Below the pieces are notes generated by a model. The model saw nothing but the letters and a program-made list of their open reading frames with translations. It was not told the DNA's origin and did no database searches. DNA of 64,000 bases from an uncultured Bacteroidales bacterium (GTDB lineage: Bacteria; Bacteroidota; Bacteroidia; Bacteroidales; F082). Location: assembly GCA_905236635.1 (NCBI GenBank), contig CAJOCJ010000005.1, forward strand, positions 98,045 through 162,044, read 5' to 3'. Below, one piece after another: positions 1 through 64,000 of this stretch; position 1 is the stretch's first letter; each line of letters starts with the position of its first letter. A program made the position numbers and the translations under genes.

Positions 1-854
1 TCGCTGCTCTTAAATAAGAATCGCGCGATATGAGGCATCGCCAGACCCACAAATGCGATAGGACCGCAGTATGCCGTCACGATGGCTGTAAGATAGCCTG
101 AAACGAGGATTATGACCACGCTGTTCTTTCGTATGTTCAGACCCAGGTTCTCAGCATACATCTCGCCTAAAAGCAGGATATTGAGATTTTTCGACAGGAA
201 GAACGACACAAATAAGCCTATAATGATACTTGCGGCGAAAACAGGCATCTTCGACACACCGACGCCTGAGAAACTGCCCATGCCCCAAATCACGAAGGCG
301 TGGATGTCTTCTTTGAGACTGAAAAACTTCAGAATATCGGTAATAGAGCCTGCCAGATAAGCTATCATCAAGCCGACGATAATCAGGGTTGTCATGTTTT
401 TCATACGCGAACTGAAGGCTAACATGACGAATAACACCAATACCGCACCGATGAAAGCAGCAAGACTAACGCCGATTGTCGACCACCATCCGAACGAAGA
501 CACTGCCGCACCGGAGATGGCTCCTGTAAGTAATATCACTATTCCGACACCCAAGCTGGCGCCGCTGCTGATACCGAGCATGGAAGGGTCGGCCAACGGA
601 TTGCGGAACAGCGTCTGCATCAGAAGACCGGCCACCGCCAACGCGGCGCCAGCTAACAACGCTGTCAATGCTTGTGGCAATCGATAATTAAACACGATGA
701 CACTCAGAGTATTATCCGTGTTTTCTTTAAGTAATACTTTAAATATATCTTCTATCGGAACAGTGACCGATCCGATAAGCAAATTAAGGATAAAAAGTAT
801 TATCCCGAAGACAATGATGCCAATAATTCCGAGTGTTATCCTGCTATTTTTCAT
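1..854 (-). CDS. FecCD/BtuC-family ABC transporter permease (N-terminal part; gene runs off the left edge)
   Basis: My own minus-strand translation from ATG 854-852 gives MKNSRITLGIIGIIVFGIILFILNLLIGSV...NYRLPQALTALLAGAALAVAGLLMQTLFRNPLADPSMLGISSGASLG, typical of FecCD permeases. The frame is open to position 1. It is absent from the ORF track because no stop lies in the window. It overlaps the upstream binding-protein gene by 11 nt. Confidence 0.85.
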   Translation of the reverse strand, partial: MKNSRITLGIIGIIVFGIILFILNLLIGSVTVPIEDIFKVLLKENTDNTLSVIVFNYRLPQALTALLAGAALAVAGLLMQTLFRNPLADPSMLGISSGASLGVGIVILLTGAISGAAVSSFGWWSTIGVSLAAFIGAVLVLFVMLAFSSRMKNMTTLIIVGLMIAYLAGSITDILKFFSLKEDIHAFVIWGMGSFSGVGVSKMPVFAASIIIGLFVSFFLSKNLNILLLGEMYAENLGLNIRKNSVVIILVSGYLTAIVTAYCGPIAFVGLAMPHIARFLFKSS

Positions 855-1983
855 CTGTCAGTCTGTAAAAATAATGTGGTTGATAATCACCTTCAACAAG
901 CTCAGGATGGAAGGCAAACACAAAGTCCTTTAATAACAAATCCGGCTCATATTCCGACTTCTCGAAATAACCGCTAGCACGGATGTCGCAAACTAAAACA
1001 TTGCGGTTCTGATATGCCTTAAAATAGGTATATAATTCATTTTCAACGGCTAAACGCTCGTAGGAGTACTTGGTGTTGGTCGAATTCATAATGCGCCAGA
1101 AATCAGCGTCACGGGCCTTGGAGAGCACCGTCTCTGCATCGACAGGCAGACTGGCAGTGGAGTTGTTGTCATTCCATATATAATCAGCGCCTGCATCATG
1201 AAAAATCTGCGCTATATAGCTCGCACCACCCGGCAGATACCACTGTCCCTCAAACGGCAAATCGGAAAACACAGTAGGGCGGTTTTCTACATTCTGACAT
1301 ACGTATTTCAATGTGTCATAACGACTTACGATATCGTTGAACCATTGGTCAGTATCTTCTTCACGGCAGGTGAGATAACCTATCAGCTTAAGCCATTCTG
1401 CACGTCCAAGCGGATGATTTTCAAGGTAATCGGCAAACGGGAACATAACAGCACCCGTCAAATCGCCGATTTCTGTCTTAGGCACCGTGGAATATGGCGT
1501 ATAGAGTATCACGTCAGGGTGGAGGTTAATGGCAACCTCGGTCTTCAGACTCGTCTCAATGCCCACATCTTCAATCTTTTTCTCCTCCAACAGTCGCTTT
1601 ATCTCCACATTGTCGGTATAATTGCTTTCCAATATGCCCTTCACTCTTGAAATCTCGCCAAGCTCAAGAAACACTGACCATTGCGTCGATGAATATGCTA
1701 TTACATTCTTTACAGGGGTGCGTATGACAGCCTTGTCTGCAAGTTCTTCAGGAACATTTAAGGAATCTGGATATATATAAAACTCACCGAGCGACTTATC
1801 ATTCCATGGACAAGAAACATTGACGTAATACCCTGATTTATAATGATTTACATCTATATAACTCGTGTATTTCATTAGATTGTCATTTTCAGACACCGAA
1901 TCATTTTTGACATTATTCTGACTGTTGCCACACGAAACAAGTATGCAAAGCATTGAAAAACAAACAAATAGCCAATTTCTCAT
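844..1983 (-). CDS. ABC transporter periplasmic substrate-binding lipoprotein (BtuF/FhuD-like, cobalamin/Fe-siderophore class)
   Basis: 379-aa ORF with a lipoprotein signal (MLCILVSCGN). It is translationally coupled to the FecCD permease. Size and layout fit the PBP class 8 family; substrate unknown. Confidence 0.75.
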   Translation of the reverse strand: MRNWLFVCFSMLCILVSCGNSQNNVKNDSVSENDNLMKYTSYIDVNHYKSGYYVNVSCPWNDKSLGEFYIYPDSLNVPEELADKAVIRTPVKNVIAYSSTQWSVFLELGEISRVKGILESNYTDNVEIKRLLEEKKIEDVGIETSLKTEVAINLHPDVILYTPYSTVPKTEIGDLTGAVMFPFADYLENHPLGRAEWLKLIGYLTCREEDTDQWFNDIVSRYDTLKYVCQNVENRPTVFSDLPFEGQWYLPGGASYIAQIFHDAGADYIWNDNNSTASLPVDAETVLSKARDADFWRIMNSTNTKYSYERLAVENELYTYFKAYQNRNVLVCDIRASGYFEKSEYEPDLLLKDFVFAFHPELVEGDYQPHYFYRLTDEK

Positions 1984-2012
1984 CTCGTCTTAAAATTTAA
2001 ACTCTGATTTTG

Positions 2013-2020
2013 CAAAAATA
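2013..2020 (-). promoter_or_regulatory. -7 box (TAnnTTTG)
   Basis: The reverse complement is TATTTTTG, 29 nt upstream of ATG 1983 (ABC uptake operon). Confidence 0.55.
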
Positions 2021-2034
2021 ATAAAAAAAATGTT

Positions 2035-2042
2035 TATCTTTG
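2035..2042 (+). promoter_or_regulatory. -7 box (TAnnTTTG)
   Basis: TATCTTTG lies 19 nt upstream of ATG 2062, the first gene of the mutL-uvrB string. Confidence 0.6.
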
Positions 2043-2061
2043 CAGATTAAAATATCGAATT

Positions 2062-2388
2062 ATGGGAATTTTCATGTTTCACAGGCCGGAAATGCCTAAG
2101 TTTAATTACGTTCCGAGATATTACAACCCGGAAAAAGAGGAGATGGAGAAGCGTAAAGCAGCTATGGGTTTGGACTCCAATCTCTCTGATAGTGAGAAAC
2201 TTAGAGTGAAAATGAGGCAGAAATGGGGGAGAGTCGGTGACGACGGTCGCGAAAAGCCGAGATCATCGACAGGCAAGTTGCGTTATATCATAATCTTTGG
2301 ATTTGCCGCATTGGCGATATATTTCATATTCTTCACACCTCTTGTGGAGAATTTCATCACTATGTTTTTGAAGCTGGGAGGTAAGTAG
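2062..2388 (+). CDS. small hypothetical membrane protein (C-terminal TM helix)
   Basis: 108-aa ORF starting with ATG 19 nt after a TATCTTTG box. It has a basic N-terminal half and a hydrophobic stretch YIIIFGFAALAIYFIFF. Its stop lies 2 nt before mutL. Confidence 0.6.
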   Translation: MGIFMFHRPEMPKFNYVPRYYNPEKEEMEKRKAAMGLDSNLSDSEKLRVKMRQKWGRVGDDGREKPRSSTGKLRYIIIFGFAALAIYFIFFTPLVENFITMFLKLGGK

Positions 2389-2390
2389 AT

Positions 2391-4190
2391 ATGTCGTTGG
2401 ATATCATTAAGTTACTGCCCGATTCCGTTGCGAATCAGATAGCCGCCGGAGAGGTCATCCAGCGGCCGGCGTCGGTTGTGAAAGAGCTCGTAGAGAACGC
2501 GATAGATGCCGGTGCCACACAGGTCGACCTCGTTGTGAAGGACGCCGGCCGCACATTTATCACTGTCATCGACAACGGCTGCGGCATGTCAGAGACTGAT
2601 GCTCGGCTGTGTTTTGAGCGACATGCGACATCAAAAATCAAATGCGCCGACGACCTTTTCGCCATAAAAACCATGGGTTTCCGCGGAGAGGCATTGGCTT
2701 CGATAGCAGCTGTGGCACAAGTGGAACTTACGACAAGACGCAAGGAAGACGAGGTGGGAACCAAGATACGTATCGAAGGCTCTAAAGTCATAGAACAGAT
2801 GCCGAAGCCAGCGTCAGTGGGCACCAACATAACAGTAAAAAACCTGTTTTTCAACGTGCCGGCACGACGTAATTTCTTGAAATCCAATGAGGCAGAGCTC
2901 CGTCATATCAACGAGGAGTTTTTCCGTATCACCATCATGAACCCGGAGATAGGATTCACCTTCGTGAGCAACGACAAGGAGTTGTTCCATCTCTATCCGG
3001 GCACTCTGAAACAACGTATCGTCGGACTTTTTGGAAAGGATTACGACGGTAAACTGTTGCCGGTCAACCAGATAACTGAGTCGGTGACCATCGACGGATT
3101 CATCGTGAAGCCAGAGTTCTCAAAGAAGACCCGCGGCGAACAGTATTTCTTCGTGAACCGCCGTTACATCAAGCACGCCTACCTGCATCATGCGGTGGAG
3201 AATGCCTATAAGGAACTCATCCCACAGGACTGCTTCCCTGGCTATTTCCTTGATATTCAGATAGATCCGAAAGAGATTGATATCAATATCCACCCAACGA
3301 AGACAGAAGTCAACTTCATCGACGTGAAGCTGATATATGCCATCATGCATTCTGCCGTGCGTAAAGCCATAGGACAGAATAACTTAGCGCCGACACTGGA
3401 CTTCGACATCAACCCTAATATGGGCATCGATTTCGGTGAGGCGAGTCGTATGGACAGGCCGGTCATCACCCCGCAGGTGGATTACGATCCGTCGTTTAAT
3501 CCATTCAAAATCACGCCGATACGTCATCAGCAGCAGAACTGGCGGATAGCCTACGATGACAGTGGTGACACAGTGGCGAACAGCAAGTTTACGGACAATG
3601 AGCCTGTCGTTCATGAAGATGATGAGCAGAAGAGCCTCTTTATCCAGCTGCAGCAGGCATATATCGTGACCACGGTGAAGTCGGGAATCCTCGTCGTAGA
3701 CCAGCATCTGGCACATGAGAGGATACTCTACGAGAAATATCTCAAGGAGATGCAGACCGACGTCAATGCCTCACAGCAGGAGCTGTTCCCACAACATATC
3801 TCATTGAATATCAACGATGCATCGCTTCTGAAAGAGTTGAAACCTGAGCTCGAGAAGATAGGTTTCCGCATCGAGACGATGAACAACACCACCTTCGTCA
3901 TCAACGGCACCCCTGTCGATTGTAAAGGCAGCGACGCCGTCTCGCTGATAGAGAAGATTTTAGAGGATTACAAGACGAATATGTCTGGTAATCAATCAGA
4001 TAAGAAATTGAATTTAGCACGTTCACTGGCATCGCAGATGGCAGTGAAGGCAGGCCAGACGTTGACTGCTTTGGAGATGCAGGATATAGTCGACAGACTC
4101 TTCGGCTGCGCTGTGGCCGAGGTGGCCCCGGATGGCAAGAAAATCTTCACAATCATCAATGCTGGCGACATAAAAACACGTTTAAGCTAA
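2391..4190 (+). CDS. mutL: DNA mismatch repair protein MutL
   Basis: N-terminal GHKL ATPase signature (IAAGEVIQRPASVVKELVENAIDAG, DNGCGM, GFRGEALASI) plus a MutL C-terminal dimerisation region. Confidence 0.95.
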   Translation: MSLDIIKLLPDSVANQIAAGEVIQRPASVVKELVENAIDAGATQVDLVVKDAGRTFITVIDNGCGMSETDARLCFERHATSKIKCADDLFAIKTMGFRGEALASIAAVAQVELTTRRKEDEVGTKIRIEGSKVIEQMPKPASVGTNITVKNLFFNVPARRNFLKSNEAELRHINEEFFRITIMNPEIGFTFVSNDKELFHLYPGTLKQRIVGLFGKDYDGKLLPVNQITESVTIDGFIVKPEFSKKTRGEQYFFVNRRYIKHAYLHHAVENAYKELIPQDCFPGYFLDIQIDPKEIDINIHPTKTEVNFIDVKLIYAIMHSAVRKAIGQNNLAPTLDFDINPNMGIDFGEASRMDRPVITPQVDYDPSFNPFKITPIRHQQQNWRIAYDDSGDTVANSKFTDNEPVVHEDDEQKSLFIQLQQAYIVTTVKSGILVVDQHLAHERILYEKYLKEMQTDVNASQQELFPQHISLNINDASLLKELKPELEKIGFRIETMNNTTFVINGTPVDCKGSDAVSLIEKILEDYKTNMSGNQSDKKLNLARSLASQMAVKAGQTLTALEMQDIVDRLFGCAVAEVAPDGKKIFTIINAGDIKTRLS

Positions 4191-5071
4191 TGGATAACCA
4201 ATTTAGACCACAAGGATTTTCGATATTACCCCTGGTAGTCAAGAACCTCTTGATTATCAATGTGATATTCTTCCTGGCTACATGGGCGATGGAGGCGGCA
4301 TGGCATATTGATCTGGCTCAATATCTCGGATTGCATTACATTGGAGCATCGGATTTCCGCCCATACCAGTTCGTGACATACATGTTCATGCACGGCAACT
4401 TCGCGCATCTGTTCTTCAATATGTTCGCCCTCTGGATGTTCGGCAACAGCATCGAAAACGCCTGGGGTCCCAAGCGATTCCTTATATTTTACTTCGTATG
4501 CGGCATCGGCGCCGGTCTGACACAGGAACTGGTGCAATACATACAACTCTCCGACATCGCGAATTATCAAAACGTGAAGCTCAGCGGTCAAATCATACCC
4601 GTTGACCAATACCTCAACATGCTCACTACTGTGGGCGCCTCAGGAGCTGTCTACGGCATACTTCTTGCATTCGGCATGATGTGGCCAAACTCCAGGATTT
4701 ACATCTATTTCGCCATTCCTATCAAGGCAAAATGGTTCGTGTTATTATACGGTATCATCGAGCTTTTCTCGGGTTTCTCGTCGGTGGACAACGTGGCACA
4801 TTTCGCTCATGTGGGCGGCATGCTGTTCGGCCTGATTCTCATACTTTATTGGCGATATAAAGAGGGTATATGGCAACCAAAATTCTTTACGAAATTCAAG
4901 AAAAAACAGCAGGATTACGGTCGCCCGCAGTCTGACTGGGATTATAACAAAGAACGTTACGACGAACAGAAACGGACCGACGAAATCCTTGAAAAGATTA
5001 GCAAAGGCGGTTACGACAGCCTCACAAAAGAGGAAAAAGAGTTTTTATTTAAGCAAAGCAAGAAGGGTTGA
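4190..5071 (+). CDS. rhomboid-family intramembrane serine protease
   Basis: Multi-TM protein with the rhomboid motifs HGNFAHLFFNM, GASGAVYG and AHxxGxxxG (AHVGGMLFG). TAATG overlap with the mutL stop. Confidence 0.9.
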   Translation: MDNQFRPQGFSILPLVVKNLLIINVIFFLATWAMEAAWHIDLAQYLGLHYIGASDFRPYQFVTYMFMHGNFAHLFFNMFALWMFGNSIENAWGPKRFLIFYFVCGIGAGLTQELVQYIQLSDIANYQNVKLSGQIIPVDQYLNMLTTVGASGAVYGILLAFGMMWPNSRIYIYFAIPIKAKWFVLLYGIIELFSGFSSVDNVAHFAHVGGMLFGLILILYWRYKEGIWQPKFFTKFKKKQQDYGRPQSDWDYNKERYDEQKRTDEILEKISKGGYDSLTKEEKEFLFKQSKKG

Positions 5072-6171
5072 TGGCAGAGAAAGAGAAAAAGAAAGAAAAG
5101 AGACATTCGTTTGGCCGACGTGTGCTGATTTTTTTGGTCGGTATTTTCGCAGTTGTCGGACTGCTGAGTATGTTTCTCTGTGCCATAAACCCAATACTCT
5201 CGCCGAATTATTTCGTGCTGACATCATATTTTGGAGTCGCTTTTTGGCCCATATTCTTCTTTAACTTATTGATACTGCTGATTTTAATCCTATTAAAAGC
5301 TAGAAAAGCGATATTGTATCCGTTGTTGGCCCTAATCCTTGCCATTCCTGGCTTTTTGAAGTCATGCTCGGTGAAAAAGGCTATGATAGATGAAGGCAAT
5401 ATTAAGATCATGTCCTATAATGTGGCATATTTTAGAGATATTACTGATAATCAAAGAAAAAGGGCTAGTGTTAAAGAAGAGTTGATAGAGATTATCAATG
5501 AACAAAATCCCGATGTGATATGTTTTCAAGAGATTAATCTGAGGGAAAAGGAATTGAATGGTTTTGTTGAAAAAATAAATCTCAATTATTATCATATAAA
5601 CAATGATGGAAACATACTGTTTTCAAGGTATCCCATTGAAGATGATGAGTTTACTGAACAGTTTAATGAGATTGCCGAATTAGGATTTGCAAAGCTTATA
5701 GATGCTGGCGGATTTGGCAAATTTTACGTGGAATGTGTTCATCTTCAGTCATTTAGTATATCAAAAGAAGAGATAGAATATCTGCGCGACGCGAAACATT
5801 ATGTAGAGAATTCTGAAACGATGGGTAAGTCGTTGATTTCCAAACTGAAATATGGTTTCCAAAAACGAACTAAAGATACAAAACTTATAGTCGGAAATAT
5901 GCCTAAAAATGGCATTCCCATTATAATCTGCGGCGACTTCAACGATACCCCGATGTCTTACACCTATCATCAGATGCGGAATGTCGGCATGAAAGACGCG
6001 TTCCTGCAAGTTGGAAACGGCATAGGTAAGACTTATTGTGGCAAGCTCCCGCTGCTGAGAATCGACTATTTTTGGTATAGCGAAAATATCGTCCCGATGA
6101 CGTTTACGAGGTTGAAGAGAAAAATCTCCGACCATTATCCGATCATCATGACATTTAACGTATCTCATTGA
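5071..6171 (+). CDS. membrane-anchored endonuclease/exonuclease/phosphatase (EEP) family protein
   Basis: N-terminal TM helices followed by an EEP fold (SYNV..., CFQE, GDFN, SDHYP). I prefer ATG 5071 (TGATG overlap) to the TTG at 5068 used by the ORF track. Confidence 0.8.
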   Translation: MAEKEKKKEKRHSFGRRVLIFLVGIFAVVGLLSMFLCAINPILSPNYFVLTSYFGVAFWPIFFFNLLILLILILLKARKAILYPLLALILAIPGFLKSCSVKKAMIDEGNIKIMSYNVAYFRDITDNQRKRASVKEELIEIINEQNPDVICFQEINLREKELNGFVEKINLNYYHINNDGNILFSRYPIEDDEFTEQFNEIAELGFAKLIDAGGFGKFYVECVHLQSFSISKEEIEYLRDAKHYVENSETMGKSLISKLKYGFQKRTKDTKLIVGNMPKNGIPIIICGDFNDTPMSYTYHQMRNVGMKDAFLQVGNGIGKTYCGKLPLLRIDYFWYSENIVPMTFTRLKRKISDHYPIIMTFNVSH

Positions 6172-6173
6172 TT

Positions 6174-8192
6174 ATGAACTTTAAACTGGTATCGGACTAT
6201 GCGCCTACAGGCGACCAGCCACAAGCCATAGAGCAGCTGAAAAACGGCATTCTGGCAGGGGAGAGATACCAGACTTTGATGGGTGTTACAGGTTCCGGCA
6301 AGACCTTTACAATCGCCAACATGCTGGCGGAACTCAACCGTCCGGCGTTGATTTTGAGTCATAACAAGACTCTCGCGGCACAGCTTTATAGTGAATTCAA
6401 ACAGTTTTTTCCCGAGAATAAGGTAGAATATTTCGTTTCGTATTACGATTATTACCAGCCCGAAGCGTTTATACCGCAGACAAACACATATATCGAGAAG
6501 GATTTGTCGATCAACGACGAGATAGACAGACTGCGTCTGAGTGCTACGTCGGCACTGATGTCGGGACGCCGTGATGTCATCATAGTGTCATCAGTATCAT
6601 GTATTTACGGTATAGGAAACCCTGAAGATTTCACTAAAAACGTGATAAACATAGAAGTGGGGCAAAAGATACGTCGCGACGACCTACTTTTCCGGCTTAC
6701 CAACTCTCTGTATAACCGCAACGACATTGAGTTTACACGAGGCCGTTTCCGTGTGAAAGGCGACACGGTCGATGTGTTTCCGGCTTATTCAGACATCCCT
6801 TTCAGGATTATCTTCTGGGATGACGAGATAGAAGAACTGGAGTCGTTCGATTATATCAACGGCACGAGACTGGAGAGCCTGCAGAATATTACGCTGTTTC
6901 CGGCAAATATCTTCGTCACATCGAAAGAGAAGATAAAACAGGCCACTGAGGAGATCCTTCTTGACATGTTCAAGCAGGCCGAGTATTTCCGTGAGATTGG
7001 CAAATACGAAGATGCGAAACGCTTGGAAGACCGCGTAAATCATGATGTCGAGATGATACGCGAGCTGGGATACTGTTCAGGTATCGAGAACTATTCACGA
7101 TACTTCGACGGTCGCGCCGCCGGCACGCGTCCGTTCTGTCTGCTCGATTTCTTCCCCGATGACTTTATCACCATCATCGACGAGAGCCATGTCACCGTGT
7201 CGCAGATACGTGGCATGTATGGGGGCGACCGTTCCCGCAAGCAGACACTAGTGGAGTACGGCTTCCGACTGCCGTCGGCGCTCGACAACCGCCCGCTGAA
7301 ATTCGATGAGTTCGAGGCTCTCACAGGCCAAACGATATATGTCAGCGCCACGCCAGGCGACTACGAGATGCAGCAGACACAAGGCGTCTATGTGGAGCAG
7401 ATTATCCGCCCGACGGGCCTGTTAGACCCGATAATCGAAGTGAGGCCGTGTACCAACCAGGTCGATGACCTCGTGAACGAGATCGTCATGGTGATAGCAC
7501 GCAAACAACGTGTACTGGTTACCACCTTGACAAAACGTATGGCAGAAGAGCTGACGAATTACCTTAACAACCTGAATATCAAGTCGCGATACATACATTC
7601 CGATGTCGACACCCTCGACCGTGTGGAAATCATGATGGGCTTGAGACGAGGCGACTTCGACGTACTGGTAGGCGTCAACCTGCTTCGTGAAGGACTAGAT
7701 CTACCTGAGGTCCAGCTTGTCGGCATCCTCGATGCCGACAAGGAAGGATTCCTGCGCTCGGAACGTGCCCTGACGCAGACTGCAGGACGCGCCGCCCGTA
7801 ATGCAAATAGCAAAGTCATAATGTATGCGGATAAGATTACCGATTCAATGCGTAAAACCATCGACGAGACGCAGAGGCGGCGCGAAAAACAGATGGCATA
7901 TAACCTCGAGCACGACATAGTGCCGAAGACTATCATAAAACCGCTTGACACCGCTTGGAGCGACACCATCAGCAGTCATAAACTCGTGGAATACGAGACG
8001 ACAGAAGAGCGTGTGAAGGCAGTGGCAGAAGAGAAAACAGCGGTATATCGCTCAGCAAAGGACATCAAAAAAGCAATTCAAGAAGCCAAGAAAGAGATGG
8101 AGAAATCTGTCAAGGAACTCGACTTCATGAACGCTGCTAAATATCGTGACATAATAGTCGCCTTGGAAGAGAAACTAAACAAAATCAATTGA
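6174..8192 (+). CDS. uvrB: excinuclease ABC subunit B
   Basis: Canonical UvrB N-terminus (MNFKLVSDYAPTGDQPQAI), Walker A GVTGSGKT, helicase motifs and a C-terminal UVR domain (MNAAKYRDIIVALEEKL). ATG 6174 chosen over TTG 6168. Confidence 0.97.
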   Translation: MNFKLVSDYAPTGDQPQAIEQLKNGILAGERYQTLMGVTGSGKTFTIANMLAELNRPALILSHNKTLAAQLYSEFKQFFPENKVEYFVSYYDYYQPEAFIPQTNTYIEKDLSINDEIDRLRLSATSALMSGRRDVIIVSSVSCIYGIGNPEDFTKNVINIEVGQKIRRDDLLFRLTNSLYNRNDIEFTRGRFRVKGDTVDVFPAYSDIPFRIIFWDDEIEELESFDYINGTRLESLQNITLFPANIFVTSKEKIKQATEEILLDMFKQAEYFREIGKYEDAKRLEDRVNHDVEMIRELGYCSGIENYSRYFDGRAAGTRPFCLLDFFPDDFITIIDESHVTVSQIRGMYGGDRSRKQTLVEYGFRLPSALDNRPLKFDEFEALTGQTIYVSATPGDYEMQQTQGVYVEQIIRPTGLLDPIIEVRPCTNQVDDLVNEIVMVIARKQRVLVTTLTKRMAEELTNYLNNLNIKSRYIHSDVDTLDRVEIMMGLRRGDFDVLVGVNLLREGLDLPEVQLVGILDADKEGFLRSERALTQTAGRAARNANSKVIMYADKITDSMRKTIDETQRRREKQMAYNLEHDIVPKTIIKPLDTAWSDTISSHKLVEYETTEERVKAVAEEKTAVYRSAKDIKKAIQEAKKEMEKSVKELDFMNAAKYRDIIVALEEKLNKIN

Positions 8193-8194
8193 AT

Positions 8195-9607
8195 ATGAAT
8201 ACATTAGCAGTACCATTTTTCGCCACCGACACAGTATGGAACGTCATGTTGCAGTTCTGTATCATCGCCGTCGGACTTTTGGCAGGTAATATCGTGCGAA
8301 CCAAAGTGCCATTCATGCAGAAGAGTCTTATCCCGTCAGCATTGATAGGCGGTGCCCTGTTGCTGATTTTCAAGGCAATATACACCGATTTGATAGGATG
8401 GGAAGACCTCATTGACAAGAGCACCATGGAAGTCATTACATACCATGCTTTAGGTCTGGGATTTGTGGCTCTGGCATTGAAAAACAATAAAGTGGAGTCG
8501 AAATCAAGTACCATGAAAGTCATTGAAACAGGCACCCTGACGGCCAGCACATATATCATCCAAGGCATTGTGGGTCTGTTAGTTACAATCCCGATGTTCT
8601 ACTTTGGAAAGAAGATATTTTACGCCGCAGGCTTGCTTCTTCCAATGGGCTACGGACAGGGTCCAGGACAGGCTCTTAACTTCGGTACAATATACATGGA
8701 CAGAGCCTTCGACCAAGGCATTTTATTTCCAGGCAAAGACTTCGGATTGTCAATAGCTGCTATGGGTTTCATCATCGGTTGTGTGGTCGGAGTCGTCTAT
8801 CTCAATATTTTGAAAAAGAAAGGCAAAATCAAGATTTCGGAGATTCAGGAAAAACAGAGAAACAAACTCAGCGACTATGAGGGTGAGAACGAAATACCTG
8901 ATACTGAATCGGTTGACAAGCTGTCTATCCAGATTTGCCTGGTGCTGTTTACATATCTGCTGGTTTATCTCTTCAACCATTTCCTGCAAACTCTCGACCT
9001 CGGCAACTTCGGTGAGAAGACACTCATGCCGTTGATGTGGGGATTCAACTTCCTGCTTGGCACCTTGTTCGGCATCATGATCAAAGGCATCATCAAGAGT
9101 CTGCAAAGAGCCAAAATCATGAAAAGGGAATATATCAATAACTACCTCTTGAACCGTATCAGCGGCTTCTTCTTCGACATCATGATTGTTGCAGGTACTG
9201 CCGCCATCAACTTCAGTGAATTCAAGGGTTTCGCGTTGCCTTACATCCTCGTTTGCACCCTCGGAGCCATTGCCACATTCTGGTTTGTGCTCAAGGTCTG
9301 CAAACATCTCTATCCGAACTATACATACGAAGGATTCTTCAGCATGTTCGGCATGTTAACAGGCACCGCTTCTAACGGTATGATTCTGCTTCGTGAGATC
9401 GACCCAAAATTCGAGACACCAGCCGCGAATAACCTTGTTTTACAGTCACTACCTGCAGTGGCATTGGGATTCCCAGTGCTGCTTCTTGTAAGTTATGCAC
9501 CTCAAGGATTCACGCAAGCGCTAATCACTTTGGGCATTTTGATTGTCGTCTTCATCATTTTCAACCTCTTCATGTTCAGGAAGAAAATCTTTAGAAAGGG
9601 ACATTAG
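8195..9607 (+). CDS. gltS: sodium/glutamate symporter (GltS family)-like transporter
   Basis: Polytopic membrane protein. It resembles my recollection of E. coli GltS at the N-terminus (..KSLIPSALIGGALLL..) and near the C-terminus (FGMLTGTASNGMILLREIDPKF). It is longer than classical GltS; substrate uncertain. Confidence 0.65.
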   Translation: MNTLAVPFFATDTVWNVMLQFCIIAVGLLAGNIVRTKVPFMQKSLIPSALIGGALLLIFKAIYTDLIGWEDLIDKSTMEVITYHALGLGFVALALKNNKVESKSSTMKVIETGTLTASTYIIQGIVGLLVTIPMFYFGKKIFYAAGLLLPMGYGQGPGQALNFGTIYMDRAFDQGILFPGKDFGLSIAAMGFIIGCVVGVVYLNILKKKGKIKISEIQEKQRNKLSDYEGENEIPDTESVDKLSIQICLVLFTYLLVYLFNHFLQTLDLGNFGEKTLMPLMWGFNFLLGTLFGIMIKGIIKSLQRAKIMKREYINNYLLNRISGFFFDIMIVAGTAAINFSEFKGFALPYILVCTLGAIATFWFVLKVCKHLYPNYTYEGFFSMFGMLTGTASNGMILLREIDPKFETPAANNLVLQSLPAVALGFPVLLLVSYAPQGFTQALITLGILIVVFIIFNLFMFRKKIFRKGH

Positions 9608-9631
9608 CGAAATAATGACTATCATTTAACG

Positions 9632-9704
9632 ATTATTGGTGCCATTTGCAGAAATACGACTTACCACAGGGTACTGAGAGTATTTCGAAAATGGCACTAA
9701 TAAT
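9632..9704. repeat. long imperfect hairpin just downstream of gltS (about 23 bp stem, 22-nt loop)
   Basis: The left arm ATTATTGGTGCCATTTGCAGAAATAC (9632-9657) pairs with the right arm GTATTTCGAAAATGGCACTAATAAT (9680-9704). No U-run follows. The loop plus right arm is repeated at 18567-18600. Confidence 0.6.
9662..9695 (+). repeat. 34-nt intergenic repeat, copy 1
   Basis: TACCACAGGGTACTGAGAGTATTTCGAAAATGGC matches 18567-18600 at 32 of 34 positions. Confidence 0.85.
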
Positions 9705-9752
9705 TTGTAAAAAATTCAATGAAATTTTTGTTTTTTATTTTAAAAAATATAT

Positions 9753-9760
9753 TATATTTG
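9753..9760 (+). promoter_or_regulatory. Bacteroidetes sigma-A -7 box (TAnnTTTG)
   Basis: TATATTTG lies 77 nt upstream of the kamE ATG. Confidence 0.55.
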
Positions 9761-9837
9761 CAAACATGATAAAGGTGTAACGGCTTTTATCATATCTTGT
9801 ATTGTAACTAATTGATAAAGAGCAATTTATATTATAT

Positions 9838-10626
9838 ATGAGCGAAGGATTATATTCGATGGAAGTCAAGGATTTCGACAAAACCTTGGATCTTACTAAA
9901 ATCAAACCGTATGGCGATACCATGAATGACGGCAAGACTCAGCTGAGTTTCACCTTGCCGGTGCCATGTGGTGCTGAAGCTGTCGAGGCAGCGAAACAAC
10001 TCCTCAAGACTATGGGATTCGAGAACCCTATCGTGGTGTATTACAAAGAGTTAACCCCTGGATTTACTTTCTTCAACTGCTACGGAAGCTGCACTCACAC
10101 CGTGAACTACAGCACTATATACGTGCCGAAAGTCGAGTCGAACACCATGGACATGTACGAGACCGACCAATATATCAAAGAAAACATCGGCCGTAAGATT
10201 GTGGTTGTCGGCGCTTCAACAGGCACTGACGCTCACACCGTGGGTATCGACGCCATCATGAACATGAAGGGCTACGCCGGTCATTACGGACTTGAGCGTT
10301 ACGAGATGATCGAGGCATACAACCTCGGTTCACAGGTGCCGAATGAGGAGTTTATAGCAAAAGGCGTTGAGCTTCATGCCGACGCGTTGCTGGTCTCGCA
10401 GACAGTTACACAGAAAGACGTCCACATCAAGAATATGACCGAATTCATCGAGCTGATGGAGGCAGAGGGCTTGCGTGATAAGATGATATGCTGCTGCGGT
10501 GGCGCTCGTATCACTCACGAACTCGCCAAAGAGCTCGGCTTCGACGCCGGTTTCGGAATGAACACCTACGCCGATGACGTGGCATCATTCATCGTCCAAG
10601 AGATGGTAAAACGTGGAGTGAAATAA
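9838..10626 (+). CDS. kamE: lysine 5,6-aminomutase beta subunit (B12-binding)
   Basis: The 262-aa product is near-colinear with my memory of Clostridium sticklandii KamE (SxGLYSME..KPYGDTMNDGK.QLSFTLP..., IGRKIVVVGASTGTDAHTVGIDAIMNMKGYAGHYGLERYEM, LLVSQTVTQK). It contains the DxHxxG base-off B12 motif. Confidence 0.9.
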   Translation: MSEGLYSMEVKDFDKTLDLTKIKPYGDTMNDGKTQLSFTLPVPCGAEAVEAAKQLLKTMGFENPIVVYYKELTPGFTFFNCYGSCTHTVNYSTIYVPKVESNTMDMYETDQYIKENIGRKIVVVGASTGTDAHTVGIDAIMNMKGYAGHYGLERYEMIEAYNLGSQVPNEEFIAKGVELHADALLVSQTVTQKDVHIKNMTEFIELMEAEGLRDKMICCCGGARITHELAKELGFDAGFGMNTYADDVASFIVQEMVKRGVK

Positions 10627-10664
10627 AAAGAATAATTCAAAATTAACAATTAAAATATTGCAAT

Positions 10665-11324
10665 ATGGAAAAAAACGAAATTAGAGAAGTTATCGCAAGA
10701 CGTGCTGCAAAAGAGCTGCATGACGGCGATGTTGTGAATTTGGGTATCGGTCTGCCGACAATGATTCCTAACTATCTTCCAGAAGGCGTGTCAGTGACAC
10801 TGCAGACAGAGAACGGCGCTATGGGTATGGGCCCAACACCAGAGGAAGGCAAGGAAGACAAGAACCTCATCAACGCTGGCGGTGGCTACATCACATTGAC
10901 ACCAGGCGCTTGCACATTCGACTCAGCAACATCATTCGCAATCATCCGTGGCGGCCACGTCAACGTGTCGTTCCTCGGTGCATTGCAGGTCGATGAGAAG
11001 GGCAACCTCGCCAACTGGATCATCCCTGGCAAGATGGCTCCTGGCATGGGCGGCGCAATGGACCTCGTAGTCGGTGCAAAACGCGTGATCCTCACCATGG
11101 AACACACACAGAAGGGCGCTCCTAAGATCTTGAAGGAATGCACACTGCCTCTCACAGCAGCAGGTCAGGTCAACATGATCATCACTGAGATGGGTGTGAT
11201 GGAAATCACAAAAGAAGGTATCGTCCTCACCGAAATTCATCCTGAATTCACAGTGGAGCAGGTGCAGGCCGCTACAGAGGCTAAACTCATCATCAGCCCG
11301 AACCTCAAATCGATGCTTGACTAA
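10665..11324 (+). CDS. atoA: 3-oxoacid / acetoacetate:butyrate CoA-transferase subunit B
   Basis: 219 aa with a family I CoA-transferase beta subunit signature, including the catalytic Glu context LQTENG and the GMGGAMDL motif. Confidence 0.88.
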
Positions 11325-11326
11325 TC

Positions 11327-12109
11327 ATGGAATATCAATTCTTAAAAATAGAATTGCAGGACAACGGTATCGGCATCATGACGGTGTCGGCACCGAAGTC
11401 GTTGAACGCCTTGAACTCGACAGTCCTCAAGGAGATCGACCATTTCGTCAGCAACCTTGACACCAAGAAGACACGTGTCCTCATCGTCACTGGCGACGGC
11501 GAGAAGTCGTTCGTGGCTGGCGCTGACATCTCTGAGATGGTCAACCTTTACGAAAAAGAAGGCTACGAGTTCAGCAAGATAGGTGCTATCGCGTTCCGTA
11601 AGCTGGAGACGCTGCCAATCCCGGTCATCGCTGCCGTCAACGGTTTCTGCCTTGGCGGAGGCTGCGAGCTGGCGATGGCATGCGACATCCGCATCTGCTC
11701 GAACAACGCACGTTTCGGTCAGCCTGAGGTGGGACTGGGCATCACACCTGGTTTCAGCGGCACATACCGTCTGGCGAAACTCATCGGACAAGGCTATGCC
11801 AAGGAGATGATTTACACGGGCAAGGCCATCCGCGCTGACGAGGCATTGCGCATCGGATTGGTGAACGCAGTATATGAGCCAGCCGAGTTGATGGACAAGG
11901 CTATGGAGATGGCACAGAAGATGCTCAAAAATGCACCTATCGCCATCGCTCATGCAAAACGTTGCATCAACGAGAGCTACGACCTCTGCGCTGACGACGC
12001 CATCGAGCTTGAGAACGTCGCATTCGGCAAATGCTTCGCCACAGAAGACCAGAAAGAAGGCATGAAAGCATTCTTGGAGAAACGCGAGGCAACTTTTAAA
12101 GGAAAATAA
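11327..12109 (+). CDS. crt: short-chain enoyl-CoA hydratase (crotonase)
   Basis: 260 aa. Crotonase fold motifs FVAGADI and GGGCELAMACDIR, with a butyrate-operon context. Confidence 0.9.
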   Translation: MEYQFLKIELQDNGIGIMTVSAPKSLNALNSTVLKEIDHFVSNLDTKKTRVLIVTGDGEKSFVAGADISEMVNLYEKEGYEFSKIGAIAFRKLETLPIPVIAAVNGFCLGGGCELAMACDIRICSNNARFGQPEVGLGITPGFSGTYRLAKLIGQGYAKEMIYTGKAIRADEALRIGLVNAVYEPAELMDKAMEMAQKMLKNAPIAIAHAKRCINESYDLCADDAIELENVAFGKCFATEDQKEGMKAFLEKREATFKGK

Positions 12110-12132
12110 TTAACAATTAAAATTTAGATAAC

Positions 12133-12969
12133 ATGAAAGTATACGTTATTGGAACAGGTACCATGGCAAAAGGCATCGTGAAGGCTTTCGCAGCCAAGAT
12201 GCCCGTCGTCATGAAGAGCAGAACCCAGGCCAGCATCGACAAGGCAATGGGCTCAATCGCAAAAGGTTATGCAAAACTCGTCGAAAAAGGCAAGATGACC
12301 CAAGAAGCCGTTGATGCTCTGTTGAAGAACATCACCACCACCACCGATTACGCATCATTCAAAGACGCTGACCTCGTCATCGAGGCCGCTGTCGAAGAGA
12401 TGCAGCTGAAGAAAGAAGTCTTCATGGAGCTCGACAAGATCTGCAAGCCAGAAGCTATCTTCGCAACCAACTCATCATCATTGTCAATCACTGAAATCGC
12501 TGCCTGCACAACACGTCCAGCACAGTTCATCGGCATGCACTTCTTCAACCCGGCCGACAGAATGGCATTGGTGGAAGTCATCAAGGGACAGCTCACAAGC
12601 GACGAGGTGACAAAGACCATCGTTGACCTTGCCACATCAATCGGCAAGCAGCCTGTCGAGGTGAAAGAAGCCCCAGGTTTCGTCGTTAACCGCATCCTCA
12701 TCCCTATGATCAACGAGGCAGTCGGTATCTTGGCCGACGGTATCGCATCAGCAGAGGACATCGACAAGTGCATGATGCTTGGCGCCAACCATCCAATGGG
12801 ACCTCTCGCATTGGCAGACCTCATCGGAAACGATGTCAATCTCGCCATCATGGAGGTGCTTTACAACGAATTCGGCGATCCGAAATACCGCCCACATCCA
12901 CTTTTGAGAAAGATGGTGCGCGCTGGTTTGCTCGGACGTAAGACTGGTGAAGGATTTTATAAATATTAA
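12133..12969 (+). CDS. hbd: 3-hydroxybutyryl-CoA dehydrogenase
   Basis: 278 aa with an N-terminal Rossmann motif ([10 protein letters not shown]) and [15 protein letters not shown] and GRKTGEGFY motifs typical of HBD/HADH. Confidence 0.9.
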
Positions 12970-12980
12970 TTGAAAACATA

Positions 12981-14120
12981 ATGGATTTTAGCTATTCAAA
13001 GACAGAAGAATTGTTCCTGCAGATGATAAGATCATTCGCAGAGAACGAGGTCAAGCCTTTGGCAGCCGAAGTTGACGAACAGGAACGTTTCCCTATGGAG
13101 ACCGTCAAGAAGATGGCGAAATTAGGTTTGATGGGTATCCCGGTACCACGCCAGTATGGCGGCGCCGGTGGAACAGTGCAGATGTACATCATGGCTGTTG
13201 AGGAGCTCTCAAGAGTGTGCGCCACCACAGGCGTCATCCTCTCAGCTCACACATCATTGTGCATGGCACCTATCCTCGAGAACGGAACAGAAGAACAGAA
13301 GATGAAATATTTGCCGAAGCTCGCATCAGGCGAATGGATTGGCGCTTTCGGTCTCACCGAGCCTAACGCCGGCACCGACGCCGCCATGCAGCAGACAATG
13401 GCTGTTGACGCAGGCGACAAATACATCCTCAACGGTTCGAAGATTTTCATCACCAACGCAGCATACGCCGACGTGTTCATCGTCATGGCAATGACCGACA
13501 AGAGCAAAGGCACCAAGGGCATCTCGGCATTCATCGTCGAGAAAGGCTTCAAGGGCTTCAGCATCGGCAAGAAAGAGTTGAAGATGGGTATCCGTGGCTC
13601 AGCGACATGCGAGCTTATCTTCGAAAACTGCGAAGTGCCGAAGGAGAACCTCCTCGGTCAGCTCGGCAAGGGCTTCACTATCGCTATGAAGACCCTCGAC
13701 GGCGGTCGTATCGGTATCGCTTCACAGGCTCTCGGCATCGCTCAAGGTGCAATGGATGAGACGGTGAAATACACCAAAGAACGTAAGCAGTTCGGAAAGT
13801 CTATCGCACAGTTCCAGAACACACAGTTCCAGATGGCCGACCTCAAGACAAAGGTCGAGGCAGCCCGTCTGCTCGTCAGAAGCGCTGCATGGAAGAAAGA
13901 CAAAGGTCTTCCATATTCAGCCGACGCAGCAATGGCGAAACTCTTCGCAGCCGAGACAGCAATGGAAGTGACTACAAAAGCAGTCCAGTTCCACGGCGGC
14001 TACGGCTACACACGTGAATATCCGGTCGAACGCATGATGCGCGACGCCAAGATTACCGAGATCTACGAAGGTACATCAGAGGTTCAGAGAATGGTTATCG
14101 CTGGTCATTTATTTAAATAG
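12981..14120 (+). CDS. bcd: butyryl-CoA dehydrogenase (Etf-dependent acyl-CoA dehydrogenase)
   Basis: 379 aa with ACAD signatures (GLTEPNAGTDA, QFHGGYGY, IYEGTSEVQRMVI). It sits directly upstream of etfBA. Confidence 0.92.
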   Translation: MDFSYSKTEELFLQMIRSFAENEVKPLAAEVDEQERFPMETVKKMAKLGLMGIPVPRQYGGAGGTVQMYIMAVEELSRVCATTGVILSAHTSLCMAPILENGTEEQKMKYLPKLASGEWIGAFGLTEPNAGTDAAMQQTMAVDAGDKYILNGSKIFITNAAYADVFIVMAMTDKSKGTKGISAFIVEKGFKGFSIGKKELKMGIRGSATCELIFENCEVPKENLLGQLGKGFTIAMKTLDGGRIGIASQALGIAQGAMDETVKYTKERKQFGKSIAQFQNTQFQMADLKTKVEAARLLVRSAAWKKDKGLPYSADAAMAKLFAAETAMEVTTKAVQFHGGYGYTREYPVERMMRDAKITEIYEGTSEVQRMVIAGHLFK

Positions 14121-14132
14121 GAGGGAAGGATT

Positions 14133-14915
14133 ATGAATATTATAGTTTGTATTAAGCAAGTACCTGATACAACCGAAATCAAAATCGATCCGGTAAAGAA
14201 CACCCTTATCCGTGAAGGCGTTCCGAGCATCATGAACCCGGACGACAAGGGCGGTCTCGAACTCGCTCTCCGTATGAAAGACAAATACGGCGCTAACGTC
14301 ACAGTTATCACAATGGGACCTCCGCAAGCTGACCTCATCTTGAGAGAAGCTTTCGCTATGGGCGTTGACAGAGCTATCTTGTTGAGCGACAGAAAGTTCG
14401 CTGGCGCAGATACCTTGGCAACATCATACGCATTGGCAGGCGCCATCAAGACTTTGGACTATGACGTGATCATCGCTGGCCGTCAGGCTATCGATGGTGA
14501 CACAGCACAGGTCGGTCCTGAGATGGCTGAACACCTCGGATTACCACAGGTTTCATACGTCATCGACGCTGAACGCGAAAAGAACGGCAACTTCATCGTG
14601 AAGAAAGAGAACGAAGACAGCGTCCAGACTCTCGAAGTCGAAGGAAAATGCGTCCTCACAGTCCTCGCATCGGCATTCGAGGCACGTTACATGACAGTCG
14701 CCGGCATCGTCGACGCTTACGACAAGGAAGTTGAAGTTTGGGGCGCCGACAAACTCGATGTCGACGAGAACAAACTCGGTCTGAAAGGCTCACCGACAAA
14801 GGTGTGGCAGTCATTCCCGAAACAGCTTAAGGCTCCGGGCGAAGTGTTCGAAGTCAGCGAAGAAGAAGCTGTGGAAATCATCGTTAAGAAACTCAAAGAA
14901 AAACATTTAATCTAA
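14133..14915 (+). CDS. etfB: electron transfer flavoprotein beta subunit
   Basis: 260 aa. MNIIVCIKQVPDT start and the EtfB family pattern. Preceded by AGGAGG at 14119-14124. Confidence 0.92.
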   Translation: MNIIVCIKQVPDTTEIKIDPVKNTLIREGVPSIMNPDDKGGLELALRMKDKYGANVTVITMGPPQADLILREAFAMGVDRAILLSDRKFAGADTLATSYALAGAIKTLDYDVIIAGRQAIDGDTAQVGPEMAEHLGLPQVSYVIDAEREKNGNFIVKKENEDSVQTLEVEGKCVLTVLASAFEARYMTVAGIVDAYDKEVEVWGADKLDVDENKLGLKGSPTKVWQSFPKQLKAPGEVFEVSEEEAVEIIVKKLKEKHLI

Positions 14916-14925
14916 AAGTAAAGCC

Positions 14926-15945
14926 ATGGATATTAAAGATTACAAAAACGTTTATGTGTTCGCAGAACAGCGCGGAGGTACGATTCAATCCGTAGCTTAC
15001 GAACTTTTAGGTAAGGCTCGCGACCTCGCTGACGCTCTCGGCGAGAAAGTCGTGGCAATGTTACTCGGTCATAATATCAAAGATCAGGCTCAGAGCCTCA
15101 TCGAGATGGGTGCTGACGAAGTACTCGTCGCCGACTGCCCAGAGCTCAAGGATTACTTGACAGAGCAGTACTCACAGGTTGTATATCAGATGATTACAGC
15201 TGGCTGCCCAAGCATCGTGCTTTACGGCGCTACCACCATCGGCCGTGACCTCGCACCACGTATCGCTTCAAGACTCAAGACCGGTCTGACAGCAGACTGC
15301 ACCAAGCTTGAAATCGGTATCGTCGAGGAGACAGGCGAGAAGCAGTTCCGCTCGACACGTCCTGCTTTCGGCGGCAACCTGATGGCTACCATCCTTTGCC
15401 CTAACACACGTCCTCAGATGTCGACAGTGCGTCCTGGTGTGATGCAGAAACGCGTCCGCGAGGCTGGCAGAAAAGGCACCATCACAATGTTTGCCCCTAA
15501 ATTCGACACAAGTAAGTTCAAAGTCAAAGTCATCGAGACCAAGATGAATTGCAAGTGCGCTGACGACATCGCCGATGCCAAGATTTTGGTGTCAGGTGGC
15601 CGTGGCGTTCATGACAAGGAAGGATTCAACAAACTTCAGGCTTTGGCTGACGTCCTCGGCGGCATGGTGTCATCATCACGTGCCATGGTCGACGCAGGTA
15701 TCATGGATCACTGCTTCCAGGTCGGTCAGACAGGTAAGACGGTGCGTCCGGCCCTTTACATGGCATGCGGTATCTCAGGCGCTATCCAGCACCTCGCAGG
15801 TATGGAAGAGTCAGACTTCATCATCGCCATCAACAAGGACAAATACGCACCTATCTTCTCAGCCGCTGACCTCGGCATCGTCGGTGACCTCCACAAGATC
15901 GTCCCGATGTTGACAGAGAGACTGAAGAAAGAAGTGGAAAAATAA
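14926..15945 (+). CDS. etfA: electron transfer flavoprotein alpha subunit
   Basis: 339 aa. The C-terminal FAD-binding region carries the EtfA signature (LYMACGISGAIQHLAGM...IIAINKD). Confidence 0.92.
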   Translation: MDIKDYKNVYVFAEQRGGTIQSVAYELLGKARDLADALGEKVVAMLLGHNIKDQAQSLIEMGADEVLVADCPELKDYLTEQYSQVVYQMITAGCPSIVLYGATTIGRDLAPRIASRLKTGLTADCTKLEIGIVEETGEKQFRSTRPAFGGNLMATILCPNTRPQMSTVRPGVMQKRVREAGRKGTITMFAPKFDTSKFKVKVIETKMNCKCADDIADAKILVSGGRGVHDKEGFNKLQALADVLGGMVSSSRAMVDAGIMDHCFQVGQTGKTVRPALYMACGISGAIQHLAGMEESDFIIAINKDKYAPIFSAADLGIVGDLHKIVPMLTERLKKEVEK

Positions 15946-16011
15946 TTATAATTTAAAGATTTAAGATTTAAAAATTTAAATATTAGGTTTTTAAAGAGTA
16001 ATTGTTTGTAT

Positions 16012-16050
16012 AATATTCCCGATGGAAGCGATTCTGTCGGGAATATTTTG
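16012..16050 (+). terminator. intrinsic terminator after etfA
   Basis: AATATTCCCGA (16012-16022) pairs with TCGGGAATATT (16037-16047), followed by TTTG. Confidence 0.7.
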
Positions 16051-16099
16051 TTAAAAACAAAAATTTTCACCAAAATCATTGTATTATCAAAAATTTTCG

Positions 16100-16107
16100 T
16101 ATTTTTG
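16100..16107 (+). promoter_or_regulatory. Bacteroidetes -7 box (TAnnTTTG) for the SRP RNA
   Basis: TATTTTTG ends 4 nt before the 5' closing helix of the SRP RNA. Confidence 0.65.
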
Positions 16108-16110
16108 CAG

Positions 16111-16208
16111 CGGGTAAGTCTTATACGACCAGCTCCTGTCAAACTCCCCCAGGGTCGGAAGGCAGCAAGGGTAGATGGTTGAGCGGTGCGATATAAGTAG
16201 CTTACCCT
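16111..16208 (+). ncRNA. ffs: signal recognition particle RNA (small bacterial 4.5S type)
   Basis: The closing helix GGGTAAG (16112-16118) pairs with CTTACCC (16201-16207). The conserved domain IV core is CCAGGGTCGGAAGGCAGCAAGG, with a GGAA tetraloop and an AGCA loop. A T-run follows. Confidence 0.9.
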
Positions 16209-16222
16209 TTTTTGTCTCTGAG

Positions 16223-16690
16223 ATGATAATAAACCCGACATACACAGGCAAGCAGTATTGGCTCACAACAGTCATTTCCGGATTGTTGTTAAGTGTCTTA
16301 TTGTCAATAGCTTATATCGTGTTTTACAAGCATCTGTATGTCACATCATCGTACCTTTTCTCGATAATATATCTCATCCCTTTCGTTTGGCTCAGCATCA
16401 CTCTGGCGTTCTTCAAGAATAAATATGTGTGGAGCGAATTCTCGTATGGCAAAGCATTCCAGATGAGTTTCCTCAGCGGAATAATTGGCTCCATAATTTT
16501 CAGCATCGTGATATTTTTGCTTTTCGACTATCTTGAAATTGGCAGTAGGATGGGGCTTTACGAAAACGGTCGTGTGATGCGTCAGCTGTTCTCGCCTCTG
16601 GCAACAGCCGTTTCGATGTTGATAATAAATGTGATATTGTCGCTGTTTTATTCATTGATAATTGCTATCTTTGCACGTAAAAAGAATTAA
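16223..16690 (+). CDS. DUF4199-like small membrane protein
   Basis: Four predicted TM helices. I moved the start to ATG 16223 because the ORF-track start at 16175 lies inside the SRP RNA. The family name is from memory. Confidence 0.65.
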   Translation: MIINPTYTGKQYWLTTVISGLLLSVLLSIAYIVFYKHLYVTSSYLFSIIYLIPFVWLSITLAFFKNKYVWSEFSYGKAFQMSFLSGIIGSIIFSIVIFLLFDYLEIGSRMGLYENGRVMRQLFSPLATAVSMLIINVILSLFYSLIIAIFARKKN

Positions 16691-16691
16691 A

Positions 16692-17627
16692 ATGGATATC
16701 TCTGTCGTTATACCTTTGCTGAATGAGGAAGAATCGTTGCCCGAACTCGAGGCATGGATTCGCCGCGTCATGAATGAAAACAACTATTCATACGAGATCG
16801 TGTTTGTCGACGACGGCAGCACCGACGGATCATGGCACTGCATCCAGCAGCTCAAGGCAGAGAACCCTAACGTCAAAGGCATACGTTTCAGAAGAAACTA
16901 TGGCAAGTCAGCGGCACTCAACGAAGGATTCAAAGTCGTGCAAGGCGACGTGGTCATCACCATGGATGCCGACCTTCAAGACAGCCCAGATGAGATCCCG
17001 GAGCTTTATAACATGATTGAAAAAGACGGCTACGACCTCGTAAGCGGCTGGAAGAAAAAACGTTACGACTCCACAGTGTCGAAAAACATTCCTTCTAAGT
17101 TCTACAACTGGTCGACACGCCGCATGACGGGTATCAAGCTGCATGACTTCAACTGCGGACTCAAGGCTTACCGCAACGAAGTGGTTAAAAGCATAGAGAT
17201 ATACGGCGAGATGCACCGTTACATCCCGGTCATCGCTAAGGCTGCAGGCTTCACGCACATAGGGGAGAAGGTGGTCCATCATCAGAAACGTAAATTCGGC
17301 ACTTCAAAGTTCGGAATGAGCCGTTTCTTAAGAGGTTACCTCGATCTGCTCACCATCACGTTCATCTCGAAGTTCGGCAAACGCCCTATGCACCTCTTCG
17401 GAGGCCTCGGCAGCCTGACGTTCCTCGCCGGTTTCATCATGAGCGTTATCCTTGTGGTTAAGAAATACGCCTTCCACGCTTATGGCATGACACGCCGTCC
17501 GCTGTTCTATCTGGCATTGCTCTGCATGGTGGTCGGTACACAACTCTTCCTCACGGGATTCTTAGCCGAACTCGTGCAATCAACATCGTCAAAATCAAAA
17601 GTTTACGGTATTTCCGAACGGATTTGA
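16692..17627 (+). CDS. family 2 glycosyltransferase (polyprenol-phosphate sugar transferase-like, C-terminal TM helices)
   Basis: MDISVVIPLLNEEESL start, DDGSTDGS and a DxD motif (MDADLQD), with two C-terminal TM helices. ATG 16692 preferred to 16662. Confidence 0.88.
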   Translation: MDISVVIPLLNEEESLPELEAWIRRVMNENNYSYEIVFVDDGSTDGSWHCIQQLKAENPNVKGIRFRRNYGKSAALNEGFKVVQGDVVITMDADLQDSPDEIPELYNMIEKDGYDLVSGWKKKRYDSTVSKNIPSKFYNWSTRRMTGIKLHDFNCGLKAYRNEVVKSIEIYGEMHRYIPVIAKAAGFTHIGEKVVHHQKRKFGTSKFGMSRFLRGYLDLLTITFISKFGKRPMHLFGGLGSLTFLAGFIMSVILVVKKYAFHAYGMTRRPLFYLALLCMVVGTQLFLTGFLAELVQSTSSKSKVYGISERI

Positions 17628-17636
17628 TGGTTAAAA

Positions 17637-17670
17637 GTTAAAAGAGTAAAGTTAAAAGATCTCTTTTAAC
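17637..17670. terminator. candidate bidirectional AT-rich hairpin between convergent genes
   Basis: GTTAAAAGAG (17637-17646) pairs with CTCTTTTAAC (17661-17670). The stem is weak and AT-rich. Confidence 0.4.
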
Positions 17671-17683
17671 TATTATCTTTTAT

Positions 17684-18094
17684 CTAATATCTGTCATAAG
17701 GGTCGTCGTAAGGCTCGTCAAAGCCTTCTTCATCGAAATATTCATCCTCATCCTCACCGAAGATGTCTTCTTCATCCTCGGCAAACATGTTTTCGCCCTC
17801 TTCCCAGTCGAAGTCTTCCTCAAGCTTGCTCTCGTCAAACTCATCGATGTCGTTCATCTCGTTCATGAAGTCGCGAAGCTCTTCGTCACTCATCTCATCG
17901 AGATTGGCATTCAATAACTTATTGTCGCGTGACGATGCCCTCAACTCTTTCAAAACATCAGGGGCAATATAGAAATCGTCAATGTTTTCCTCACAATATT
18001 TGATGTACTTCGGGTCTTTCTCAAAGACTTCAGCCAGAGTCTGTCCCTCATATTTTCCAAAAGTGAAAATAGAATCTACGTCGTAAAATTTCAT
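17684..18094 (-). CDS. hypothetical protein: small N-terminal domain plus extremely acidic tail
   Basis: 136 aa. The N-terminus reads FTFGKYEGQTLAEVFEKDPKYIKYC. The C-terminal roughly 80 aa are mostly D/E/F residues. Confidence 0.75.
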   Translation of the reverse strand: MKFYDVDSIFTFGKYEGQTLAEVFEKDPKYIKYCEENIDDFYIAPDVLKELRASSRDNKLLNANLDEMSDEELRDFMNEMNDIDEFDESKLEEDFDWEEGENMFAEDEEDIFGEDEDEYFDEEGFDEPYDDPYDRY

Positions 18095-18115
18095 ATCAAA
18101 TAAAATTTTGAATTA

Positions 18116-18123
18116 CAAAAATA
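18116..18123 (-). promoter_or_regulatory. -7 box (TAnnTTTG)
   Basis: The reverse complement is TATTTTTG, 21 nt upstream of ATG 18094. Confidence 0.55.
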
Positions 18124-18155
18124 CAACAAATTATTTTAAAATGTAATTTTTTTCT

Positions 18156-18524
18156 TTATTTTTTGAAAATAAAATATACGGCCAAAACCAAGAATCCGAA
18201 GCCCAACAGATGATTCCAGTGGAATTCGCCCATTTTGAAGACTTTAATGCTGATAATCATGAAAACGATGAGGCTGACGACCTCCTGAATAACCTTGAGT
18301 TCGACCAGACTGAAAGGGCCTCCGTGGACTGCCGAGCCGATTCTGTTTGCAGGAACCATGGCGGAATATTCCAACAAAGCCACGCCCCAGCTGGCTAAGA
18401 TGATGAGAATCAACGGCCAATCCTTAAGAACACCCATATCCGACAACTTCAGGTTACCGTACCATGCGAACGTCATGAAGATGTTCGAAACAATCAAAAG
18501 CAATACTGTGTAAACGCCTCTCAT
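18156..18524 (-). CDS. DMT-superfamily small membrane protein (DUF486-like)
   Basis: Four TM helices. I set the start at ATG 18524 (MRGVYTVLLL...) because a TATTTTTG box at 18542-18549 lies inside the longer ORF. Confidence 0.7.
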   Translation of the reverse strand: MRGVYTVLLLIVSNIFMTFAWYGNLKLSDMGVLKDWPLILIILASWGVALLEYSAMVPANRIGSAVHGGPFSLVELKVIQEVVSLIVFMIISIKVFKMGEFHWNHLLGFGFLVLAVYFIFKK

Positions 18525-18541
18525 TTTTAAAAAATTTGCCG

Positions 18542-18549
18542 CAAAAATA
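18542..18549 (-). promoter_or_regulatory. -7 box (TAnnTTTG)
   Basis: The reverse complement is TATTTTTG, 17 nt upstream of ATG 18524. Confidence 0.5.
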
Positions 18550-18566
18550 CAAAAAAAAACACAACC

Positions 18567-18600
18567 TACCACAGGGTACTGTGAGTATTTCGAGAATGGC
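18567..18600 (+). repeat. 34-nt intergenic repeat, copy 2
   Basis: TACCACAGGGTACTGTGAGTATTTCGAGAATGGC matches 9662-9695 at 32 of 34 positions. It sits in a divergent promoter region. Confidence 0.85.
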
Positions 18601-18631
18601 GTAAAAAATGCATTCTAATTGATTTTTTTAT

Positions 18632-18639
18632 TATCTTTG
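18632..18639 (+). promoter_or_regulatory. -7 box (TAnnTTTG)
   Basis: TATCTTTG lies 16 nt upstream of the gmhA ATG. Confidence 0.6.
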
Positions 18640-18655
18640 CAGAAAATTAGAAATT

Positions 18656-19231
18656 ATGATTTCGATAAAGAAAATCATCCAGGAGTCAATTGATGTCAAG
18701 AAATTGATTCTCAACGATAAAGAGCTCGTAAAACGCATTAACGATGCCGCTAAAATGTGTGTCAAATCGCTGAAAAAAGGCGGTAAGGTTCATTTCTGCG
18801 GAAATGGAGGCAGTGCTGCCGATGCACAACATTTGGCTGCCGAACTCAGCGGACGTTTCTACTACGATCGTCTACCACTCAATGCAGAGGCTTTGCACGT
18901 TAACACAAGCTATCTCACGGCTGTCGCCAACGACTATTCCTACGACATGATTTATGCCCGTATGATCCAGGCATCAGCCAAAAAAGGCGACGTCCTTGTC
19001 GGAATCAGCACCTCGGGAAACTCGGCTAACATATTGAATGCCATCGAAGAGGCAAAGAAGATGGGCGTGAAGACCATAGGTATGACAGGGGAGAAGGGTG
19101 GAAAGATGGCCGACTGCTGCGACATATTAATAAATGTGCCAAGCAGTTGTACACCGCGCATCCAGGAGGCCCATATCATGATTGGCCATATAATCTGCGA
19201 AATCATCGAAGCTACAATGTTTCCTAGATAA
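18656..19231 (+). CDS. gmhA: D-sedoheptulose-7-phosphate isomerase (SIS domain)
   Basis: 191 aa with GmhA-type motifs (CGNGGSAADAQHLAAEL, ISTSGNS). Confidence 0.88.
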   Translation: MISIKKIIQESIDVKKLILNDKELVKRINDAAKMCVKSLKKGGKVHFCGNGGSAADAQHLAAELSGRFYYDRLPLNAEALHVNTSYLTAVANDYSYDMIYARMIQASAKKGDVLVGISTSGNSANILNAIEEAKKMGVKTIGMTGEKGGKMADCCDILINVPSSCTPRIQEAHIMIGHIICEIIEATMFPR

Positions 19232-19233
19232 TC

Positions 19234-19773
19234 ATGGACTGGAGAGGCAAAATCGACAAATCTTGGACATTGTTTCTCGACAGAGACGGCGTGATCAACG
19301 TGCGCCTCATCGACGACTATGTCAAGAAAGTCGAAGAGTTTGAGTTTCTGCCAGGCGTGCTGGAGGCATTCAAGATCTTTGCCGAGAAGTTCGGAAGAAT
19401 CATCATCGTGACAAACCAACAAGGCGTAGGGAAGGGTCTCATGACCATGCACGACGTCGCTGAGGCGCACGCTTATATGCTAAAAGAGATAGAGAGTCAG
19501 AAGGGGAGAGTTGATAAGATTTATGTCTGCCCACAGCTTAAGTCCGACCCAGACAACTACCGTAAGCCAAGTCCACGCATGGCATTCATGGCCCAACACG
19601 ATTTCCCTGAGATAGACTTTGAGAAATCGGTGATGGTGGGCGATTCAAGCTCCGACATCGAATTCGGTAAAAATGCTGGCATGTACACCGTCCAGGTCGG
19701 CAACGAGCCAGTAAAATGCAAGCCGGACAGCCAGTTTGAGTCGCTCCTGAAGTTTGCTAAAGTATTAAAGTAA
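19234..19773 (+). CDS. gmhB: D,D-heptose 1,7-bisphosphate phosphatase (HAD-IIIA)
   Basis: 179 aa. HAD motifs LDRDGVIN, TNQ and GDS..D, with CxH..C-like context. Adjacent to gmhA. Confidence 0.82.
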   Translation: MDWRGKIDKSWTLFLDRDGVINVRLIDDYVKKVEEFEFLPGVLEAFKIFAEKFGRIIIVTNQQGVGKGLMTMHDVAEAHAYMLKEIESQKGRVDKIYVCPQLKSDPDNYRKPSPRMAFMAQHDFPEIDFEKSVMVGDSSSDIEFGKNAGMYTVQVGNEPVKCKPDSQFESLLKFAKVLK

Positions 19774-19776
19774 TCT

Positions 19777-21249
19777 ATGTCGTCACTAATATTAACGGTT
19801 TTTATTGTTTACACCTTGCTGATTCTGGTGATAGCGCATCTCACTTCCAGGAAGTCGGATAATGCCACGTTCTTCACTGGAAACCGCAAGTCGCCGTGGT
19901 TCGTGGTGGCATACGGCATGATCGGCGCCTCGCTGTCAGGAGTGACCTTCATGTCGGTCCCGGGCAACGTATATACCAGTCAGTTTACGTATTTTGGCAT
20001 AGTGCTTGGCTATATCATCGGCTACGCTGTGATAGCTCTCGTGCTGCTGCCGCTTTATTATAAGCTCAATCTTACATCGATATACTCGTACCTCGAGATG
20101 CGCTTCGGGCGTCGTTCCGAAAAGACGGGCGCGGCATTCTTCATCATCTCACGTCTGTTGGGCTCGGCGCTGCGTATGTATCTGGTGGTCTTTGTATTAT
20201 ATGAATTCGTGTTCAAAGCCTGGGGAATCCCGTTCTGGGTGCCTGCCGTGATATTTATTGCGCTGATTCTTGTCTATACCTTCAAAGGAGGCATCAAAAC
20301 GGTCGTGTGGACCGACACCTTGCAGACGACGTTTCTTATCCTGGCGGCAGTGATAACAGCAGTATGCATATTGAAAGAACTGAATATCTCGATTCCTGAT
20401 CTGCTCAAAGCATCCGGCGAACAAGGTTTGACCAAGATGTTTGAAACCGACCCAAACCATAGCAAATTCTGGCTGAAACAGATAATCTCGGGTGCCTTCA
20501 TCACCATTGTGATGACAGGTCTCGACCAGGACATGATGCAGAAAAACATGACATGCAAGAGTCTTCGCGACGCCCAGAAAAACGTGATAACTTCGAGCAT
20601 TCTGTTCATCTTCGTCAACATCATCTTTCTCTGCCTCGGCGCCTCTCTCATCTATTATGCGCAACAAACCGGTTTCCAACTACCGACCAACGAGAGTGGA
20701 GTAGTGGTCAACGACAAGATATTCCCGGCCATCGCATTCAATTTCAGCAAGTTCACTAGCGTGGTCTTCGTCATCGGCCTCGTCGCAGCAGGCTACTCCT
20801 CGGCCGATGGCACACTCACGGCGCTAACCACCACATTCTGCTATAACTTCCTTGATTTTGGCAGCAATACTAACATCTCGGAAGAGCAGAAACTCAAGAA
20901 AAGAAAACTCATACATATCATTTTTGCGGTCCTTTATCTGCTTGTAATCATAGCGTTCCGTCCGTTCCATAACCAATCATTAATTGATAAGGTGTTTGAA
21001 ATTGCGGGCTATACCTACGGACCGCTACTCGGACTTTATACCTTCGGACTTTTCATCAAGAACCGCAAGCCGGCCGATAGAATTGTGCCATATATCGCAA
21101 TAGCGTCGCCGGTTTTGAGTTATATATTAAACGTTTATTCAACACATCTGTTCAACGGATATAAGTTTGGATTTGAAATATTGATAATCAATGGGTTAAT
21201 AACATTTATGGCGTTATTGGCCACATCACATAAAAGCACAGAATCATGA
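19777..21249 (+). CDS. sodium:solute symporter family transporter
   Basis: 490 aa with about 13 TM helices and an SSF-type N-terminus (FFTGNRKSPWFVVAYGMIGASLSGVTFMSVPG). Confidence 0.85.
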   Translation: MSSLILTVFIVYTLLILVIAHLTSRKSDNATFFTGNRKSPWFVVAYGMIGASLSGVTFMSVPGNVYTSQFTYFGIVLGYIIGYAVIALVLLPLYYKLNLTSIYSYLEMRFGRRSEKTGAAFFIISRLLGSALRMYLVVFVLYEFVFKAWGIPFWVPAVIFIALILVYTFKGGIKTVVWTDTLQTTFLILAAVITAVCILKELNISIPDLLKASGEQGLTKMFETDPNHSKFWLKQIISGAFITIVMTGLDQDMMQKNMTCKSLRDAQKNVITSSILFIFVNIIFLCLGASLIYYAQQTGFQLPTNESGVVVNDKIFPAIAFNFSKFTSVVFVIGLVAAGYSSADGTLTALTTTFCYNFLDFGSNTNISEEQKLKKRKLIHIIFAVLYLLVIIAFRPFHNQSLIDKVFEIAGYTYGPLLGLYTFGLFIKNRKPADRIVPYIAIASPVLSYILNVYSTHLFNGYKFGFEILIINGLITFMALLATSHKSTES

Positions 21250-22334
21250 AAAAACTCTTATTAATAGCAGCATTATTTGCATCATTAAGTCTTGACGCTC
21301 AATTTGTTACGACATTAGCTAAAAACGCCAGCGAGTCGCAATCCGATGGCATTATGTATTATCTGCCGAAGAATGTGGTACGACTGGAATTTACCATTGA
21401 GGAAACCGAGTATTGCATAGGACCATATGCCGAATATTCCTCAAAACTTCTTGGCGTGAATGACTATATCAAAGAAAACAAATCTGAATTTAATATAAAA
21501 AGTGTTGATATTCAGACCGTTTCAGAGATTGACCCAAATGCTATGTATTTCATTTCGACGGACGATAAAGGGAAAGAGCCTATGCCGAATATTATCCTGG
21601 ATACTGACGGACTGATTCTTGCTTTAGGGTACGATAATCTGCCATCAAATTATATTGCACGTAACACATTCAACGACAGTGACTTAGAACAAACCGAAAG
21701 GGTAGAGGCGACTTTTGTTGAAATCCTCGACAATGAGGTGGAAATTGATGATGAGGATGAGGATGAAGATGAGGATGAAGATGGTGGTAATGGCAAAAGA
21801 GTAAAAGAAATCACTAAAGAAGACAGAGCAAAAGCGGCTTTGGAGAAGATTTCCAATATAAGGACAGCGTATTTTGAACTGATTTCCGGTGCTCAGGAAG
21901 TGGCTTTTGGCGCAACAACCAAATACATGGCCAAGACACTGCAAGAGCTTGAATATGAATATGTTAGCTTGTTTAAAGGCAAGGCTGTCAAGAATATATA
22001 TAAGAAGGTGATTTATATCACACCTGAGAAAAACCAATCGAATATTGCAGTATCTGTTGGCAAAGGCCAGAATGTGAAAGTGCAGTTTGATAGTCATAAT
22101 GCCTTGGGAAACATGAATCCGACCAACGACGATGTAAAGAACTCAGCTCAGGTTGGCAAATTGTTCTACAGAATGCCGGCAAATACCACAGTAAAAGTGC
22201 TGTCAGGGAATACAGTAATCGCCGAAAAAGCCTTAAATATAAGCCAGTTCGGCGATATCAGAGTTGTTACTGTCAAGGGTAACAAAGCCTTATTTAACCC
22301 GAATACAGGTCAAATAATCTCAATTACAAAGTAA
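21246..22334 (+). CDS. DUF4831-like secreted protein with an internal acidic tract
   Basis: Signal peptide MKKLLLIAALFASLSLDAQ. ATGA overlap with the symporter gene. Contains a DDEDEDEDEDEDGG tract. The family name is from memory. Confidence 0.7.
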   Translation: MKKLLLIAALFASLSLDAQFVTTLAKNASESQSDGIMYYLPKNVVRLEFTIEETEYCIGPYAEYSSKLLGVNDYIKENKSEFNIKSVDIQTVSEIDPNAMYFISTDDKGKEPMPNIILDTDGLILALGYDNLPSNYIARNTFNDSDLEQTERVEATFVEILDNEVEIDDEDEDEDEDEDGGNGKRVKEITKEDRAKAALEKISNIRTAYFELISGAQEVAFGATTKYMAKTLQELEYEYVSLFKGKAVKNIYKKVIYITPEKNQSNIAVSVGKGQNVKVQFDSHNALGNMNPTNDDVKNSAQVGKLFYRMPANTTVKVLSGNTVIAEKALNISQFGDIRVVTVKGNKALFNPNTGQIISITK

Positions 22335-22338
22335 AACT

Positions 22339-22719
22339 TTAGAACGGCAAGTCGTCACCGTTGTCTGAAGCGAAATAATCGTCATTCATCGGTGGCAATG
22401 GCTGCTGTGGCGGCATCTGGACGTTAGTCTGCTGTACAGGCTGTTCTGTGGGCTGCTCAGGTTCTAATCTGAACGCTCTGACATCTGTGTACCATTTGCC
22501 GTTGAATTCACGCGATTCTATGCTGATCTGAGCCTTGATAGTCTGACCGACAAAAAAGTTATTTGCATCTTTGACGCGTTCGTTCCAACAAAGAAGACAA
22601 ACTTTCTTAGGATATTGCTCGATAGTTTCAATAATCAATTCCTGTTTTGTCCATGGCCCACGCGGTGAACTTCCTTCAATCAATGTACCTAATTGTACAA
22701 CTTTTCCAACTATTTCCAT
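22339..22719 (-). CDS. DUF3127-like OB-fold protein with a P/Q-rich linker and an SSB-type acidic tip (DDLPF)
   Basis: 126 aa. The ordered N-terminal domain of about 85 aa is followed by PEQPTEQPVQQTNVQMPPQQPLPPMNDDYFASDNGDDLPF. Confidence 0.8.
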   Translation of the reverse strand: MEIVGKVVQLGTLIEGSSPRGPWTKQELIIETIEQYPKKVCLLCWNERVKDANNFFVGQTIKAQISIESREFNGKWYTDVRAFRLEPEQPTEQPVQQTNVQMPPQQPLPPMNDDYFASDNGDDLPF

Positions 22720-22747
22720 ATAATTTATTTTAAATATTTTCTACCTG

Positions 22748-22755
22748 CAAATATA
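22748..22755 (-). promoter_or_regulatory. -7 box (TAnnTTTG) with an upstream TTTG
   Basis: The reverse complement is TATATTTG, 28 nt upstream of ATG 22719. A TTTG element lies about 19 nt further upstream. Confidence 0.6.
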
Positions 22756-22904
22756 ATAAATTTCATCTTACAAAATCCATTTTTAACAAATTTTAACATA
22801 ACTTGCAGAATTATGAAAAATGTGTGAAAAAACAATTACAATTCGATTATTATTCAAAACCCCTTTTGTAAAATAATATACATTATGTTAAATAGAATCT
22901 TTGT

Positions 22905-22932
22905 AAAAAAGGTGGAGCTATTACACCCCACC
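22905..22932 (-). terminator. intrinsic terminator after the TPR gene
   Basis: On the minus strand, GGTGG-12 nt-CCACC is followed by TTTTTT, starting 9 nt after the stop codon. Confidence 0.7.
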
Positions 22933-22940
22933 AGTTTGTT

Positions 22941-24182
22941 TTATTCAAGTTCTTTTGCTTTATCCATCATCTTAAGACGTGCGTAGATACCTCTAAGAGC
23001 CTGTTTTACTGCAGGATCGTCTGGAATCAACTCGTAGGTCTTCTCGACATATGGCAATGCTCTCTCATCAAAACTTTTTGCTTCAGCTGCCATAGCGTCT
23101 GTTGCTGCTAGATATGCATTGAAATTTGAATATTCGCTTGGATCTTTGTCGTTGGCTTCCTGATAAATACCAGCAGCCTTGTCGATTAACAAAGCGCCTG
23201 CATTGTAATATGCGTCAGCATAATTAGCGTCTTCAGCGATGGCCATCTCATAATATGCAAGAGCTTTCTCGAGGTCATAGATCTCAGATTCTCTGTTGCC
23301 GTAGATTGTACCAAGGATGAAGTAATAAACCGGCTGTTCTGTGTATTTTTTTGCCATTGCCTCTATCTGGTCAACTATCTCTCCTTCCCTATGCAGTGTC
23401 AAATATGTGTTGATCATATCGTTGACAAGCTGAGGATCTTCAGGATATTTGATTCTTGCGACCTCAATCATCTCGACTGATTTGTCACCCTGACCGAGCT
23501 CTCTGTAAGCGTTGATAAGACCTGAATAGATACTTGGCTCGTCAAAGCCCTTTGCCAGCAATGCCTCGTAAGTGTCGGCTGCCACTTGGAAATTGCCAAC
23601 CTTTGATGCACATGTGGCAAGGTTGATCATAGCGGCGTCGTCAACTGCATCGATCTTCGCTGCTGCATCTGTTGCTTTTTGGAAATTGAGCATAGCATCT
23701 TCATAGTTTCCGTTGTTGAAGCTATCCACACCAAGCTGATAGTAAGCGTTGTCGATGCCTCTCACGTATGATGCCAGCTCCTGGCCGTTCTGATTGTAAT
23801 AGTTGCGGTCAACTTGTTTAAGTTTTTCAACGGCATCCAACACCTTTGTATATGCATCCGGGTCGAGGTCGTAGAACTCAGGATAAGCACCGATTTTGTA
23901 GTAAATAACAGCATAATAATGCCATGTCTTTCCCTGATTCATCGTTGACTCATGCTGTGCAGCTGCATCGATAGATGCTTTTGCCTTCTGCATCAATATC
24001 TTAGCGTTGCTCATCTGCTTTGCAGCCTTCTCCATTTTGTTAACAGCCTTGTAGTCGTCAGCTGCGTCGATAAGCTGCTGGGCTTGTCTCTGATAGTTGT
24101 TAGCGTCCTGACGTTTCATGTCCTGGGCTATAGCAAACTGGCCGAATAATGCCAATGCTAATAATAACAATACTTTCTTCAT
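22941..24182 (-). CDS. tetratricopeptide-repeat protein (secreted)
   Basis: 413 aa with a signal peptide and repeated A..YY..G....A...F TPR-like units. Confidence 0.8.
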   Translation of the reverse strand: MKKVLLLLALALFGQFAIAQDMKRQDANNYQRQAQQLIDAADDYKAVNKMEKAAKQMSNAKILMQKAKASIDAAAQHESTMNQGKTWHYYAVIYYKIGAYPEFYDLDPDAYTKVLDAVEKLKQVDRNYYNQNGQELASYVRGIDNAYYQLGVDSFNNGNYEDAMLNFQKATDAAAKIDAVDDAAMINLATCASKVGNFQVAADTYEALLAKGFDEPSIYSGLINAYRELGQGDKSVEMIEVARIKYPEDPQLVNDMINTYLTLHREGEIVDQIEAMAKKYTEQPVYYFILGTIYGNRESEIYDLEKALAYYEMAIAEDANYADAYYNAGALLIDKAAGIYQEANDKDPSEYSNFNAYLAATDAMAAEAKSFDERALPYVEKTYELIPDDPAVKQALRGIYARLKMMDKAKELE

Positions 24183-24202
24183 TTTTATAAAAATTTTAAA
24201 AG

Positions 24203-26755
24203 TTAAACTTCTTGTTTATTATCTGTATTAACGTCGCCGTTATCTTCATTATTGTCCGTATTCTCAATGTTCTCGGCATTCTCGTCGAATTCCTCGTCCT
24301 CTTCGATGTCTTCTGCCTTGACCTTTGTCACTGCAGCGATCTCGTCGTTGTCGCGGAGGTTGATGAGGCGTACACCTTGTGTTGCACGACCCATAACTCT
24401 CAGAGTATCAACGGCTATACGGATAAGGATACCAGACTTGTTGATGATCATGAGGTCGTCGCCGTCCACCACGTCCTTGATAGCCACCAGCTGGCCTGTC
24501 TTGTCGGTGATGTTCATGGTCTTGACGCCCTTGCCGCCTCTGTTGGTGATACGGTATTCTTCGAGGTCGGAACGTTTTCCGTAACCCTTCTCCGAAACCA
24601 CCAGCACGTTGGTCTGTGGATCATCGATACAAATCATGCCGACCACCTCGTCGTTCTCGTCATCCACTGTGATGGCGCGCACTCCTGATGCTGTTCTACC
24701 CATCGGACGCACTGTCTTCTCTGGGAATCTGATGGCCCTACCCGACTTCAGCGCGATCAAAATCTCGCTGTTGCCGCTGGTCATCTTAGCCTCTAAGAGT
24801 TCGTCGCCTTCGCGGATACCGAGAGCTATGATACCTGTAGCGCGAGGACGTGAGTAAGCCTCGAGCGTGGTCTTTTTGATGATACCCTTCTTCGTGATGA
24901 GTGTAAGATAATGATTCTCAACGAATTCAGGGCTCATATTTGTCAAGTTGATGTACGCCTTGACGTTGTCGTCCGGTTCGAGGTGGATAAGGTTCTGGAT
25001 AGCCCTACCCTTGCTTGCCTTGGTACCTTCAGGAATCTCAAACACGCGGAGCCAGTAGCATCTGCCCTTCTCGGTGAAGAACAACATGTAGTTGTGGTTC
25101 GTCGCTACGAAGATCTGTTCGATGAAGTCTTCGTCGCGGGCGTCGGAGCCTTTCGAGCCCTTGCCTCCCCTGCTCTGACGGCGGTATTCCGTGAGGTTGG
25201 TACGTTTAATATAATTAAGGTGTGAGATTGTCACAACCACTGCGTCGTCAGCGATGATATCCTCCATCTTGAAGTCTTCTGCTGTACGCTCAATTGTGCT
25301 CTTTCTCTCGTCGCCATATTTCTCTTTGACGTAAAGCAGCTCTTTCTTGATGATGTCGAACTGCATAGATGGATTTGCAAGAATCTCCTTGAGATGAGCG
25401 ATGAGTTTGTGAAGCTCGTCGAGTTCATCCATGATCTTCTTGATCTCAAGGCCTGCCAACTGACCTAAACGATAAGCCACGATTGCAGCTGCCTGTGGGT
25501 CGTCGAAACCGTACTGGTCCATCAAAGCCTGTTTGGCTTCTTGTGAACCACCCTTACAAGCCTTGATAGTGGCGATGATCTCGTCGATGATATCGATAGC
25601 GCGTGCAAGACCTTCCAAGATATGGGCGCGTTTCTCGGCTTCACGCAAGTCGTGTTGCGTTCTGCGTACTACACACTGATGACGGTGCTCCACATAGTAC
25701 TGAATCAATTGTTTGAGATTCAATGTGTGTGGACGACCATTCACCAAGCATACGTTGTTGACGCTGAACGAGCTCTGCAAGCCTGTCATCTGAAACAACT
25801 TGTTCAGCACCACGCTTGACACAGCATCACGCTTCAGGTCATAGACGATACGCAGACCGTTACGGTCGGATTCGTCACGGATATCGGCGATGCCATCGAG
25901 TTTCTTCTCAGAGATAAGGTCGGCAGTACGCTTGATCATGTCGGCCTTGTTGGTGAGGTAAGGCACCGATGTGGCGATGATACGCTCGTGGCCGTTATGT
26001 TCCTCAATAGTGGTATTTGCACGCAATACGATACGTCCACGGCCAGTCTCGAAAGCATCTTTCACGCCCTCGTAGCCGTAGATGATACCACCTGTCGGGA
26101 AATCAGGAGCCTTGATGTATTCCATCAGCTCGCTGATAGTAATGTCGTTATTGTCGATATAAGCTATGATTCCGTCGACCACCTCGCTGAGGTTGTGAGG
26201 CGGCATATTGGTAGCCATACCCACTGCGATACCACTTGCTCCGTTCACCAGGAGGTTCGGGATGAGTGACGGCAGCACTGTAGGCTCCTGCTCTGAATCA
26301 TCGTAGTTGTTCATAAAATCGACAGTATCCTTGTCGAGGTCGGCAAGCATCTCTTCTGCTATCTTACGCAGACGAGCCTCGGTGTAACGCATAGCCGCCG
26401 GTGGGTCAGCATCCATGGAGCCGAAGTTACCCTGACCGTCGATGAGAGGATAACGCATGCTCCAGTCCTGAGCCAGACGCACCATGGCGTCGTACACTGA
26501 CGAGTCACCATGAGGGTGATACTTTCCTAAAACTTCACCGACGACCTTCGCTGACTTCTTGTACGGGCGGTTCGAGAGAACACCCATGTCCATCATTCCG
26601 TAAAGGATACGGCGGTGTACAGGTTTCAATCCGTCCCTGACATCAGGCAAAGCACGTGCTACGATAACGGACATCGAGTAGTCGATGTAACTCGTTTTCA
26701 TGTGGTCCTCAATGCCAATCGGAACTATTCTTTCGCCTTCAAACTGTTCTTCCAT
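24203..26755 (-). CDS. gyrA: DNA gyrase subunit A
   Basis: 850 aa. [17 protein letters not shown], the catalytic AAMRYTE motif, C-terminal beta-pinwheel repeats and an acidic tail. Confidence 0.97.
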
Positions 26756-26797
26756 TTATCTTTCCTTTAATTTTTATAAATCCTTAAAAATAGTTTA

Positions 26798-26805
26798 CAA
26801 AAATA
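26798..26805 (-). promoter_or_regulatory. -7 box (TAnnTTTG)
   Basis: The reverse complement is TATTTTTG, 42 nt upstream of the gyrA ATG. Confidence 0.55.
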
Positions 26806-26915
26806 CGGATTTTTTTTGTACGAAAAACAAAATTCTTCATTATTTTTAAACATTTATTTAACAATATTTTAACAAAAATCATGCCAAAAAAGACGCACGA
26901 ACGGAATTTTATTTG

Positions 26916-26923
26916 TATTTTTG
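26916..26923 (+). promoter_or_regulatory. -7 box (TAnnTTTG)
   Basis: TATTTTTG lies 20 nt upstream of the clpC ATG. Confidence 0.6.
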
Positions 26924-26943
26924 CAGTTTGAAATTAAATTAAT

Positions 26944-29484
26944 ATGGATCAGAAGTTTTCACCAAGGGTTCAGGATATTATGCAGCATAGCCGTGAAGAG
27001 GCTGTGAATATGGGAAATCCGTATATCGGACTGGAGCACATTTTCCTTGGTATTGTTGATGATAAGGACAGTAACGCAGTCCAGATTTTGAGGAATCTGG
27101 GACTTGATATAGACGCGTTCCGCCAGAAACTTGAGGCGTCGGTTAAGACCAATAATGTGGTTTTGGGGAATACCGACAACCTCCCTTTGACCAAACAGGC
27201 CGAGCGTGCGCTTAAGTTCACATATATCGTGGCAAAAGATTTTAACAGCGAACTGGTGGCATCGGAACATCTGATGCTCGCAATCCTTCATGATGACAAT
27301 AATATTGTATCACAACGTCTTGAATATGAAGGAATTACATTTAACAAATATAAAAAAGAAGTTGAAAAGCTGACGCCAAACTATCCGGCTAACTGCAAAA
27401 ATGAGGATTTGACTCCGGAACCGAAAGACACGTTTATGGATGAGGACGAGGATGAGGAAACTCCTATCAAGACTACTGATAATCAGCAGAAAAAAGGAAA
27501 TACCAAGTCAAATACTCCTATTCTCGACAATTTCGGTCGTGATTTGACAAAAGCCGCCGAGGAAGGACGCCTTGACCCTATCGTCGGACGTGAGAAAGAA
27601 TTAGAAAGAATAGCCCAGATATTGAGCCGCCGTAAAAAGAATAACCCTATCCTCATCGGTGAGCCAGGCGTCGGAAAGTCAGCAATTGCTGAAGGTCTGG
27701 CACAGAGGATTGTGGAGCACAGGGTGTCGCGCACCTTGTACAACAAACGTATCATAGTGCTTGACCTTGGCTCTGTCGTGGCGGGAACGAAATACAGAGG
27801 ACAGTTTGAGGAGCGCATGAAAGGCATCCTCAACGAACTTGAGAAGAACCCCGACATCATCATCTTCATCGATGAGATCCACAATATCGTGGGAGCAGGC
27901 AACGCCAACGGTTCTCTCGACGCCTCTAACATGTTCAAGCCGGCCTTGGCCCGCGGCGTGCTGCAGTGCATAGGCGCAACCACATTGGACGAGTATCGCC
28001 AATATATAGAGAAAGACGGCGCCCTTGAACGTCGTTTCCAGAAAATACTGGTGGAGCCGACGAGTCCAGAAGAGACAATCCAGATTCTTACGAACATCAA
28101 AGGCCGCTATGAAGACCATCATCTGGTGAGATATTCGCCCGAAGCCATCGAGGCTTGTGTGAAGCTCACCAACCGTTATATCTCTGACCGCCATCTGCCT
28201 GACAAAGCCATCGACGCTTTGGACGAGGCTGGCGCCCGAGTGCATATTGGAAGCATCCACGTGCCAACCGAGATTATAGAGATGGAACACGCTCTCGAAG
28301 AGATTCGTCAAAACAAGAAACTCGCTATAAAAGAACAGCGTTTCGAGGACGCCGGACAACTCCGTGACCAGGAAAAGACGCTGGCCGAGAAACTCGAAAA
28401 CGCAAAGAGAGAATGGGACAAAGAGACTAACGGCCATCGTGAGACGGTGACAGAGCAAAACGTCGCTGAAGTCGTGGCTATGATGACAGGCGTGCCAGTA
28501 CAGCGCATCGCTCAGAACGAAGGCGACCGCCTGATGAGCATGGAATCGGAGCTCGCAGGCACCGTCATCGGACAGGATGAGGCGATAAAGAACGTGGTGA
28601 AGGCTATCAGAAGAAACAGAGCCGGACTGAAAGACCCTAACAGACCAATCGGAAGCTTCATCTTTCTCGGCCCTACCGGCGTCGGAAAGACCTATCTGGC
28701 AAAGGTTTTAGCAAAATATCTCTTCGACTCGGAAGATGCTTTGATAAGAATAGACATGAGCGAATACATGGAGAAATTCGCTGTTTCGAGACTCGTGGGA
28801 GCGCCTCCAGGATACGTCGGTTACGAAGAGGGCGGCCAGCTGACAGAAAAAGTTCGCCGTAAGCCCTACTCTATCGTGCTTTTGGACGAGATTGAGAAGG
28901 CACATCCTGACGTGTTCCATATCTTGTTACAGGTATTGGACGACGGCCAACTCACCGACTCTCTCGGCAGAAAGGTCGATTTCAAGAACACCATCGTCAT
29001 TATGACATCCAACATAGGTTCACGTCAGTTGAAGGACTTCGGACAAGGCGTAGGATTCGGCACACAGGCGAAGAAAGACTCGAAGGATACCGACAGTCGC
29101 GCCATCATCGAAAATGCCTTAAAACGCCAATTTGCGCCCGAATTCCTTAACAGAATCGACGAGGTGATTGTCTTCGACTCGCTGAACAAGGAAAGCATCA
29201 ACAAAATTATTGACATCGAGTTGAAGAACGTGTTTGAGCGCACCAAAGAGATGGGCTATGAACTGGAAATCACAGAAAAAGCTCGTAATTTCATCGTTGA
29301 AAAAGGCTGGGACGAACAATATGGAGCACGTCCGCTGAAGCGCGCCATCCAGAAATATGTGGAAGATGTCCTCGCCGAGGAAATCATCAAGAACAACCCA
29401 GAAAAAGGCGCAAAGATTGTCATTGATTACGACGACGACAAAAAGGAAATTTTCATCAATGAATCTAAAGGACAAGATCAATAA
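26944..29484 (+). CDS. clpC: ATP-dependent Clp protease ATP-binding subunit (ClpC-type)
   Basis: 846 aa with Clp_N repeats, two AAA+ modules (GEPGVGKSA, GPTGVGKT) and a short UVR-like middle domain (EQRFEDAGQLRDQEK). The short middle domain favours ClpC over ClpB. Confidence 0.9.
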   Translation: MDQKFSPRVQDIMQHSREEAVNMGNPYIGLEHIFLGIVDDKDSNAVQILRNLGLDIDAFRQKLEASVKTNNVVLGNTDNLPLTKQAERALKFTYIVAKDFNSELVASEHLMLAILHDDNNIVSQRLEYEGITFNKYKKEVEKLTPNYPANCKNEDLTPEPKDTFMDEDEDEETPIKTTDNQQKKGNTKSNTPILDNFGRDLTKAAEEGRLDPIVGREKELERIAQILSRRKKNNPILIGEPGVGKSAIAEGLAQRIVEHRVSRTLYNKRIIVLDLGSVVAGTKYRGQFEERMKGILNELEKNPDIIIFIDEIHNIVGAGNANGSLDASNMFKPALARGVLQCIGATTLDEYRQYIEKDGALERRFQKILVEPTSPEETIQILTNIKGRYEDHHLVRYSPEAIEACVKLTNRYISDRHLPDKAIDALDEAGARVHIGSIHVPTEIIEMEHALEEIRQNKKLAIKEQRFEDAGQLRDQEKTLAEKLENAKREWDKETNGHRETVTEQNVAEVVAMMTGVPVQRIAQNEGDRLMSMESELAGTVIGQDEAIKNVVKAIRRNRAGLKDPNRPIGSFIFLGPTGVGKTYLAKVLAKYLFDSEDALIRIDMSEYMEKFAVSRLVGAPPGYVGYEEGGQLTEKVRRKPYSIVLLDEIEKAHPDVFHILLQVLDDGQLTDSLGRKVDFKNTIVIMTSNIGSRQLKDFGQGVGFGTQAKKDSKDTDSRAIIENALKRQFAPEFLNRIDEVIVFDSLNKESINKIIDIELKNVFERTKEMGYELEITEKARNFIVEKGWDEQYGARPLKRAIQKYVEDVLAEEIIKNNPEKGAKIVIDYDDDKKEIFINESKGQDQ

Positions 29485-30928
29485 TAGATTTTTCAAGGTT
29501 ATAACCGCCGCGTCGCGTGAATTGGGATACGATTCATATATTGTTGGTGGCTATGTACGTGATTTGTTGTTGAAACGCCAATCCAATGATATTGATGTTG
29601 TTACGGTCGGCAGCGGAATAGAGTTGGCCAAGAAGACCGCCTCGTTGCTGCCTGGCAAGAAGCATGTGAAATATTACGGCAGGTTCGGCACTGCGATGAT
29701 CAACGTGGAAGGGCATGAGATAGAGTTTGTGGGAGCACGGAAAGAGTCGTATACCTCCGACAGCCGCAAGCCCACCTGCGAGAACGGCACCTTGGAAGAC
29801 GACCAGAACCGTCGTGACTTCACCATCAACGCGATGGCTATCTCATTGAACGAGAGAGACTTTGGCGAGCTCGTCGACCCGTTTAACGGAGTTCAAGACC
29901 TTGAAGATAAGATAATCCGTACGCCTTTAGATCCCGACATCACCTATTCCGACGACCCGTTACGCATGATGCGCGCCATCAGATTTGCAACACAGCTCCA
30001 TTTCATGATTGAGGCGGAATCGTTCGAGGCGATAAGACGTAACGCTCAGAGAATCAAGATAATATCGATGGAACGCGTCACCGAGGAGATGAACAAAATC
30101 ATCATGTCGGACGTGCCGAACATCGGTTTCAAACTCCTTGACAAGAGCGGTCTGATGCCTATCATCTTCCCGCAGATGGCGGCGTTGAAAGGCGTTGAGA
30201 TACAGGATGGTAAAGGACATAAAGACAACTTCTATCACACCTTGGAAGTGCTTGATAATGTGGCGAATAGCGGTGGAGACCTCTGGCTCAGATGGGCAGC
30301 GGTGCTGCACGACATCGCCAAGCCATTGACAAAGAGATTTGAGAAAGAAGCCGGCTGGACGTTCCACGGACACGAGGTGAAAGGCGCGAAGATGGTCCAT
30401 AAGATTTTCGCCAACTTCAAGCTTCCTCTCAACGAGAAGATGAAATATGTGGAGAAACTGGTTTATCTTCACCTCCGCCCTATCGTGCTGGCACAAGACA
30501 TCGTAACTGATTCAGCAGTAAGGCGTTTGCTCTTCGATGCAGGCGACGACATCGACGACCTGATGACATTATGCGATGCCGATATTACATCGAAAAATGA
30601 AGAGAAAAAGGCTCGTTTCCATAATAATTTCCAGATTGTACGCCAGAAATTGAAGGAGATTGAAGCGAAAGACCACCTGCGCAACTGGCAGCCACCAGTC
30701 GATGGCAAGGTCATCATGGAAACCTTCGGCATCCCCGAGAGCCGTGATGTCGGCGTGATCAAAACCGCCATCCGAGAAGCTATTCTTGATGGCATCATCG
30801 GCAACAATTTCGCTGAAGCATATCAATTTATGAAGGAAGAAGGCGCCAAGCTAGGCTTAAAAGTCGTGAAAGAGATTACCGAGCCTGTCGAAGTCAAGTC
30901 AAACGGACCAGTTCCAACGAAACAATAA
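29459..30928 (+). CDS. cca: CCA-adding tRNA nucleotidyltransferase / poly(A) polymerase-family protein with an HD domain
   Basis: GGYVRDLLL head-domain motif, RDFTINA, and an HD motif (LHDIAKP). I chose ATG 29459 (MNLKDKINNRFF). The ORF-track start at 29357 would overlap clpC by 128 nt. Confidence 0.8.
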   Translation: MNLKDKINNRFFKVITAASRELGYDSYIVGGYVRDLLLKRQSNDIDVVTVGSGIELAKKTASLLPGKKHVKYYGRFGTAMINVEGHEIEFVGARKESYTSDSRKPTCENGTLEDDQNRRDFTINAMAISLNERDFGELVDPFNGVQDLEDKIIRTPLDPDITYSDDPLRMMRAIRFATQLHFMIEAESFEAIRRNAQRIKIISMERVTEEMNKIIMSDVPNIGFKLLDKSGLMPIIFPQMAALKGVEIQDGKGHKDNFYHTLEVLDNVANSGGDLWLRWAAVLHDIAKPLTKRFEKEAGWTFHGHEVKGAKMVHKIFANFKLPLNEKMKYVEKLVYLHLRPIVLAQDIVTDSAVRRLLFDAGDDIDDLMTLCDADITSKNEEKKARFHNNFQIVRQKLKEIEAKDHLRNWQPPVDGKVIMETFGIPESRDVGVIKTAIREAILDGIIGNNFAEAYQFMKEEGAKLGLKVVKEITEPVEVKSNGPVPTKQ

Positions 30929-31833
30929 TGGCTAAGAAGCACCTCATAGTATTGGCAGGACCTACGGCCTCTGGAAAGACCGCGACAGCTATCAAACTTG
31001 CGGAGGCTTTTGAGACCGATATCATCAGTGCTGACAGCCGACAGTTTTACAAAGAATTATCCATTGGAACCGCCGCTCCTACGGAAGAGGAATTGAGCAG
31101 GACAAATCACTTTTTTGTACAGCATTTAAGCATTTTTGACAAATACGATGTCGCTGATTATGAGAAAGATGTGTTATTTGTCTTAAAGAATTACTTTAAG
31201 TTGCATGATTGCATCATTTTGACTGGCGGCTCGGGACTTTTTATCGATGCTGTATGCAACGGACTGGATGCCATACCGGATGTTTCTGATGACATTCGGA
31301 ATAAGGTTCAGAAGATATATGAAGATGGCGGTATAAAGACTTTACAGGATGAGGTGAAGAGAGTTGACAACGAATATTTCCAAATTGTAGACAAGCAGAA
31401 CCCACGACGTTTACAGCGCGCTTTAGAGGTGTTTTATCAGACTGGTAAGCCCTATTCCACTTTCAGGCAGAAAAACACGGCAGAACGCGATTTTGACATC
31501 ATAAAAGTGGCATTGTTGTGGGACAGGGACAAACTCATTGAGCGCATCAACAAACGCGTCGATATGATGATGAAGCAAGGACTTCTCGACGAGGTGAAGT
31601 CAGTTTATAAATATCGTCACCTAAACCCTTTAAATACTGTGGGTTACAAAGAATTGTTCGATTATCTTGACGGAAAATGCACACTGGAGCAGGCTGTTGA
31701 ACAAATTAAAATCAGCACACGGCAATACGCCAAGCGACAGATGACGTGGCTACGGAAAAATAATGATTATCAGTGGTTTACGATAGATCAGATTGATGAG
31801 ATGATCAAATATATTGCTTCAAATCTTTCTTGA
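30928..31833 (+). CDS. miaA: tRNA dimethylallyltransferase
   Basis: 301 aa. P-loop GPTASGKT, SADSRQFY motif. TAATG overlap with cca. Confidence 0.92.
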   Translation: MAKKHLIVLAGPTASGKTATAIKLAEAFETDIISADSRQFYKELSIGTAAPTEEELSRTNHFFVQHLSIFDKYDVADYEKDVLFVLKNYFKLHDCIILTGGSGLFIDAVCNGLDAIPDVSDDIRNKVQKIYEDGGIKTLQDEVKRVDNEYFQIVDKQNPRRLQRALEVFYQTGKPYSTFRQKNTAERDFDIIKVALLWDRDKLIERINKRVDMMMKQGLLDEVKSVYKYRHLNPLNTVGYKELFDYLDGKCTLEQAVEQIKISTRQYAKRQMTWLRKNNDYQWFTIDQIDEMIKYIASNLS

Positions 31834-32404
31834 GCTTTTCTGCATTCTCAAAGCGTAAGGCGTTGATACCGACGGCTTTAGCACCTTCCACATTTTTCAG
31901 GTTATCATCGATGAAGAGGGATTCTTCGGCTTTCAGATTGAATCTGTTTAGTAAAGTATGGAAAATCTCCGGATTAGGCTTCAGTTGCTTGACTTCACCC
32001 GAGACGACAATCTTATCGATTAGGCTGAAGATACGGTATGTTTTTTGCACTGTCGGGAAGGTCTCGGCCGACCAGTTGGTTAGTCCGTAAATGACAGGAA
32101 AACCATTCTCTTTCAATGACTTAATGAGATCGTACATCCCAGGTATCTCCTCTCCCATCGTGTCCATCCAGTTGGTCTGGTACAACTTGAGCGGCTCGGC
32201 GTATTTCGGGAACATGGCAGAGCGTTCTCTCACAGCCTGTTCGAACGGTTTTCCGCCGTCCATCTCGGCATTCCACTCGCTGTTACAGACGTTTTCGATG
32301 AAATAGTTTGACTCTTCGATGTCGTTGAAATACTTGTCGAAGAGATAATGAGGATTCCAATCCACCAGCACGCCGCCGAAGTCGAAGATTATGTTTTTTA
32401 TCAT
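31805..32404 (-). CDS. HAD-superfamily hydrolase (subfamily IA)
   Basis: 199 aa. The IIFDFGGVLV motif I and a FIDD motif. Its 3' end overlaps the miaA 3' end by 29 nt in convergent orientation. Confidence 0.85.
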   Translation of the reverse strand: MIKNIIFDFGGVLVDWNPHYLFDKYFNDIEESNYFIENVCNSEWNAEMDGGKPFEQAVRERSAMFPKYAEPLKLYQTNWMDTMGEEIPGMYDLIKSLKENGFPVIYGLTNWSAETFPTVQKTYRIFSLIDKIVVSGEVKQLKPNPEIFHTLLNRFNLKAEESLFIDDNLKNVEGAKAVGINALRFENAEKLKKDLKQYI

Positions 32405-32405
32405 T

Positions 32406-33089
32406 TTACAAAAATTTCAGTTGTTTTTTCCAGTATTTCCAATCAGGCATCATTTCTTCCATCAACGCATAAAAACCCGCTTGGTGGTTGAAATAGACAA
32501 GGTGACACATCTCGTGAATCATCACTTGTCGGATACAATTTTCCGGCAGTTTGATCAGCTGAAGATTCAGGCTTATGTTGCCTTTTCGCGAACAACTACC
32601 CCATCTTGACCGCATATCGCGGATGCCTATCTTTGAAGGCGTAACGCCGTATTTCTCGAACTGCTCTATAATTGGCTGAAGCAACTCGTTAAATACCGCC
32701 TTAGCCTGGTTTTTATACCATTTCTTCAGTTGAATTTCAACCAAATCCACAGATTTTACATTGACAATCAATAAGTTATCTTGTATCTCGACTGAGTTTT
32801 TCTTACTCTCTACGACTTTCAACTCATATTGTTGACCAAGATAGTAATGCAGCTCTCCAGAAGTGAACGTTTTCGTCTGATTATCAATGTTTTGCATCTT
32901 ATCATAATGATTCACCAACCATCTCCAGTGATGGTTTAGAAAGCTGATGATGTCACTTTCGCGGAACGACAGCGGAGCTCTCACCTCCACCACTCCGTCG
33001 CGACGAATCTTAGCGGTGATGCTTCTTCTGCGTGCCTTGACAAACTCGCAATTAAACGTTTTCTCGTTGATGGTAACGGTTTTTATCAT
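32406..33089 (-). CDS. YgjP-like (DUF45/M48-related) metal-dependent hydrolase
   Basis: 227 aa with a C-terminal HExxH motif (IHEMCHLVYFNH). Confidence 0.8.
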   Translation of the reverse strand: MIKTVTINEKTFNCEFVKARRRSITAKIRRDGVVEVRAPLSFRESDIISFLNHHWRWLVNHYDKMQNIDNQTKTFTSGELHYYLGQQYELKVVESKKNSVEIQDNLLIVNVKSVDLVEIQLKKWYKNQAKAVFNELLQPIIEQFEKYGVTPSKIGIRDMRSRWGSCSRKGNISLNLQLIKLPENCIRQVMIHEMCHLVYFNHQAGFYALMEEMMPDWKYWKKQLKFL

Positions 33090-33457
33090 AGTTTCGACAT
33101 AAACCGTTGGATGTCAACGATATATCTGATATGACTGCCTTCGCCAATGATGCCGTCGTCATCGCATGCCGACACTTTGAATGTTAGTTTTCGGCCATCG
33201 ATTTCCTCCAATATGGCGGTTGCTTTTATCGTGGCACCGAGTTTTGATGGCTTGATATGCGATGTGCTGATATGTGCGCCTACTGTTGTGGAACCATCCG
33301 GAAGATCATCGGCAACAGCTGTCATTGCTGCATTTTCCATAAGACCCACCATAGCAGGAGTGGCAAAGACGTCGATGCCGCCCGAACCATATTGTCTGGC
33401 GGTGTTGCTGTTATCGACGACAGTTGTTGAAGTATGCGTTAAACCTATTTTTAGCAT
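33086..33457 (-). CDS. hotdog-fold thioesterase family protein
   Basis: 123 aa. Its size and pattern (VFATPAMVGLMENAA...) resemble FlK/YbgC-like thioesterases. Confidence 0.7.
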   Translation of the reverse strand: MLKIGLTHTSTTVVDNSNTARQYGSGGIDVFATPAMVGLMENAAMTAVADDLPDGSTTVGAHISTSHIKPSKLGATIKATAILEEIDGRKLTFKVSACDDDGIIGEGSHIRYIVDIQRFMSKL

Positions 33458-33481
33458 TATTTCTCTTTGATTTAGAATGAA

Positions 33482-34504
33482 TTAAAGTAAATTCTTCAAG
33501 GCGGTTACAAAGCCCTTTATATCGTCTTCGGTGGTGTCGAATGAGCACATCCAGCGGACCACATCGTTGTCCATATCCCAGTCGTAGAAGAAATACTGCT
33601 TCTGAAGCTCCGTCCACACCTTACGAGGCAGCTTCACGAAGACTCCGTTGACTTGCACGTGATACATCACCTTAACTTGCGGGATATCCTTGACAGCATT
33701 ATATAAAAGCTGCGCCATCCTGTTGGAATGTTCAGCATTTCTGCGCCAGAGGTCGTCCTTGAAATATGCCTCGAACTGCACCGCAAGGAAACGCATCTTC
33801 GAGCAGAGCTGAAGTCCTTGTTTGCGACGGTATTTGTAGTCTTTCGCCAGTTCAGGATTCAGATAAACGACCGACTCCCCTATCATCAGGCCGTTTTTCG
33901 TGCCGCCGAACGACACCACATCGACGCCGACATCTGTTGTCATCTCTTTGAAGGTGCATCCCAATGCCACAGCGGCGTTGGCAAGACGGGCGCCATCGAC
34001 ATGCAGATACATGCCATATTCATGTGCCAATGTCGCTAAAGCCTTGATTTCGTCGATAGTATAGAGCGTTCCAAGTTCAGTGGATTGCGTTATCGTTATC
34101 GCTTTCGGCTGAGAATGATGCTCAAAGCCGAATCCATGCAGACGTGTCTTCACCAGTTCTGGAGTGAGTTTGCCATCGGGAGTATCGACAGTAAGCAGGC
34201 GGCATCCGACTATTCGTTGTGGTGCTCCGCATTCATCGACGTTGACGTGAGCAGTCTCGGCACACACCACAGCCTCATGCGAGCGTACCATAGCGTCGAT
34301 TGCCATAGTGTTGGCACCTGTGCCATTAAACACAAACGACACAACTGCCTGATTGCCAAAGTGTTGCTTAAACAACTGCTCTACTCTGGCGCAATATTCA
34401 TCGTCGCCGTAAGCCAAGGCGTGGTCGACATTGGCATCGGCAATGGCTTTCAAGACTTCCGGACAGATGCCCGAATGGTTGTCACTTCCGAATCCTCTTT
34501 TCAT
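33482..34504 (-). CDS. ltaE: low-specificity L-threonine aldolase (PLP, beta-eliminating lyase family)
   Basis: 340 aa. SDNHSG start region and a GGTKNG lysine motif. Confidence 0.85.
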   Translation of the reverse strand: MKRGFGSDNHSGICPEVLKAIADANVDHALAYGDDEYCARVEQLFKQHFGNQAVVSFVFNGTGANTMAIDAMVRSHEAVVCAETAHVNVDECGAPQRIVGCRLLTVDTPDGKLTPELVKTRLHGFGFEHHSQPKAITITQSTELGTLYTIDEIKALATLAHEYGMYLHVDGARLANAAVALGCTFKEMTTDVGVDVVSFGGTKNGLMIGESVVYLNPELAKDYKYRRKQGLQLCSKMRFLAVQFEAYFKDDLWRRNAEHSNRMAQLLYNAVKDIPQVKVMYHVQVNGVFVKLPRKVWTELQKQYFFYDWDMDNDVVRWMCSFDTTEDDIKGFVTALKNLL

Positions 34505-34524
34505 TTTTTATTTGATTTAAAGTG

Positions 34525-34532
34525 CAAAAATA
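34525..34532 (-). promoter_or_regulatory. -7 box (TAnnTTTG)
   Basis: The reverse complement is TATTTTTG, 20 nt upstream of the ltaE ATG. Confidence 0.6.
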
Positions 34533-34543
34533 AAAAAATATCG

Positions 34544-34551
34544 TAAATTTG
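34544..34551 (+). promoter_or_regulatory. -7 box (TAnnTTTG)
   Basis: TAAATTTG lies 20 nt upstream of the pncB ATG. Confidence 0.6.
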
Positions 34552-34571
34552 CAGAAAAATTTAAGCAAATT

Positions 34572-36050
34572 ATGGATTTGAACATTTCGTATTGCTCCGA
34601 CAAGTACCAGTACACAATGGGTAAGTCATTCTATGACAATGGGATGCAAAACAAACGAGCTATTTTTAATCTTTTTTACCGCAAGGCTCCTGACACCAAC
34701 AACTGGGCGGTGGTCAGCGGCGTGCGTGAAGTTTTGAAGATGGTCGAAGGTCTTGGGAAAGCCCCTGAGAGTTTCTTCGAGCAGTTTCTGCCTGGCGAGG
34801 AATACGCTGAGGTGCGCAAATATTTCGCCAAGATGAAGTTTACGGGCAACATTTACGCCATGCGCGAGGGCGAGATAGCATTTCCGAAACAGCCTATCAT
34901 CACCATTGAAGGACCTATCATCGAGGCGCAAGTGCTTGAGACTCCAATGCTTTGCATCATGAACCATCAGATGGCGGTGGCTACCAAGGCGTCGCGTGTG
35001 ACACGTAGCACCAACAAACCTGTCAGCGAGTTTGGAAGCCGTCGCGCCCATGGTCCGTGGGCTGCAATCTACGGCGGCAAGGCGGCATACATAGGAGGAT
35101 GCGCCAACACTTCTAACATCGCTACGGGAGTGGAGTTTGGCTTTCCGTCATCGGGAACAATGGCACATAGCTACGTCACCTCTTTCGGCGCGACGGTAAA
35201 AGGCGAATATGAAGCGTTCGACAAATATATCAAGACACATAAAAACGAGATATTGATACTACTCGTTGACACATACGACACCCTGCGTTGCGGCCTGAAA
35301 AACGCCATCAAGGCATTCAAGGCCAACGGCATTGACGACTCCTACCCTTACGGCTACGGCATCCGACTCGACAGCGGCGACTTGACATATCTCTCCATCC
35401 ACGCCCGCGAGATGCTCGACAAGGCCGGCCTGAAAAACTGTAAGATATTCGCCACCAATGCGTTAGACGAATACCTTATCACCGAGCTGGAGCGTCAGGG
35501 CTGCATGGTCGACAGCTACGGCGTGGGCGACGCCATCGCGACAAGCAAACACAACCCTTGTTTCGGAAACGTCTATAAACTCGTGCAAGTCGATGACATG
35601 CCGGTGTTGAAACGCTCCGAGGAAAGCAGCAAGCTCATCAACCCGGGCTTCCAAATCACGTATCGTATCATAAGAAACAACAAATTCAAAATCGATGTCA
35701 CATGTCTGCGCGGCGACAAGCTTGCACAAGCCATTGAGAATCATGAGGAGATAACTCTTCGTGACGAGAACGACAGACTGAAATCGACCACCTTCCCGGC
35801 AGGAAAATACGAGTTCAGAGTGTTGCAGCCGCAGGTTATGAAAGACGGCAAGGTGATTCTCGAGGACATCCCGATCCAAGAGAAACGCGCGTATTACCTT
35901 GATAATCTTGAACATCTCGACGAGACCGAGAAACGTCTCATCAACCCGCATTACTACAAATGCGACATCTCGGATGACCTTTACGACTTGAAGGAAAGAC
36001 TCATCACCAATATCGTGAAAGAGATTGAAGAACTCGAAAACGAAGACTGA
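34572..36050 (+). CDS. pncB: nicotinate phosphoribosyltransferase
   Basis: 492 aa. DKYQYTM start, FGSRRAHG, SGTMAHS and RLDSGD motifs. Confidence 0.9.
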   Translation: MDLNISYCSDKYQYTMGKSFYDNGMQNKRAIFNLFYRKAPDTNNWAVVSGVREVLKMVEGLGKAPESFFEQFLPGEEYAEVRKYFAKMKFTGNIYAMREGEIAFPKQPIITIEGPIIEAQVLETPMLCIMNHQMAVATKASRVTRSTNKPVSEFGSRRAHGPWAAIYGGKAAYIGGCANTSNIATGVEFGFPSSGTMAHSYVTSFGATVKGEYEAFDKYIKTHKNEILILLVDTYDTLRCGLKNAIKAFKANGIDDSYPYGYGIRLDSGDLTYLSIHAREMLDKAGLKNCKIFATNALDEYLITELERQGCMVDSYGVGDAIATSKHNPCFGNVYKLVQVDDMPVLKRSEESSKLINPGFQITYRIIRNNKFKIDVTCLRGDKLAQAIENHEEITLRDENDRLKSTTFPAGKYEFRVLQPQVMKDGKVILEDIPIQEKRAYYLDNLEHLDETEKRLINPHYYKCDISDDLYDLKERLITNIVKEIEELENED

Positions 36051-36523
36051 TGGCACAAGAGATTGAACGGAAGTTTTTGATCGCAGGTGATTACAAATCA
36101 GAGGCTTATGCTTCGGTGAGAATCACTCAAGGGTATCTCAGCAGGGTGCCCGACCGGGTGGTTCGTGTAAGGATTAAAGGCGACAAAGGCTTCATCACCA
36201 TCAAAGGTACGACCAACGACACTGGGTTGTCGCGTTTCGAGTGGGAAAAAGAGATTCCACTTGTCGAGGCGCAGGCGTTGCTGAAGATGGCTGAGCCAGG
36301 TGTTATTGATAAAACACGTCATCTCATTAAGAATACAGACGGCAAACACATCTGGGAAGTCGATGAGTTTCATGGCGACAACGAAGGCCTCGTTGTGGCT
36401 GAAATCGAGCTGGAAAATGAGAATGACCTCTTCGACAAACCGAGTTGGCTTGGCAAAGAGGTCACCGGCGACCTAAAATACTACAATTCGTATTTATCGG
36501 AGAAACCGTTTAAGCTGTGGTAA
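36050..36523 (+). CDS. CYTH-domain protein (triphosphate tunnel metalloenzyme)
   Basis: 157 aa with the EIERKFL (ExExK) signature. TGATG overlap with pncB. Confidence 0.85.
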   Translation: MAQEIERKFLIAGDYKSEAYASVRITQGYLSRVPDRVVRVRIKGDKGFITIKGTTNDTGLSRFEWEKEIPLVEAQALLKMAEPGVIDKTRHLIKNTDGKHIWEVDEFHGDNEGLVVAEIELENENDLFDKPSWLGKEVTGDLKYYNSYLSEKPFKLW

Positions 36524-36985
36524 TTATATCTGCTTCAGCAGATTCACCATCTCGATGGCGGTTGTAACTGCTTCAAAGCCTTTGTTTCCGGCTTTTGAGC
36601 CTGCGCGTTCGACGGCCTGCTCAATGCTGTCTGTGGTCAAAACGCCAAAGATCACTGGCACTTCGGTCTGGAGGCCTACTTGAGCGATGCCTTTAGTGGC
36701 TTCGTTTGCGACCATGTCGAAATGTGGTGTTGCGCCGCGGATGACAGCGCCAAGGCATATAACAGCGTCGTATTTCTTGCTTAATGCCATCTTCTTTGCC
36801 ACGAGCGGAATTTCGAAAGCGCCTGGAACCCAAGCGACATCAATGTTTTTCTCGTCGCCGCCGTGACGTTTGAAAGCGTCGATAGCGCCGCCAAGCAGCT
36901 TGTTGGTGATGATTTCATTGAAACGGCCGGCCACGATAGCGATCTTCTGGCCCTGTGCCAATAGTTTTCCTTCTAATGTTTTCAT
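36524..36985 (-). CDS. ribH: 6,7-dimethyl-8-ribityllumazine synthase
   Basis: 153 aa. [18 protein letters not shown] and GATPHFD motifs. Confidence 0.95.
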
Positions 36986-37035
36986 TTTACTTATGTTTAA
37001 ATTGTTAATATTTCTTTTTCAATCGAATACCAAGT

Positions 37036-37149
37036 CGTCATTTCGAGCGTAACGAAGTGAAGTCGAGAAATCCTCCATAATCCTATGCTTTCGTTGATTG
37101 AGGATTTCTCCACTACGCTCCATTTCATTACGCTTCGGTCGAAATGACG
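37036..37149. repeat. palindromic miniature repeat, full copy (ribBA-ribH junction)
   Basis: Left arm CGTCATTTCGAGCGTAACGAAGTGAAGTCGAGAAATCCTC (37036-37075), a 24-nt spacer, then right arm GAGGATTTCTCCACTACGCTCCATTTCATTACGCTTCGGTCGAAATGACG (37100-37149). The arms are inverted copies of each other. Confidence 0.9.
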
Positions 37150-38363
37150 GGAGTGACGTCTTTCACATGAAGCATGTGCCCCATTTTCTTGTATTTCGTG
37201 TATAGATAAAATGCGTCCTTTTCGTTACAAGTCATCTCGATAGGCTCGCGACCGACAATTTCGATGCCATAGCCTTCCAAACCACTGATCTTCATCGGGT
37301 TATTGGTCATCACGATAATTTTTCTGGCACCCAAATCGGCCAAAATCTCAGCGCCAGTGCCGTAGTCGCGCAGGTCGGCGGCGAAACCGAGTGCGAGGTT
37401 AGCCTCGACGGTGTCCATGCCCTTGTCCTGTAAGGTATAGGCTTTGAGTTTGTTTATCAAGCCGATGCCGCGACCTTCCTGGCGGAGATAAAGCAACACG
37501 CCCCTACCCTTCGCCTCGATACGGCGCATGGCCTCCTGGAGCTGCTCGCCACAGTCACAACGCATGGAGCCGAAAGCGTCACCTGTCAGGCATTCAGAGT
37601 GTACGCGGCATAAGACAGGCTCAGGAGTGGTAAGATCGCCTTTCACCAGAGCCACATGATGCTCGCCGGAGATTTTGTCAACGAAACCGATGGCTTTGAA
37701 AGTGCCATATTTTGTTGGCAGTTCGGCCTCTGTGACACGTTCTACCAACACCTCAGTCTTACGACGATATTTTATCAGTTCAGCTATCGAAGTGATTTTC
37801 AGGTTGTTAGCCTTAGCAAACTGCAACAGTTCTGTTGTGCGCATCATGGTGCCGTCTTCACGCATGATTTCGCAGCACAAACCGCATTCCTTCAGTCCTG
37901 CGAGGCGCATCAAATCGACGGTAGCCTCAGTGTGGCCGCCACGTTTCAACACACCACCTTCGCGTGCCTCAAGCGGAAACATATGGCCTGGACGACGGAA
38001 ATCCTCAGGACGGATGCCGTCTTCCACCACTTTGCGAGCAGTGATAGAGCGTTCCACTGCCGAGATGCCTGTTGTAGTATCGCGATAATCAATGGAGACG
38101 GTGAAGGCAGTGCAGTGATTGTCGGTATTCTCCACCACCATTTGATTGAGCTTCAAGCGTTTACATATCTCAGAGCTCATCGGCATGCAGATCAAACCCT
38201 TGCCGTACGACGCCATAAAATTCACGTTTTCGACGGTCGCAAACTCAGCTGCACAAATCAAATCGCCTTCGTTCTCACGGTCAGGGTCATCGACAACGAT
38301 GATCATCTTGCCGTTACGCAACTCTTCCAACGCTTCCTCAATAGTGTTAAAATCCTTATTCAT
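37128..38363 (-). CDS. ribBA: bifunctional 3,4-dihydroxy-2-butanone-4-phosphate synthase / GTP cyclohydrolase II
   Basis: 411 aa with DHBP synthase (DRENEGDL) and GCH II ([15 protein letters not shown]) motifs. The last codons (..VISTEA) and the stop lie inside the repeat. Confidence 0.95.
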
Positions 38364-38368
38364 TTATG

Positions 38369-39010
38369 TTAAAAATTATTGTCATTCAATAAGTTAAGTA
38401 AGTTTTCGTCTCTTCTTGCAGAAAAACTCCCCACAAACTTTTCGATATATTTCCCAACGATATCGTTCTCCAAATTGACGGTCTCGCCCACTTTTTTCTT
38501 TGTCAAAGTGGTGGCGTCCTGGGTGTGTTCAATGACAGAAACACCAAAATCGAAGTTACTTACATCGGTGACTGTCAACGAGATACCGTCGATGGTGATG
38601 GAGCCTTTTTCCACGATATATTTCAAAATCTCAGGACGTGTATCTATTTTTATGCGAATAGCCTTGTCGTCCTTAGTCATTTTTGAGATGATGCCGGTGC
38701 CGTCGATATGTCCCGAGACTATATGTCCGCCAAAACGACCATTTGCAGGCATCGCGCGTTCACAATTCACTAAGTCGTTGACTCTCAAATCTTTGAAGTT
38801 GGTACGATTCATTGTCTCAGGCATAACATCTGCTGTATATGAGCTGTCGTCGAATGTCGTCACCGTCAGACAAACACCGTTAGTGCAGATGCTGTCGCCA
38901 ATGTGCATGTCCTCCAGAATCTTATTGACTGCTATAGTCAGTTTGATGCTGTTGGAGTGCCGAACTATGGCTTTCACCTTGCCGATTTCCTCAATTATTC
39001 CCGTGAACAT
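38369..39010 (-). CDS. ribE: riboflavin synthase (alpha chain)
   Basis: 213 aa. MFTGIIEE start and a duplicated lumazine-binding repeat (GDSI..NGVCLTV / GSITIDGISLTV). Confidence 0.95.
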   Translation of the reverse strand: MFTGIIEEIGKVKAIVRHSNSIKLTIAVNKILEDMHIGDSICTNGVCLTVTTFDDSSYTADVMPETMNRTNFKDLRVNDLVNCERAMPANGRFGGHIVSGHIDGTGIISKMTKDDKAIRIKIDTRPEILKYIVEKGSITIDGISLTVTDVSNFDFGVSVIEHTQDATTLTKKKVGETVNLENDIVGKYIEKFVGSFSARRDENLLNLLNDNNF

Positions 39011-40170
39011 ATCTTTCCTTTTATTAAAATATCTCCGTTAATATTCTGAATATCAATATCTTGCAATTTTATCGCATCGCACATCCTGTCGATTCCCTTG
39101 CCTGCGACAGGTGTCTTTGCGTCGCTTCCTCCGATAATTTTCGGTGCTATGAATGCCCACACCTCGTCGACGCAGCCAGCCTCGAGGAATGCGGCATTCA
39201 GGGTGCCGCCGCCTTCTAACAATAATGAATCAATGCCATGCGCGCCTAACTGTGTCATAAGGTCGTTAATGTCGACATGGCCATCTTTTGATGCACAATG
39301 AATAACCTCAAGACCTCTCATTTCCAGCGTTTGCTGGGAGTCGAGGAATCCTTTTTGTTTGTTAACGTTTAAAGAGGATTTCTCCACTTCGCTCCGCTCT
39401 GCTTCGCTTCGGTCGAAATGACGGCAAGCAACGATTGTCCTGTATTCTTTTGCTGTCTTAACCAATTGAGAATCAATAGGAATCCTTAAATTTGAATCAA
39501 CAACTATGCGTATCGGCTGGTGATAATTTCCATCCAATCGGCAATTCAGCATTGGGTTGTCGGCAATGACGGTGTTAATTCCGACCACCACACCTGCCAT
39601 TTCGCTTCTTAATTCATGCACCATTTTGCGTGATTCTTCGTTCGTCACCCATTTGGAATCGCCAGTATGTGCTGCTATTTTCCCATCAAGTGTCATAGCA
39701 GTCTTCATAATGACGTAAGGTCGTTTGGTGGTTATATATTTCAAAAACACCTTGTTCAGTTCTCGGATCTCGTTTTCGCAGATGCCCACCTCCACTTCAA
39801 TGCCGGCGTTTTGCAGAATCTTCACGCCTTTCCCTGCCACAAGTGGGTTTGGGTCGAGGATGCCCACGAATACTTTTTTAATGCCTTTTTCAATGATGAT
39901 TTTGGTGCAAGGAGGCGTTTTACCGTAATGGCAACAAGGTTCAAGTGTTACATAAAGTAAAGCGCCTTTAGTCTCTGACTGACAATTTGTTAAAGCATTA
40001 CGTTCAGCATGAAATTCGCCATATTTTTCATGGTATCCTTCGGCGATGACCTGGTCGTCTTTCACCACGACGCAGCCCACCAGAGGATTAGGATGGACGA
40101 AGCCTCCGCCCTTCTTCGCGAGCTCTATCGCCCGCCTCATGAATTCGATGTCTTTTTCGCAATATGACAT
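38995..40170 (-). CDS. ribD: bifunctional riboflavin biosynthesis deaminase/reductase, carrying a 35-codon repeat-derived insertion
   Basis: 391 aa with a CMP/dCMP deaminase zinc motif (HAE...PCxxC: EPCCHYGKTPPC) and a reductase domain. Residues RHFDRSEAERSEVEKSSLNVNKQKGFLDSQQTLEM are encoded by repeat 39319-39423. Confidence 0.93.
   Translation of the reverse strand: MSYCEKDIEFMRRAIELAKKGGGFVHPNPLVGCVVVKDDQVIAEGYHEKYGEFHAERNALTNCQSETKGALLYVTLEPCCHYGKTPPCTKIIIEKGIKKVFVGILDPNPLVAGKGVKILQNAGIEVEVGICENEIRELNKVFLKYITTKRPYVIMKTAMTLDGKIAAHTGDSKWVTNEESRKMVHELRSEMAGVVVGINTVIADNPMLNCRLDGNYHQPIRIVVDSNLRIPIDSQLVKTAKEYRTIVACRHFDRSEAERSEVEKSSLNVNKQKGFLDSQQTLEMRGLEVIHCASKDGHVDINDLMTQLGAHGIDSLLLEGGGTLNAAFLEAGCVDEVWAFIAPKIIGGSDAKTPVAGKGIDRMCDAIKLQDIDIQNINGDILIKGKICSRE
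39319..39423. repeat. palindromic miniature repeat, full copy inside ribD (in frame)
   Basis: Degenerate left arm TCATTTCCAGCGTTTGCTGGGAGTCGAGGAATCC, a spacer, then right arm GAGGATTTCTCCACTTCGCTCCGCTCTGCTTCGCTTCGGTCGAAATGACG (39374-39423). The length is 105 nt, exactly 35 codons. Confidence 0.88.
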
Positions 40171-40200
40171 AAAAAAAGCCCCAAATATAACATCAGGGCA
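40171..40200 (-). terminator. candidate riboswitch expression-platform terminator
   Basis: The minus-strand RNA reads GCCCU-12 nt-GGGGC followed by UUUUUUU, ending directly at the ribD AUG. The stem is short. Confidence 0.45.
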
Positions 40201-40228
40201 TCATATTATGAAAAATTAATCAATTAAA

Positions 40229-40345
40229 ACTTCTCTCATCCGGACTATCACCGTCGGTTTCGGAATTTCACCGAATCAGTTCCCCTTGGGGAAGTCGCGG
40301 ACTGTTACCGCCGGAAAGGAATTTCACCTTGCCCTGAAGTTTTAG
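40229..40345 (-). promoter_or_regulatory. FMN riboswitch (RFN element)
   Basis: The minus strand reads CTTCAGGGCAAGGTGAAATTCCTTTCCGGCGGTAACAGTCCGCGAC...TTCGGTGAAATTCCGAAACCGACGGTGATAGTCCGGATGAGAGAAG, matching the conserved RFN core. It lies upstream of ribD. Confidence 0.92.
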
Positions 40346-40349
40346 ACTG

Positions 40350-40357
40350 CAAAGATA
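40350..40357 (-). promoter_or_regulatory. -7 box (TAnnTTTG) for the rib operon
   Basis: The reverse complement is TATCTTTG, immediately upstream of the riboswitch. Confidence 0.65.
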
Positions 40358-40376
40358 CACATTTTTTGAATATGTA

Positions 40377-41396
40377 TCACATTTTATTCAATTTTTTTAA
40401 CAAAACGAAGTCGAGGGTGACCATTGCGGCCATCGCCTCCACCATCGGAATAACACGTGGGACGACGCACACATCGTGGCGTCCTTGAATCTCTATCGTC
40501 GTCGGATTTCCTTGAATGTCAACGGTTTGCTGAGGCTGCATTATCGATGGTATTGGCTTGAAGGCGACCTTGAAAACGACGTCTTCGCCATTTGTAATAC
40601 CACCTTGAACGCCGCCGCCGTGGTTTGTTGCCGTGCCTATCCTGCCACCGCAAGTTACGAATGCATCGTTGCACTCACTCCCTCTCATGGCGGCGGCGTT
40701 GAAGCCCTCGCCTATTTCAAACCCCTTGGCAGCGTTGATGCTCATCATAGCCTGTGCAAGGACGGCATGGAATTTCTTAAATGCGGGCTCTCCCAGCCCC
40801 ACAGGGACGTTTTTTATGATTCCGCGGACAACGGCGCCCACGGTATCCTTTTCTTCTCTAAAACGGCTTAAAATGCGTTCTATGTCGTCTTTCGAGAAGC
40901 TGTCGCTACGTTCCTCGCCTATTTGGACGACATCCGACTGGATTTCAATGCCTTGTGTTGCAAGAATCTGCTTGGCGATAGCACCCACCACCACGCAAGG
41001 CAGCAAAGTGCGCGCGGAACCACGACCTCCACCAGCATAATCCCTTATGCCATACTTCATCTGATAGGTGAAGTCAGCATGCGACGGACGAAAAACGTTC
41101 TTAATGTTTTCATAATCAGAAGGTTTCGCGTCCTTGTTGCGGATGATAAATGCTATCGGGGTGCCTGTGGTCTTGCCTTCGAAAAGCCCGGAGAGGAACT
41201 CCACCTCATCGGGTTCCTTGCGCATCGACATGGCGTTGTTTTGTCCAGATTTCCTGCGTAACAGGTCGTTTTCAATCAACGACTTGTCAAGCAAAATGCC
41301 AGCGGGGCAACCGTCGATTACTCCGCCGATAGCTGCCCCGTGTGACTCTCCGAATGTGGTCAGACAAAATGCCGTTCCAAATGTATTCGAATTCAA
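40377..41396 (-). CDS. aroC: chorismate synthase
   Basis: 339 aa. TTFGESHG and GGGRSSAR-like (GGGRGSARTL) motifs. The start is a TTG directly abutting the upstream stop codon. Confidence 0.93.
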   Translation of the reverse strand: MNSNTFGTAFCLTTFGESHGAAIGGVIDGCPAGILLDKSLIENDLLRRKSGQNNAMSMRKEPDEVEFLSGLFEGKTTGTPIAFIIRNKDAKPSDYENIKNVFRPSHADFTYQMKYGIRDYAGGGRGSARTLLPCVVVGAIAKQILATQGIEIQSDVVQIGEERSDSFSKDDIERILSRFREEKDTVGAVVRGIIKNVPVGLGEPAFKKFHAVLAQAMMSINAAKGFEIGEGFNAAAMRGSECNDAFVTCGGRIGTATNHGGGVQGGITNGEDVVFKVAFKPIPSIMQPQQTVDIQGNPTTIEIQGRHDVCVVPRVIPMVEAMAAMVTLDFVLLKKLNKM

Positions 41397-43322
41397 TTAT
41401 TGTTCGTTTAAGATTTTGATCTTAGCCTCAAGAACCTTGACGTCGTTCTTGATCTTGGCGATTTTCTTCTCGTATTCGGCCTTCAGAATCTCAGCCTGCT
41501 TGCTGCTTGCGAAGAATCCGATGTTGTTTTCGAGAGTGATAATCTCTTCACGCATCTTCTGGATCTTGTTCTGCAGGTTGAGGCGTTCTCTTCTGACCTT
41601 GTCGCGTGAATCAGGGTCTTCTTTCATACCTGATATCATTGTGCGATACTCGCTGGTAGTCAATTCGTTATCGTTGGCACGCAGCTTGTCGAACAGTCCG
41701 TCGATGAGGCTGCGGTATTCGTTTTGGATAGCGTCTTTGACTTTCATCGGAACGTGGCCTATCGCCATCCATTCACGCTGGAATCCGCGGATAGCCTCCA
41801 TATTCTCGTTACGGTCTTTCTTGAATTCAAAGGCTTTGATACGCTCGATGAGTTCTTTCTTTGCCTTGAGGTTGGCGTCTTCCTCGTCTTTACGACCTGA
41901 GAAATGCTCTGATTTCTTGCCGAAGAAGGCGTCGCAAGCGCTGCGGAAACGTTTCCAAATCTTATCTGAATGACGCTTCGGCACCGGACCGATGGTCTTC
42001 CATTCTTCCTGGAGCTTCTTGATGCGGTCGGTGGTCTTCTTCCACTCTGTCGAATCGACGAGATTCTCAACCTCCACGCAGATTTGCAGCTTCTTGTTGT
42101 AGTTTTCCATCTGCTGCACCTTGAGCTTGTTGAAGAACTCTTTCTTTGCCTCGAAGAAGGTGTTCATGGCGCCTTTGAAGCGGTTCCAGATCTCTTCGCT
42201 CTGTTTCTTCGCCACCGGACCTATCTCCTTCCACATCTTGAACAACTCGTTGACGTCGTTTGACTTCTTCTGATATGCGTTGATGCTGTTAACAGGCTCA
42301 TTTACAATCTCTTCCATCTTGATGCAGATGGCTTCTTTTGACTCATAGTTAGCCTTCTGTTCCTCTTCCAGCTTGGCGTAATGCTCGCGGCGAATCTGGT
42401 TTACCTTGTCGGTGGTGTTCTTGAAGCGCTCCCAGATCTCTTCTTTCTTGTCAGCCGGAACAGGTCCGATTTCCTTCCATTCGTCGTGATATTTCTGGAG
42501 GAGTTTGAATGCTTTCGTCAGTGATTTCTCAAGAAGCAGAAGTTCTGCCTTCTCGCAAAGCTCAATCTTAGCCTCAAGGTTCTTCTTGAGGTCGAGGTCA
42601 CGCAACTCTCTGTTGATCTTGACTTTATCGTAGAATTTCTCGATGAAGAAATGATATGTGTTCCAAATATTCGAAATCTCGTTGGCAGGTACCTGACCGA
42701 TCTCTTTCCATCTGTCCTGAAGGGCGCGGAAGTCGTCGTAGGTCTTCTTCAGAGTCTCTTCTGAGTTGATCAAAGCTTTGAGTTCCTCAATGATACCAAG
42801 CTTTTTTTGAAGGTTGTCGACTTTCTGTTTCTCGAGTTCTTCTTTGTATTTGTCCTTATTTTTCTTGTAAATGTCAAAAGCAGCCTTGAAACGCACCTCA
42901 AGCGGGTCGTCATTATGCTCGTAGCTGTCTTTGTCGCCACCGTCAAGGATAAACTGTTCCATTTCTTTGTCACGGTCTATCTTATTGAGTTTCAAGAAGT
43001 TGGCTTTAATCGCAGCGACTTTGTCCTTGATCTTGGCGATGTCCGTATCCTGGACTGTTTCTTCAAGAAGTTCAACGAGTTGCAGCTTGTTAAGATTCGA
43101 GAAATCGAATTCCGATTCTTCTTCAATCTCCTCGTTTTCGTTGTCGTTGGCCAAATCGAGTTCGGCTTCCTGCGGAATCTCCTCATTTTGTGGGATAATT
43201 TCTTCCTTTGGAAGTGTCACTTCTTCTTCATTCACATCAATTTTTACATTGATTTTAACAGAACCCGGCAAAATTGTCGGCTGGTTGAGTTTCTCAATTG
43301 TCTTGAGTTCGGTAGCGTTCAT
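41397..43322 (-). CDS. DUF349 repeat protein
   Basis: About eight repeats of the W(K/E)EIGPVP...(E/D)IW.RF unit, with an acidic N-terminus. I prefer ATG 43322 (MNATELK) to the TTG at 43346 used by the ORF track. Confidence 0.85.
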   Translation of the reverse strand: MNATELKTIEKLNQPTILPGSVKINVKIDVNEEEVTLPKEEIIPQNEEIPQEAELDLANDNENEEIEEESEFDFSNLNKLQLVELLEETVQDTDIAKIKDKVAAIKANFLKLNKIDRDKEMEQFILDGGDKDSYEHNDDPLEVRFKAAFDIYKKNKDKYKEELEKQKVDNLQKKLGIIEELKALINSEETLKKTYDDFRALQDRWKEIGQVPANEISNIWNTYHFFIEKFYDKVKINRELRDLDLKKNLEAKIELCEKAELLLLEKSLTKAFKLLQKYHDEWKEIGPVPADKKEEIWERFKNTTDKVNQIRREHYAKLEEEQKANYESKEAICIKMEEIVNEPVNSINAYQKKSNDVNELFKMWKEIGPVAKKQSEEIWNRFKGAMNTFFEAKKEFFNKLKVQQMENYNKKLQICVEVENLVDSTEWKKTTDRIKKLQEEWKTIGPVPKRHSDKIWKRFRSACDAFFGKKSEHFSGRKDEEDANLKAKKELIERIKAFEFKKDRNENMEAIRGFQREWMAIGHVPMKVKDAIQNEYRSLIDGLFDKLRANDNELTTSEYRTMISGMKEDPDSRDKVRRERLNLQNKIQKMREEIITLENNIGFFASSKQAEILKAEYEKKIAKIKNDVKVLEAKIKILNEQ

Positions 43323-43414
43323 TTTAGATAAATGTTTGATTATCAATAATTTAATAAAGTTGTTATCAGAATTCCGCTTTCGCGAAACACGATATGGGAG
43401 TATAAATCTCGCTG

Positions 43415-43422
43415 CAAAGATA
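43415..43422 (-). promoter_or_regulatory. -7 box (TAnnTTTG)
   Basis: The reverse complement is TATCTTTG, 92 nt upstream of ATG 43322. Confidence 0.5.
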
Positions 43423-43463
43423 ATAAATTTCTTAGTTTTGACAAATATTTGAAAAAATTTTTG

Positions 43464-43471
43464 TAAGTTTG
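43464..43471 (+). promoter_or_regulatory. -7 box (TAnnTTTG)
   Basis: TAAGTTTG lies 18 nt upstream of ATG 43490. Confidence 0.55.
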
Positions 43472-43489
43472 TAACCTAAAATTTTGGTT

Positions 43490-44941
43490 ATGATAACTGT
43501 TGACGACATAAAGAAAACGATTGCAGAACTCGTTGGAAGTATCGGTGAAAAGGCTTTGGAAATCAATGCGATGCCCAGTTCAGGCTCGTCGAGGCGCTAT
43601 TTTAGGGTTAAAACCGACAAGAGATTCCTGATTGGAGCTTTTAATCTCAACGTGGAGGAAAATGATGCCTTCTTCAGTTTTACAAAGCATTTCCATGAAT
43701 GCGGCCTCCCCGTTCCCGAAGTTTTGGCAGTGTCAAAATCCAAAGAAATCTATATCCAGACCGACCTTGGCGATGTCACTTTGTTCCATCATGTCGAAGA
43801 TTGTCTGAAAAACGGTCATTTTGATCCAAATACCATCGATTTATATAAAAAATCGCTCGACAAACTTATTGATTTTCAAATAGTTGGACACAAAGGACTG
43901 GATTATTCAAAAGCATTCCCGACGGCTGATTTCGATGAGATGTCGATAATGGACGACCTGAATTACTTCAAATATTGTTTCTTGAAGGAACACGAGGAGA
44001 TTGCGTTCAACGAGACACGCTTAGACGCTGATTTTCAGAAGCTTACACAATATATCCTCGAAGCGCCGTCCGACTTCTTCATGTATCGTGATTTTCAGTC
44101 ACGCAACATCATGATAGTCGACAAAGAACCGTATTTTATTGATTATCAAGGTGGTAGAAAAGGTCCTCTGCAATATGACGTGGTTTCGTTGCTATACCAG
44201 GTGAAGGCACGAATACCACAGGAATTGAGGGATGAATTGGTTGAGTATTACAAAATTAAACTGTTTGAACGAATTGAATGTGATTCATTCGATAAATATT
44301 TCCCGGCATTTGTGCTATTGAGGTTGTTGCAAGTCCTTGGCGCATACGGTTTTAGAGGATTGATTCAGAAGAAGGCGCATTTCATGCAGAGTATTCCATA
44401 CGCTATTCGCGAGATCATGTCGGTTAACGAAAAATGGCCTTTGCCGTTTGAATTGCCCGAGTTACAGTCGGTCATCAGGCAGTTTGGCATCTTGCTGTTG
44501 AAATATGAATATACTGAGCCTCAGAGACTTACGGTGACAGTCAACAGTTTCTCATTCAAAAACGGAGGTGTCCCGTACGACAATAGTGGCAACGGCGGCG
44601 GCTTCGTCTTTGACTGCAGAGCCTTGCCCAACCCCGGCCGCTACCCCGAATTCAAACAGGTGACGGGCGAAGCCGCCGCCGTGCAAGAGTTCATGGAGGA
44701 TAAACAAGACACTCATTTCTTTATGTCGAACGTACAACTGCTTGTTTATCAATCGATTGACAACTATCTTGAGCGCGGTTTCAAGCATCTTCAGATTAAC
44801 TTTGGATGCACGGGAGGACAGCACAGATCGGTGTATTTCGCACAAAAGATTGGCATGTTGATTCATGAAAACTACCCTATGGTTAATGTCGAAATCAATC
44901 ATTTGGCACAACATATAAGTCATTATTATGAAGCGAAATAG
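43490..44941 (+). CDS. AmgK-like anomeric sugar kinase (APH fold) fused to a RapZ C-terminal-like domain
   Basis: The N-terminal roughly 340 aa are kinase-like (GSSRRYFR, YRDFQSRNIM, DYQGGRKGPLQYDVVSLL). The C-terminal roughly 140 aa carry SFSFKNGGVP, FDCRALPNP and FGCTGGQHRSV motifs, matching RapZ/YvcJ C-domain signatures. ATG 43490 preferred to TTG 43484. Confidence 0.8.
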   Translation: MITVDDIKKTIAELVGSIGEKALEINAMPSSGSSRRYFRVKTDKRFLIGAFNLNVEENDAFFSFTKHFHECGLPVPEVLAVSKSKEIYIQTDLGDVTLFHHVEDCLKNGHFDPNTIDLYKKSLDKLIDFQIVGHKGLDYSKAFPTADFDEMSIMDDLNYFKYCFLKEHEEIAFNETRLDADFQKLTQYILEAPSDFFMYRDFQSRNIMIVDKEPYFIDYQGGRKGPLQYDVVSLLYQVKARIPQELRDELVEYYKIKLFERIECDSFDKYFPAFVLLRLLQVLGAYGFRGLIQKKAHFMQSIPYAIREIMSVNEKWPLPFELPELQSVIRQFGILLLKYEYTEPQRLTVTVNSFSFKNGGVPYDNSGNGGGFVFDCRALPNPGRYPEFKQVTGEAAAVQEFMEDKQDTHFFMSNVQLLVYQSIDNYLERGFKHLQINFGCTGGQHRSVYFAQKIGMLIHENYPMVNVEINHLAQHISHYYEAK

Positions 44942-45674
44942 AAGAACGGCATTCATACTGGCGGCTGGTCTTGGAACCCGCTTAAAAGAGCTTACTAAAG
45001 ACACACCAAAAGCTTTGGTATCAATCAATAATGCGCCTTTACTTAAAGTTGTACTTGAAGAATTGATAAAACAAGATTTCAATCATTTTGTGGTCAATGT
45101 ACATCATTTTGGAGAGCAGATAATAGAGTTCATAGGAGAGTTTCGCTCCGGTCGAAATGACGTCATAATCGAGGTCTCAGACGAACGGTCGCTCCTGATG
45201 GATACAGGAGGCGCAATACTACAGGCTCTACCCTATTTTACAGACAGCGAGGCCGTACTGGTCCATAATGTCGATGTGCTCACAAATGTTGATTTTAAAG
45301 GCTTTTACGACAGTTTTGTAAAGAGCGATGACGCCGCCTGGTTACTGACACAGGAACGTAACAGCAAACGCAAACTTGTGTTTGACCACAACGACAATTT
45401 CCTCGGACGTTTCAACACAGAGACCAGCGAATATGATGGCGATGGTGCATTGCCAAGCGACTGCAAATTGTTGTCATTCAGCGGATTACACCTATTTAAA
45501 CCCCAATATTTCAAAGATTTCGAGGTAAAACCATGTTATGTTTTTAAACTGTATCAAAAAATAGCTGAGAATCAAAGGGTTGCATCAAAACTGATACATC
45601 CTGACTACTGGTTTGACCTTGGCACACAAGAACAACTGACAAACGCGGAGTTATGGCTTTCATCAAGAAGATAA
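44928..45674 (+). CDS. MurU-like sugar-1-phosphate nucleotidyltransferase
   Basis: 248 aa. The N-terminal LAAGLGTRLKELT motif marks an NTP-transferase. It overlaps the kinase gene by 14 nt. The AmgK-MurU pairing is known for the MurNAc recycling bypass. Confidence 0.8.
   Translation: MKRNRRTAFILAAGLGTRLKELTKDTPKALVSINNAPLLKVVLEELIKQDFNHFVVNVHHFGEQIIEFIGEFRSGRNDVIIEVSDERSLLMDTGGAILQALPYFTDSEAVLVHNVDVLTNVDFKGFYDSFVKSDDAAWLLTQERNSKRKLVFDHNDNFLGRFNTETSEYDGDGALPSDCKLLSFSGLHLFKPQYFKDFEVKPCYVFKLYQKIAENQRVASKLIHPDYWFDLGTQEQLTNAELWLSSRR
45136..45164. repeat. short fragment of the palindromic repeat family inside the MurU-like CDS
   Basis: GAGAGTTTCGCTCCGGTCGAAATGACGTC compared with the short form GAGGATTTCTCCGCTTCGGTCGAAATGACGTC at 52848-52879. 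It encodes EFRSGRNDV. Confidence 0.55.
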
Positions 45675-48403
45675 GCGATTGTATTACAAGTCATTATGAT
45701 TTGACAAAGGAGAGCATCACCATTGTTTTCCCCAATAAACGTGCTGCTTTGCAGTTAAGAAACGAACTCGCAAAAAGCATCAAGACCAACTTCTGGGTCC
45801 CGCAGATTCTCTCGATCCAACAAGCGATGGAAGAATGGAGCGGATTGCAACTCATTGATAATATTGAAGTTATATTCGAGATTATCAAGATGAACAAAGA
45901 CTTCTTCCCTTACGCAGCACAGATGGCAAAGGATTTTGATGAGATTGACCAGTACGACGTTGATGCAGCCAAGCTTTTCGCACATCTGCATGACGCCAAG
46001 GAGATTGAAGAATGGAATCTAAACCAGGAAAACAGCGTAGAATCTGATTATTTGAAGTTTTTCTCATCGTTTATCACCTATTACAATAATCTTCGCAAGG
46101 CGTTACAGGAGAACGGACAAGGCTATTATGGCATGATTACCAGGAAGATAGCACATTATGATGATGAAACGCTGCAGAAATGCACACAGGGGCGCAAGAT
46201 TATCTTTGCCGGTTTCAACGCCCTGACCAAGACCGAGGAAAGCATCATGGTAAGGATGGTCGAAAACGGCAATGCAGTGATAATGTGGGACTTAGACCGT
46301 TATTATTTCGAAGACGAAAAGCAGGAAGCCGGCTATTTTGCGAGACAATTCTTCCACAAATATCCCAATATTGAGAAGAACTTCATTTTTGACAACTTTA
46401 AAACACAAAAAAAAGAGATAAACGTCATCAGCGTGTCGGGCAATGCGGTCCAGACCAACGCCTTGCAGTTAAAATTAAGTCAACCGACTGATAATCAAAA
46501 CGATAAAGAAGTCGTTGTGTTAGCCGACGAGTCGCTTTTGATACCGGTTTTGAATGCCATTCCTGAATCAAAAGGCAACATCAGGGTCACAATGGGTTAT
46601 CCGTTCAACAAAACTGTGGTGTATCACTTTATAGATCAATGGTTTAGGTATCAAAGTACGCTCACTGCCGATGAAAACAAACTGTATGTATGGACCTTTA
46701 TCCGCTTCTGCAATTCAGACCTTATCAAATTGATATTTAAAGATCTAGAATTTGATAAATTAGACAAGTGGATAGATGAGTTGACGAAACATTATACGTA
46801 TTACTTTAAGAAATCAGATTTAGATTGTTTTTCTAAACATAAGTATCTATTCGACTTCCTGAATATTGCAACAAGGAAATGGCAGGATACCCGTGATTGT
46901 CTTAACTCCATTAAAGAGATATTGGTGCTTTTAGCAGAGAAGATTGGCGAAAGCAACTATTTTATCAAGAACCAGATAAGCGTGGCAGGCAGGATTGTCA
47001 ACAGGCTCGAATTGCTTCTCAACAAGTATTCCAAATACATCGAAGTCTTAGATTTACAGGTGCTTTTCACTCAGATTGCCAATATCATGACGATTGATTA
47101 TAAGAACGACAACACCGACGGTCTTCAGATTATGGGACTGCTCGAGACGCGTAACCTCGACTTCGACGTGATACATTTTTTGAGTGTAAATGAGGGCATA
47201 TTGCCACAAAACAAAAGCAATAACAGCTATATTCCATTTGACTTACGCAAGGAATACGGTTTACCGACCTACAGCCAGCAGCAGGCGGTTTATGCCTACC
47301 ACTTCTATCGTTTGCTCCAAGATGCGAGACGTATCAACTTGTATTACAACAACTTAGCCGATGCGTCGAGCATGGGTGAGCCAAGTCGTTTCATACGTCA
47401 GTTGGAATATGAATATGCTAGCAAGAACAACAATGTAAAACTTGAGAAATATCAGTATAAGTCGCCATCAATCAATGAAAAACAAGCGCCGATAGAGATT
47501 CCAAAGACCGATGAGATATTAAGCAAAATCACAAAACTCTCTCCCTCTTCCATCGGCACATATGTAAGATGTCCACTTCAATTTTACTGGAAACACATCG
47601 AGCATATCGAAAACAATGCAATTGAAGAAGAGATCCAGGTGAATGTCATTGGCAACATAGCGCACAAAACGCTCGAATATTTCTACCAGCGTTTTGGTAA
47701 CGGGATCATTTCGCTTTCTCTTTTCGATGAGATGTATAAAAAGCATTTCGAGGATTGTTATAATAAATCATTGATTGACAATGGCTTTGCCAACGGATTA
47801 CCAGATACCGGATTCAATTATTTGAATAATATCGTAATTAAGGGCATGCTTGAGAAGTACATCAAAACAGAACGTGATCTCTTGGGAGAAGGCAAACAAT
47901 TATCCATCATCGCCACTGAAACAGAACTTAAGAAAGAAATTGATCATCAAGGACATAAAGTCTTATTACATGGTTATGCCGACCGCATTGACAAGTTGGA
48001 TAACGAGATTCGTGTCATCGACTATAAAACCGGCAGAGCGGACGATAAGGACTTGAGAATAAATGATCAAGTCACCGGAATAACATCGATGGCAGAAAAA
48101 TCGATACAGCTGATGACTTACAAATACCTTTATATGCTAGGGAATCCCAAGGTTAATCAGGAACAGATCATACCAAGCATTGTCTGGCTCAAAAAGTCGA
48201 GCGATGGACCTTCCACACTGAAAATCGACAAAGCACACGACCTAAGCCAGTCGTTTAAAGATACATGCGAACGGTATTTCAATGAGTTTTTGGACGAGTT
48301 GTTTGACAAAGGCACCCCATTCAAACAGACTGATGAAGAACATACATGCAAATCATGCAATTTCAAGAGTATCTGCAAACGAAACCCCAAGAGATTCAAT
48401 TAA
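45653..48403 (+). CDS. AddB-like PD-(D/E)XK nuclease family protein with a C-terminal Fe-S Cys cluster
   Basis: 916 aa. The C-terminal nuclease domain has CPLQFYWKHIE ... GYADRID ... VIDYKTG ... CKSCNFKSIC (a C...CxxCx5C pattern as in AddB). No Walker A motif was seen. Confidence 0.75.
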   Translation: MAFIKKISDCITSHYDLTKESITIVFPNKRAALQLRNELAKSIKTNFWVPQILSIQQAMEEWSGLQLIDNIEVIFEIIKMNKDFFPYAAQMAKDFDEIDQYDVDAAKLFAHLHDAKEIEEWNLNQENSVESDYLKFFSSFITYYNNLRKALQENGQGYYGMITRKIAHYDDETLQKCTQGRKIIFAGFNALTKTEESIMVRMVENGNAVIMWDLDRYYFEDEKQEAGYFARQFFHKYPNIEKNFIFDNFKTQKKEINVISVSGNAVQTNALQLKLSQPTDNQNDKEVVVLADESLLIPVLNAIPESKGNIRVTMGYPFNKTVVYHFIDQWFRYQSTLTADENKLYVWTFIRFCNSDLIKLIFKDLEFDKLDKWIDELTKHYTYYFKKSDLDCFSKHKYLFDFLNIATRKWQDTRDCLNSIKEILVLLAEKIGESNYFIKNQISVAGRIVNRLELLLNKYSKYIEVLDLQVLFTQIANIMTIDYKNDNTDGLQIMGLLETRNLDFDVIHFLSVNEGILPQNKSNNSYIPFDLRKEYGLPTYSQQQAVYAYHFYRLLQDARRINLYYNNLADASSMGEPSRFIRQLEYEYASKNNNVKLEKYQYKSPSINEKQAPIEIPKTDEILSKITKLSPSSIGTYVRCPLQFYWKHIEHIENNAIEEEIQVNVIGNIAHKTLEYFYQRFGNGIISLSLFDEMYKKHFEDCYNKSLIDNGFANGLPDTGFNYLNNIVIKGMLEKYIKTERDLLGEGKQLSIIATETELKKEIDHQGHKVLLHGYADRIDKLDNEIRVIDYKTGRADDKDLRINDQVTGITSMAEKSIQLMTYKYLYMLGNPKVNQEQIIPSIVWLKKSSDGPSTLKIDKAHDLSQSFKDTCERYFNEFLDELFDKGTPFKQTDEEHTCKSCNFKSICKRNPKRFN

Positions 48404-49427
48404 ATATCAAGTCGATATATACAGGCAGATGGTCGCTGTAGCCACCAAAATATTTCGGTCCGACATATGTTCTGAAAAGCTTCACACCACCAAACGACTC
48501 ATCTTTCTCAAAGAGAAAATCGTCATGGAATATAGTGGCACTGTTTGTTTTGTACAATAATCCTTTATTGTTGCCAATCAATGATTTAGAGACTATGATT
48601 TGGTCGAATATCTGCCAGTTGTACTGATGTTTCAAGGTGCCTTCAAATCCTAGTTTCTTGCCGTCAGTGAAGAGGTTTACAAGCACCTCTCCCCTTGTCA
48701 GGTTGATGATGCTCGGGTCTTCAGGCGTATCGTTAAAGTCGCCCATGATAATGATTTTTGGTATGGTCTGATGTATAAGAACAAGCGAATCGACCTTATG
48801 TCTCAATGTGTTAGCGGCAAGAGCTCGCAGTTTTATCGTCTCACGCTCGCCCCCATAACGTGACGGCCAATGGTTGACGAAACAATGGATGGTGTCGCCC
48901 CGTCGGTCGTAAAACTTCGCATAAAGGATATCGCGTGTCTTGTAGTTTTTATCTTTAGGATTTTTAACTTTAACCGCCTCAGTATAAATAAGTTGCAGTT
49001 TGTCAATACAGTAAACCATAGCCACATCTATGCCACGTTTGTCGTCACCTTCGTAATGCACTATGCGGTAATTGTGAGTCTTGAGCGGCGTTTGGTTAAA
49101 TAAGGAATTCAGTACATAAGCATTCTCAATCTCAGCAATACCAAGCACTGCCAATGGTTCATTCTCCGAAATGGCAAGAATGGCACGATACAAATTGTTA
49201 CGTTTCTTGTAAAACCGCGACTTTGTCCAATGCTGGCCGCCATTTTCGGTAAATTCGTTATAAACACGTGTGGAGTCGACAAAGGGATCGAAGAAATTTT
49301 CGAAGTTCCAAAACGCCACACGAAGATCACTCCTCTCCTGTGCGACTGCAACAAAAGAGTTAACTATCTGAAATTCAATGAATAACAAAAATAGCACCGG
49401 GACTTTTAATCTTGATAAAGGTCTCAT
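48396..49427 (-). CDS. secreted endonuclease/exonuclease/phosphatase (EEP) family protein
   Basis: The signal sequence MRPLSRLKVPVLFLLF follows ATG 49427, which lies 23 nt downstream of a TAACTTTG box. EEP motifs (FWNFENFF, GDFND, SDHLP) are present. Confidence 0.8.
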   Translation of the reverse strand: MRPLSRLKVPVLFLLFIEFQIVNSFVAVAQERSDLRVAFWNFENFFDPFVDSTRVYNEFTENGGQHWTKSRFYKKRNNLYRAILAISENEPLAVLGIAEIENAYVLNSLFNQTPLKTHNYRIVHYEGDDKRGIDVAMVYCIDKLQLIYTEAVKVKNPKDKNYKTRDILYAKFYDRRGDTIHCFVNHWPSRYGGERETIKLRALAANTLRHKVDSLVLIHQTIPKIIIMGDFNDTPEDPSIINLTRGEVLVNLFTDGKKLGFEGTLKHQYNWQIFDQIIVSKSLIGNNKGLLYKTNSATIFHDDFLFEKDESFGGVKLFRTYVGPKYFGGYSDHLPVYIDLIFN

Positions 49428-49450
49428 AATAAAATAGTTTTTAAGTATTG

Positions 49451-49458
49451 CAAAGTTA
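49451..49458 (-). promoter_or_regulatory. -7 box (TAnnTTTG)
   Basis: The reverse complement is TAACTTTG. It lies inside the longer ORF-track version, which supports the 49427 start. Confidence 0.55.
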
Positions 49459-49491
49459 CAAATTATTTTGACGTATGACACAAATTTTCAT

Positions 49492-49499
49492 TATTTTTG
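49492..49499 (+). promoter_or_regulatory. -7 box (TAnnTTTG)
   Basis: TATTTTTG lies 42 nt upstream of ATG 49542. Confidence 0.6.
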
Positions 49500-49541
49500 C
49501 AGAAATTTAGGTTAATAGCTTATTAGTTTAATAGTAATAAG

Positions 49542-50639
49542 ATGAGGAAAATACTATTTGTTATCTGCTTGTTGTTTCCGGTTGCTTTGTTGGCGCAGAC
49601 CAACATCAGGATTTCATTTGACAATCAAGAAGATAACACCATTCTACTATATAAATATAGAGGCTCAAAGACCATTATTGTTGATACTCTAACGGCAAAA
49701 AATGGCGTTTTTCAGATAAAAAGCACAGAAAAACTTCCTGAAGGCATCTATCTCCTGACGAGTCAAAACAATTTCCCGTTATCTGAGATTCTGATTGGCA
49801 AAAAGCAGCGTTTCAAGGTGAGATTCCATGATTTGGAAGACCTGAATTCCGTTAAGGTGAAAGGCTGTGCAAAGGAGACCAAAAACTATTTCAAACTGAT
49901 GGCAAATAAGCAGGATATCGAGTCGTTGAAGGTCAAGGATAAAGACGCTTTCATCAATTTGGTAATCGCCTCGCTGAAGCCGTGTAGCATGGACGATTAT
50001 TGGAAGGACTTCCCTCTCGACGATGCCAGAATCCTCACATATCCATTGATAGACAATAAGTTAGATACATATTCCGACAATTTATATAACGATGCCGAAA
50101 AAATCAACTCAGAAATTGACAAACTTATAGCAAAAACTGGTGATTGCGAAGAAGTACGCGACTATCTTATCATGTATTTCTACAAAAAATATTATTCGCC
50201 CAAATACATGAATCTTGACGACGTGTATATCCATCTTGTTGACGAATATTTCCTAAAGCTTGAGATGGATGGCATTCCTGAAAGTTACCTGAATATGATG
50301 GCTGACCGGGCCAATTACCTTGAGAATTTGAAGATAGGTGTGAAACTGCCAGAAATCGACACGCTGTATTCGGTGGAAGCCTCATATATTACAGTGTTTT
50401 TCTATGATAAGACATGTCAGAAATGTAGCCAGGAAGAACGCATTTTGGAAGACATCAGGACCAATCATCCTGAGATGATTATATATCCGGTGGAGATAAA
50501 TTCAACAAATGTCAAGAATTTGCTGGAGGTTTACGACATCCAGAACACCCCGATGATTTATCTTCTCGACCATAAGAAAAGAATCATCGCCAAACGTATA
50601 AAAGCAGGACAAGTTGAACCATTTTTAAATATGGATTGA
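49542..50639 (+). CDS. secreted thioredoxin-fold protein (TlpA-like C-terminal domain, CxxC)
   Basis: 365 aa with a signal peptide. The C-terminal FFYDKTCQKCSQE CxxC motif precedes a thioredoxin-like tail. Confidence 0.7.
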   Translation: MRKILFVICLLFPVALLAQTNIRISFDNQEDNTILLYKYRGSKTIIVDTLTAKNGVFQIKSTEKLPEGIYLLTSQNNFPLSEILIGKKQRFKVRFHDLEDLNSVKVKGCAKETKNYFKLMANKQDIESLKVKDKDAFINLVIASLKPCSMDDYWKDFPLDDARILTYPLIDNKLDTYSDNLYNDAEKINSEIDKLIAKTGDCEEVRDYLIMYFYKKYYSPKYMNLDDVYIHLVDEYFLKLEMDGIPESYLNMMADRANYLENLKIGVKLPEIDTLYSVEASYITVFFYDKTCQKCSQEERILEDIRTNHPEMIIYPVEINSTNVKNLLEVYDIQNTPMIYLLDHKKRIIAKRIKAGQVEPFLNMD

Positions 50640-50640
50640 T

Positions 50641-52155
50641 ATGAGCAGGAACGACACAATTTACGCCTTAGCCACAGCTCCAGGTGTTGGAGCCATTTCA
50701 GTTATCAGGGTTTCCGGAACAAAAAGTTTCGAAGCTGTTTTCCACATCTTCAGGAAAAACGGCAAGTTATTGGATATCAATAACATTGAGCCGTATAAAG
50801 CGTATTATGGCGAGATTTTCGACCCATTTCCTGATGAGAATCTGATGATAGACGATGTTATTGTGACGTTTTTCAAAGCGCCTCACTCCTATACCGGCGA
50901 AGACTCGGTGGAGATAAGCTGTCACGGCTCGGAGTTCGTGCAACAGAAGATCATGGAGCTTCTTTGGAAATTCGACTGCAGACTGGCGCAGCCCGGCGAG
51001 TTCTCGAAACGAGCCTTCATCAACGGGAAGCTCGACCTGGCACAAGCAGAAGCGGTCGCCGACCTGATAGCGGCACAGAGCGAGACGGAGCATCGCATCG
51101 CTATAAACCAGCTAAAAGGCGGGTTCTCCAACGAATTGAAAGGGCTGCGCTCACAATTGGTCGACTTGACATCGCTTTTGGAACTCGAACTGGATTTCTC
51201 TGAGGAAGACGTGGAGTTTGCCGAACGCACCAAGCTGAAAGAACTGCTCGACACCATCATGAAACATATCGGCAAGCTGACCGAGACCTTCCACCTCGGA
51301 AATGCCATAAAACACGGCGTTCCCGTCGCTATCGTGGGCGAGACGAACACAGGTAAGAGCACACTGCTTAACGCTATCTTGGGCGAAGAACGTGCCATCG
51401 TGAGCGATATCGAGGGCACCACACGCGACACCATAGAAGAGACGTTCAACATTGAAGGCACCATGTACCGTTTTATCGACACGGCTGGCATACGTCAGAC
51501 TGCGGAAACTATAGAAAAAATGGGCATCGAGCGCACCTTCCAGAAAATATCTGAAGCCGACATTGTGATCGGCATGATTGACGGAACAAAAGAATTGGAC
51601 CACATATACCAAGCGGCAAGAGATATCATCAATCACGTTAACCTATTGAAACAAAAGCTGTTGCTGCTTATAAACAAAAACGACAAGATTCACATCTCGA
51701 AATTTTACGACATCAACGACGATATGCGTTGGGAAATCAAGCAGACAGTGGAGAAAAACATCGAGAAGAACGGCGGCTATATGTGCGATGAGTACAGCTA
51801 CAGCGTGACTGGTCAGGATTTGTATGATATCCGCAACCTCATGCATTATAGTATCATGTCGGCGAAAAAAGCCGATGACATTGAGGATTTGAAGCGCGAC
51901 ATCAAATATCACACCAGATCGATGAAAGTCGGCGTTAACGACGTTCTGGTGACCAATTTGAGACATTATGAGGCCCTGAAAAATGCTGCCGAAAGTCTTG
52001 AGAAAGTTAGCGAAGGCATAAAAAACAACCTCTCCGCTGACTTGCTCGCCGAGGACTTGCGACAGGCGCTTTATCACATCGGAAGCATCACCGGAGAGGT
52101 CACTAACGGCGAGGTGTTAAGCAACATCTTCAGCCGTTTTTGCATCGGCAAATAG
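50641..52155 (+). CDS. mnmE: tRNA modification GTPase MnmE
   Basis: 504 aa. G1 GETNTGKST, G3 DTAG, G4 NKND and the C-terminal CIGK motif. Confidence 0.93.
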   Translation: MSRNDTIYALATAPGVGAISVIRVSGTKSFEAVFHIFRKNGKLLDINNIEPYKAYYGEIFDPFPDENLMIDDVIVTFFKAPHSYTGEDSVEISCHGSEFVQQKIMELLWKFDCRLAQPGEFSKRAFINGKLDLAQAEAVADLIAAQSETEHRIAINQLKGGFSNELKGLRSQLVDLTSLLELELDFSEEDVEFAERTKLKELLDTIMKHIGKLTETFHLGNAIKHGVPVAIVGETNTGKSTLLNAILGEERAIVSDIEGTTRDTIEETFNIEGTMYRFIDTAGIRQTAETIEKMGIERTFQKISEADIVIGMIDGTKELDHIYQAARDIINHVNLLKQKLLLLINKNDKIHISKFYDINDDMRWEIKQTVEKNIEKNGGYMCDEYSYSVTGQDLYDIRNLMHYSIMSAKKADDIEDLKRDIKYHTRSMKVGVNDVLVTNLRHYEALKNAAESLEKVSEGIKNNLSADLLAEDLRQALYHIGSITGEVTNGEVLSNIFSRFCIGK

Positions 52156-52162
52156 CTGATAA

Positions 52163-53896
52163 TCAGTTGATTATCTGACTCTCTACCACTTCTGCTATAT
52201 CTTTCACCTTAACAGGCGATTTTCTTGCGAAGGTCTTGAGGCACAACGGACATGCTGTCACAATCTCATCAGGATTGTTGAACATCAAGTCGTTGACTGA
52301 GTTTTCAGTAATCTCATCACGTTCTTTTTGAGTCAGGTTGAAGCTACCCAAGCTGCCGCCGCAGCATATGCTGAGTTCTTTTTCTGACTTGGCTTTGCAG
52401 AGATTGCCAACGTTTTCTAGCACTTCACGCGGCTCGTCATACACACCGAAGGCTCGTCCGAGCTCACATGGGTCGTGATAGACGTAGTTGACATCATTTT
52501 TGTTGACCTTCAGCTTGCCGCTCTTGACAAGCTCGTCGATATACTGCGTATGATGTTGAATCTCAATGCCTTCCAAGTGGTATTCCTCTTTAAACACCTT
52601 ATAGCATATTGGGCAAGAAAGCACTAGCTTTGTAGTGCCCGATTGCTTTATCAGCTCGGTGTTTTTCTCAATCATAGCCTGCGCTTCTGCTGTCTTGCCG
52701 CTCAAAAGCATCGGACGTCCGCAGCAGATGCCACCGTTCTCGTCAAGGAACTGGTACTCCTCGCCCGCCGCTGTCATTATCTTCTTCATCGCGCGCATGA
52801 TCTTTGGCGTAAGCTGGGTCATGCAGCCTGCAAAATATAGGACTTTCGAGGATTTCTCCGCTTCGGTCGAAATGACGTCGAGATATGAATGGTCGCTATG
52901 GATCTCATACGGAACAGCGGCGCGCTGGCTCATCTTGATGTCGCAGGATTCGATGCTTACCGGACATACTTCCACGCACTTGCCGCATTGCATACATGTC
53001 TCCGCGATGCGTTGGGCTTCTTCCTTATCGCCATTTCTCAGCTTCTTCATGAAATAAGCCGAGGTGTTGCCGCTGTTTTTGTCGTTGACACTCATCGGGC
53101 AAGCGTCGATGCAAAGTCCGCACGATGGGCAGGAATAAATCTGTGCCAAGGCGTAACCTTTTCTTGGGTCGCTCGGCTTGATGCCAGCATGACGCAACAA
53201 TATGAACAACGCCTCCGTCGGGATGTGCATGTAACGTGTAAACGGCAGCATACACATAAATATCAGCAGGTCGATGGAATAGAGCCACCAAAATGCCATG
53301 ATGTTGGTCTTCTCGGCTATGAGTCGGAACGGGAAGATGGTCCACAAAGCGAAACGGATCATATTGTCGGCAAATCCGAACTTCGTGACGCGCTTCACTC
53401 CCACTATCTTCGAATGAATCTTCTTCACCACGGCGATGAGGATACCGCTGATTATCATGAGGAGGAAGAAATCCATCAGGAACGCGAACACCGGGGTTTC
53501 CGTTGCGAAGAATTTGTAGAAAATCGGGTAATAGAAGTTGGTGAAAGTACGCGCCATGCCTTCTACCTCAACGCCTTGCAATGGTTTTAATGTGAACAGC
53601 ATGATATGGCCTATCACGATAATCATAAACCAGCCGAAGGCTATGGCAGAGTGCATATAACCCAGCACCGGGTTGCGTTTCCATATCTTCACATGGAAGA
53701 GGCAGTCGCCAAACAGGTCGCGTATGTTGGCCCACGCCGTCTTTGGTGTCACCAGCGAGCGCCAGAACTTCTTACGGTCGTCTTTCGGCAGCTGAGCTAT
53801 TACTCTTATAAGTCCCACGACGCAGTACGTCAGCACGAAAGCCATGCCTAGTACAAACGGGAGCACAAAAGGATGAAATATTATCTGTGAGTTCAT
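52163..53896 (-). CDS. membrane-anchored Fe-S protein: NarI/DsrM/HdrE-like TM domain + 2x[4Fe-4S] + two CCG domains (HdrD/DsrK-like)
   Basis: 577 aa. The N-terminal roughly 240 aa have 5-6 hydrophobic helices with conserved His (YMHSAIAFGW, FTRYMHIP). These are followed by CPSCGLCIDACP and CMQCGKCVEVCP, then ICCGRP...CPIC and ICCGGS...CPLC. Confidence 0.85.
   Translation of the reverse strand: MNSQIIFHPFVLPFVLGMAFVLTYCVVGLIRVIAQLPKDDRKKFWRSLVTPKTAWANIRDLFGDCLFHVKIWKRNPVLGYMHSAIAFGWFMIIVIGHIMLFTLKPLQGVEVEGMARTFTNFYYPIFYKFFATETPVFAFLMDFFLLMIISGILIAVVKKIHSKIVGVKRVTKFGFADNMIRFALWTIFPFRLIAEKTNIMAFWWLYSIDLLIFMCMLPFTRYMHIPTEALFILLRHAGIKPSDPRKGYALAQIYSCPSCGLCIDACPMSVNDKNSGNTSAYFMKKLRNGDKEEAQRIAETCMQCGKCVEVCPVSIESCDIKMSQRAAVPYEIHSDHSYLDVISTEAEKSSKVLYFAGCMTQLTPKIMRAMKKIMTAAGEEYQFLDENGGICCGRPMLLSGKTAEAQAMIEKNTELIKQSGTTKLVLSCPICYKVFKEEYHLEGIEIQHHTQYIDELVKSGKLKVNKNDVNYVYHDPCELGRAFGVYDEPREVLENVGNLCKAKSEKELSICCGGSLGSFNLTQKERDEITENSVNDLMFNNPDEIVTACPLCLKTFARKSPVKVKDIAEVVESQIIN
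52848..52877. repeat. short form of the palindromic repeat arm inside the HdrD-like CDS (in frame)
   Basis: GAGGATTTCTCCGCTTCGGTCGAAATGACG encodes VISTEAEKSS in the linker between the ferredoxin and CCG domains. Confidence 0.75.
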
Positions 53897-54204
53897 CGTG
53901 TAATGTCTAACAAAATCTTACGAATATTGATGCCACGCGGACAGACGAGGGTGCATTTGCCGCACAGCATGCAACGTTGAATCATTTTCTTTGCCTCGTC
54001 TTCCTTGCCTCTTTGAAGCATCAGAAGGAGTCGGCGGAAGCTCATCTCGGTGAAGTTACCCGCCGTGCAAGTCGCTGTGCATGAGCCACATGCGATGCAG
54101 GTATTGATGTCAGGATTGGTCTCCTTCAGACGGTTGAACGTCGTCAGGTCCACGCTATCCATCTTGACGTGCGAGCTTGGTGATAAACAAAAACCGAAAT
54201 CCAT
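53893..54204 (-). CDS. small 2x[4Fe-4S] ferredoxin-like protein (HdrC-like)
   Basis: 103 aa. CIACGSCTATC and CMLCGKCTLVCP motifs. ATGA overlap with the downstream gene. Confidence 0.8.
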   Translation of the reverse strand: MDFGFCLSPSSHVKMDSVDLTTFNRLKETNPDINTCIACGSCTATCTAGNFTEMSFRRLLLMLQRGKEDEAKKMIQRCMLCGKCTLVCPRGINIRKILLDITR

Positions 54205-54206
54205 AA

Positions 54207-55217
54207 CTACTTGTTGTTTATGTAGTTAAACACTTGAGTTGCCACTGAGCGTGCTTCGCCTATGGTGTCAGGCAGTGACTTCGGGGCGGTGCAGGCGCCC
54301 GCGACGAACACGCCGTCCTGTGCTGTGGTGTTCATCCCGAGATACATGTCCTGGTTCTGCATGAAACCATCAGTGTTGTTTGCAACACCAAGTTTCTGTT
54401 GTATAGCGTCGATGCTCTTGTTTTTCTCCATGGCACACATCAAAACCAGCACGTCTAGGGTCATCTTCAGAGGCTTGCCGAACAGGGTGTCTTCCGCCTT
54501 GATGACGAGCTTGCCGTCCATGTCTTCCGACACCTCGCACACACGGCCTCGCACACATTTCACGTCGAAGTCTTTCTGTGTCTTCAGATAAAGGTCTTCG
54601 TAACCTGGTCCGAACATTCGCAGATCCATGTAGAAGGTGTAGACCTCAGCATCCGGGAACACTTCCTTAATCTCGCATGCCTGCTTCAAGGCCGTGGTGC
54701 AGCACACCTTTGAGCAATAGGTGTTGCAAACCTTCACGTCGCGGGCGCCGACACAATGCACGAAACCGATCTTCTTAGGGTTGTTGATACGTGCGTCATG
54801 ACCTGTCCTGAAAAACTTCTCCAGTTCGACGCTGGTCATCACATTATTATATATGCCGTAGCCGTATTCCTGTTTTCTCTCTGCTTTAAAAATGTCAAAA
54901 CCTGTAGCAAGAATCACCGCCTTGGCATCGATCTTTTCGTTATTGCTTAAAGTGGCATGAAAACCATTGTCATCTCTCTGAATATCAGTGACTTCAGTAT
55001 TAAGATAGGTCTTCACGTCTTTCACCTGGTTGAGCATCTTCTCGACCACGTCCTTGGCAGGATGAAACGCTGGGAACAGCCTGTCCCACTGGGCGACATG
55101 ACCGCCGAGTTGTTCGCTTTTTTCAACAATTATAGGTGTCAGCCCCATCTTTTGCAATTGTGTGGCTGCTTCCATTCCGGCGGCTCCACCGCCAATAATC
55201 AATATATTTTCTTTCAT
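54207..55217 (-). CDS. short HdrA-like FAD/[4Fe-4S] oxidoreductase
   Basis: Rossmann motif ILIIGGGAAG. HCVGARDVKVCNTYCSKVCC (54699-54755) fits the HdrA CxGxRDx6-8CSxxCC signature. ATG 55217 preferred to TTG 55232. Confidence 0.82.
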   Translation of the reverse strand: MKENILIIGGGAAGMEAATQLQKMGLTPIIVEKSEQLGGHVAQWDRLFPAFHPAKDVVEKMLNQVKDVKTYLNTEVTDIQRDDNGFHATLSNNEKIDAKAVILATGFDIFKAERKQEYGYGIYNNVMTSVELEKFFRTGHDARINNPKKIGFVHCVGARDVKVCNTYCSKVCCTTALKQACEIKEVFPDAEVYTFYMDLRMFGPGYEDLYLKTQKDFDVKCVRGRVCEVSEDMDGKLVIKAEDTLFGKPLKMTLDVLVLMCAMEKNKSIDAIQQKLGVANNTDGFMQNQDMYLGMNTTAQDGVFVAGACTAPKSLPDTIGEARSVATQVFNYINNK

Positions 55218-55228
55218 AACGTTGATTT

Positions 55229-56299
55229 TCAAACTGATTTAATATGCATTGGACATTGCGGCATGCCTAAGTCTTTGCCATTCAAGCCTTGATATTTCTT
55301 TTTCGGGTCGTATGGGATTCCCATCTTCTCGAGCAGCGGCTCTATCGCTACCTGGTGCACCTGAAGTCCGAGGTCCCACGGGTCGTAACCCATCACCAAG
55401 CCAGCCACCTCTTCGTATGTTAGAGCCGGAATTCCGTAGCCATCCTTGCCGTAGGTCTTGCCGGTCTGCTCTGCTATGACATATTGCCATCTGTCAAGGA
55501 AATAAGGGCATCCTGGACAGTTGGTGATGATCAAATCTGGCTCGTAAGGCTCCATTGACTCGAATTTCTTATGGGTGTTCGACTCCGAATATCCACGGTT
55601 CGCCTGCACGAAATACTGACGGAAGCCGAATCCGCAGCACTGACGACGTTCTGGGTAGTCGACGACTTCGCCGCCCCATGCCTCGACCATTCCGACGAGC
55701 ACATGTGGGTATTCAGCGCCACCGAAGCCTTTTGAGGGGAACATCTTAGAATAGTGGCATCCGATATGCTCGACCACCTTCAAAGGCTTGCCAGTCTTGA
55801 CATTCACGAGCGGGAACTTCATCTGTTTTGCGATGTCGAACCTGAATTTGTAAATCATATCGCTTGCGTGAGCGAGATATTTCGGTTTGGCGAATTCTTT
55901 CTTGCACGAATCCCAGAGATACTGGCGGATCTTTGCCTCCAGTTCAGGAAATTCGTGCCATGTCTCAAGCGTCTCGGTGTAAAGTCCGAATGAAGTGATG
56001 CATGAGCAGACATAGTTTTCGTAGCCGCTCTCCTTCATCAACGCAAACTGGCGCGCTATGATGGTCATTGCTGTCTCCTGCGGGATGGAATCGCTGTGAT
56101 ATGCAATGCCGCCGCAGGTTGTGTGATATGCGTTCTCATAGAAGTCTTTTCCGAGCTTGTTTCTCACGATGTCGAGAAAAGTCACCTCCGAGGCAGGCCA
56201 AAAGCCTTGACGGATGCAGCTCCTCACGTAAAAATAATGGTCATCGGGAATGTCTTTCTGATAATCAGCCCAGATCTTCTGTTTTCCTTCAACTATCAT
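55229..56299 (-). CDS. HdrB-like CCG-domain protein
   Basis: 356 aa with Cys-rich CCG-type motifs (HTTCGG, RRQCCGFG, NCPGCP). Confidence 0.8.
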   Translation of the reverse strand: MIVEGKQKIWADYQKDIPDDHYFYVRSCIRQGFWPASEVTFLDIVRNKLGKDFYENAYHTTCGGIAYHSDSIPQETAMTIIARQFALMKESGYENYVCSCITSFGLYTETLETWHEFPELEAKIRQYLWDSCKKEFAKPKYLAHASDMIYKFRFDIAKQMKFPLVNVKTGKPLKVVEHIGCHYSKMFPSKGFGGAEYPHVLVGMVEAWGGEVVDYPERRQCCGFGFRQYFVQANRGYSESNTHKKFESMEPYEPDLIITNCPGCPYFLDRWQYVIAEQTGKTYGKDGYGIPALTYEEVAGLVMGYDPWDLGLQVHQVAIEPLLEKMGIPYDPKKKYQGLNGKDLGMPQCPMHIKSV

Positions 56300-56329
56300 A
56301 TTTTATATTTAATATTCAAAATTAAAATT

Positions 56330-57043
56330 CTACTCGTTCAGGTGTTTTTCCGCATTGTTTGTGGTATAAACACTCATAAAATATTCTTCGTCCGACATAT
56401 TCTGCCTGACAGCCTCTTCGTGAGCGTCGCCGAGTACCTGCTCCATCAGCTCGGTGGCACCTGTCACGTCGAAAATCTTCTTCAGCTGGTCGAGACTCTC
56501 CTTAGGAATCTTACGCAATCCGCCCGGGCCGTCGCCGTCGAGGTTGGACCCCAGACGTGCATGGATGTCGTCAAGATGCTCGTTGATCCATTTCCCGACA
56601 GGACCGAATTCCTTATGTGTCTCATATTCAAAAGTGCGAGGATAAACGCAATAACCGTAGTTTAAGATATTGCTGCACAAGTCTTTCACTACGATATACT
56701 GCTGTTTCCCTTTCTCAGAAAGCATGTACAGTCCGGTTCGCATTGCGAGTTTGCGAAGCGACATGATCACCAAGCCAGGCGCATTGGCACGCGGACAACG
56801 GGTCACACACGACATACATTCGCCGCAGTACCAAATTTGGTCGCCTTTCAGAAGCTCTTCTATCTCTTCCTCTTTCTTGCGAGCCACAATGTTTACTATG
56901 TTTTTCGGGTTGTATTTGTAGAATTCCGCAGCCGGACATACAGCAGTGCACACACCACAGTTCATGCAGGCCTTCATGCCCTCTTTTATCCTGTAATCCT
57001 TATACAATTCCTCAACAAGTTGTCCTTTAAATCTATATTCCAT
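56330..57043 (-). CDS. HdrC-like 2x[4Fe-4S] protein
   Basis: CMNCGVCTAVCP and CGECMSCVTRCP motifs. I chose ATG 57043 because the -7 box at 57087-57094 lies only 5 nt from the ORF-track start at 57082. Confidence 0.8.
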   Translation of the reverse strand: MEYRFKGQLVEELYKDYRIKEGMKACMNCGVCTAVCPAAEFYKYNPKNIVNIVARKKEEEIEELLKGDQIWYCGECMSCVTRCPRANAPGLVIMSLRKLAMRTGLYMLSEKGKQQYIVVKDLCSNILNYGYCVYPRTFEYETHKEFGPVGKWINEHLDDIHARLGSNLDGDGPGGLRKIPKESLDQLKKIFDVTGATELMEQVLGDAHEEAVRQNMSDEEYFMSVYTTNNAEKHLNE

Positions 57044-57086
57044 AAAAGTAAAAATGTATATAGTAAATCCTTTTACTAACAAAATG

Positions 57087-57094
57087 CAAAGATA
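57087..57094 (-). promoter_or_regulatory. -7 box (TAnnTTTG) for the Hdr-like operon
   Basis: The reverse complement is TATCTTTG, 43 nt upstream of ATG 57043. Confidence 0.6.
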
Positions 57095-57168
57095 GCAATT
57101 ATTTTTATTAAAAAATAAAATTAGTAAAATTTTTTACCAATTTTTTAATGATGTATCAAAGAAAAAAT

Positions 57169-57176
57169 TATTTTTG
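57169..57176 (+). promoter_or_regulatory. -7 box (TAnnTTTG)
   Basis: TATTTTTG lies 38 nt upstream of the glmS ATG. Confidence 0.6.
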
Positions 57177-57214
57177 CAAGTTGAACAAAATTTTTTTAAA
57201 AAAATTAATAAAAA

Positions 57215-59059
57215 ATGTGCGGAATAGTAGCATATATTGGCAATAGAGACGCTTATCCGATTTTGATAAATGGATTGAAACGTCTTGAGTATCGCGGTTA
57301 TGACAGTGCCGGAGTGGCTCTTATCAATGAGAAAAATGAGCTTAATGTTTATAAGACAAAAGGCAAAGTGTCTGATTTGGTGTCGTTTGCATCGGGAAAA
57401 GATGTTAGCGGACATATCGGAATAGCCCACACACGCTGGGCAACACATGGTGAGCCTAACGACATCAACGCGCATCCGCACATATCGCGTTCGGGTAATT
57501 TGGCAATGATTCACAATGGAATTATTGAGAATTATCTCACTTTGAAAAAAGAGCTTAAAAAACGTGGTTATAGCTTCAAATCATCAACCGACACTGAGGT
57601 TTTGGTGAATCTCATTGAAGACGTCCAGCTTACGCAGAAAGTCGACCTGTTTGAGGCGACACGTATCGCTTTGAATCATGTGAACGGCGCTTATGCCATC
57701 GCTCTCATCGAGAAAGGTCATCCGGATACCATCATCGCAGCCCGCAAAGGTTCTCCGATGGTCATCGGCATTGGCGAAGGCGAGTTCTTCATCGCCTCCG
57801 ACGCCACCCCTATCGTGGGAATGACATCACAGGTGGTTTACATTGAGAATGAAGAGGTTGTGAAGATAAAACTCGGTGAAGAGCTGCATCTGAAGACCAT
57901 CGACGACGTGGAGATGACGCCATACGTGCAGGAGCTCCAGCTGAACCTTGAGTCTATCGAAAAAGGCGGCTTCGAGCATTTCATGCTGAAGGAGATTTAC
58001 GAGCAACCTACCACAGTGCGCGACACCATGCGTGGACGTCTGCATGCCGACCTCGGCAATATCACCTTAGGTGGCATTTTCGACTATGAGAAAAAGCTTT
58101 TGAATGCACGCAATATCATTATAGTGGCATGCGGTACCTCTTGGCACGCCGCGCTGGTGGGCAGTTACCTCATCGAGGTGTACGCCGGCATCCGCGTGAA
58201 GGTGGAATACGCCTCGGAGTTCCGTTATCGTGAGCCCGTCATCTTCCCCGATGACGTGGTTATAGCAATCTCGCAGTCGGGCGAGACGGCGGATACCCTT
58301 GCCGCCATTGAGATAGCGAAGAAAAAAGGTGCCACGGTGCTGGGTATCTGCAACGTCATCGGCTCGTCGATATCACGTGCCACCGACGCAGGCATATACA
58401 CCCACGCAGGTCCGGAAATCGGTGTGGCCTCGACGAAAGCGTTCACGGCACAAGTTGCAGTCTTGACGATGCTCGCCATCCACCTCTCCGAACTCAACGG
58501 CCATCTGCCGAAGTCAAGGATCATGGAGCTCATTCACGAATTGGACATGATACCTGAAAAGATTCAGACCACACTGGAGAGAAGTGCTATAGTGAAAGAC
58601 ATCGCCAACGAGATGAAAGACTGCCATAACGCGATATATCTCGGCCGTTTGCAGAACTTCCCGGTGGCTCTCGAAGGCGCTCTCAAGCTGAAGGAGATCT
58701 CATATATCCACGCAGAAGGCTATCCGGCAGCAGAGATGAAACATGGTCCTATCGCATTGATAGACAAAGACATGCCTGTCATCTTCATCGCGACAAATAA
58801 ATCCACCTACGAGAAGGTCGTCTCCAACGTCCAGGAGGTTAAAGCACGTCACGGCAAGATCATCAGCGTGGTGACCGAAGGCGACGTCTTGGTGAAAGAG
58901 ATGTCGGACTACGTCATCGAAATCCCTGATACTGAATGCACTTACGCCCCGTTGCTGGCCACAATCCCGTTGCAGCTCCTCGCATACTACATCGCGGTGC
59001 TGCGCGGTTGTAACGTCGACCAGCCTCGTAACCTGGCAAAATCAGTCACCGTTGAATAA
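57215..59059 (+). CDS. glmS: glutamine--fructose-6-phosphate aminotransferase
   Basis: 614 aa. An MCGIV N-terminal nucleophile, two SIS domains and a C-terminal ...KSVTVE. Confidence 0.97.
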   Translation: MCGIVAYIGNRDAYPILINGLKRLEYRGYDSAGVALINEKNELNVYKTKGKVSDLVSFASGKDVSGHIGIAHTRWATHGEPNDINAHPHISRSGNLAMIHNGIIENYLTLKKELKKRGYSFKSSTDTEVLVNLIEDVQLTQKVDLFEATRIALNHVNGAYAIALIEKGHPDTIIAARKGSPMVIGIGEGEFFIASDATPIVGMTSQVVYIENEEVVKIKLGEELHLKTIDDVEMTPYVQELQLNLESIEKGGFEHFMLKEIYEQPTTVRDTMRGRLHADLGNITLGGIFDYEKKLLNARNIIIVACGTSWHAALVGSYLIEVYAGIRVKVEYASEFRYREPVIFPDDVVIAISQSGETADTLAAIEIAKKKGATVLGICNVIGSSISRATDAGIYTHAGPEIGVASTKAFTAQVAVLTMLAIHLSELNGHLPKSRIMELIHELDMIPEKIQTTLERSAIVKDIANEMKDCHNAIYLGRLQNFPVALEGALKLKEISYIHAEGYPAAEMKHGPIALIDKDMPVIFIATNKSTYEKVVSNVQEVKARHGKIISVVTEGDVLVKEMSDYVIEIPDTECTYAPLLATIPLQLLAYYIAVLRGCNVDQPRNLAKSVTVE

Positions 59060-59062
59060 TGA

Positions 59063-61621
59063 ATGAAGAGATGTCTCCTTATTATATTAATATTGCTCGC
59101 CTCCACGGTAGCGTTTTCGCAGCAGACCGTTGTGAAAGGCAAGGTTATTGATATAGAGACAGGAGAATCCCTACCCTTTGCAAATATCTCATATATCGTT
59201 GACGGCCAGACATTTGGCACTGTCAGCGATGTTGACGGAGTGTATCGTCTGGAGTCGGATAAGATCTTCGACGAGGTGACATTCGAATACGCCGGATATA
59301 AGCCTTATACCGTAGAAATCAAGCGTTTCACCACACAGACTGTCATCGCAAAGATGGAGTCGGTGTCAATAACGCTGCCTAAGGCCGAGATCAACGCCAA
59401 ACGCAAAATCAAAGAACGCTACCGCCGCAAAGGAAATCCCGCTGTCGAGTTAATACGTAAAGTTCAGAAACAAGCTGATCGCAACAGCATGACTGGCTTC
59501 GATTATTATAATTACGACGAATATAGCAAACTTGAGCTAGGACCTTCAAACCTCAACGACAGTCTCGCATCCAAATGGTATATCGGCAACCTGGATTTCG
59601 TGTGCGACAACATACGAACCTCAGAACTGACAGGCAGAAACTATTTTTCGCTGTATTTCGTTGAGACGTTATCAAAGACGCATTACCGCAAAGCACCACA
59701 TTTCTTGACAACGGAAGTCACTGATTCTAAAGATGTTGTGTTCAGCAAGTTCCTGGATTTCACCACCATGGAGACCGTCATCGACAACTGGATAGGCTTT
59801 GTGGATGTATATCAGCATGACCTCCACCTGTTCAACAACGAATACACCTCCCCGATGTCGCCTATAGCAGTCACCTTCTATCATTTTTATATTGTAGACA
59901 CTGTAAATTATGAGAATGAAAACTGCATAGTGCTGTCGTTTACGCCTGCCAACCAGATGGACATGGGACTCTGCGGAAGTCTCTGGATCACCAACGATAC
60001 CGCATGTATGGTTAAGAAGGTGCAGCTGCAGATTCCAAGACATTCCGGCACCAACTTCGTGGAGGCCATGATGTTTGAACAGGAATACGAAAAACGCGAT
60101 ACTGTGATGATTCCGACACGTTACAGCCTTACCGCCGACTTATTCTATCTTGGTGTCGCCTTGCATGGCAAGCGTTCAGGAGTGTTCACGAATATCGAGA
60201 TCAACAAGCCGATGCCGGAAGATTTCTATTCCAACAAACCCATAAAAACGCATAGTGACACTTATTACGATCATCGCGATGATGAGGATTACTGGAAAGG
60301 AAAACGTATTGACAGCCTCACTGAACATGAAAAACTGATAGCCGAAGACAACGACAGGCTCATGCACAACTGGAAATTCCGACTTGTCACCGGGACCGCC
60401 ATGGTGCTTGGATACAACTATATAGACTGCGGCCCCATCGACATCGGTCCAGTATTTAACATGCTGAGTTACAACGATATAGAAGGCTGGCGACTACGTT
60501 TCGGAGCAAAGACAAACACCAAGTTTCACAAACATATCTTCTTGGAGGGTTTTGTAGCCTACGGCACCCGTGATGAAAAGTTCAAATACCGCGGGCAGGT
60601 CATGTATTCGTTCAATAAGAAAATCAACAACCAGTGGGAGTTTCCGATGAACCTGCTGACGTTGTCGTACGAGCATAACACACATGTGCCCCGCATGGGC
60701 TCATTCGGATACAGCTTCAACGAGGACAGCGACCGCTTGGGCAGGTCGTTAAGCCGTCAGGAGAACCGCAGGATGGTATTATCCGATAAGCTTAAGCTGA
60801 TGTACGACTATGAGACGAAGAGCCAAATCGGTTTCAAGATTTTCAGTGAATATGAGGAACAGCGGCCACTTGGCGAGCTACTCTTCGAGACCAATGGCGG
60901 CGAGTTCTACGACCCGTTCGTCACCAATGCGGTTGGTTTCACAGTGAGATACGCAAAAAATGAGCGTGTGCAGCAGCTTCAGCAATACCGATATCCCCTC
61001 GCCGGCTCAGTAGCCCCGGTGATTACCATAGGTTACAGTTATGGCGGCAAATATCTCGGCTCCGACTACGAATACCATAAGATTCAGGCGATGCTCAGCA
61101 AACGCTGGTTCTTCAGCGTTCTAGGCGTAGCCGACATCAACATCAACGGAGGCGTTGTTCTTGGAGAGGTGCCCTACCCTTTGCTGTTCGTACACCGCGC
61201 AAACCAAGGCTTCTACTACGACGACATGGGCTTCAACCTGATGAATTACTACGAGTTTGTCAGTCAGTATTACGTTCAGGGGATGTTTGAATACAACTTC
61301 AACGGATTCATTTTCAACAGGATACCTCTTATCAACAAGCTAAAATTACGTGAAGTAGTGACGCTGAAAGCAGTATGGGGCGGCATCAGCGACGAGTGCG
61401 ACCCCACGAACGGCAACGAACGGCTGTTTAAATTCCCCACCGACGAAAACGGCAATGTGCAGACTTATACCTTGGACAAAGAGCCATATATAGAAGGAGG
61501 CTTCGGAATTGCCAATATCTTCAGGATTTTACGCATCGACTATGTACGCCGATTCAACTACCTCGACCATCCGGAGGCAGACAAATGGGGTATATTCTTC
61601 TCGTTTAAAGTGAAATTCTAA
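59063..61621 (+). CDS. DUF5686-like outer-membrane protein with an N-terminal carboxypeptidase-regulatory-like domain
   Basis: 852 aa. A signal peptide, then VKGKVIDIETGESLPFANI...TVSDVDGVY (CarboxypepD_reg-like). The C-terminal region is Tyr/Gly-rich and ends in F (beta-barrel-like). The family name is from memory. Confidence 0.75.
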   Translation: MKRCLLIILILLASTVAFSQQTVVKGKVIDIETGESLPFANISYIVDGQTFGTVSDVDGVYRLESDKIFDEVTFEYAGYKPYTVEIKRFTTQTVIAKMESVSITLPKAEINAKRKIKERYRRKGNPAVELIRKVQKQADRNSMTGFDYYNYDEYSKLELGPSNLNDSLASKWYIGNLDFVCDNIRTSELTGRNYFSLYFVETLSKTHYRKAPHFLTTEVTDSKDVVFSKFLDFTTMETVIDNWIGFVDVYQHDLHLFNNEYTSPMSPIAVTFYHFYIVDTVNYENENCIVLSFTPANQMDMGLCGSLWITNDTACMVKKVQLQIPRHSGTNFVEAMMFEQEYEKRDTVMIPTRYSLTADLFYLGVALHGKRSGVFTNIEINKPMPEDFYSNKPIKTHSDTYYDHRDDEDYWKGKRIDSLTEHEKLIAEDNDRLMHNWKFRLVTGTAMVLGYNYIDCGPIDIGPVFNMLSYNDIEGWRLRFGAKTNTKFHKHIFLEGFVAYGTRDEKFKYRGQVMYSFNKKINNQWEFPMNLLTLSYEHNTHVPRMGSFGYSFNEDSDRLGRSLSRQENRRMVLSDKLKLMYDYETKSQIGFKIFSEYEEQRPLGELLFETNGGEFYDPFVTNAVGFTVRYAKNERVQQLQQYRYPLAGSVAPVITIGYSYGGKYLGSDYEYHKIQAMLSKRWFFSVLGVADININGGVVLGEVPYPLLFVHRANQGFYYDDMGFNLMNYYEFVSQYYVQGMFEYNFNGFIFNRIPLINKLKLREVVTLKAVWGGISDECDPTNGNERLFKFPTDENGNVQTYTLDKEPYIEGGFGIANIFRILRIDYVRRFNYLDHPEADKWGIFFSFKVKF

Positions 61622-62247
61622 ATCAGGATATCATCCATCTTGACCTTCGGCACATAATGCACGCCGTCGACGCGGTAATATGCCCGGCCTTCGTCAACAG
61701 AAATCTGTGTCAGCTTTATCTTTTCAGCGCCCTTGCCCACCGCAAGTATCGCCAAAGGCTCGTATTTCAGACCAAAATGCTCGACGATATTTGCTTTGTT
61801 AAACGCGCATATCATCACGCAGTTCAGTCCCATCTCGGTGGCTTTCAATGACATGCTCTGCAGCGAGATTCCGAGGTCGATGTCGATGATTTTTGTCTCC
61901 GGCGCCGAGGTGCAGACAATGATAAACGTCTCTGGCTCAGTGCCTTTATATGGCAGATGTAGCTCCGGCAGCATGCCGCCGAGCTTGATATTCTCCAAAA
62001 CAAAGTCGGCTGCTTCTCCCCGCATCACCAACTTAAACCTTAGAGCTTGCTGGTTCTTCCCGGAGGCTATCTTAGTGTTCACCTTCACTATACGCTTCAG
62101 CATGTCTTCAGTCACCACGAAATCCTTCTTATAGCCGCGACAACTGCGGTTCTTCTCAAACAAAGTGTCCAGACTCACATGCTTTACGGTTCTCCTCGAG
62201 CCACTCGAGAACTCCTCCATGCGTTTTTCCAAATATCCGTCAGCCAT
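61618..62247 (-). CDS. nitroreductase-family protein
   Basis: About 209 aa from ATG 62247 (MADGYLEKRMEEF), 19 nt downstream of a TATATTTG box. It shows RSCRGY and KNQQALRF-type nitroreductase motifs. Its 3' end overlaps the convergent gene by 4 nt. Confidence 0.75.
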   Translation of the reverse strand: MADGYLEKRMEEFSSGSRRTVKHVSLDTLFEKNRSCRGYKKDFVVTEDMLKRIVKVNTKIASGKNQQALRFKLVMRGEAADFVLENIKLGGMLPELHLPYKGTEPETFIIVCTSAPETKIIDIDLGISLQSMSLKATEMGLNCVMICAFNKANIVEHFGLKYEPLAILAVGKGAEKIKLTQISVDEGRAYYRVDGVHYVPKVKMDDILI

Positions 62248-62266
62248 AGTTTTCAATTTTAAAGTG

Positions 62267-62274
62267 CAAATATA
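62267..62274 (-). promoter_or_regulatory. -7 box (TAnnTTTG)
   Basis: The reverse complement is TATATTTG, 19 nt upstream of ATG 62247. Confidence 0.55.
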
Positions 62275-62287
62275 ATAAGAATTTTTA

Positions 62288-62295
62288 TATTTTTG
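62288..62295 (+). promoter_or_regulatory. -7 box (TAnnTTTG)
   Basis: TATTTTTG lies 18 nt upstream of ATG 62314. Confidence 0.6.
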
Positions 62296-62313
62296 CACAT
62301 TATTTAAATAATA

Positions 62314-64000
62314 ATGAGGTTCGCGAAAGCCATATTGTTCTCCTTGCTTATGATGGTCGGAATGACTGTCGGCGCTCAGGTTTTCAGCGTCAATGGAACG
62401 GTATGCGACAGCGTCACCAAGCAGAAGCTGGCATTCGTCAACATCATCGTCAACGACGACGGCACCTTCGGCACCACCACCGACATCGACGGCAGCTTCA
62501 GCATCACAAGCAAAAAGGCTATCGAGAAACTCACATTTTCTTACGTCGGATATCAGAAAAAGTCAGTAAATGTTGATGATTTGAACCACAAGACCAACAA
62601 AATAGTCCTCAGTCCGATAAGTTATAAACTCGACGAGGTCGTGGTCTTTGCCGGCGAGAATCCTGCACATCGCATCATCGACAGCGTGGTACGTAATCGC
62701 AAGCATAACAACCCCGAGATGCTTGATTATTACTCATATACGATATACGACCGCATGGTCTTCACGATGGATACCACCGAGGTCGCCGACTCCGTCTTCC
62801 TTGATTTCGGCAAGATAGTCCGCGACAACGACATCATGGTGATGGAGACCGTCTCCGACATCTATCACAAGAAACCGAACAAAAACAAACGAGAGATCAA
62901 GGCAAACATAGTGTCGGGACTGAAGAACCCGCAGTATTTCTATGTCCTTGACGGCATGCAGAGCGCCCATTTCTACAACGATTTCATCACCGTTTACGAG
63001 AAAAACTACGTCAACCCCATCACGCCAGGCAGTAAGTCAAGATATTTCTTTGGGTTGGAAAATGTGATGCCCACCGCTGACGGCGACTCCTTATATATAA
63101 TCTCGTTCAAGCCACGCCGCAACGCCACTTTCGACGCCCTCAAAGGCGTTATGACCGTCACCTCCGACGGATGGGCCATCGTTAACGTGAAAGCCGAGGC
63201 CGCCGACAAGACCAACACCCTCGACGTGAAGATCCAGCAGCTATACTCGAAAATCAACGACTCCGTGTGGTTTCCGGTACAGCTCAACACCGACATCATA
63301 TTCATGAGGATGCTCGCCAGCAACCATGCCTTGATGCTTTCAACAGGCATGACAGCCGAAAATACCAACACCTCGCTCAATGGCATCGGTAAGAGCTATA
63401 TATCGAATATTAACATTACCGAACCCATTGAAAACAAGAAGTTTGGCTCCACCGACATCAACCTCGCCGAGGACTCCGGGATTAAGGATGAGACCTATTG
63501 GAAATACTATCGTAACGACAGTCTAAACGAAAGAATATTAAACACTTACAAAGTCGTTGACACCATTGTTGAAGATATGGTAGAAGAAATCGGCATCGAC
63601 ATGGATCAGCTGTTGGATGCCACCCACACCATCTTGAAAGACGGCTCCATACCATGGGGTAAGTTCAACATCGGGCTGTCAGACTTCATGAACTATAACA
63701 TCGGCAACAAGTTCTACCTCGGACTAGGTGTGAGCACTAACGAGAAACTCTCGAAAACCATAAAATTTGGTGGCTATTTCGGCTATTGGTTCGGTCCAAA
63801 ACATGCCAACTACGGCGGCAATATCGAACTGAAATTGCATAAGAAACAGGATCTCGGTCTGCGACTCGCTTTCGACCATATCTACAATGCTTTCGGCGAC
63901 TACGGATTCACAGACACCAAGAACATTCTCAGTGAGAGCCATTTCAAATATATCTATGTCAAATGGACCACTTTGAACACCACCGCCTCGGCCGAGTTAT
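62314..64000 (+). CDS. second DUF5686-like / CarboxypepD_reg-like protein (partial; runs off the right edge)
   Basis: My translation gives MRFAKAILFSLLMMVGMTVGAQVFSVNGTVCDSVTKQKLAFVNIIVNDDGTFGTTTDIDGSF... The frame was spot-checked open at 63721, 63901 and 63961. It is absent from the ORF track because no stop lies in the window. Confidence 0.8.
   Translation, partial: MRFAKAILFSLLMMVGMTVGAQVFSVNGTVCDSVTKQKLAFVNIIVNDDGTFGTTTDIDGSFSITSKKAIEKLTFSYVGYQKKSVNVDDLNHKTNKIVLSPISYKLDEVVVFAGENPAHRIIDSVVRNRKHNNPEMLDYYSYTIYDRMVFTMDTTEVADSVFLDFGKIVRDNDIMVMETVSDIYHKKPNKNKREIKANIVSGLKNPQYFYVLDGMQSAHFYNDFITVYEKNYVNPITPGSKSRYFFGLENVMPTADGDSLYIISFKPRRNATFDALKGVMTVTSDGWAIVNVKAEAADKTNTLDVKIQQLYSKINDSVWFPVQLNTDIIFMRMLASNHALMLSTGMTAENTNTSLNGIGKSYISNINITEPIENKKFGSTDINLAEDSGIKDETYWKYYRNDSLNERILNTYKVVDTIVEDMVEEIGIDMDQLLDATHTILKDGSIPWGKFNIGLSDFMNYNIGNKFYLGLGVSTNEKLSKTIKFGGYFGYWFGPKHANYGGNIELKLHKKQDLGLRLAFDHIYNAFGDYGFTDTKNILSESHFKYIYVKWTTLNTTASAEL

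Follow-up and report, generated by a model that had tools for sequence, protein, structure and literature searches.

The 64,000-nt window (the whole stretch of uncultured Bacteroidales DNA that we analysed) contains ribD, which encodes a bifunctional deaminase/reductase and lies downstream of an FMN riboswitch. The riboswitch gives the operon context and served as our positive control for nucleotide-level conservation. Within the ribD reading frame lies an inverted doublet of two repeat units flanking a spacer, with the CGTC tags of the units on the outside (arrangement HH):

38995–40170, minus strand: ribD, an ORF of 391 aa, insert included
39316–39423, minus strand: in-frame element, an HH inverted doublet (unit A, spacer, unit B) of 108 nt, 36 codons, aa 250–285
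39374–39423, minus strand: unit A, the arm that comes first when the gene is read in the sense direction, CGTCATTTCGACCGAAGCGAAGCAGAGCGGAGCGAAGTGGAGAAATCCTC, encoding RHFDRSEAERSEVEKSS
39352–39375, minus strand: spacer TCTTTAAACGTTAACAAACAAAAA, 24 nt, between inner inverted repeats GTGGAGAAATCC and GGATTCCTCGAC, encoding (S)LNVNKQK
39316–39351, minus strand: unit B, the degenerate second arm, encoding GFLDSQQTLEMR, in place of a lost native helix end
40224–40345, minus strand: FMN riboswitch upstream of ribD (Rfam RF00050, 112.5 bits)

The ribD insert and its site in the protein

RibD matches the Pfam domains dCMP_cyt_deam_1 and RibD_C, both full-length, contains the deaminase zinc-site motifs HAE and PC..C, and is matched by PDB RibD chains with an E-value of 2e-89. 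A sequence-only reading of this DNA had proposed that the ribD frame reads through a copy of the repeat found at 37036–37149, and comparison of the ORF with the repeats confirmed this. The 105 nt that it delimited (39319–39423) are exactly 35 codons (aa 250–284), translated as RHFDRSEAERSEVEKSSLNVNKQKGFLDSQQTLEM between ...KEYRTIVAC and RGLEVIHCASKDG. Its right end stands, but the left end falls 3 nt short, because our 108-nt span also counts the tetranucleotide complementary to the CGTC tag, which reads GAGA in the window and GACA or GACG in relatives and takes the element to 39316. The right arm GAGGATTTCTCCACTTCGCTCCGCTCTGCTTCGCTTCGGTCGAAATGACG was correctly placed at 39374–39423 and matches 37092–37150 at 81% over 59 nt, and the left arm is degenerate, as claimed. 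As also proposed, the insert is in frame and stop-free, and the ribD whose reductase domain holds it is otherwise intact; among the six reading frames of the element, the used one alone is free of stops.

Unit A is identical or nearly so across 7 genomes, and in ~0.4 Mb of related DNA compared, the window-type spacer occurs at ribD only. The inner 12 nt of unit B still pair with unit A, and its outer ~25 nt carry 7 differences from a canonical arm retained in the relative L081. The ribD copy is weakly palindromic–a repeat search returned no inverted repeat within the element–and the long RNA hairpin envisaged in the sequence-only reading is not predicted (−36.4 kcal/mol; z = −1.7, no better than shuffles). 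The hairpin is eroded because the 7 substitutions in 25 nt have destroyed its outer stem.

Outgroups that lack the repeat (Odoribacter, Alistipes, Gabonibacter, Cryptobacteroides and Limimorpha-like) have no homologous segment at this site, in agreement with the proposal of a true insertion; they have 17 aa here, compared to 38 in the window. The proposal of a 35-residue insertion with clean boundaries survives as to the insertion but not the boundaries: a native turn and helix of 17 aa is gone, leaving a net gain of ~21 aa, not 35. Outgroup RibD proteins are 359–373 aa long, in agreement with the typical size given in the sequence-only reading (about 330–370 aa). The end of the second arm (…LEMRG) stands where the native helix end (…LExxG) was, and in an alignment to 2azn the QTLEMRG of unit B falls against native KILEDMG. 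In one relative (L002), the native helix, EKVRILELLG, persists alongside the element. We rejected deletion of the native helix via a shared CTCGAA microhomology, because the element end ATGAC(N) is intact in derived forms.

The suggestion that the element entered a permissive loop and was then selected for frame is strongly backed by 81 RibD sequences drawn from several bacterial groups. Insertions among them concentrate here (606 inserted residues, versus 95 at the next site), nearly all RibD length variation falls at this connector, and inserts reach 67 aa. By these alignments, the insertion site is the hypervariable connector of RibD across several bacterial groups. Closer to the window, 120 RibD orthologs differ at precisely this site, and the insert is open and in frame in 42 ortholog clusters; an insert-bearing RibD is probably made and active. 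An AlphaFold2 model built from 41 close orthologs was poor (mean pLDDT 52) and was used for a rough secondary-structure outline only, so our view that the insert loop probably lies on the surface comes from the alignment to solved relatives and the variability of the site.

A dispersed repeat family and turnover at its sites

Arm motifs of the element occur 4–5 times in the window, against 0–0.25 expected from shuffles, bearing out the earlier claim that other copies exist. The element is a doublet of ~26–46-nt units, each starting (C)GTCATTTCGA and ending GAGAAATC; most units have the form CGTC-ATTTC…GAAAT, with TGTC in some copies. Doublets are 108–114 nt long; the window has 4 loci, and relatives have as many as 5 sites per ~21 kb. 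The loci in the window other than ribD are:

37036–37149, minus strand: intergenic full copy between ribBA and ribH, forming a strong hairpin (−50.2; z = −6.3)
52848–52877, minus strand: single 30-nt unit that encodes VISTEAEKSS, in frame, within the linker of an Fe-S/CCG-domain protein (52163–53896)
45143–45162, plus strand: 19-nt unit remnant, encoding RSGRND, in an NTP_transferase gene (44928–45674)

Judged by these matches, the ribD insert belongs to a dispersed repeat family. The first unit of the intergenic copy provides the last residues of ribBA (PVISTEA) and its stop codon, and orthologs of this copy evolve fast, with indels. The linker in orthologs of the Fe-S/CCG protein is either non-repeat or contains other versions of the unit, and the NTP_transferase site in relatives has a full doublet with its tags facing each other, with gene lengths ranging from 244 to 280 aa. 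In-frame units are found in several unrelated genes (ribD and the Fe-S/CCG, NTP_transferase and APH-like genes), and three genes near ribD carry them, either here or in relatives. The HH arrangement is seen in the ribD copy and in both intergenic copies, and the arrangement with tags inside (TT) in the NTP_transferase and APH-like genes.

In metagenomes, units of the family are common across many assemblies (GC content 0.46–0.62 among the contigs listed) and lie mostly outside long ORFs, with 8 of 64 classifiable matches inside one. A HMMER search with the 37-aa insert peptide against 1.84 billion representatives gave 0 matches, a result that is uninformative for counting host proteins. The element has MITE-type traits, namely terminal inverted repeats, small size, no coding capacity and many copies. 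Classical MITEs also have target-site duplications and a related autonomous insertion sequence; by eye, there is no target-site duplication at the junctions of the ribD and intergenic copies, so we infer its mobility from the distribution of copies only, and its mechanism of mobilization is likewise an inference. We rejected the possibility that the units are self-folding REPs: single units have z-scores of −0.9 to +0.9, and their best stem is an interrupted one of 5+3 bp.

What occupies the ribD site varies among close relatives: the window element, a GTAG-type hairpin, other repeats, or a related element that can lie in either orientation. The GTAG hairpin is perfect (z = −5.8) and is also found at the APH-like site. 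The related element, ~86–87 nt long, occupies ribD nt 720–806 in five genomes, in two orientations at identical coordinates. Once reverse-complemented, the flipped copies match the others at all but 6–14 of 86 nt, whereas the host genes differ by 16–26%; these alignments indicate that the element flipped in situ between lineages. Whole-element inversion between lineages is also seen in the APH-like gene. In the used frame the ~87-nt element is stop-free in both orientations, and it is 3–10 times less diverged than its host gene. Turnover of inserts of the same kind, with polymorphism between genomes, is also seen in the APH-like, NTP_transferase and Fe-S genes. From these comparisons, the ribD site is a multi-family, two-orientation hotspot, which the sequence-only reading had missed.

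A conserved core and its possible causes

We consider it probable that an in-frame repeat, like those of Rickettsia, landed and was tolerated in a permissive loop of RibD, that its frame was selected, and that the native helix was later replaced. A copy of a dispersed, non-coding inverted repeat would have entered the connector between the beta-strand ending …RTIVA and the next helix of the reductase domain, which is the only part of RibD where inserts of nearly any length and sequence are tolerated. Because ribD is needed, the versions that persist would be those that keep the frame and lack stops, the element being translated as a loop of ~36 aa. The native turn and helix would have been deleted after the insertion, and the end of the second arm, which by chance encodes …L-E-M-T/R-G, would have replaced the native helix end …L-E-x-x-G. 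The ribD site and similar loops and linkers in neighboring genes would have been remodeled repeatedly in this lineage, by insertion of new repeats, in-situ inversion between terminal inverted repeats, and in-frame deletions.

One observation runs counter to this explanation, since a merely tolerated loop is expected to evolve fast. Most of the ribD copy lies in a frozen core:

39347–39438, minus strand: frozen core of 92 nt, running from 15 nt of native ribD through unit A and the spacer into the inner end of unit B

The core is nearly invariant in 7 genomes whose ribD genes differ by 10–19%: each of the 21 genome pairs differs at 0–4 of the 92 nt, against 12–27% in the 300-nt flanks of diverged pairs. 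Third codon positions segregate at 1 of 30 sites in the core and at 249 of 361 elsewhere (Fisher's exact test, P = 4e-13). Diversity (pi) is 0.019 in the core and 0.019–0.036 in the FMN riboswitch, and these two are the lowest-diversity 90-nt window among 1285 in 15.8 kb from 7 genomes. Most of the ribD copy is thus as conserved as the riboswitch. Because the conservation includes synonymous sites, and the ~87-nt element behaves likewise, 'tolerated junk' fails to explain it.

A tentative possibility is that the low divergence reflects history, with a ~100-nt patch spread by recombination or gene conversion, or replaced repeatedly from an active master element that targets the site; the palindrome could act as a break or recombination hotspot that drives such spreading. 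The gene is a mosaic–for example, ribD of L082 and L081 is near-identical at both ends and 20–30% different in mid-gene–and the edges of the identical tract vary somewhat by lineage. Two deeply diverged haplotypes begin inside unit B and extend just downstream. The turnover documented at the site, with several families, two orientations and deletions, also fits this reading, as do doublets with similar spacers at unrelated intergenic sites (L137), which suggest that doublet and spacer can move as a unit. However, a double crossover tight around the same ~92–130 nt would be required separately in at least five lineages. The 7 changes in 25 nt at the outer end of unit B argue for long residence, and the intergenic palindrome, though more perfect, has not been homogenized. 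In the ~0.4 Mb of related DNA compared, no copy outside ribD has the window-type spacer, and 15 nt of the frozen tract lie beyond the element; on these grounds, gene conversion from other copies is unlikely as the only cause.

We regard it as rather unlikely that the ribD copy has been co-opted and is under purifying selection on its nucleotides, either as an mRNA structure acting in processing, stability or pausing, or as a protein-bound DNA site. Such selection would account for the near absence of third-position variation and for the tie with the riboswitch as the minimum of all 1285 windows. The predicted fold allows unit A to pair with the 15 frozen nt of native sequence upstream, 3 of 5 variant positions that touch predicted stems preserve or improve pairing, and the orthologous intergenic copy is not conserved, which makes the effect locus-specific. 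Against this, the fold of the ribD copy is no better than that of shuffles, Rfam gave no match at the element, whether with the gathering score or with a cutoff of E ≤ 1, and a scan there for sigma-70 promoters and terminators found no signal above chance. The homologous insert has decayed in deeper relatives (L003 and P0086), so any function would be limited to a clade. A small-ORF listing produced no convincing overlapping gene. A candidate Bacteroidetes-type antisense promoter picked out by eye (TTTG, 20 nt, TTTGTTTG) was rejected, its −33 part lying in the non-conserved arm end.

By analogy with thiC, the ribD element might be a selected nucleic-acid device in a vitamin-biosynthesis gene, most concretely an inversion switch, but we think this improbable. 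If true, the ~87-nt version would toggle between two loop peptides and the window version would toggle RibD on and off, and the riboswitch-level conservation would be accounted for by recognition sequences, together with both-strand reading in the ~87-nt version. An intragenic inverton proper, in which a recombinase would invert the entire element, or just its spacer, within populations to give a stop in RibD or alternate loop peptides, seems to us very improbable. Validated intragenic invertons do exist in Bacteroides thetaiotaomicron, including one in thiC (PMC10028968). Whole-element inversion at identical coordinates between lineages, in ribD as in the APH-like gene, is in keeping with a switch, and the ~87-nt version is open both ways, so that both-strand reading would also explain its frozen synonymous sites; flipping the 24-nt spacer in the window would give …EVEKSFLFVNV-stop at aa 272. 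On the other hand, the inner repeats in the window match at 10 of 12 positions and the outer ones at 7 nt only, the orientation is the same in 7 of 7 genomes that carry the window version, and no invertase was identified. An invertible segment of 24 nt is very short for recombinase synapsis, which counts against this reading. Finally, we give almost no credence to the idea that nothing was inserted, the segment being an ancestral part of RibD that resembles the repeat by chance (LEMRG does resemble native LExxG) or an artefact of assembly (all of the data are metagenome assemblies), because it is already refuted by the 81% arm match over 59 nt and the near-identical copies in relatives, by the outgroups that lack the segment, and by independent assembly of the insert in contigs from at least 7 samples or assemblies in several projects.

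Relation to known repeat systems

Our preferred explanation, an in-frame repeat tolerated in a permissive RibD loop, invites comparison with Rickettsia palindromic elements (RPEs), which were reportedly described by Ogata et al. in 2000 and 2002. RPEs, as summarized in PMC10969869 and PMC3733652, are likewise palindromic repeats of ~100–150 nt, found in frame in unrelated housekeeping genes as well as between genes and translated as extra loops at fold-compatible sites, and RPE-4 and RPE-6 also end with a CGTC tag (PMC3733652). They differ in phylum and sequence, and strict family membership is not claimed. Unlike RPEs, the ribD element is built of short units, which occur singly or in both doublet arrangements; the native helix is lost in ribD, with the second-arm end in its place; the site hosts repeats of several families, as well as one element in either orientation; and part of the ribD copy is frozen at riboswitch level. 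We know of no report for RPEs of helix replacement, of a multi-family, two-orientation site, or of freezing at riboswitch level. In how it works, the element appears by analogy to be the Bacteroidales counterpart of RPEs.

The CGTC-tagged dimeric and intragenic REPs of Di Nocera et al. 2013 (PMC3733652) share the CGTC terminal tag followed by A-T pairs, the TGTC variation, HH doublets with a 20–100-nt spacer, intragenic copies that encode 20–30 aa, and the lack of a known dedicated transposase. Their doublets are mostly HH, as are the ribD and intergenic copies, while the NTP_transferase and APH-like copies are TT. Those REPs are self-folding, with 8–9-bp stems and 4–5-nt loops, whereas the units here are 26–46 nt long and do not fold alone (z about 0). 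The 'Bacteroidetes' entries found in the supplement of that study are Chlorobi, and no riboflavin gene appears in the accessible part of its supplementary text (PMC3733652).

REPINs mobilized with RAYT (Bertels & Rainey 2011, PMC3116915) are similar in having an inverted doublet plus spacer as the mobile unit and in persisting long-term within lineages, but they consist of GTAG-tagged, self-folding REPs and are almost entirely extragenic. The window element is CGTC-tagged and not self-folding, yet a true GTAG hairpin is present at the ribD and APH-like sites in some relatives. The intragenic invertons of Bacteroides (Chanin et al., PMC10028968) are also short inverted repeats inside Bacteroidales coding sequence whose inversion recodes or truncates a protein. 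A vitamin gene is among the validated cases, the B. thetaiotaomicron thiC inverton, with 11-bp inverted repeats and a premature stop. Here, in contrast, inversion is seen between lineages only, and the element is a dispersed repeat, not a gene-specific repeat pair. Coding palindromes in Nematomorpha mitochondria (PMC6649704) are likewise long inverted repeats that lie in frame within essential genes and are translated in both arms; they belong to a eukaryotic organelle and are perfect, and the available part of that report describes no dispersed family shared with intergenic sites.

In-frame repeats of the RPE kind were already known; what is new is the hotspot at the ribD site, the in-situ flip, the three further genes and the frozen core. 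Repeats of this type are now seen in free-living gut or rumen Bacteroidales, abundant in those microbiomes, and they cluster at connectors that were already hypervariable, so that they can serve as natural probes of insertion tolerance in proteins. An element that can flip in place and stay coding both ways offers a simple way to generate new loop sequences. Riboswitch-like conservation of a resident copy suggests either co-option or strong recombination or turnover focused on the element, and either outcome bears on the persistence of selfish repeats in bacterial genomes, as well as on how MAG-derived proteins with 'odd' low-complexity inserts are read.

An in-frame repeat in ribD and its family

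The gene that carries the repeat and its leader are:

38995..40170, minus strand: ribD, ORF of 391 aa
40224-40345, upstream of ribD: FMN riboswitch

RibD has full-length Pfam matches for both the deaminase and RibD_C domains and strong matches among solved RibD structures, and the gene order is FMN riboswitch, ribD, ribE, ribBA and ribH. The host is one of the uncultured rumen or gut Bacteroidales; the closest genome match is RUG11952, with 92% RibD identity. A small SRP RNA of Bacteroidales type at 16105-16211 (Rfam RF04183, 98.6 bits) agrees with this placement. An AT-rich inverted repeat between ORFs at 17625-17696 (35-nt arms, 74% complementary, 2-nt gap) is unrelated to the ribD element family.

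The in-frame repeat in ribD is a real feature. The coordinates, translation and arm match to an intergenic copy that the sequence-only reading assigned to it all hold: the 105 nt at 39319-39423 are translated as RHFDRSEAERSEVEKSSLNVNKQKGFLDSQQTLEM (residues 250-284 of RibD), and the arm that comes first in the sense direction (39374-39423) is 81% identical to intergenic sequence 37092-37150 over 59 nt. With the complement of the terminal CGTC tag included, the element spans 108 nt (39316-39423); it is stop-free in the used frame only. The window contains 4-5 occurrences of the arm motifs, where 0-0.25 are expected. From copies in the window and in relatives, the repeat unit is about 26-46 nt long, begins (C)GTCATTTCGA and finishes GAGAAATC. 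Some units stand alone (52848-52877). Others are paired in inverted doublets, whose tags lie at the outer ends in the ribD and intergenic copies and point toward one another in the copies within the NTP_transferase and APH-like genes of relatives. In a metagenome scan with one unit type, the matches listed span many different assemblies (contig GC 0.46-0.62 among those shown), and 8 of the 64 classifiable ones among them lie inside long ORFs.

A single unit has no fold of its own (z about 0), and a strong one is predicted for the intergenic doublet (-50.2 kcal/mol, z -6.3). The long RNA hairpin proposed for the ribD copy was not borne out in the window, where the fold is not significant (-36.4, z -1.7) and the second arm departs from the canonical arm at 7 positions in its outer 25 nt; the homologous locus L081 keeps the canonical arm, and its ribD copy has a fold z of -3.9.

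A permissive site with changing contents

When 81 RibD sequences are aligned (Bacteroidales, Lachnospiraceae, Clostridia and others), the element site holds 606 inserted residues and the next site 95, so the proposal of a permissive-loop insertion filtered for frame is well supported. Inserts here reach 67 aa, Firmicutes included; the site is the general permissive connector of RibD. An AlphaFold2 model, which is poor (pLDDT 52), suggests a strand at 244-249, an unstructured stretch at 250-278, a helix at 279-284 and a strand at 288-291. The more distant locus L010 (Candidatus Limimorpha) has another short repeat, GTCAGCAATCAG…GTCAGCAATCAG (SNQLSAVSNQ), at ribD codons ~259-270; it lies at the element site, with the native helix kept.

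Outgroups at 52-65% identity (a Limimorpha-like MAG, Odoribacter, Gabonibacter, Alistipes, Cryptobacteroides and Coprenecus) share the pattern …YRTvvA-HTxxAxxE-xLxxLxxxG-VE…, with 17 aa from strand to next strand compared to 38 aa in the window, and therefore the ribD element is an insertion. It is not, as had been supposed, a clean gain of 35 codons, because the native turn and helix are missing from the window RibD and the net gain is ~21 aa. In the related locus L002 the element and native helix are both present (…SLEMT-EKVRILELLG), which places helix loss later than insertion. In the M. jannaschii reductase 2azn, native KILEDMG is the aligned counterpart of window residues QTLEMRG; the element's second arm ends by encoding a look-alike of the native helix end.

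The 120 closest RibD orthologues (77-100% identity) differ at exactly the element site. In their DNA, some have the window's type of doublet at this site and others a related one of 87 nt (VISTEAERNGEISFNCRRFLDSLRSLEMT), which also occurs as its reverse complement (VISSDRRESRNL..EISPFRxASVEMT). Elsewhere a perfect GTAG-type hairpin, TGTAGAGACGCACGGCCGTGCGTCTCTACG (z -5.8), stands in for the native segment without a change in length, and there are also other repeats, double inserts and partial deletions. The 86-nt core of the 87-nt type occupies ribD nt 720-806 in five genomes, three in one orientation and two in the other. After reverse complementation of one set, copies of the two orientations mismatch at 6-14 of 86 nt over their whole length, the homologous spacer among it, compared to 16-26% for the genes. 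The 86-nt element has thus been inverted in place between genomes, most simply by exchange between its terminal inverted repeats. The used frame of the 87-nt element is stop-free in both orientations, and the flipped type is found in both helix-retaining and helix-lacking RibD forms.

The metagenome contig L137 has typical intergenic doublets directly downstream of genes (2401-2500 and 4171-4258). The spacer of one resembles that of the 87-nt ribD element, so doublet and spacer seem mobile as one unit. A perfect hairpin flanked by GTAG/CTAC, GAGACGCACGGCCGTGCGTCTC, is itself a dispersed repeat (L006 and L008 at 10767; L005 at 5940; L008 at 5882; L208 at 1897). In ribD and in the APH-like gene it is found where CGTC doublets also sit, so the two families share landing sites.

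Conservation of the ribD core

We compared ribD DNA in seven genomes (the window, L001, L081 and L083-L086). The rest of the gene shows 10-19% divergence (five genomes compared). The 92 nt at 39347-39438, which comprise 15 nt of native sequence, the first unit, the spacer and the inner end of the second unit, have 0-4 differences in each of the 21 pairs. Only 1 of 30 third positions segregates in this tract, versus 249 of 361 elsewhere (Fisher 4e-13). Among 1285 windows of 90 nt that cover 15.8 kb of syntenic DNA (mean pi 0.159), pi is lowest in the FMN riboswitch and in the 92-nt tract, at 0.019 in each. The 87-nt type is likewise slow, with 0-7 differences per 86-87 nt versus 14-23% for the gene, and 4 of 29 third positions variable versus 242 of 346. 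The insert peptide is retained in 42 orthologue clusters. The orthologous intergenic copy evolves fast, with indels, and the window-type spacer was found in ribD only, among all related DNA compared.

Low core divergence may reflect recombinational spread or turnover. The 300 nt directly downstream of the core (39047-39346) have the highest diversity in ribD (pi 0.21-0.25) and form two deeply split haplotypes, RGLEVIHCASKDG and TGVELLECQSNNN, whose split starts inside the element's second arm. The gene is a mosaic among the compared genomes: L081 and its homologue L082 are almost identical over ~120 nt at the start and ~180 nt at the end and differ by 20-30% in between, which indicates frequent between-species recombination in the clade. 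A nucleotide-level function may also underlie the conservation; at the ribD element an Rfam search gave no match and a promoter and terminator scan no signal, and variation in the core is too low for covariation to be assessed. The core may instead be an inversion switch. Flipping the 24-nt window spacer would give a stop at aa 272, and thiC of B. thetaiotaomicron contains a validated intragenic inverton with 11-bp repeats that creates a premature stop (PMC10028968).

Repeat units in other genes, and known repeats in other bacteria

Four further genes are colonised by units in the window or in relatives:

37128..38363, minus strand: ribBA, 3' end overlapping the intergenic element at 37128-37149
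43484-44941: APH/PapZ_C-like gene, no insert in the window
44928-45674, plus strand: NTP_transferase gene, 19-nt unit remnant at 45143-45162 encoding RSGRND
52163-53896, minus strand: Fe-S/CCG protein ORF, single 30-nt unit in frame at 52848-52877

The Fe-S/CCG unit encodes VISTEAEKSS, part of the linker that joins the 4Fe-4S domain to the CCG domain; orthologue linkers have non-repeat sequence of equal length (ENVETSSSVNST and others), other or longer unit-derived versions, or another hairpin. Several relatives have a full ~95-nt doublet at the NTP_transferase site, and the gene ranges from 244 to 280 aa. One site in the APH-like gene is a second in-frame hotspot: it holds the doublet in either orientation, a decayed copy or, encoding SCRDARPC, a GTAG-type hairpin, depending on the relative (L001 5781-5861, L083 5711-5794, L008 5882). 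The ribBA reading frame ends within the intergenic element, whose first unit provides its final residues (…PVISTEA) and stop codon. Beyond …GHMLHVK(E/D) the ribBA tail is different in each relative: a tandem SQETEDR repeat, a short unrelated end, or a possibly unit-derived end in another frame.

The classic case of in-frame palindromic repeats is that of Rickettsia (RPEs), and the ribD element works like an RPE. Di Nocera et al. (PMC3733652) compiled a catalogue of REPs inside genes, some of them with a CGTC tag. Our units share the CGTC tag and, in part, the doublet organisation with these but lack the self-folding 8-9-bp stem, and so we do not file them in CGTC-1..4. In the supplement of that paper, the 'Bacteroidetes' entries found are Chlorobi, and no riboflavin gene was found in the supplementary text searched. 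In the literature searched, no other paper combines intragenic, REP and Bacteroidetes.

That the ribD element is a selfish repeat, which a permissive loop tolerates and which has passed a filter for frame, is well supported. The Fe-S/CCG, NTP_transferase, APH-like and ribBA cases together show that colonising loops and linkers in frame is characteristic of the lineage. The points that merit pursuit are the riboswitch-level conservation and the flip in place.

Follow-up and report, generated by a model that had tools for sequence, protein, structure and literature searches.

A membrane-anchored, sHdr-like five-gene operon of uncultured Bacteroidales that may supply sulfite for cysteate

We report here a Bacteroidales operon of five Hdr-like genes whose products are best read as a variant of the sulfur-oxidising sHdr type that had not been described before, and we propose tentatively, at a probability of roughly 45%, that they form a menaquinone-linked, membrane-anchored complex supplying sulfite for cysteate. 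The reaction assigned to sHdr is the oxidation of bound sulfane sulfur to sulfite (PMC6067878, PMC11094781), and its gene sets are of type I (shdrC1B1AHC2B2) or type II (shdrC1B1AHB3-etfAB-emo), with electrons of the latter proposed to reach menaquinone via EtfAB and the membrane Fe-S/CCG protein EMO (PMC11094781). The domains and motifs of the five proteins support the Hdr-like assignment made in the original prediction, while no subunit reaches the curated cut-off for any characterised enzyme; profile searches placed none of them inside GlpABC, LutABC, TfrAB, DsrK or Qmo, all scores being far below the curated cut-offs. Besides, no paper describing this five-gene complex was found in the literature searched, in agreement with the expectation that it is not an already described Bacteroidales complex.

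The operon runs on the minus strand from 57043 to 52163 of the window, by which we mean the whole 64-kb stretch of DNA that was analysed. The coordinates, overlap and motifs first given for its five co-oriented, near-contiguous ORFs were all borne out, with CMNCGVCTAVCP, CGECMSCVTRCP, HCVGARDVKVCNTYCSKVCC, RRQCCGFG, NCPGCP and the two CCG motifs of the fusion protein present in the translations. Intergenic gaps of 30, 11 and 2 nt are followed by an ATGA overlap of the ferredoxin and fusion genes at 53893-53896. Upstream, TATCTTTG (57087..57094, minus strand; 44 nt from the first ATG) fits TAnnTTTG, the known -7 promoter consensus of Bacteroides, and by this likeness may act as the promoter; a sigma-70-type promoter scan gave a number of sites not above that of shuffled sequence. 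The five ORFs are genuine genes rather than chance ORFs, because their order is identical in 71 of the 78 related genome loci found via the 577-aa fusion protein, down to 37% identity, and because their cluster-binding cysteines are invariant. All 78 loci belong to uncultured Bacteroidales or Bacteroidota, and the host of the window is an uncultured rumen-type Bacteroidales. As predicted, the operon is flanked by mnmE and glmS, both above curated cut-offs, and the lysine/butyrate fermentation genes of the window, including bcd-etfBA, match the fermentative, butyrate-type host that had been assumed.

The first gene (56330..57043, minus strand) encodes an HdrC1-like subunit of 237 aa from ATG, with two CxxCxxCxxxCP [4Fe-4S] motifs and a C-terminal extension (Pfam Fer4_8/9/17), whose eight cysteines are all invariant in 66 sequences. 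It yields 65-87 bits with HdrC models against curated cut-offs of 160-350, and is closer to sHdrC1 (98 bits with the family HMM) than to sHdrC2 (35 bits). The HdrB1-like subunit (55229..56299, minus strand; 356 aa) is the best-conserved of the five, with 61-98% identity among relatives; it reaches 110-138 bits with HdrB models against curated cut-offs of 345-450 and aligns full-length with HdrB structures. It had been described as an HdrB-like CCG protein and does contain the quoted motifs, but only one of its CCG domains is canonical (one CCG domain in Pfam): the C-terminal motif is complete (C181, C221, C222, C261, C264), whereas the N-terminal CCG-like site is degenerate, with 3-4 cysteines (C28, C62 and C100, plus C98 in 90%). 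Three motif changes are shared with sHdrB1 and not seen in methanogen HdrB or sHdrB2, namely CC to (T/S)C, CxxC to C-x-T-S-F-G, and the motif CCGFGFR. Its overall score is no nearer to sHdrB1 (110.5 bits) than to methanogen HdrB (110.1 bits), which may count against the proposed sulfite supply.

The third product is a short HdrA-like flavoprotein (54207..55217, minus strand) that combines an FAD Rossmann fold (Pfam Pyr_redox_2) with one [4Fe-4S] site, all four ligands of which (C160, C173, C177, C178) are invariant; relatives favour its length of 336 aa from ATG over the 341 aa from an alternative TTG start at 55232. It matches Hyphomicrobium sHdrA (6tjr) over the full length (E 2.9e-63), in line with the predicted short sHdrA type of about 340-350 aa, and shares 34% identity with the sHdrA of locus L159, for which the family HMM gives 296 bits. 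The core of methanogen HdrA is matched as well; extra ferredoxin domains and an NAD(P)H domain are absent. A 2x[4Fe-4S] ferredoxin of 103 aa (53893..54204, minus strand; Fer4 families in Pfam) follows, with eight invariant cysteines. It resembles the cluster-binding half of HdrC, its best NCBIfam matches being HdrC models at 35-40 bits, and lies between the A and fusion genes in every related locus that reaches there, three-gene variants included.

The last gene (52163..53896, minus strand) encodes the 577-aa fusion of a heme-b-type membrane domain with some 5 helices, 2x[4Fe-4S] and two CCG motifs (Pfam Fer4 and 2xCCG). Hydropathy and the AF2 model (pLDDT 87) place 4-5 strongly hydrophobic helices in the N-terminal 240 residues, and the invariant H68, H82 and H224 of this domain would fit at least one bis-His heme. 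Both CCG motifs are complete (C358, C391, C392, C428, C431; C477, C511, C512, C549, C552), and all ten cysteines are invariant among relatives. A PDB sequence search returned M. smegmatis EtfD (9ojn), which is also the sole whole-length structural match of the model (E 2.5e-17, TM 0.66), and one relative carries the Pfam NarI-like domain PF02665. These observations support the predicted membrane-integral nature of the protein, of the HdrDE/DsrMK/EtfD type. The likeness to mycobacterial EtfD (Rv0338c family), and to EMO of syntrophs and type II sHdr, extends to the domain order, EtfD being a solved heme b/menaquinone-reducing wire (PMC13083937). However, EtfD is only 18% identical to the 577-aa protein, ends in a long disordered C-terminal tail that is absent here, and has Thr in the place of one cysteine of its CCG motifs as well as a His ligand, so that its clusters are a linear [3Fe-4S] and a non-catalytic one (PMC13083937). 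Moreover, the 577-aa gene is not beside etfAB but translationally coupled to the ferredoxin and the short HdrA. We speculate that its two complete CCG sites could form a second catalytic site for the regeneration of a thiol/disulfide carrier, as proposed for sHdrB2, or alternatively serve as a relay only, as in EtfD.

Taken as a whole, the gene order C1-B1-A, followed by a second ferredoxin-like module and a CCG module, echoes sHdr as the original prediction had noted, and the membrane Fe-S/CCG protein would hand electrons to menaquinone as proposed for type II. Unlike sHdr, the operon replaces C2/B2 (or B3, EtfAB and EMO) with the 103-aa ferredoxin and one fused membrane protein, its B still has the C-terminal CxxC, which is missing from sHdrB1, its hosts are gut and rumen Bacteroidales of the strict-anaerobe type and not sulfur oxidisers, and it is linked to an assimilatory cysteate synthase and not to Sox or sulfur-transferase genes. 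LbpA, TusA and DsrE, which always accompany sHdr, and likewise sHdrH were found neither within 10 kb in 158 loci nor in the 64-kb window, and this absence speaks against sulfite supply. Methanogen Hdr is similar in that B and C align full-length with the HdrB and HdrC structures, that the flavoprotein matches HdrA in its thioredoxin-reductase-like core and in the cluster site CxGxRDx(6-8)CSxxCC, and that the domains of the fusion protein follow one another as in HdrE joined to HdrD. Nevertheless, the scores are far below cut-offs (HdrA 251 vs 1100 bits; HdrB 138 vs 450 bits), the N-terminal, inserted and C-terminal ferredoxin domains of methanogen HdrA are missing, B has a degenerate N-terminal CCG site in comparison with methanogen HdrB, and the host is bacterial, outside any methanogenesis context. 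QmoABC and DsrMK(JOP) also join HdrA-like flavoprotein(s) to a menaquinone-linked membrane heme-b/Fe-S subunit in reactions that form or consume sulfite, and DsrK is an HdrD-like CCG protein. Here, in contrast, the scores are 45 bits for qmoC (cut-off 300) and 45 bits for DsrK (cut-off 400), AprAB, DsrAB and DsrC are not among the annotated recurrent neighbour families, and the subunit composition differs.

The original prediction saw no substrate-defining neighbour, which holds for this window but not for related lineages, where cysteate synthase (TIGR03844, 454 bits vs cut-off 325) lies directly 3' of the operon, on its strand and at a distance of -14 to 107 nt. This arrangement was found in 7 of the 78 loci retrieved via the 577-aa protein. 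Cysteate-synthase loci were also collected independently, and of the 62 whose upstream DNA was long enough, 31 have a 577-aa-type gene directly upstream, a 50% figure that is inflated because the query was built from Hdr-linked enzymes; the complete five-gene set is present in 28 of 80 cysteate-synthase loci, and of these 80, 27 have MarR upstream and 17 have a downstream SulP anion transporter. SulP is also co-operonic in 4 of the 78 loci, and in L072 an FNT small-anion channel separates cysteate synthase from the complex. As the remaining flanks vary from lineage to lineage, the linkage of operon and cysteate synthase is not simple hitch-hiking. These neighbours point to sulfite metabolism, contrary to the earlier view that the redox couple could not be deduced for lack of a neighbour. 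Cysteate synthase is not adjacent to the operon in the window's own lineage (85-90% clade) or in the 61-64% clade, which tells against sulfite supply. A three-gene form comprising A, ferredoxin and fusion without C and B exists in L072, L115 and L160/161, in the last of which cysteate synthase is not nearby; the B site thus cannot be the sole catalytic site.

From these features we infer the substrate, the direction of electron flow and quinone as the partner. The non-canonical Fe-S site of the sHdrB1-like B would oxidise reduced sulfur (sulfide-derived sulfane sulfur or persulfide) and so generate sulfite. Electrons would pass through the two [4Fe-4S] clusters of C to the FAD and single [4Fe-4S] of the short HdrA, from there to the 103-aa ferredoxin, and then to the 577-aa protein, where the cubane clusters and heme b would lead them to menaquinone. 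Menaquinol may be re-oxidised by an anaerobic respiratory sink, e.g. fumarate reductase. With potentials of -116 mV for HSO3-/HS- and -74 mV for menaquinone, the overall oxidation is feasible and would be pulled by sulfite consumption. On the other hand, sulfite import by SulP or FNT would make an internal sulfite source unnecessary.

Sulfite for cysteate synthase might also arise reductively, together with sulfide or thiol, from S-S cleavage of thiosulfate or an organic thiosulfonate (R-S-SO3-) at the CCG clusters, with electrons from menaquinol and/or a low-potential donor entering through the flavoprotein. HdrB-type noncubane clusters have been shown to cleave S-S bonds (PMC13083937), the ten CCG cysteines of the 577-aa protein resemble catalytic HdrB/HdrD and not EtfD, the co-operonic SulP oxyanion transporter could import the substrate, and the three-gene form still stands beside cysteate synthase in L072 and L115. 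We nonetheless consider this route unlikely, as the operon encodes no low-potential donor module, its short HdrA is without the ferredoxin-domain clusters serving bifurcation in methanogens, and the motif changes of B match sHdrB1, i.e. an oxidative system. Thiosulfate cleavage, with E0' of about -402 mV, moreover lies far below menaquinol. A menaquinone-coupled thiol/disulfide reductase for a low-molecular-weight or protein-bound disulfide, with no specific tie to sulfite, would also fit the two to three complete CCG sites and the heme-b-type anchor, features shared with HdrDE and DsrMK, and the absence of a sulfur-related neighbour in the window and two large clades, as well as the L160/161 variant, is consistent with it. 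Such a function appears rather improbable to us, since it leaves the repeated operonic union with cysteate synthase, MarR, SulP and FNT unexplained, no thioredoxin-like, DsrC, TusA or LbpA carrier gene recurs in the operon flanks, and DsrK and TmcB models give only 35-45 bits against cut-offs of 400-735.

The 577-aa protein may instead be EtfD/EMO-like in function, the complex acting as an electron sink or bifurcating link that delivers to menaquinone the electrons of EtfAB (Bcd-EtfAB of the lysine/butyrate pathway) or, by way of the Hdr-like module, those of ferredoxin/NADH. EtfD is indeed its best structural match, etfAB-emo is present in type II sHdr clusters (PMC11094781), and bcd-etfBA and lysine-fermentation genes occur in the window and, in L054, L058, L059, L082, L084, L090 and L097, less than 10 kb from the operon. 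We see little probability in this, given that the etf genes of the window lie 36 kb off on the opposite strand within their own fermentation operon and are absent from most loci (present in 5 of 80 cysteate-synthase loci), that the CCG sites of EtfD are altered (Thr and His substitutions) and occluded whereas all ten cysteines are invariant here, that the short HdrA has neither the NAD(P)H domain nor the extra clusters of bifurcating HdrA, and that the cysteate synthase linkage would go unexplained. Turnover of a bound disulfide and a ferredoxin/NADH-quinone bifurcation with Bcd-EtfAB, the two options originally put forward, are less supported than sulfite metabolism. The complex might also mirror the methanogen pairing, where cysteate synthase works towards coenzyme M and the CoM heterodisulfide is the substrate of Hdr, by reducing the disulfide of a coenzyme-M-like sulfonate thiol made from cysteate; papers retrieved on this combination all deal with the methanogen case. 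Such a role is very improbable, as neither sulfopyruvate decarboxylase nor any other CoM-pathway enzyme is among the annotated recurrent neighbour families (not all families are annotated), and cysteate synthase in Bacteroidota is known to serve sulfonolipid synthesis (PMC11211663, PMC11525784).

We accordingly favour, at the level of confidence given above, an sHdr-like complex that supplies sulfite to cysteate synthase, which would join it to O-phosphoserine; the product, cysteate, is the precursor of sulfonolipids in Bacteroidota. The sulfite is probably destined for sulfonolipid precursors, and in the lineage of the window the complex may have the same function as in the lineages where the two are linked.

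The five genes of the Hdr-like operon were all found on the minus strand of the window, at the coordinates of the original prediction, and every motif it had quoted is present in their products. The HdrC-like gene (56330-57043, 237 aa) and the HdrB-like gene (55229-56299, 356 aa), both read as ORFs in the window, are followed by the genes for a short HdrA-like flavoprotein (54207-55217, 336 aa from an ATG also used in relatives), a di-cluster ferredoxin (53893-54204, 103 aa) and a membrane fusion protein (52163-53896, 577 aa). Spacers of 30, 11 and 2 nt separate the first four genes, the last two overlap by ATGA, and the element TATCTTTG (57094-57087, minus strand) is located 44 nt 5' of the first ATG of the operon. 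In a promoter and terminator scan, which carries little information for a Bacteroidales genome, sigma-70-type sites were no more numerous than in shuffled sequence. Pfam searches returned, in gene order, Fer4, CCG, Pyr_redox_2, Fer4, and Fer4 together with 2xCCG. The operon is flanked by mnmE and glmS, as had been predicted, and the products of both genes score above their curated cut-offs.

Elsewhere, the window carries lysine/butyrate fermentation genes in a block at 8189-15945, comprising a KamE-like aminomutase beta subunit, CoA-transferase (including subunit B), crotonase, Hbd, Bcd and EtfBA. The lysine 5,6-aminomutase beta subunit exceeds its equivalog cut-off, and no alpha subunit was detected in the whole window by tblastn; the ORF directly 5' of the beta subunit gene (8189-9607, 472 aa) has a weak Glt_symporter-like match only. 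Besides, an ORF of the poly(A) polymerase/CCA-adding type at 29357-30928 overlaps the end of clpB (26944-29484) by about 128 nt, and its real start probably lies further downstream than called. No sulfur-related genes were observed elsewhere in the window, the remainder of which consists of housekeeping genes.

Curated NCBIfam cut-offs were not reached by any of the five operon proteins. Methanogen HdrC, HdrB and HdrA models gave the best matches, at one-quarter to one-third of the needed score (251 of 1100 bits for HdrA, 138 of 450 for HdrB and 87 of 350 for HdrC), followed by TfrB (111/385), LdhH (100/800), GlpC (77/278), GlcF (57/333), qmoC (45/300), DsrK (45/400) and TmcB (36/735). GlpABC, LutABC, TfrAB and GlcF were rejected on these grounds, as were DsrK, TmcB and Qmo as well as genuine methanogen Hdr; placement of the subunits inside a characterised enzyme, named in the original prediction as refuting it, was not observed. 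Methanogen HdrA has about 650 aa and six Fe-S clusters, whereas the window flavoprotein has 336 aa and one cluster site; in addition, and unlike for QmoABC or DsrMK, no apr or dsr genes occur among the annotated recurrent neighbour families of the operon. Among solved structures, the short sHdrA of Hyphomicrobium denitrificans (6tjr) is matched by the flavoprotein over its entire length (E 2.9e-63), and methanogen HdrA is matched in its thioredoxin-reductase-like core; the four Cys residues of the flavoprotein's single [4Fe-4S] site are invariant. A full-length alignment was likewise obtained between the B-like protein and HdrB.

For the 577-aa fusion protein, hydropathy analysis indicated four to five strong helices within residues 3-220, and a confident AlphaFold2 model computed from 32 diverse relatives (pLDDT 87, pTM 0.81) has EtfD as its sole whole-length match in the PDB (E 2.5e-17, TM 0.66), with further matches of its CCG half to LutA and HdrB. 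Comparison with the sequences of solved structures likewise returned Mycobacterium smegmatis EtfD (9ojn), and a Pfam NarI-like domain is present in a more distant relative. These results support the proposed membrane anchorage of the last protein. EtfD has been described as a single-chain wire with five helices, a bis-His heme b next to a menaquinone site, two cubanes and two CCG domains (PMC13083937), and the fusion is predicted to resemble EtfD/EMO in being a single chain with about five transmembrane helices, a putative bis-His heme b, two cubanes and two CCG domains. His68, His82 and His224 of its membrane domain are invariant among 75 family members, as are all eight cubane-cluster Cys and all ten CCG Cys residues. 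EtfD has Thr539 and His583 in place of HdrB-type ligands, and its occluded clusters are non-catalytic, whereas the fusion keeps all ten CCG Cys residues, so that its CCG sites look like the catalytic type. If the operon supplies sulfite as proposed below, the newly solved fold of EtfD would also gain a relative of catalytic type. Moreover, EtfD partners with EtfAB, whereas the fusion gene is coupled to ferredoxin and HdrA-like genes rather than to etfAB. We consider it very likely that the operon encodes a membrane-anchored, quinone-linked Hdr-like complex.

Used as the query of a genome scan, the 577-aa protein retrieved 78 loci, all from metagenome-assembled Bacteroidales/Bacteroidota of rumen, gut, digesters, soil and sediment, with uncultured rumen Bacteroidales of the F082/Limimorpha type as the closest relatives of the window. 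The five-gene order is kept in 71 of these loci, six end at a contig edge, and in one (L072) C and B are genuinely absent. The lowest identities to the window proteins are 37% for the fusion and 61% for B, which is the best-conserved subunit. The three-gene form of L072 (820-8410), consisting of short HdrA, ferredoxin and membrane fusion, was also found in L115 (6343-13046), L160 (6612-9785) and L161 (307-3480), which makes this trio the minimal module and C-B an addition in most lineages. An exhaustive representative search identified about 30 clusters at 50% identity that share the full fusion architecture, beyond which scores fall to longer EtfD/EMO-like proteins, and close homologues number in the thousands in metagenomes. 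The next-nearest fusion family (676 aa) occurs in L163 (3-7504) next to genes for a long HdrA-like protein, for HdrB- and HdrC-like proteins, and for OsmC, a lipoate-protein ligase and a GcvH-like protein. This cluster looks like another undescribed lipoate-linked Hdr-like system with a membrane anchor, and its neighbours place the fusion fold at home among such systems.

A genuine type I sHdr locus (L159), fetched via a protein 99% identical to 6tjr, served for comparison; its gene order is DsrE3, C1, B1, A, H, C2, B2, a 156-aa ORF and LbpA, with TusA and SoxYZ further on. The sHdr core order C1-B1-A corresponds to the C-B-A order of the window and of the 71 loci, and the best L159 partners of window C, B and A are sHdrC1, sHdrB1 and sHdrA. 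Window A matches the short HdrA of sHdr (about 350 aa, FAD and a single [4Fe-4S]) in size and is 34% identical to L159 sHdrA over the full length (296 bits by family HMM). The C family HMM scores sHdrC1 well above sHdrC2 (98 versus 35 bits), whereas the B family HMM places sHdrB1 and methanogen HdrB level (110.5 and 110.1 bits), with only 38 bits for sHdrB2. Common to the B family and sHdrB1 are the changes of CC to (T/S)C and of CxxC to C-x-T-S-F-G (N-terminal CCG domain) and the motif CCGFGFR (C-terminal), all three of which are absent from methanogen HdrB, sHdrB2 and the window fusion protein; unlike sHdrB1, however, window B keeps its C-terminal CxxC.

Neither the C2B2 pair of type I nor the B3-etfAB-emo set of type II sHdr is present as such, and the 103-aa ferredoxin and the membrane fusion follow A instead; etfBA lies 36 kb from the operon in the window. 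No homologue of sHdrH was found in the loci or the window. Similarly, searches with LbpA, TusA and DsrE3 of L159, together with E. coli TusA and GcvH sequences, detected no homologue of LbpA, TusA or DsrE within 10 kb in any of 158 loci or in the 64-kb window (tblastn, E<=0.01). LbpA and TusA/DsrE/rhodanese sulfur transferases are regarded as invariable sHdr companions by the Dahl group (PMC11094781). As TusA, DsrE, LbpA and sHdrH were not found in any locus or in the window, canonical sHdr membership was rejected, and we file the operon as an sHdr-related variant rather than an sHdr member. The Hdr-like structural reading of the original prediction was largely right. No published account of this complex emerged from the literature searched (Hdr in Bacteroides/Bacteroidales, F082, cysteate synthase with Hdr), within which the operon is a not previously described variant of the Hdr/sHdr kind.

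The flanks of the operon differ among lineages, and most of the recurrent neighbours (glmS, carAB and lysine-fermentation genes) reflect plain synteny. In lineages with 44-54% identity, a PLP enzyme is encoded directly after the fusion gene on the same strand, which was identified as cysteate synthase (454 bits versus an equivalog cut-off of 325). This arrangement occurs in seven of the 78 loci. MarR is encoded directly upstream in nine loci and a SulP transporter downstream in four. A reciprocal metagenome scan with an alignment of six operon-linked cysteate synthases yielded 80 loci, in 35 of which the fusion gene is directly upstream of cysteate synthase; the entire five-gene set is present in 28, MarR in 27 and SulP in 17. 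Where more than 2 kb of upstream DNA was available, the fusion was directly upstream in 31 of 62 loci, a 50% share that is an upper estimate since the query was built from Hdr-linked genes. The two genes are spaced by -14 to 107 nt, apart from a single case of 254 nt. In a neighbour-joining ordering, the linked loci occupy most of the middle of the family; the adjacency is missing from the deepest branches, from the 61-64% clade and from the clade of the window, and so is not seen in the window's own lineage. All 120 matches listed in the cysteate synthase profile search belong to non-F082 lineages and have no bearing on its presence in F082-type genomes. The earlier view that no neighbour defines a substrate and that the redox couple cannot be deduced has been overtaken by this context in related lineages.

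Cysteate synthase also occurs in compact operons that carry no Hdr-like genes, with the order MarR-FNT-cysteate synthase-SulP in six loci (L100, L101, L107, L109, L111 and L124, at about 8.7-13 kb in each) and MarR-cysteate synthase-SulP in one (L119), which suggests interchangeable ways to get the sulfur substrate. The three-gene form is joined to cysteate synthase in L072 and L115, in the order MarR-A-ferredoxin-fusion-(FNT)-cysteate synthase-SulP, and stands alone in L160 and L161. The FNT protein reaches the generic formate/nitrite-family cut-off only, and this family includes hydrosulfide channels. No other sulfite source was visible near the operon-less loci when their sequences were judged by eye, unscored; neighbours recognised in this way were polyphosphate kinase-, Ppx-, CTP synthase- and LutB-like, among others.

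A recurrent upstream pair of 1074 and 358 aa was assigned by Pfam to CarB/CarA (carbamoyl-phosphate synthase); carA/carB lie upstream of MarR or cysteate synthase in L079 (2011-6378) and 21 other cysteate synthase loci, again as plain synteny. In 15 of the 80 cysteate synthase loci, kamDE/CoA-transferase families are represented. Lysine-fermentation or bcd-etfBA genes are located within 10 kb on the opposite strand in L054, L058, L059, L070, L071, L082, L084, L090, L097, L100 and L111, where the recurring block downstream of cysteate synthase contains kamDE-like, CoA-transferase and thiolase genes, with bcd-etfBA in some. The vicinity of this block to the Hdr-like and/or cysteate synthase genes is probably inherited synteny rather than a functional link to ETF.

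Cysteate synthase uses sulfite and O-phosphoserine as substrates. Cysteate is a sulfonolipid precursor in Bacteroidota (PMC11211663, PMC11525784), and the oxidation of bound sulfane sulfur to sulfite is ascribed to sHdr (PMC6067878). Given the co-transcription with cysteate synthase, the kinship to sHdr and the quinone-reducing anchor, the simplest reading is that the complex supplies sulfite for cysteate, to which we assign a probability of roughly 0.45. Sulfide-derived sulfane sulfur would be oxidised at the sHdrB1-like site of B, and the electrons would pass from the clusters of C via the FAD and [4Fe-4S] of A to the ferredoxin, and then through the fusion cubanes and heme b to menaquinone. 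With -116 mV for HSO3-/HS- and -74 mV for menaquinone (textbook values), the overall oxidation is allowed, and it would be drawn forward by the consumption of sulfite and the re-oxidation of menaquinol. The opposite chemistry, in which the complex reductively frees sulfite from thiosulfate or thiosulfonates, would be consistent with Hdr chemistry and with SulP but energetically hard using menaquinol, and we regard it as rather unlikely.

Two further readings leave sulfite aside. The complex may be a generic quinone-linked disulfide reductase, which we think improbable, or an EtfD-like electron sink for fermentation; etf genes do recur near the operon, but few loci have them and they lie on the opposite strand, and this role appears decidedly improbable. 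A part in a coenzyme-M-like thiol system seems highly implausible and was set aside, as no pathway gene was found among the annotated recurrent neighbours. 

Sulfite supply can also be drawn out into a fuller and more doubtful scheme, in which strictly anaerobic gut and rumen Bacteroidales might use a dedicated menaquinone-coupled sHdr-like enzyme to convert abundant sulfide or sulfane sulfur into intracellular sulfite for cysteate synthase and sulfonolipids, with no O2 and no LbpA, TusA or DsrE, for biosynthesis rather than energy; this would represent a third architectural sHdr type and an assimilatory 'reverse' route to sulfite.

Gut Bacteroidota make sulfonolipids with immunological activity, and the first step of their synthesis requires sulfite, which is scarce and toxic in sulfide-rich anoxic habitats. 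Even if the sulfite idea fails, the operon encodes a widespread and strongly conserved respiratory-type Fe-S complex with no published function in the literature searched. If the operon is indeed the sulfite source, a missing upstream step of sulfonolipid synthesis would be identified in many uncultured Bacteroidales of rumen, gut and digesters, Hdr-like sulfur oxidation would be able to run anaerobically with menaquinone as acceptor, and a simpler, membrane-anchored sHdr model would become available that operates without lipoate-binding and sulfur-relay proteins.
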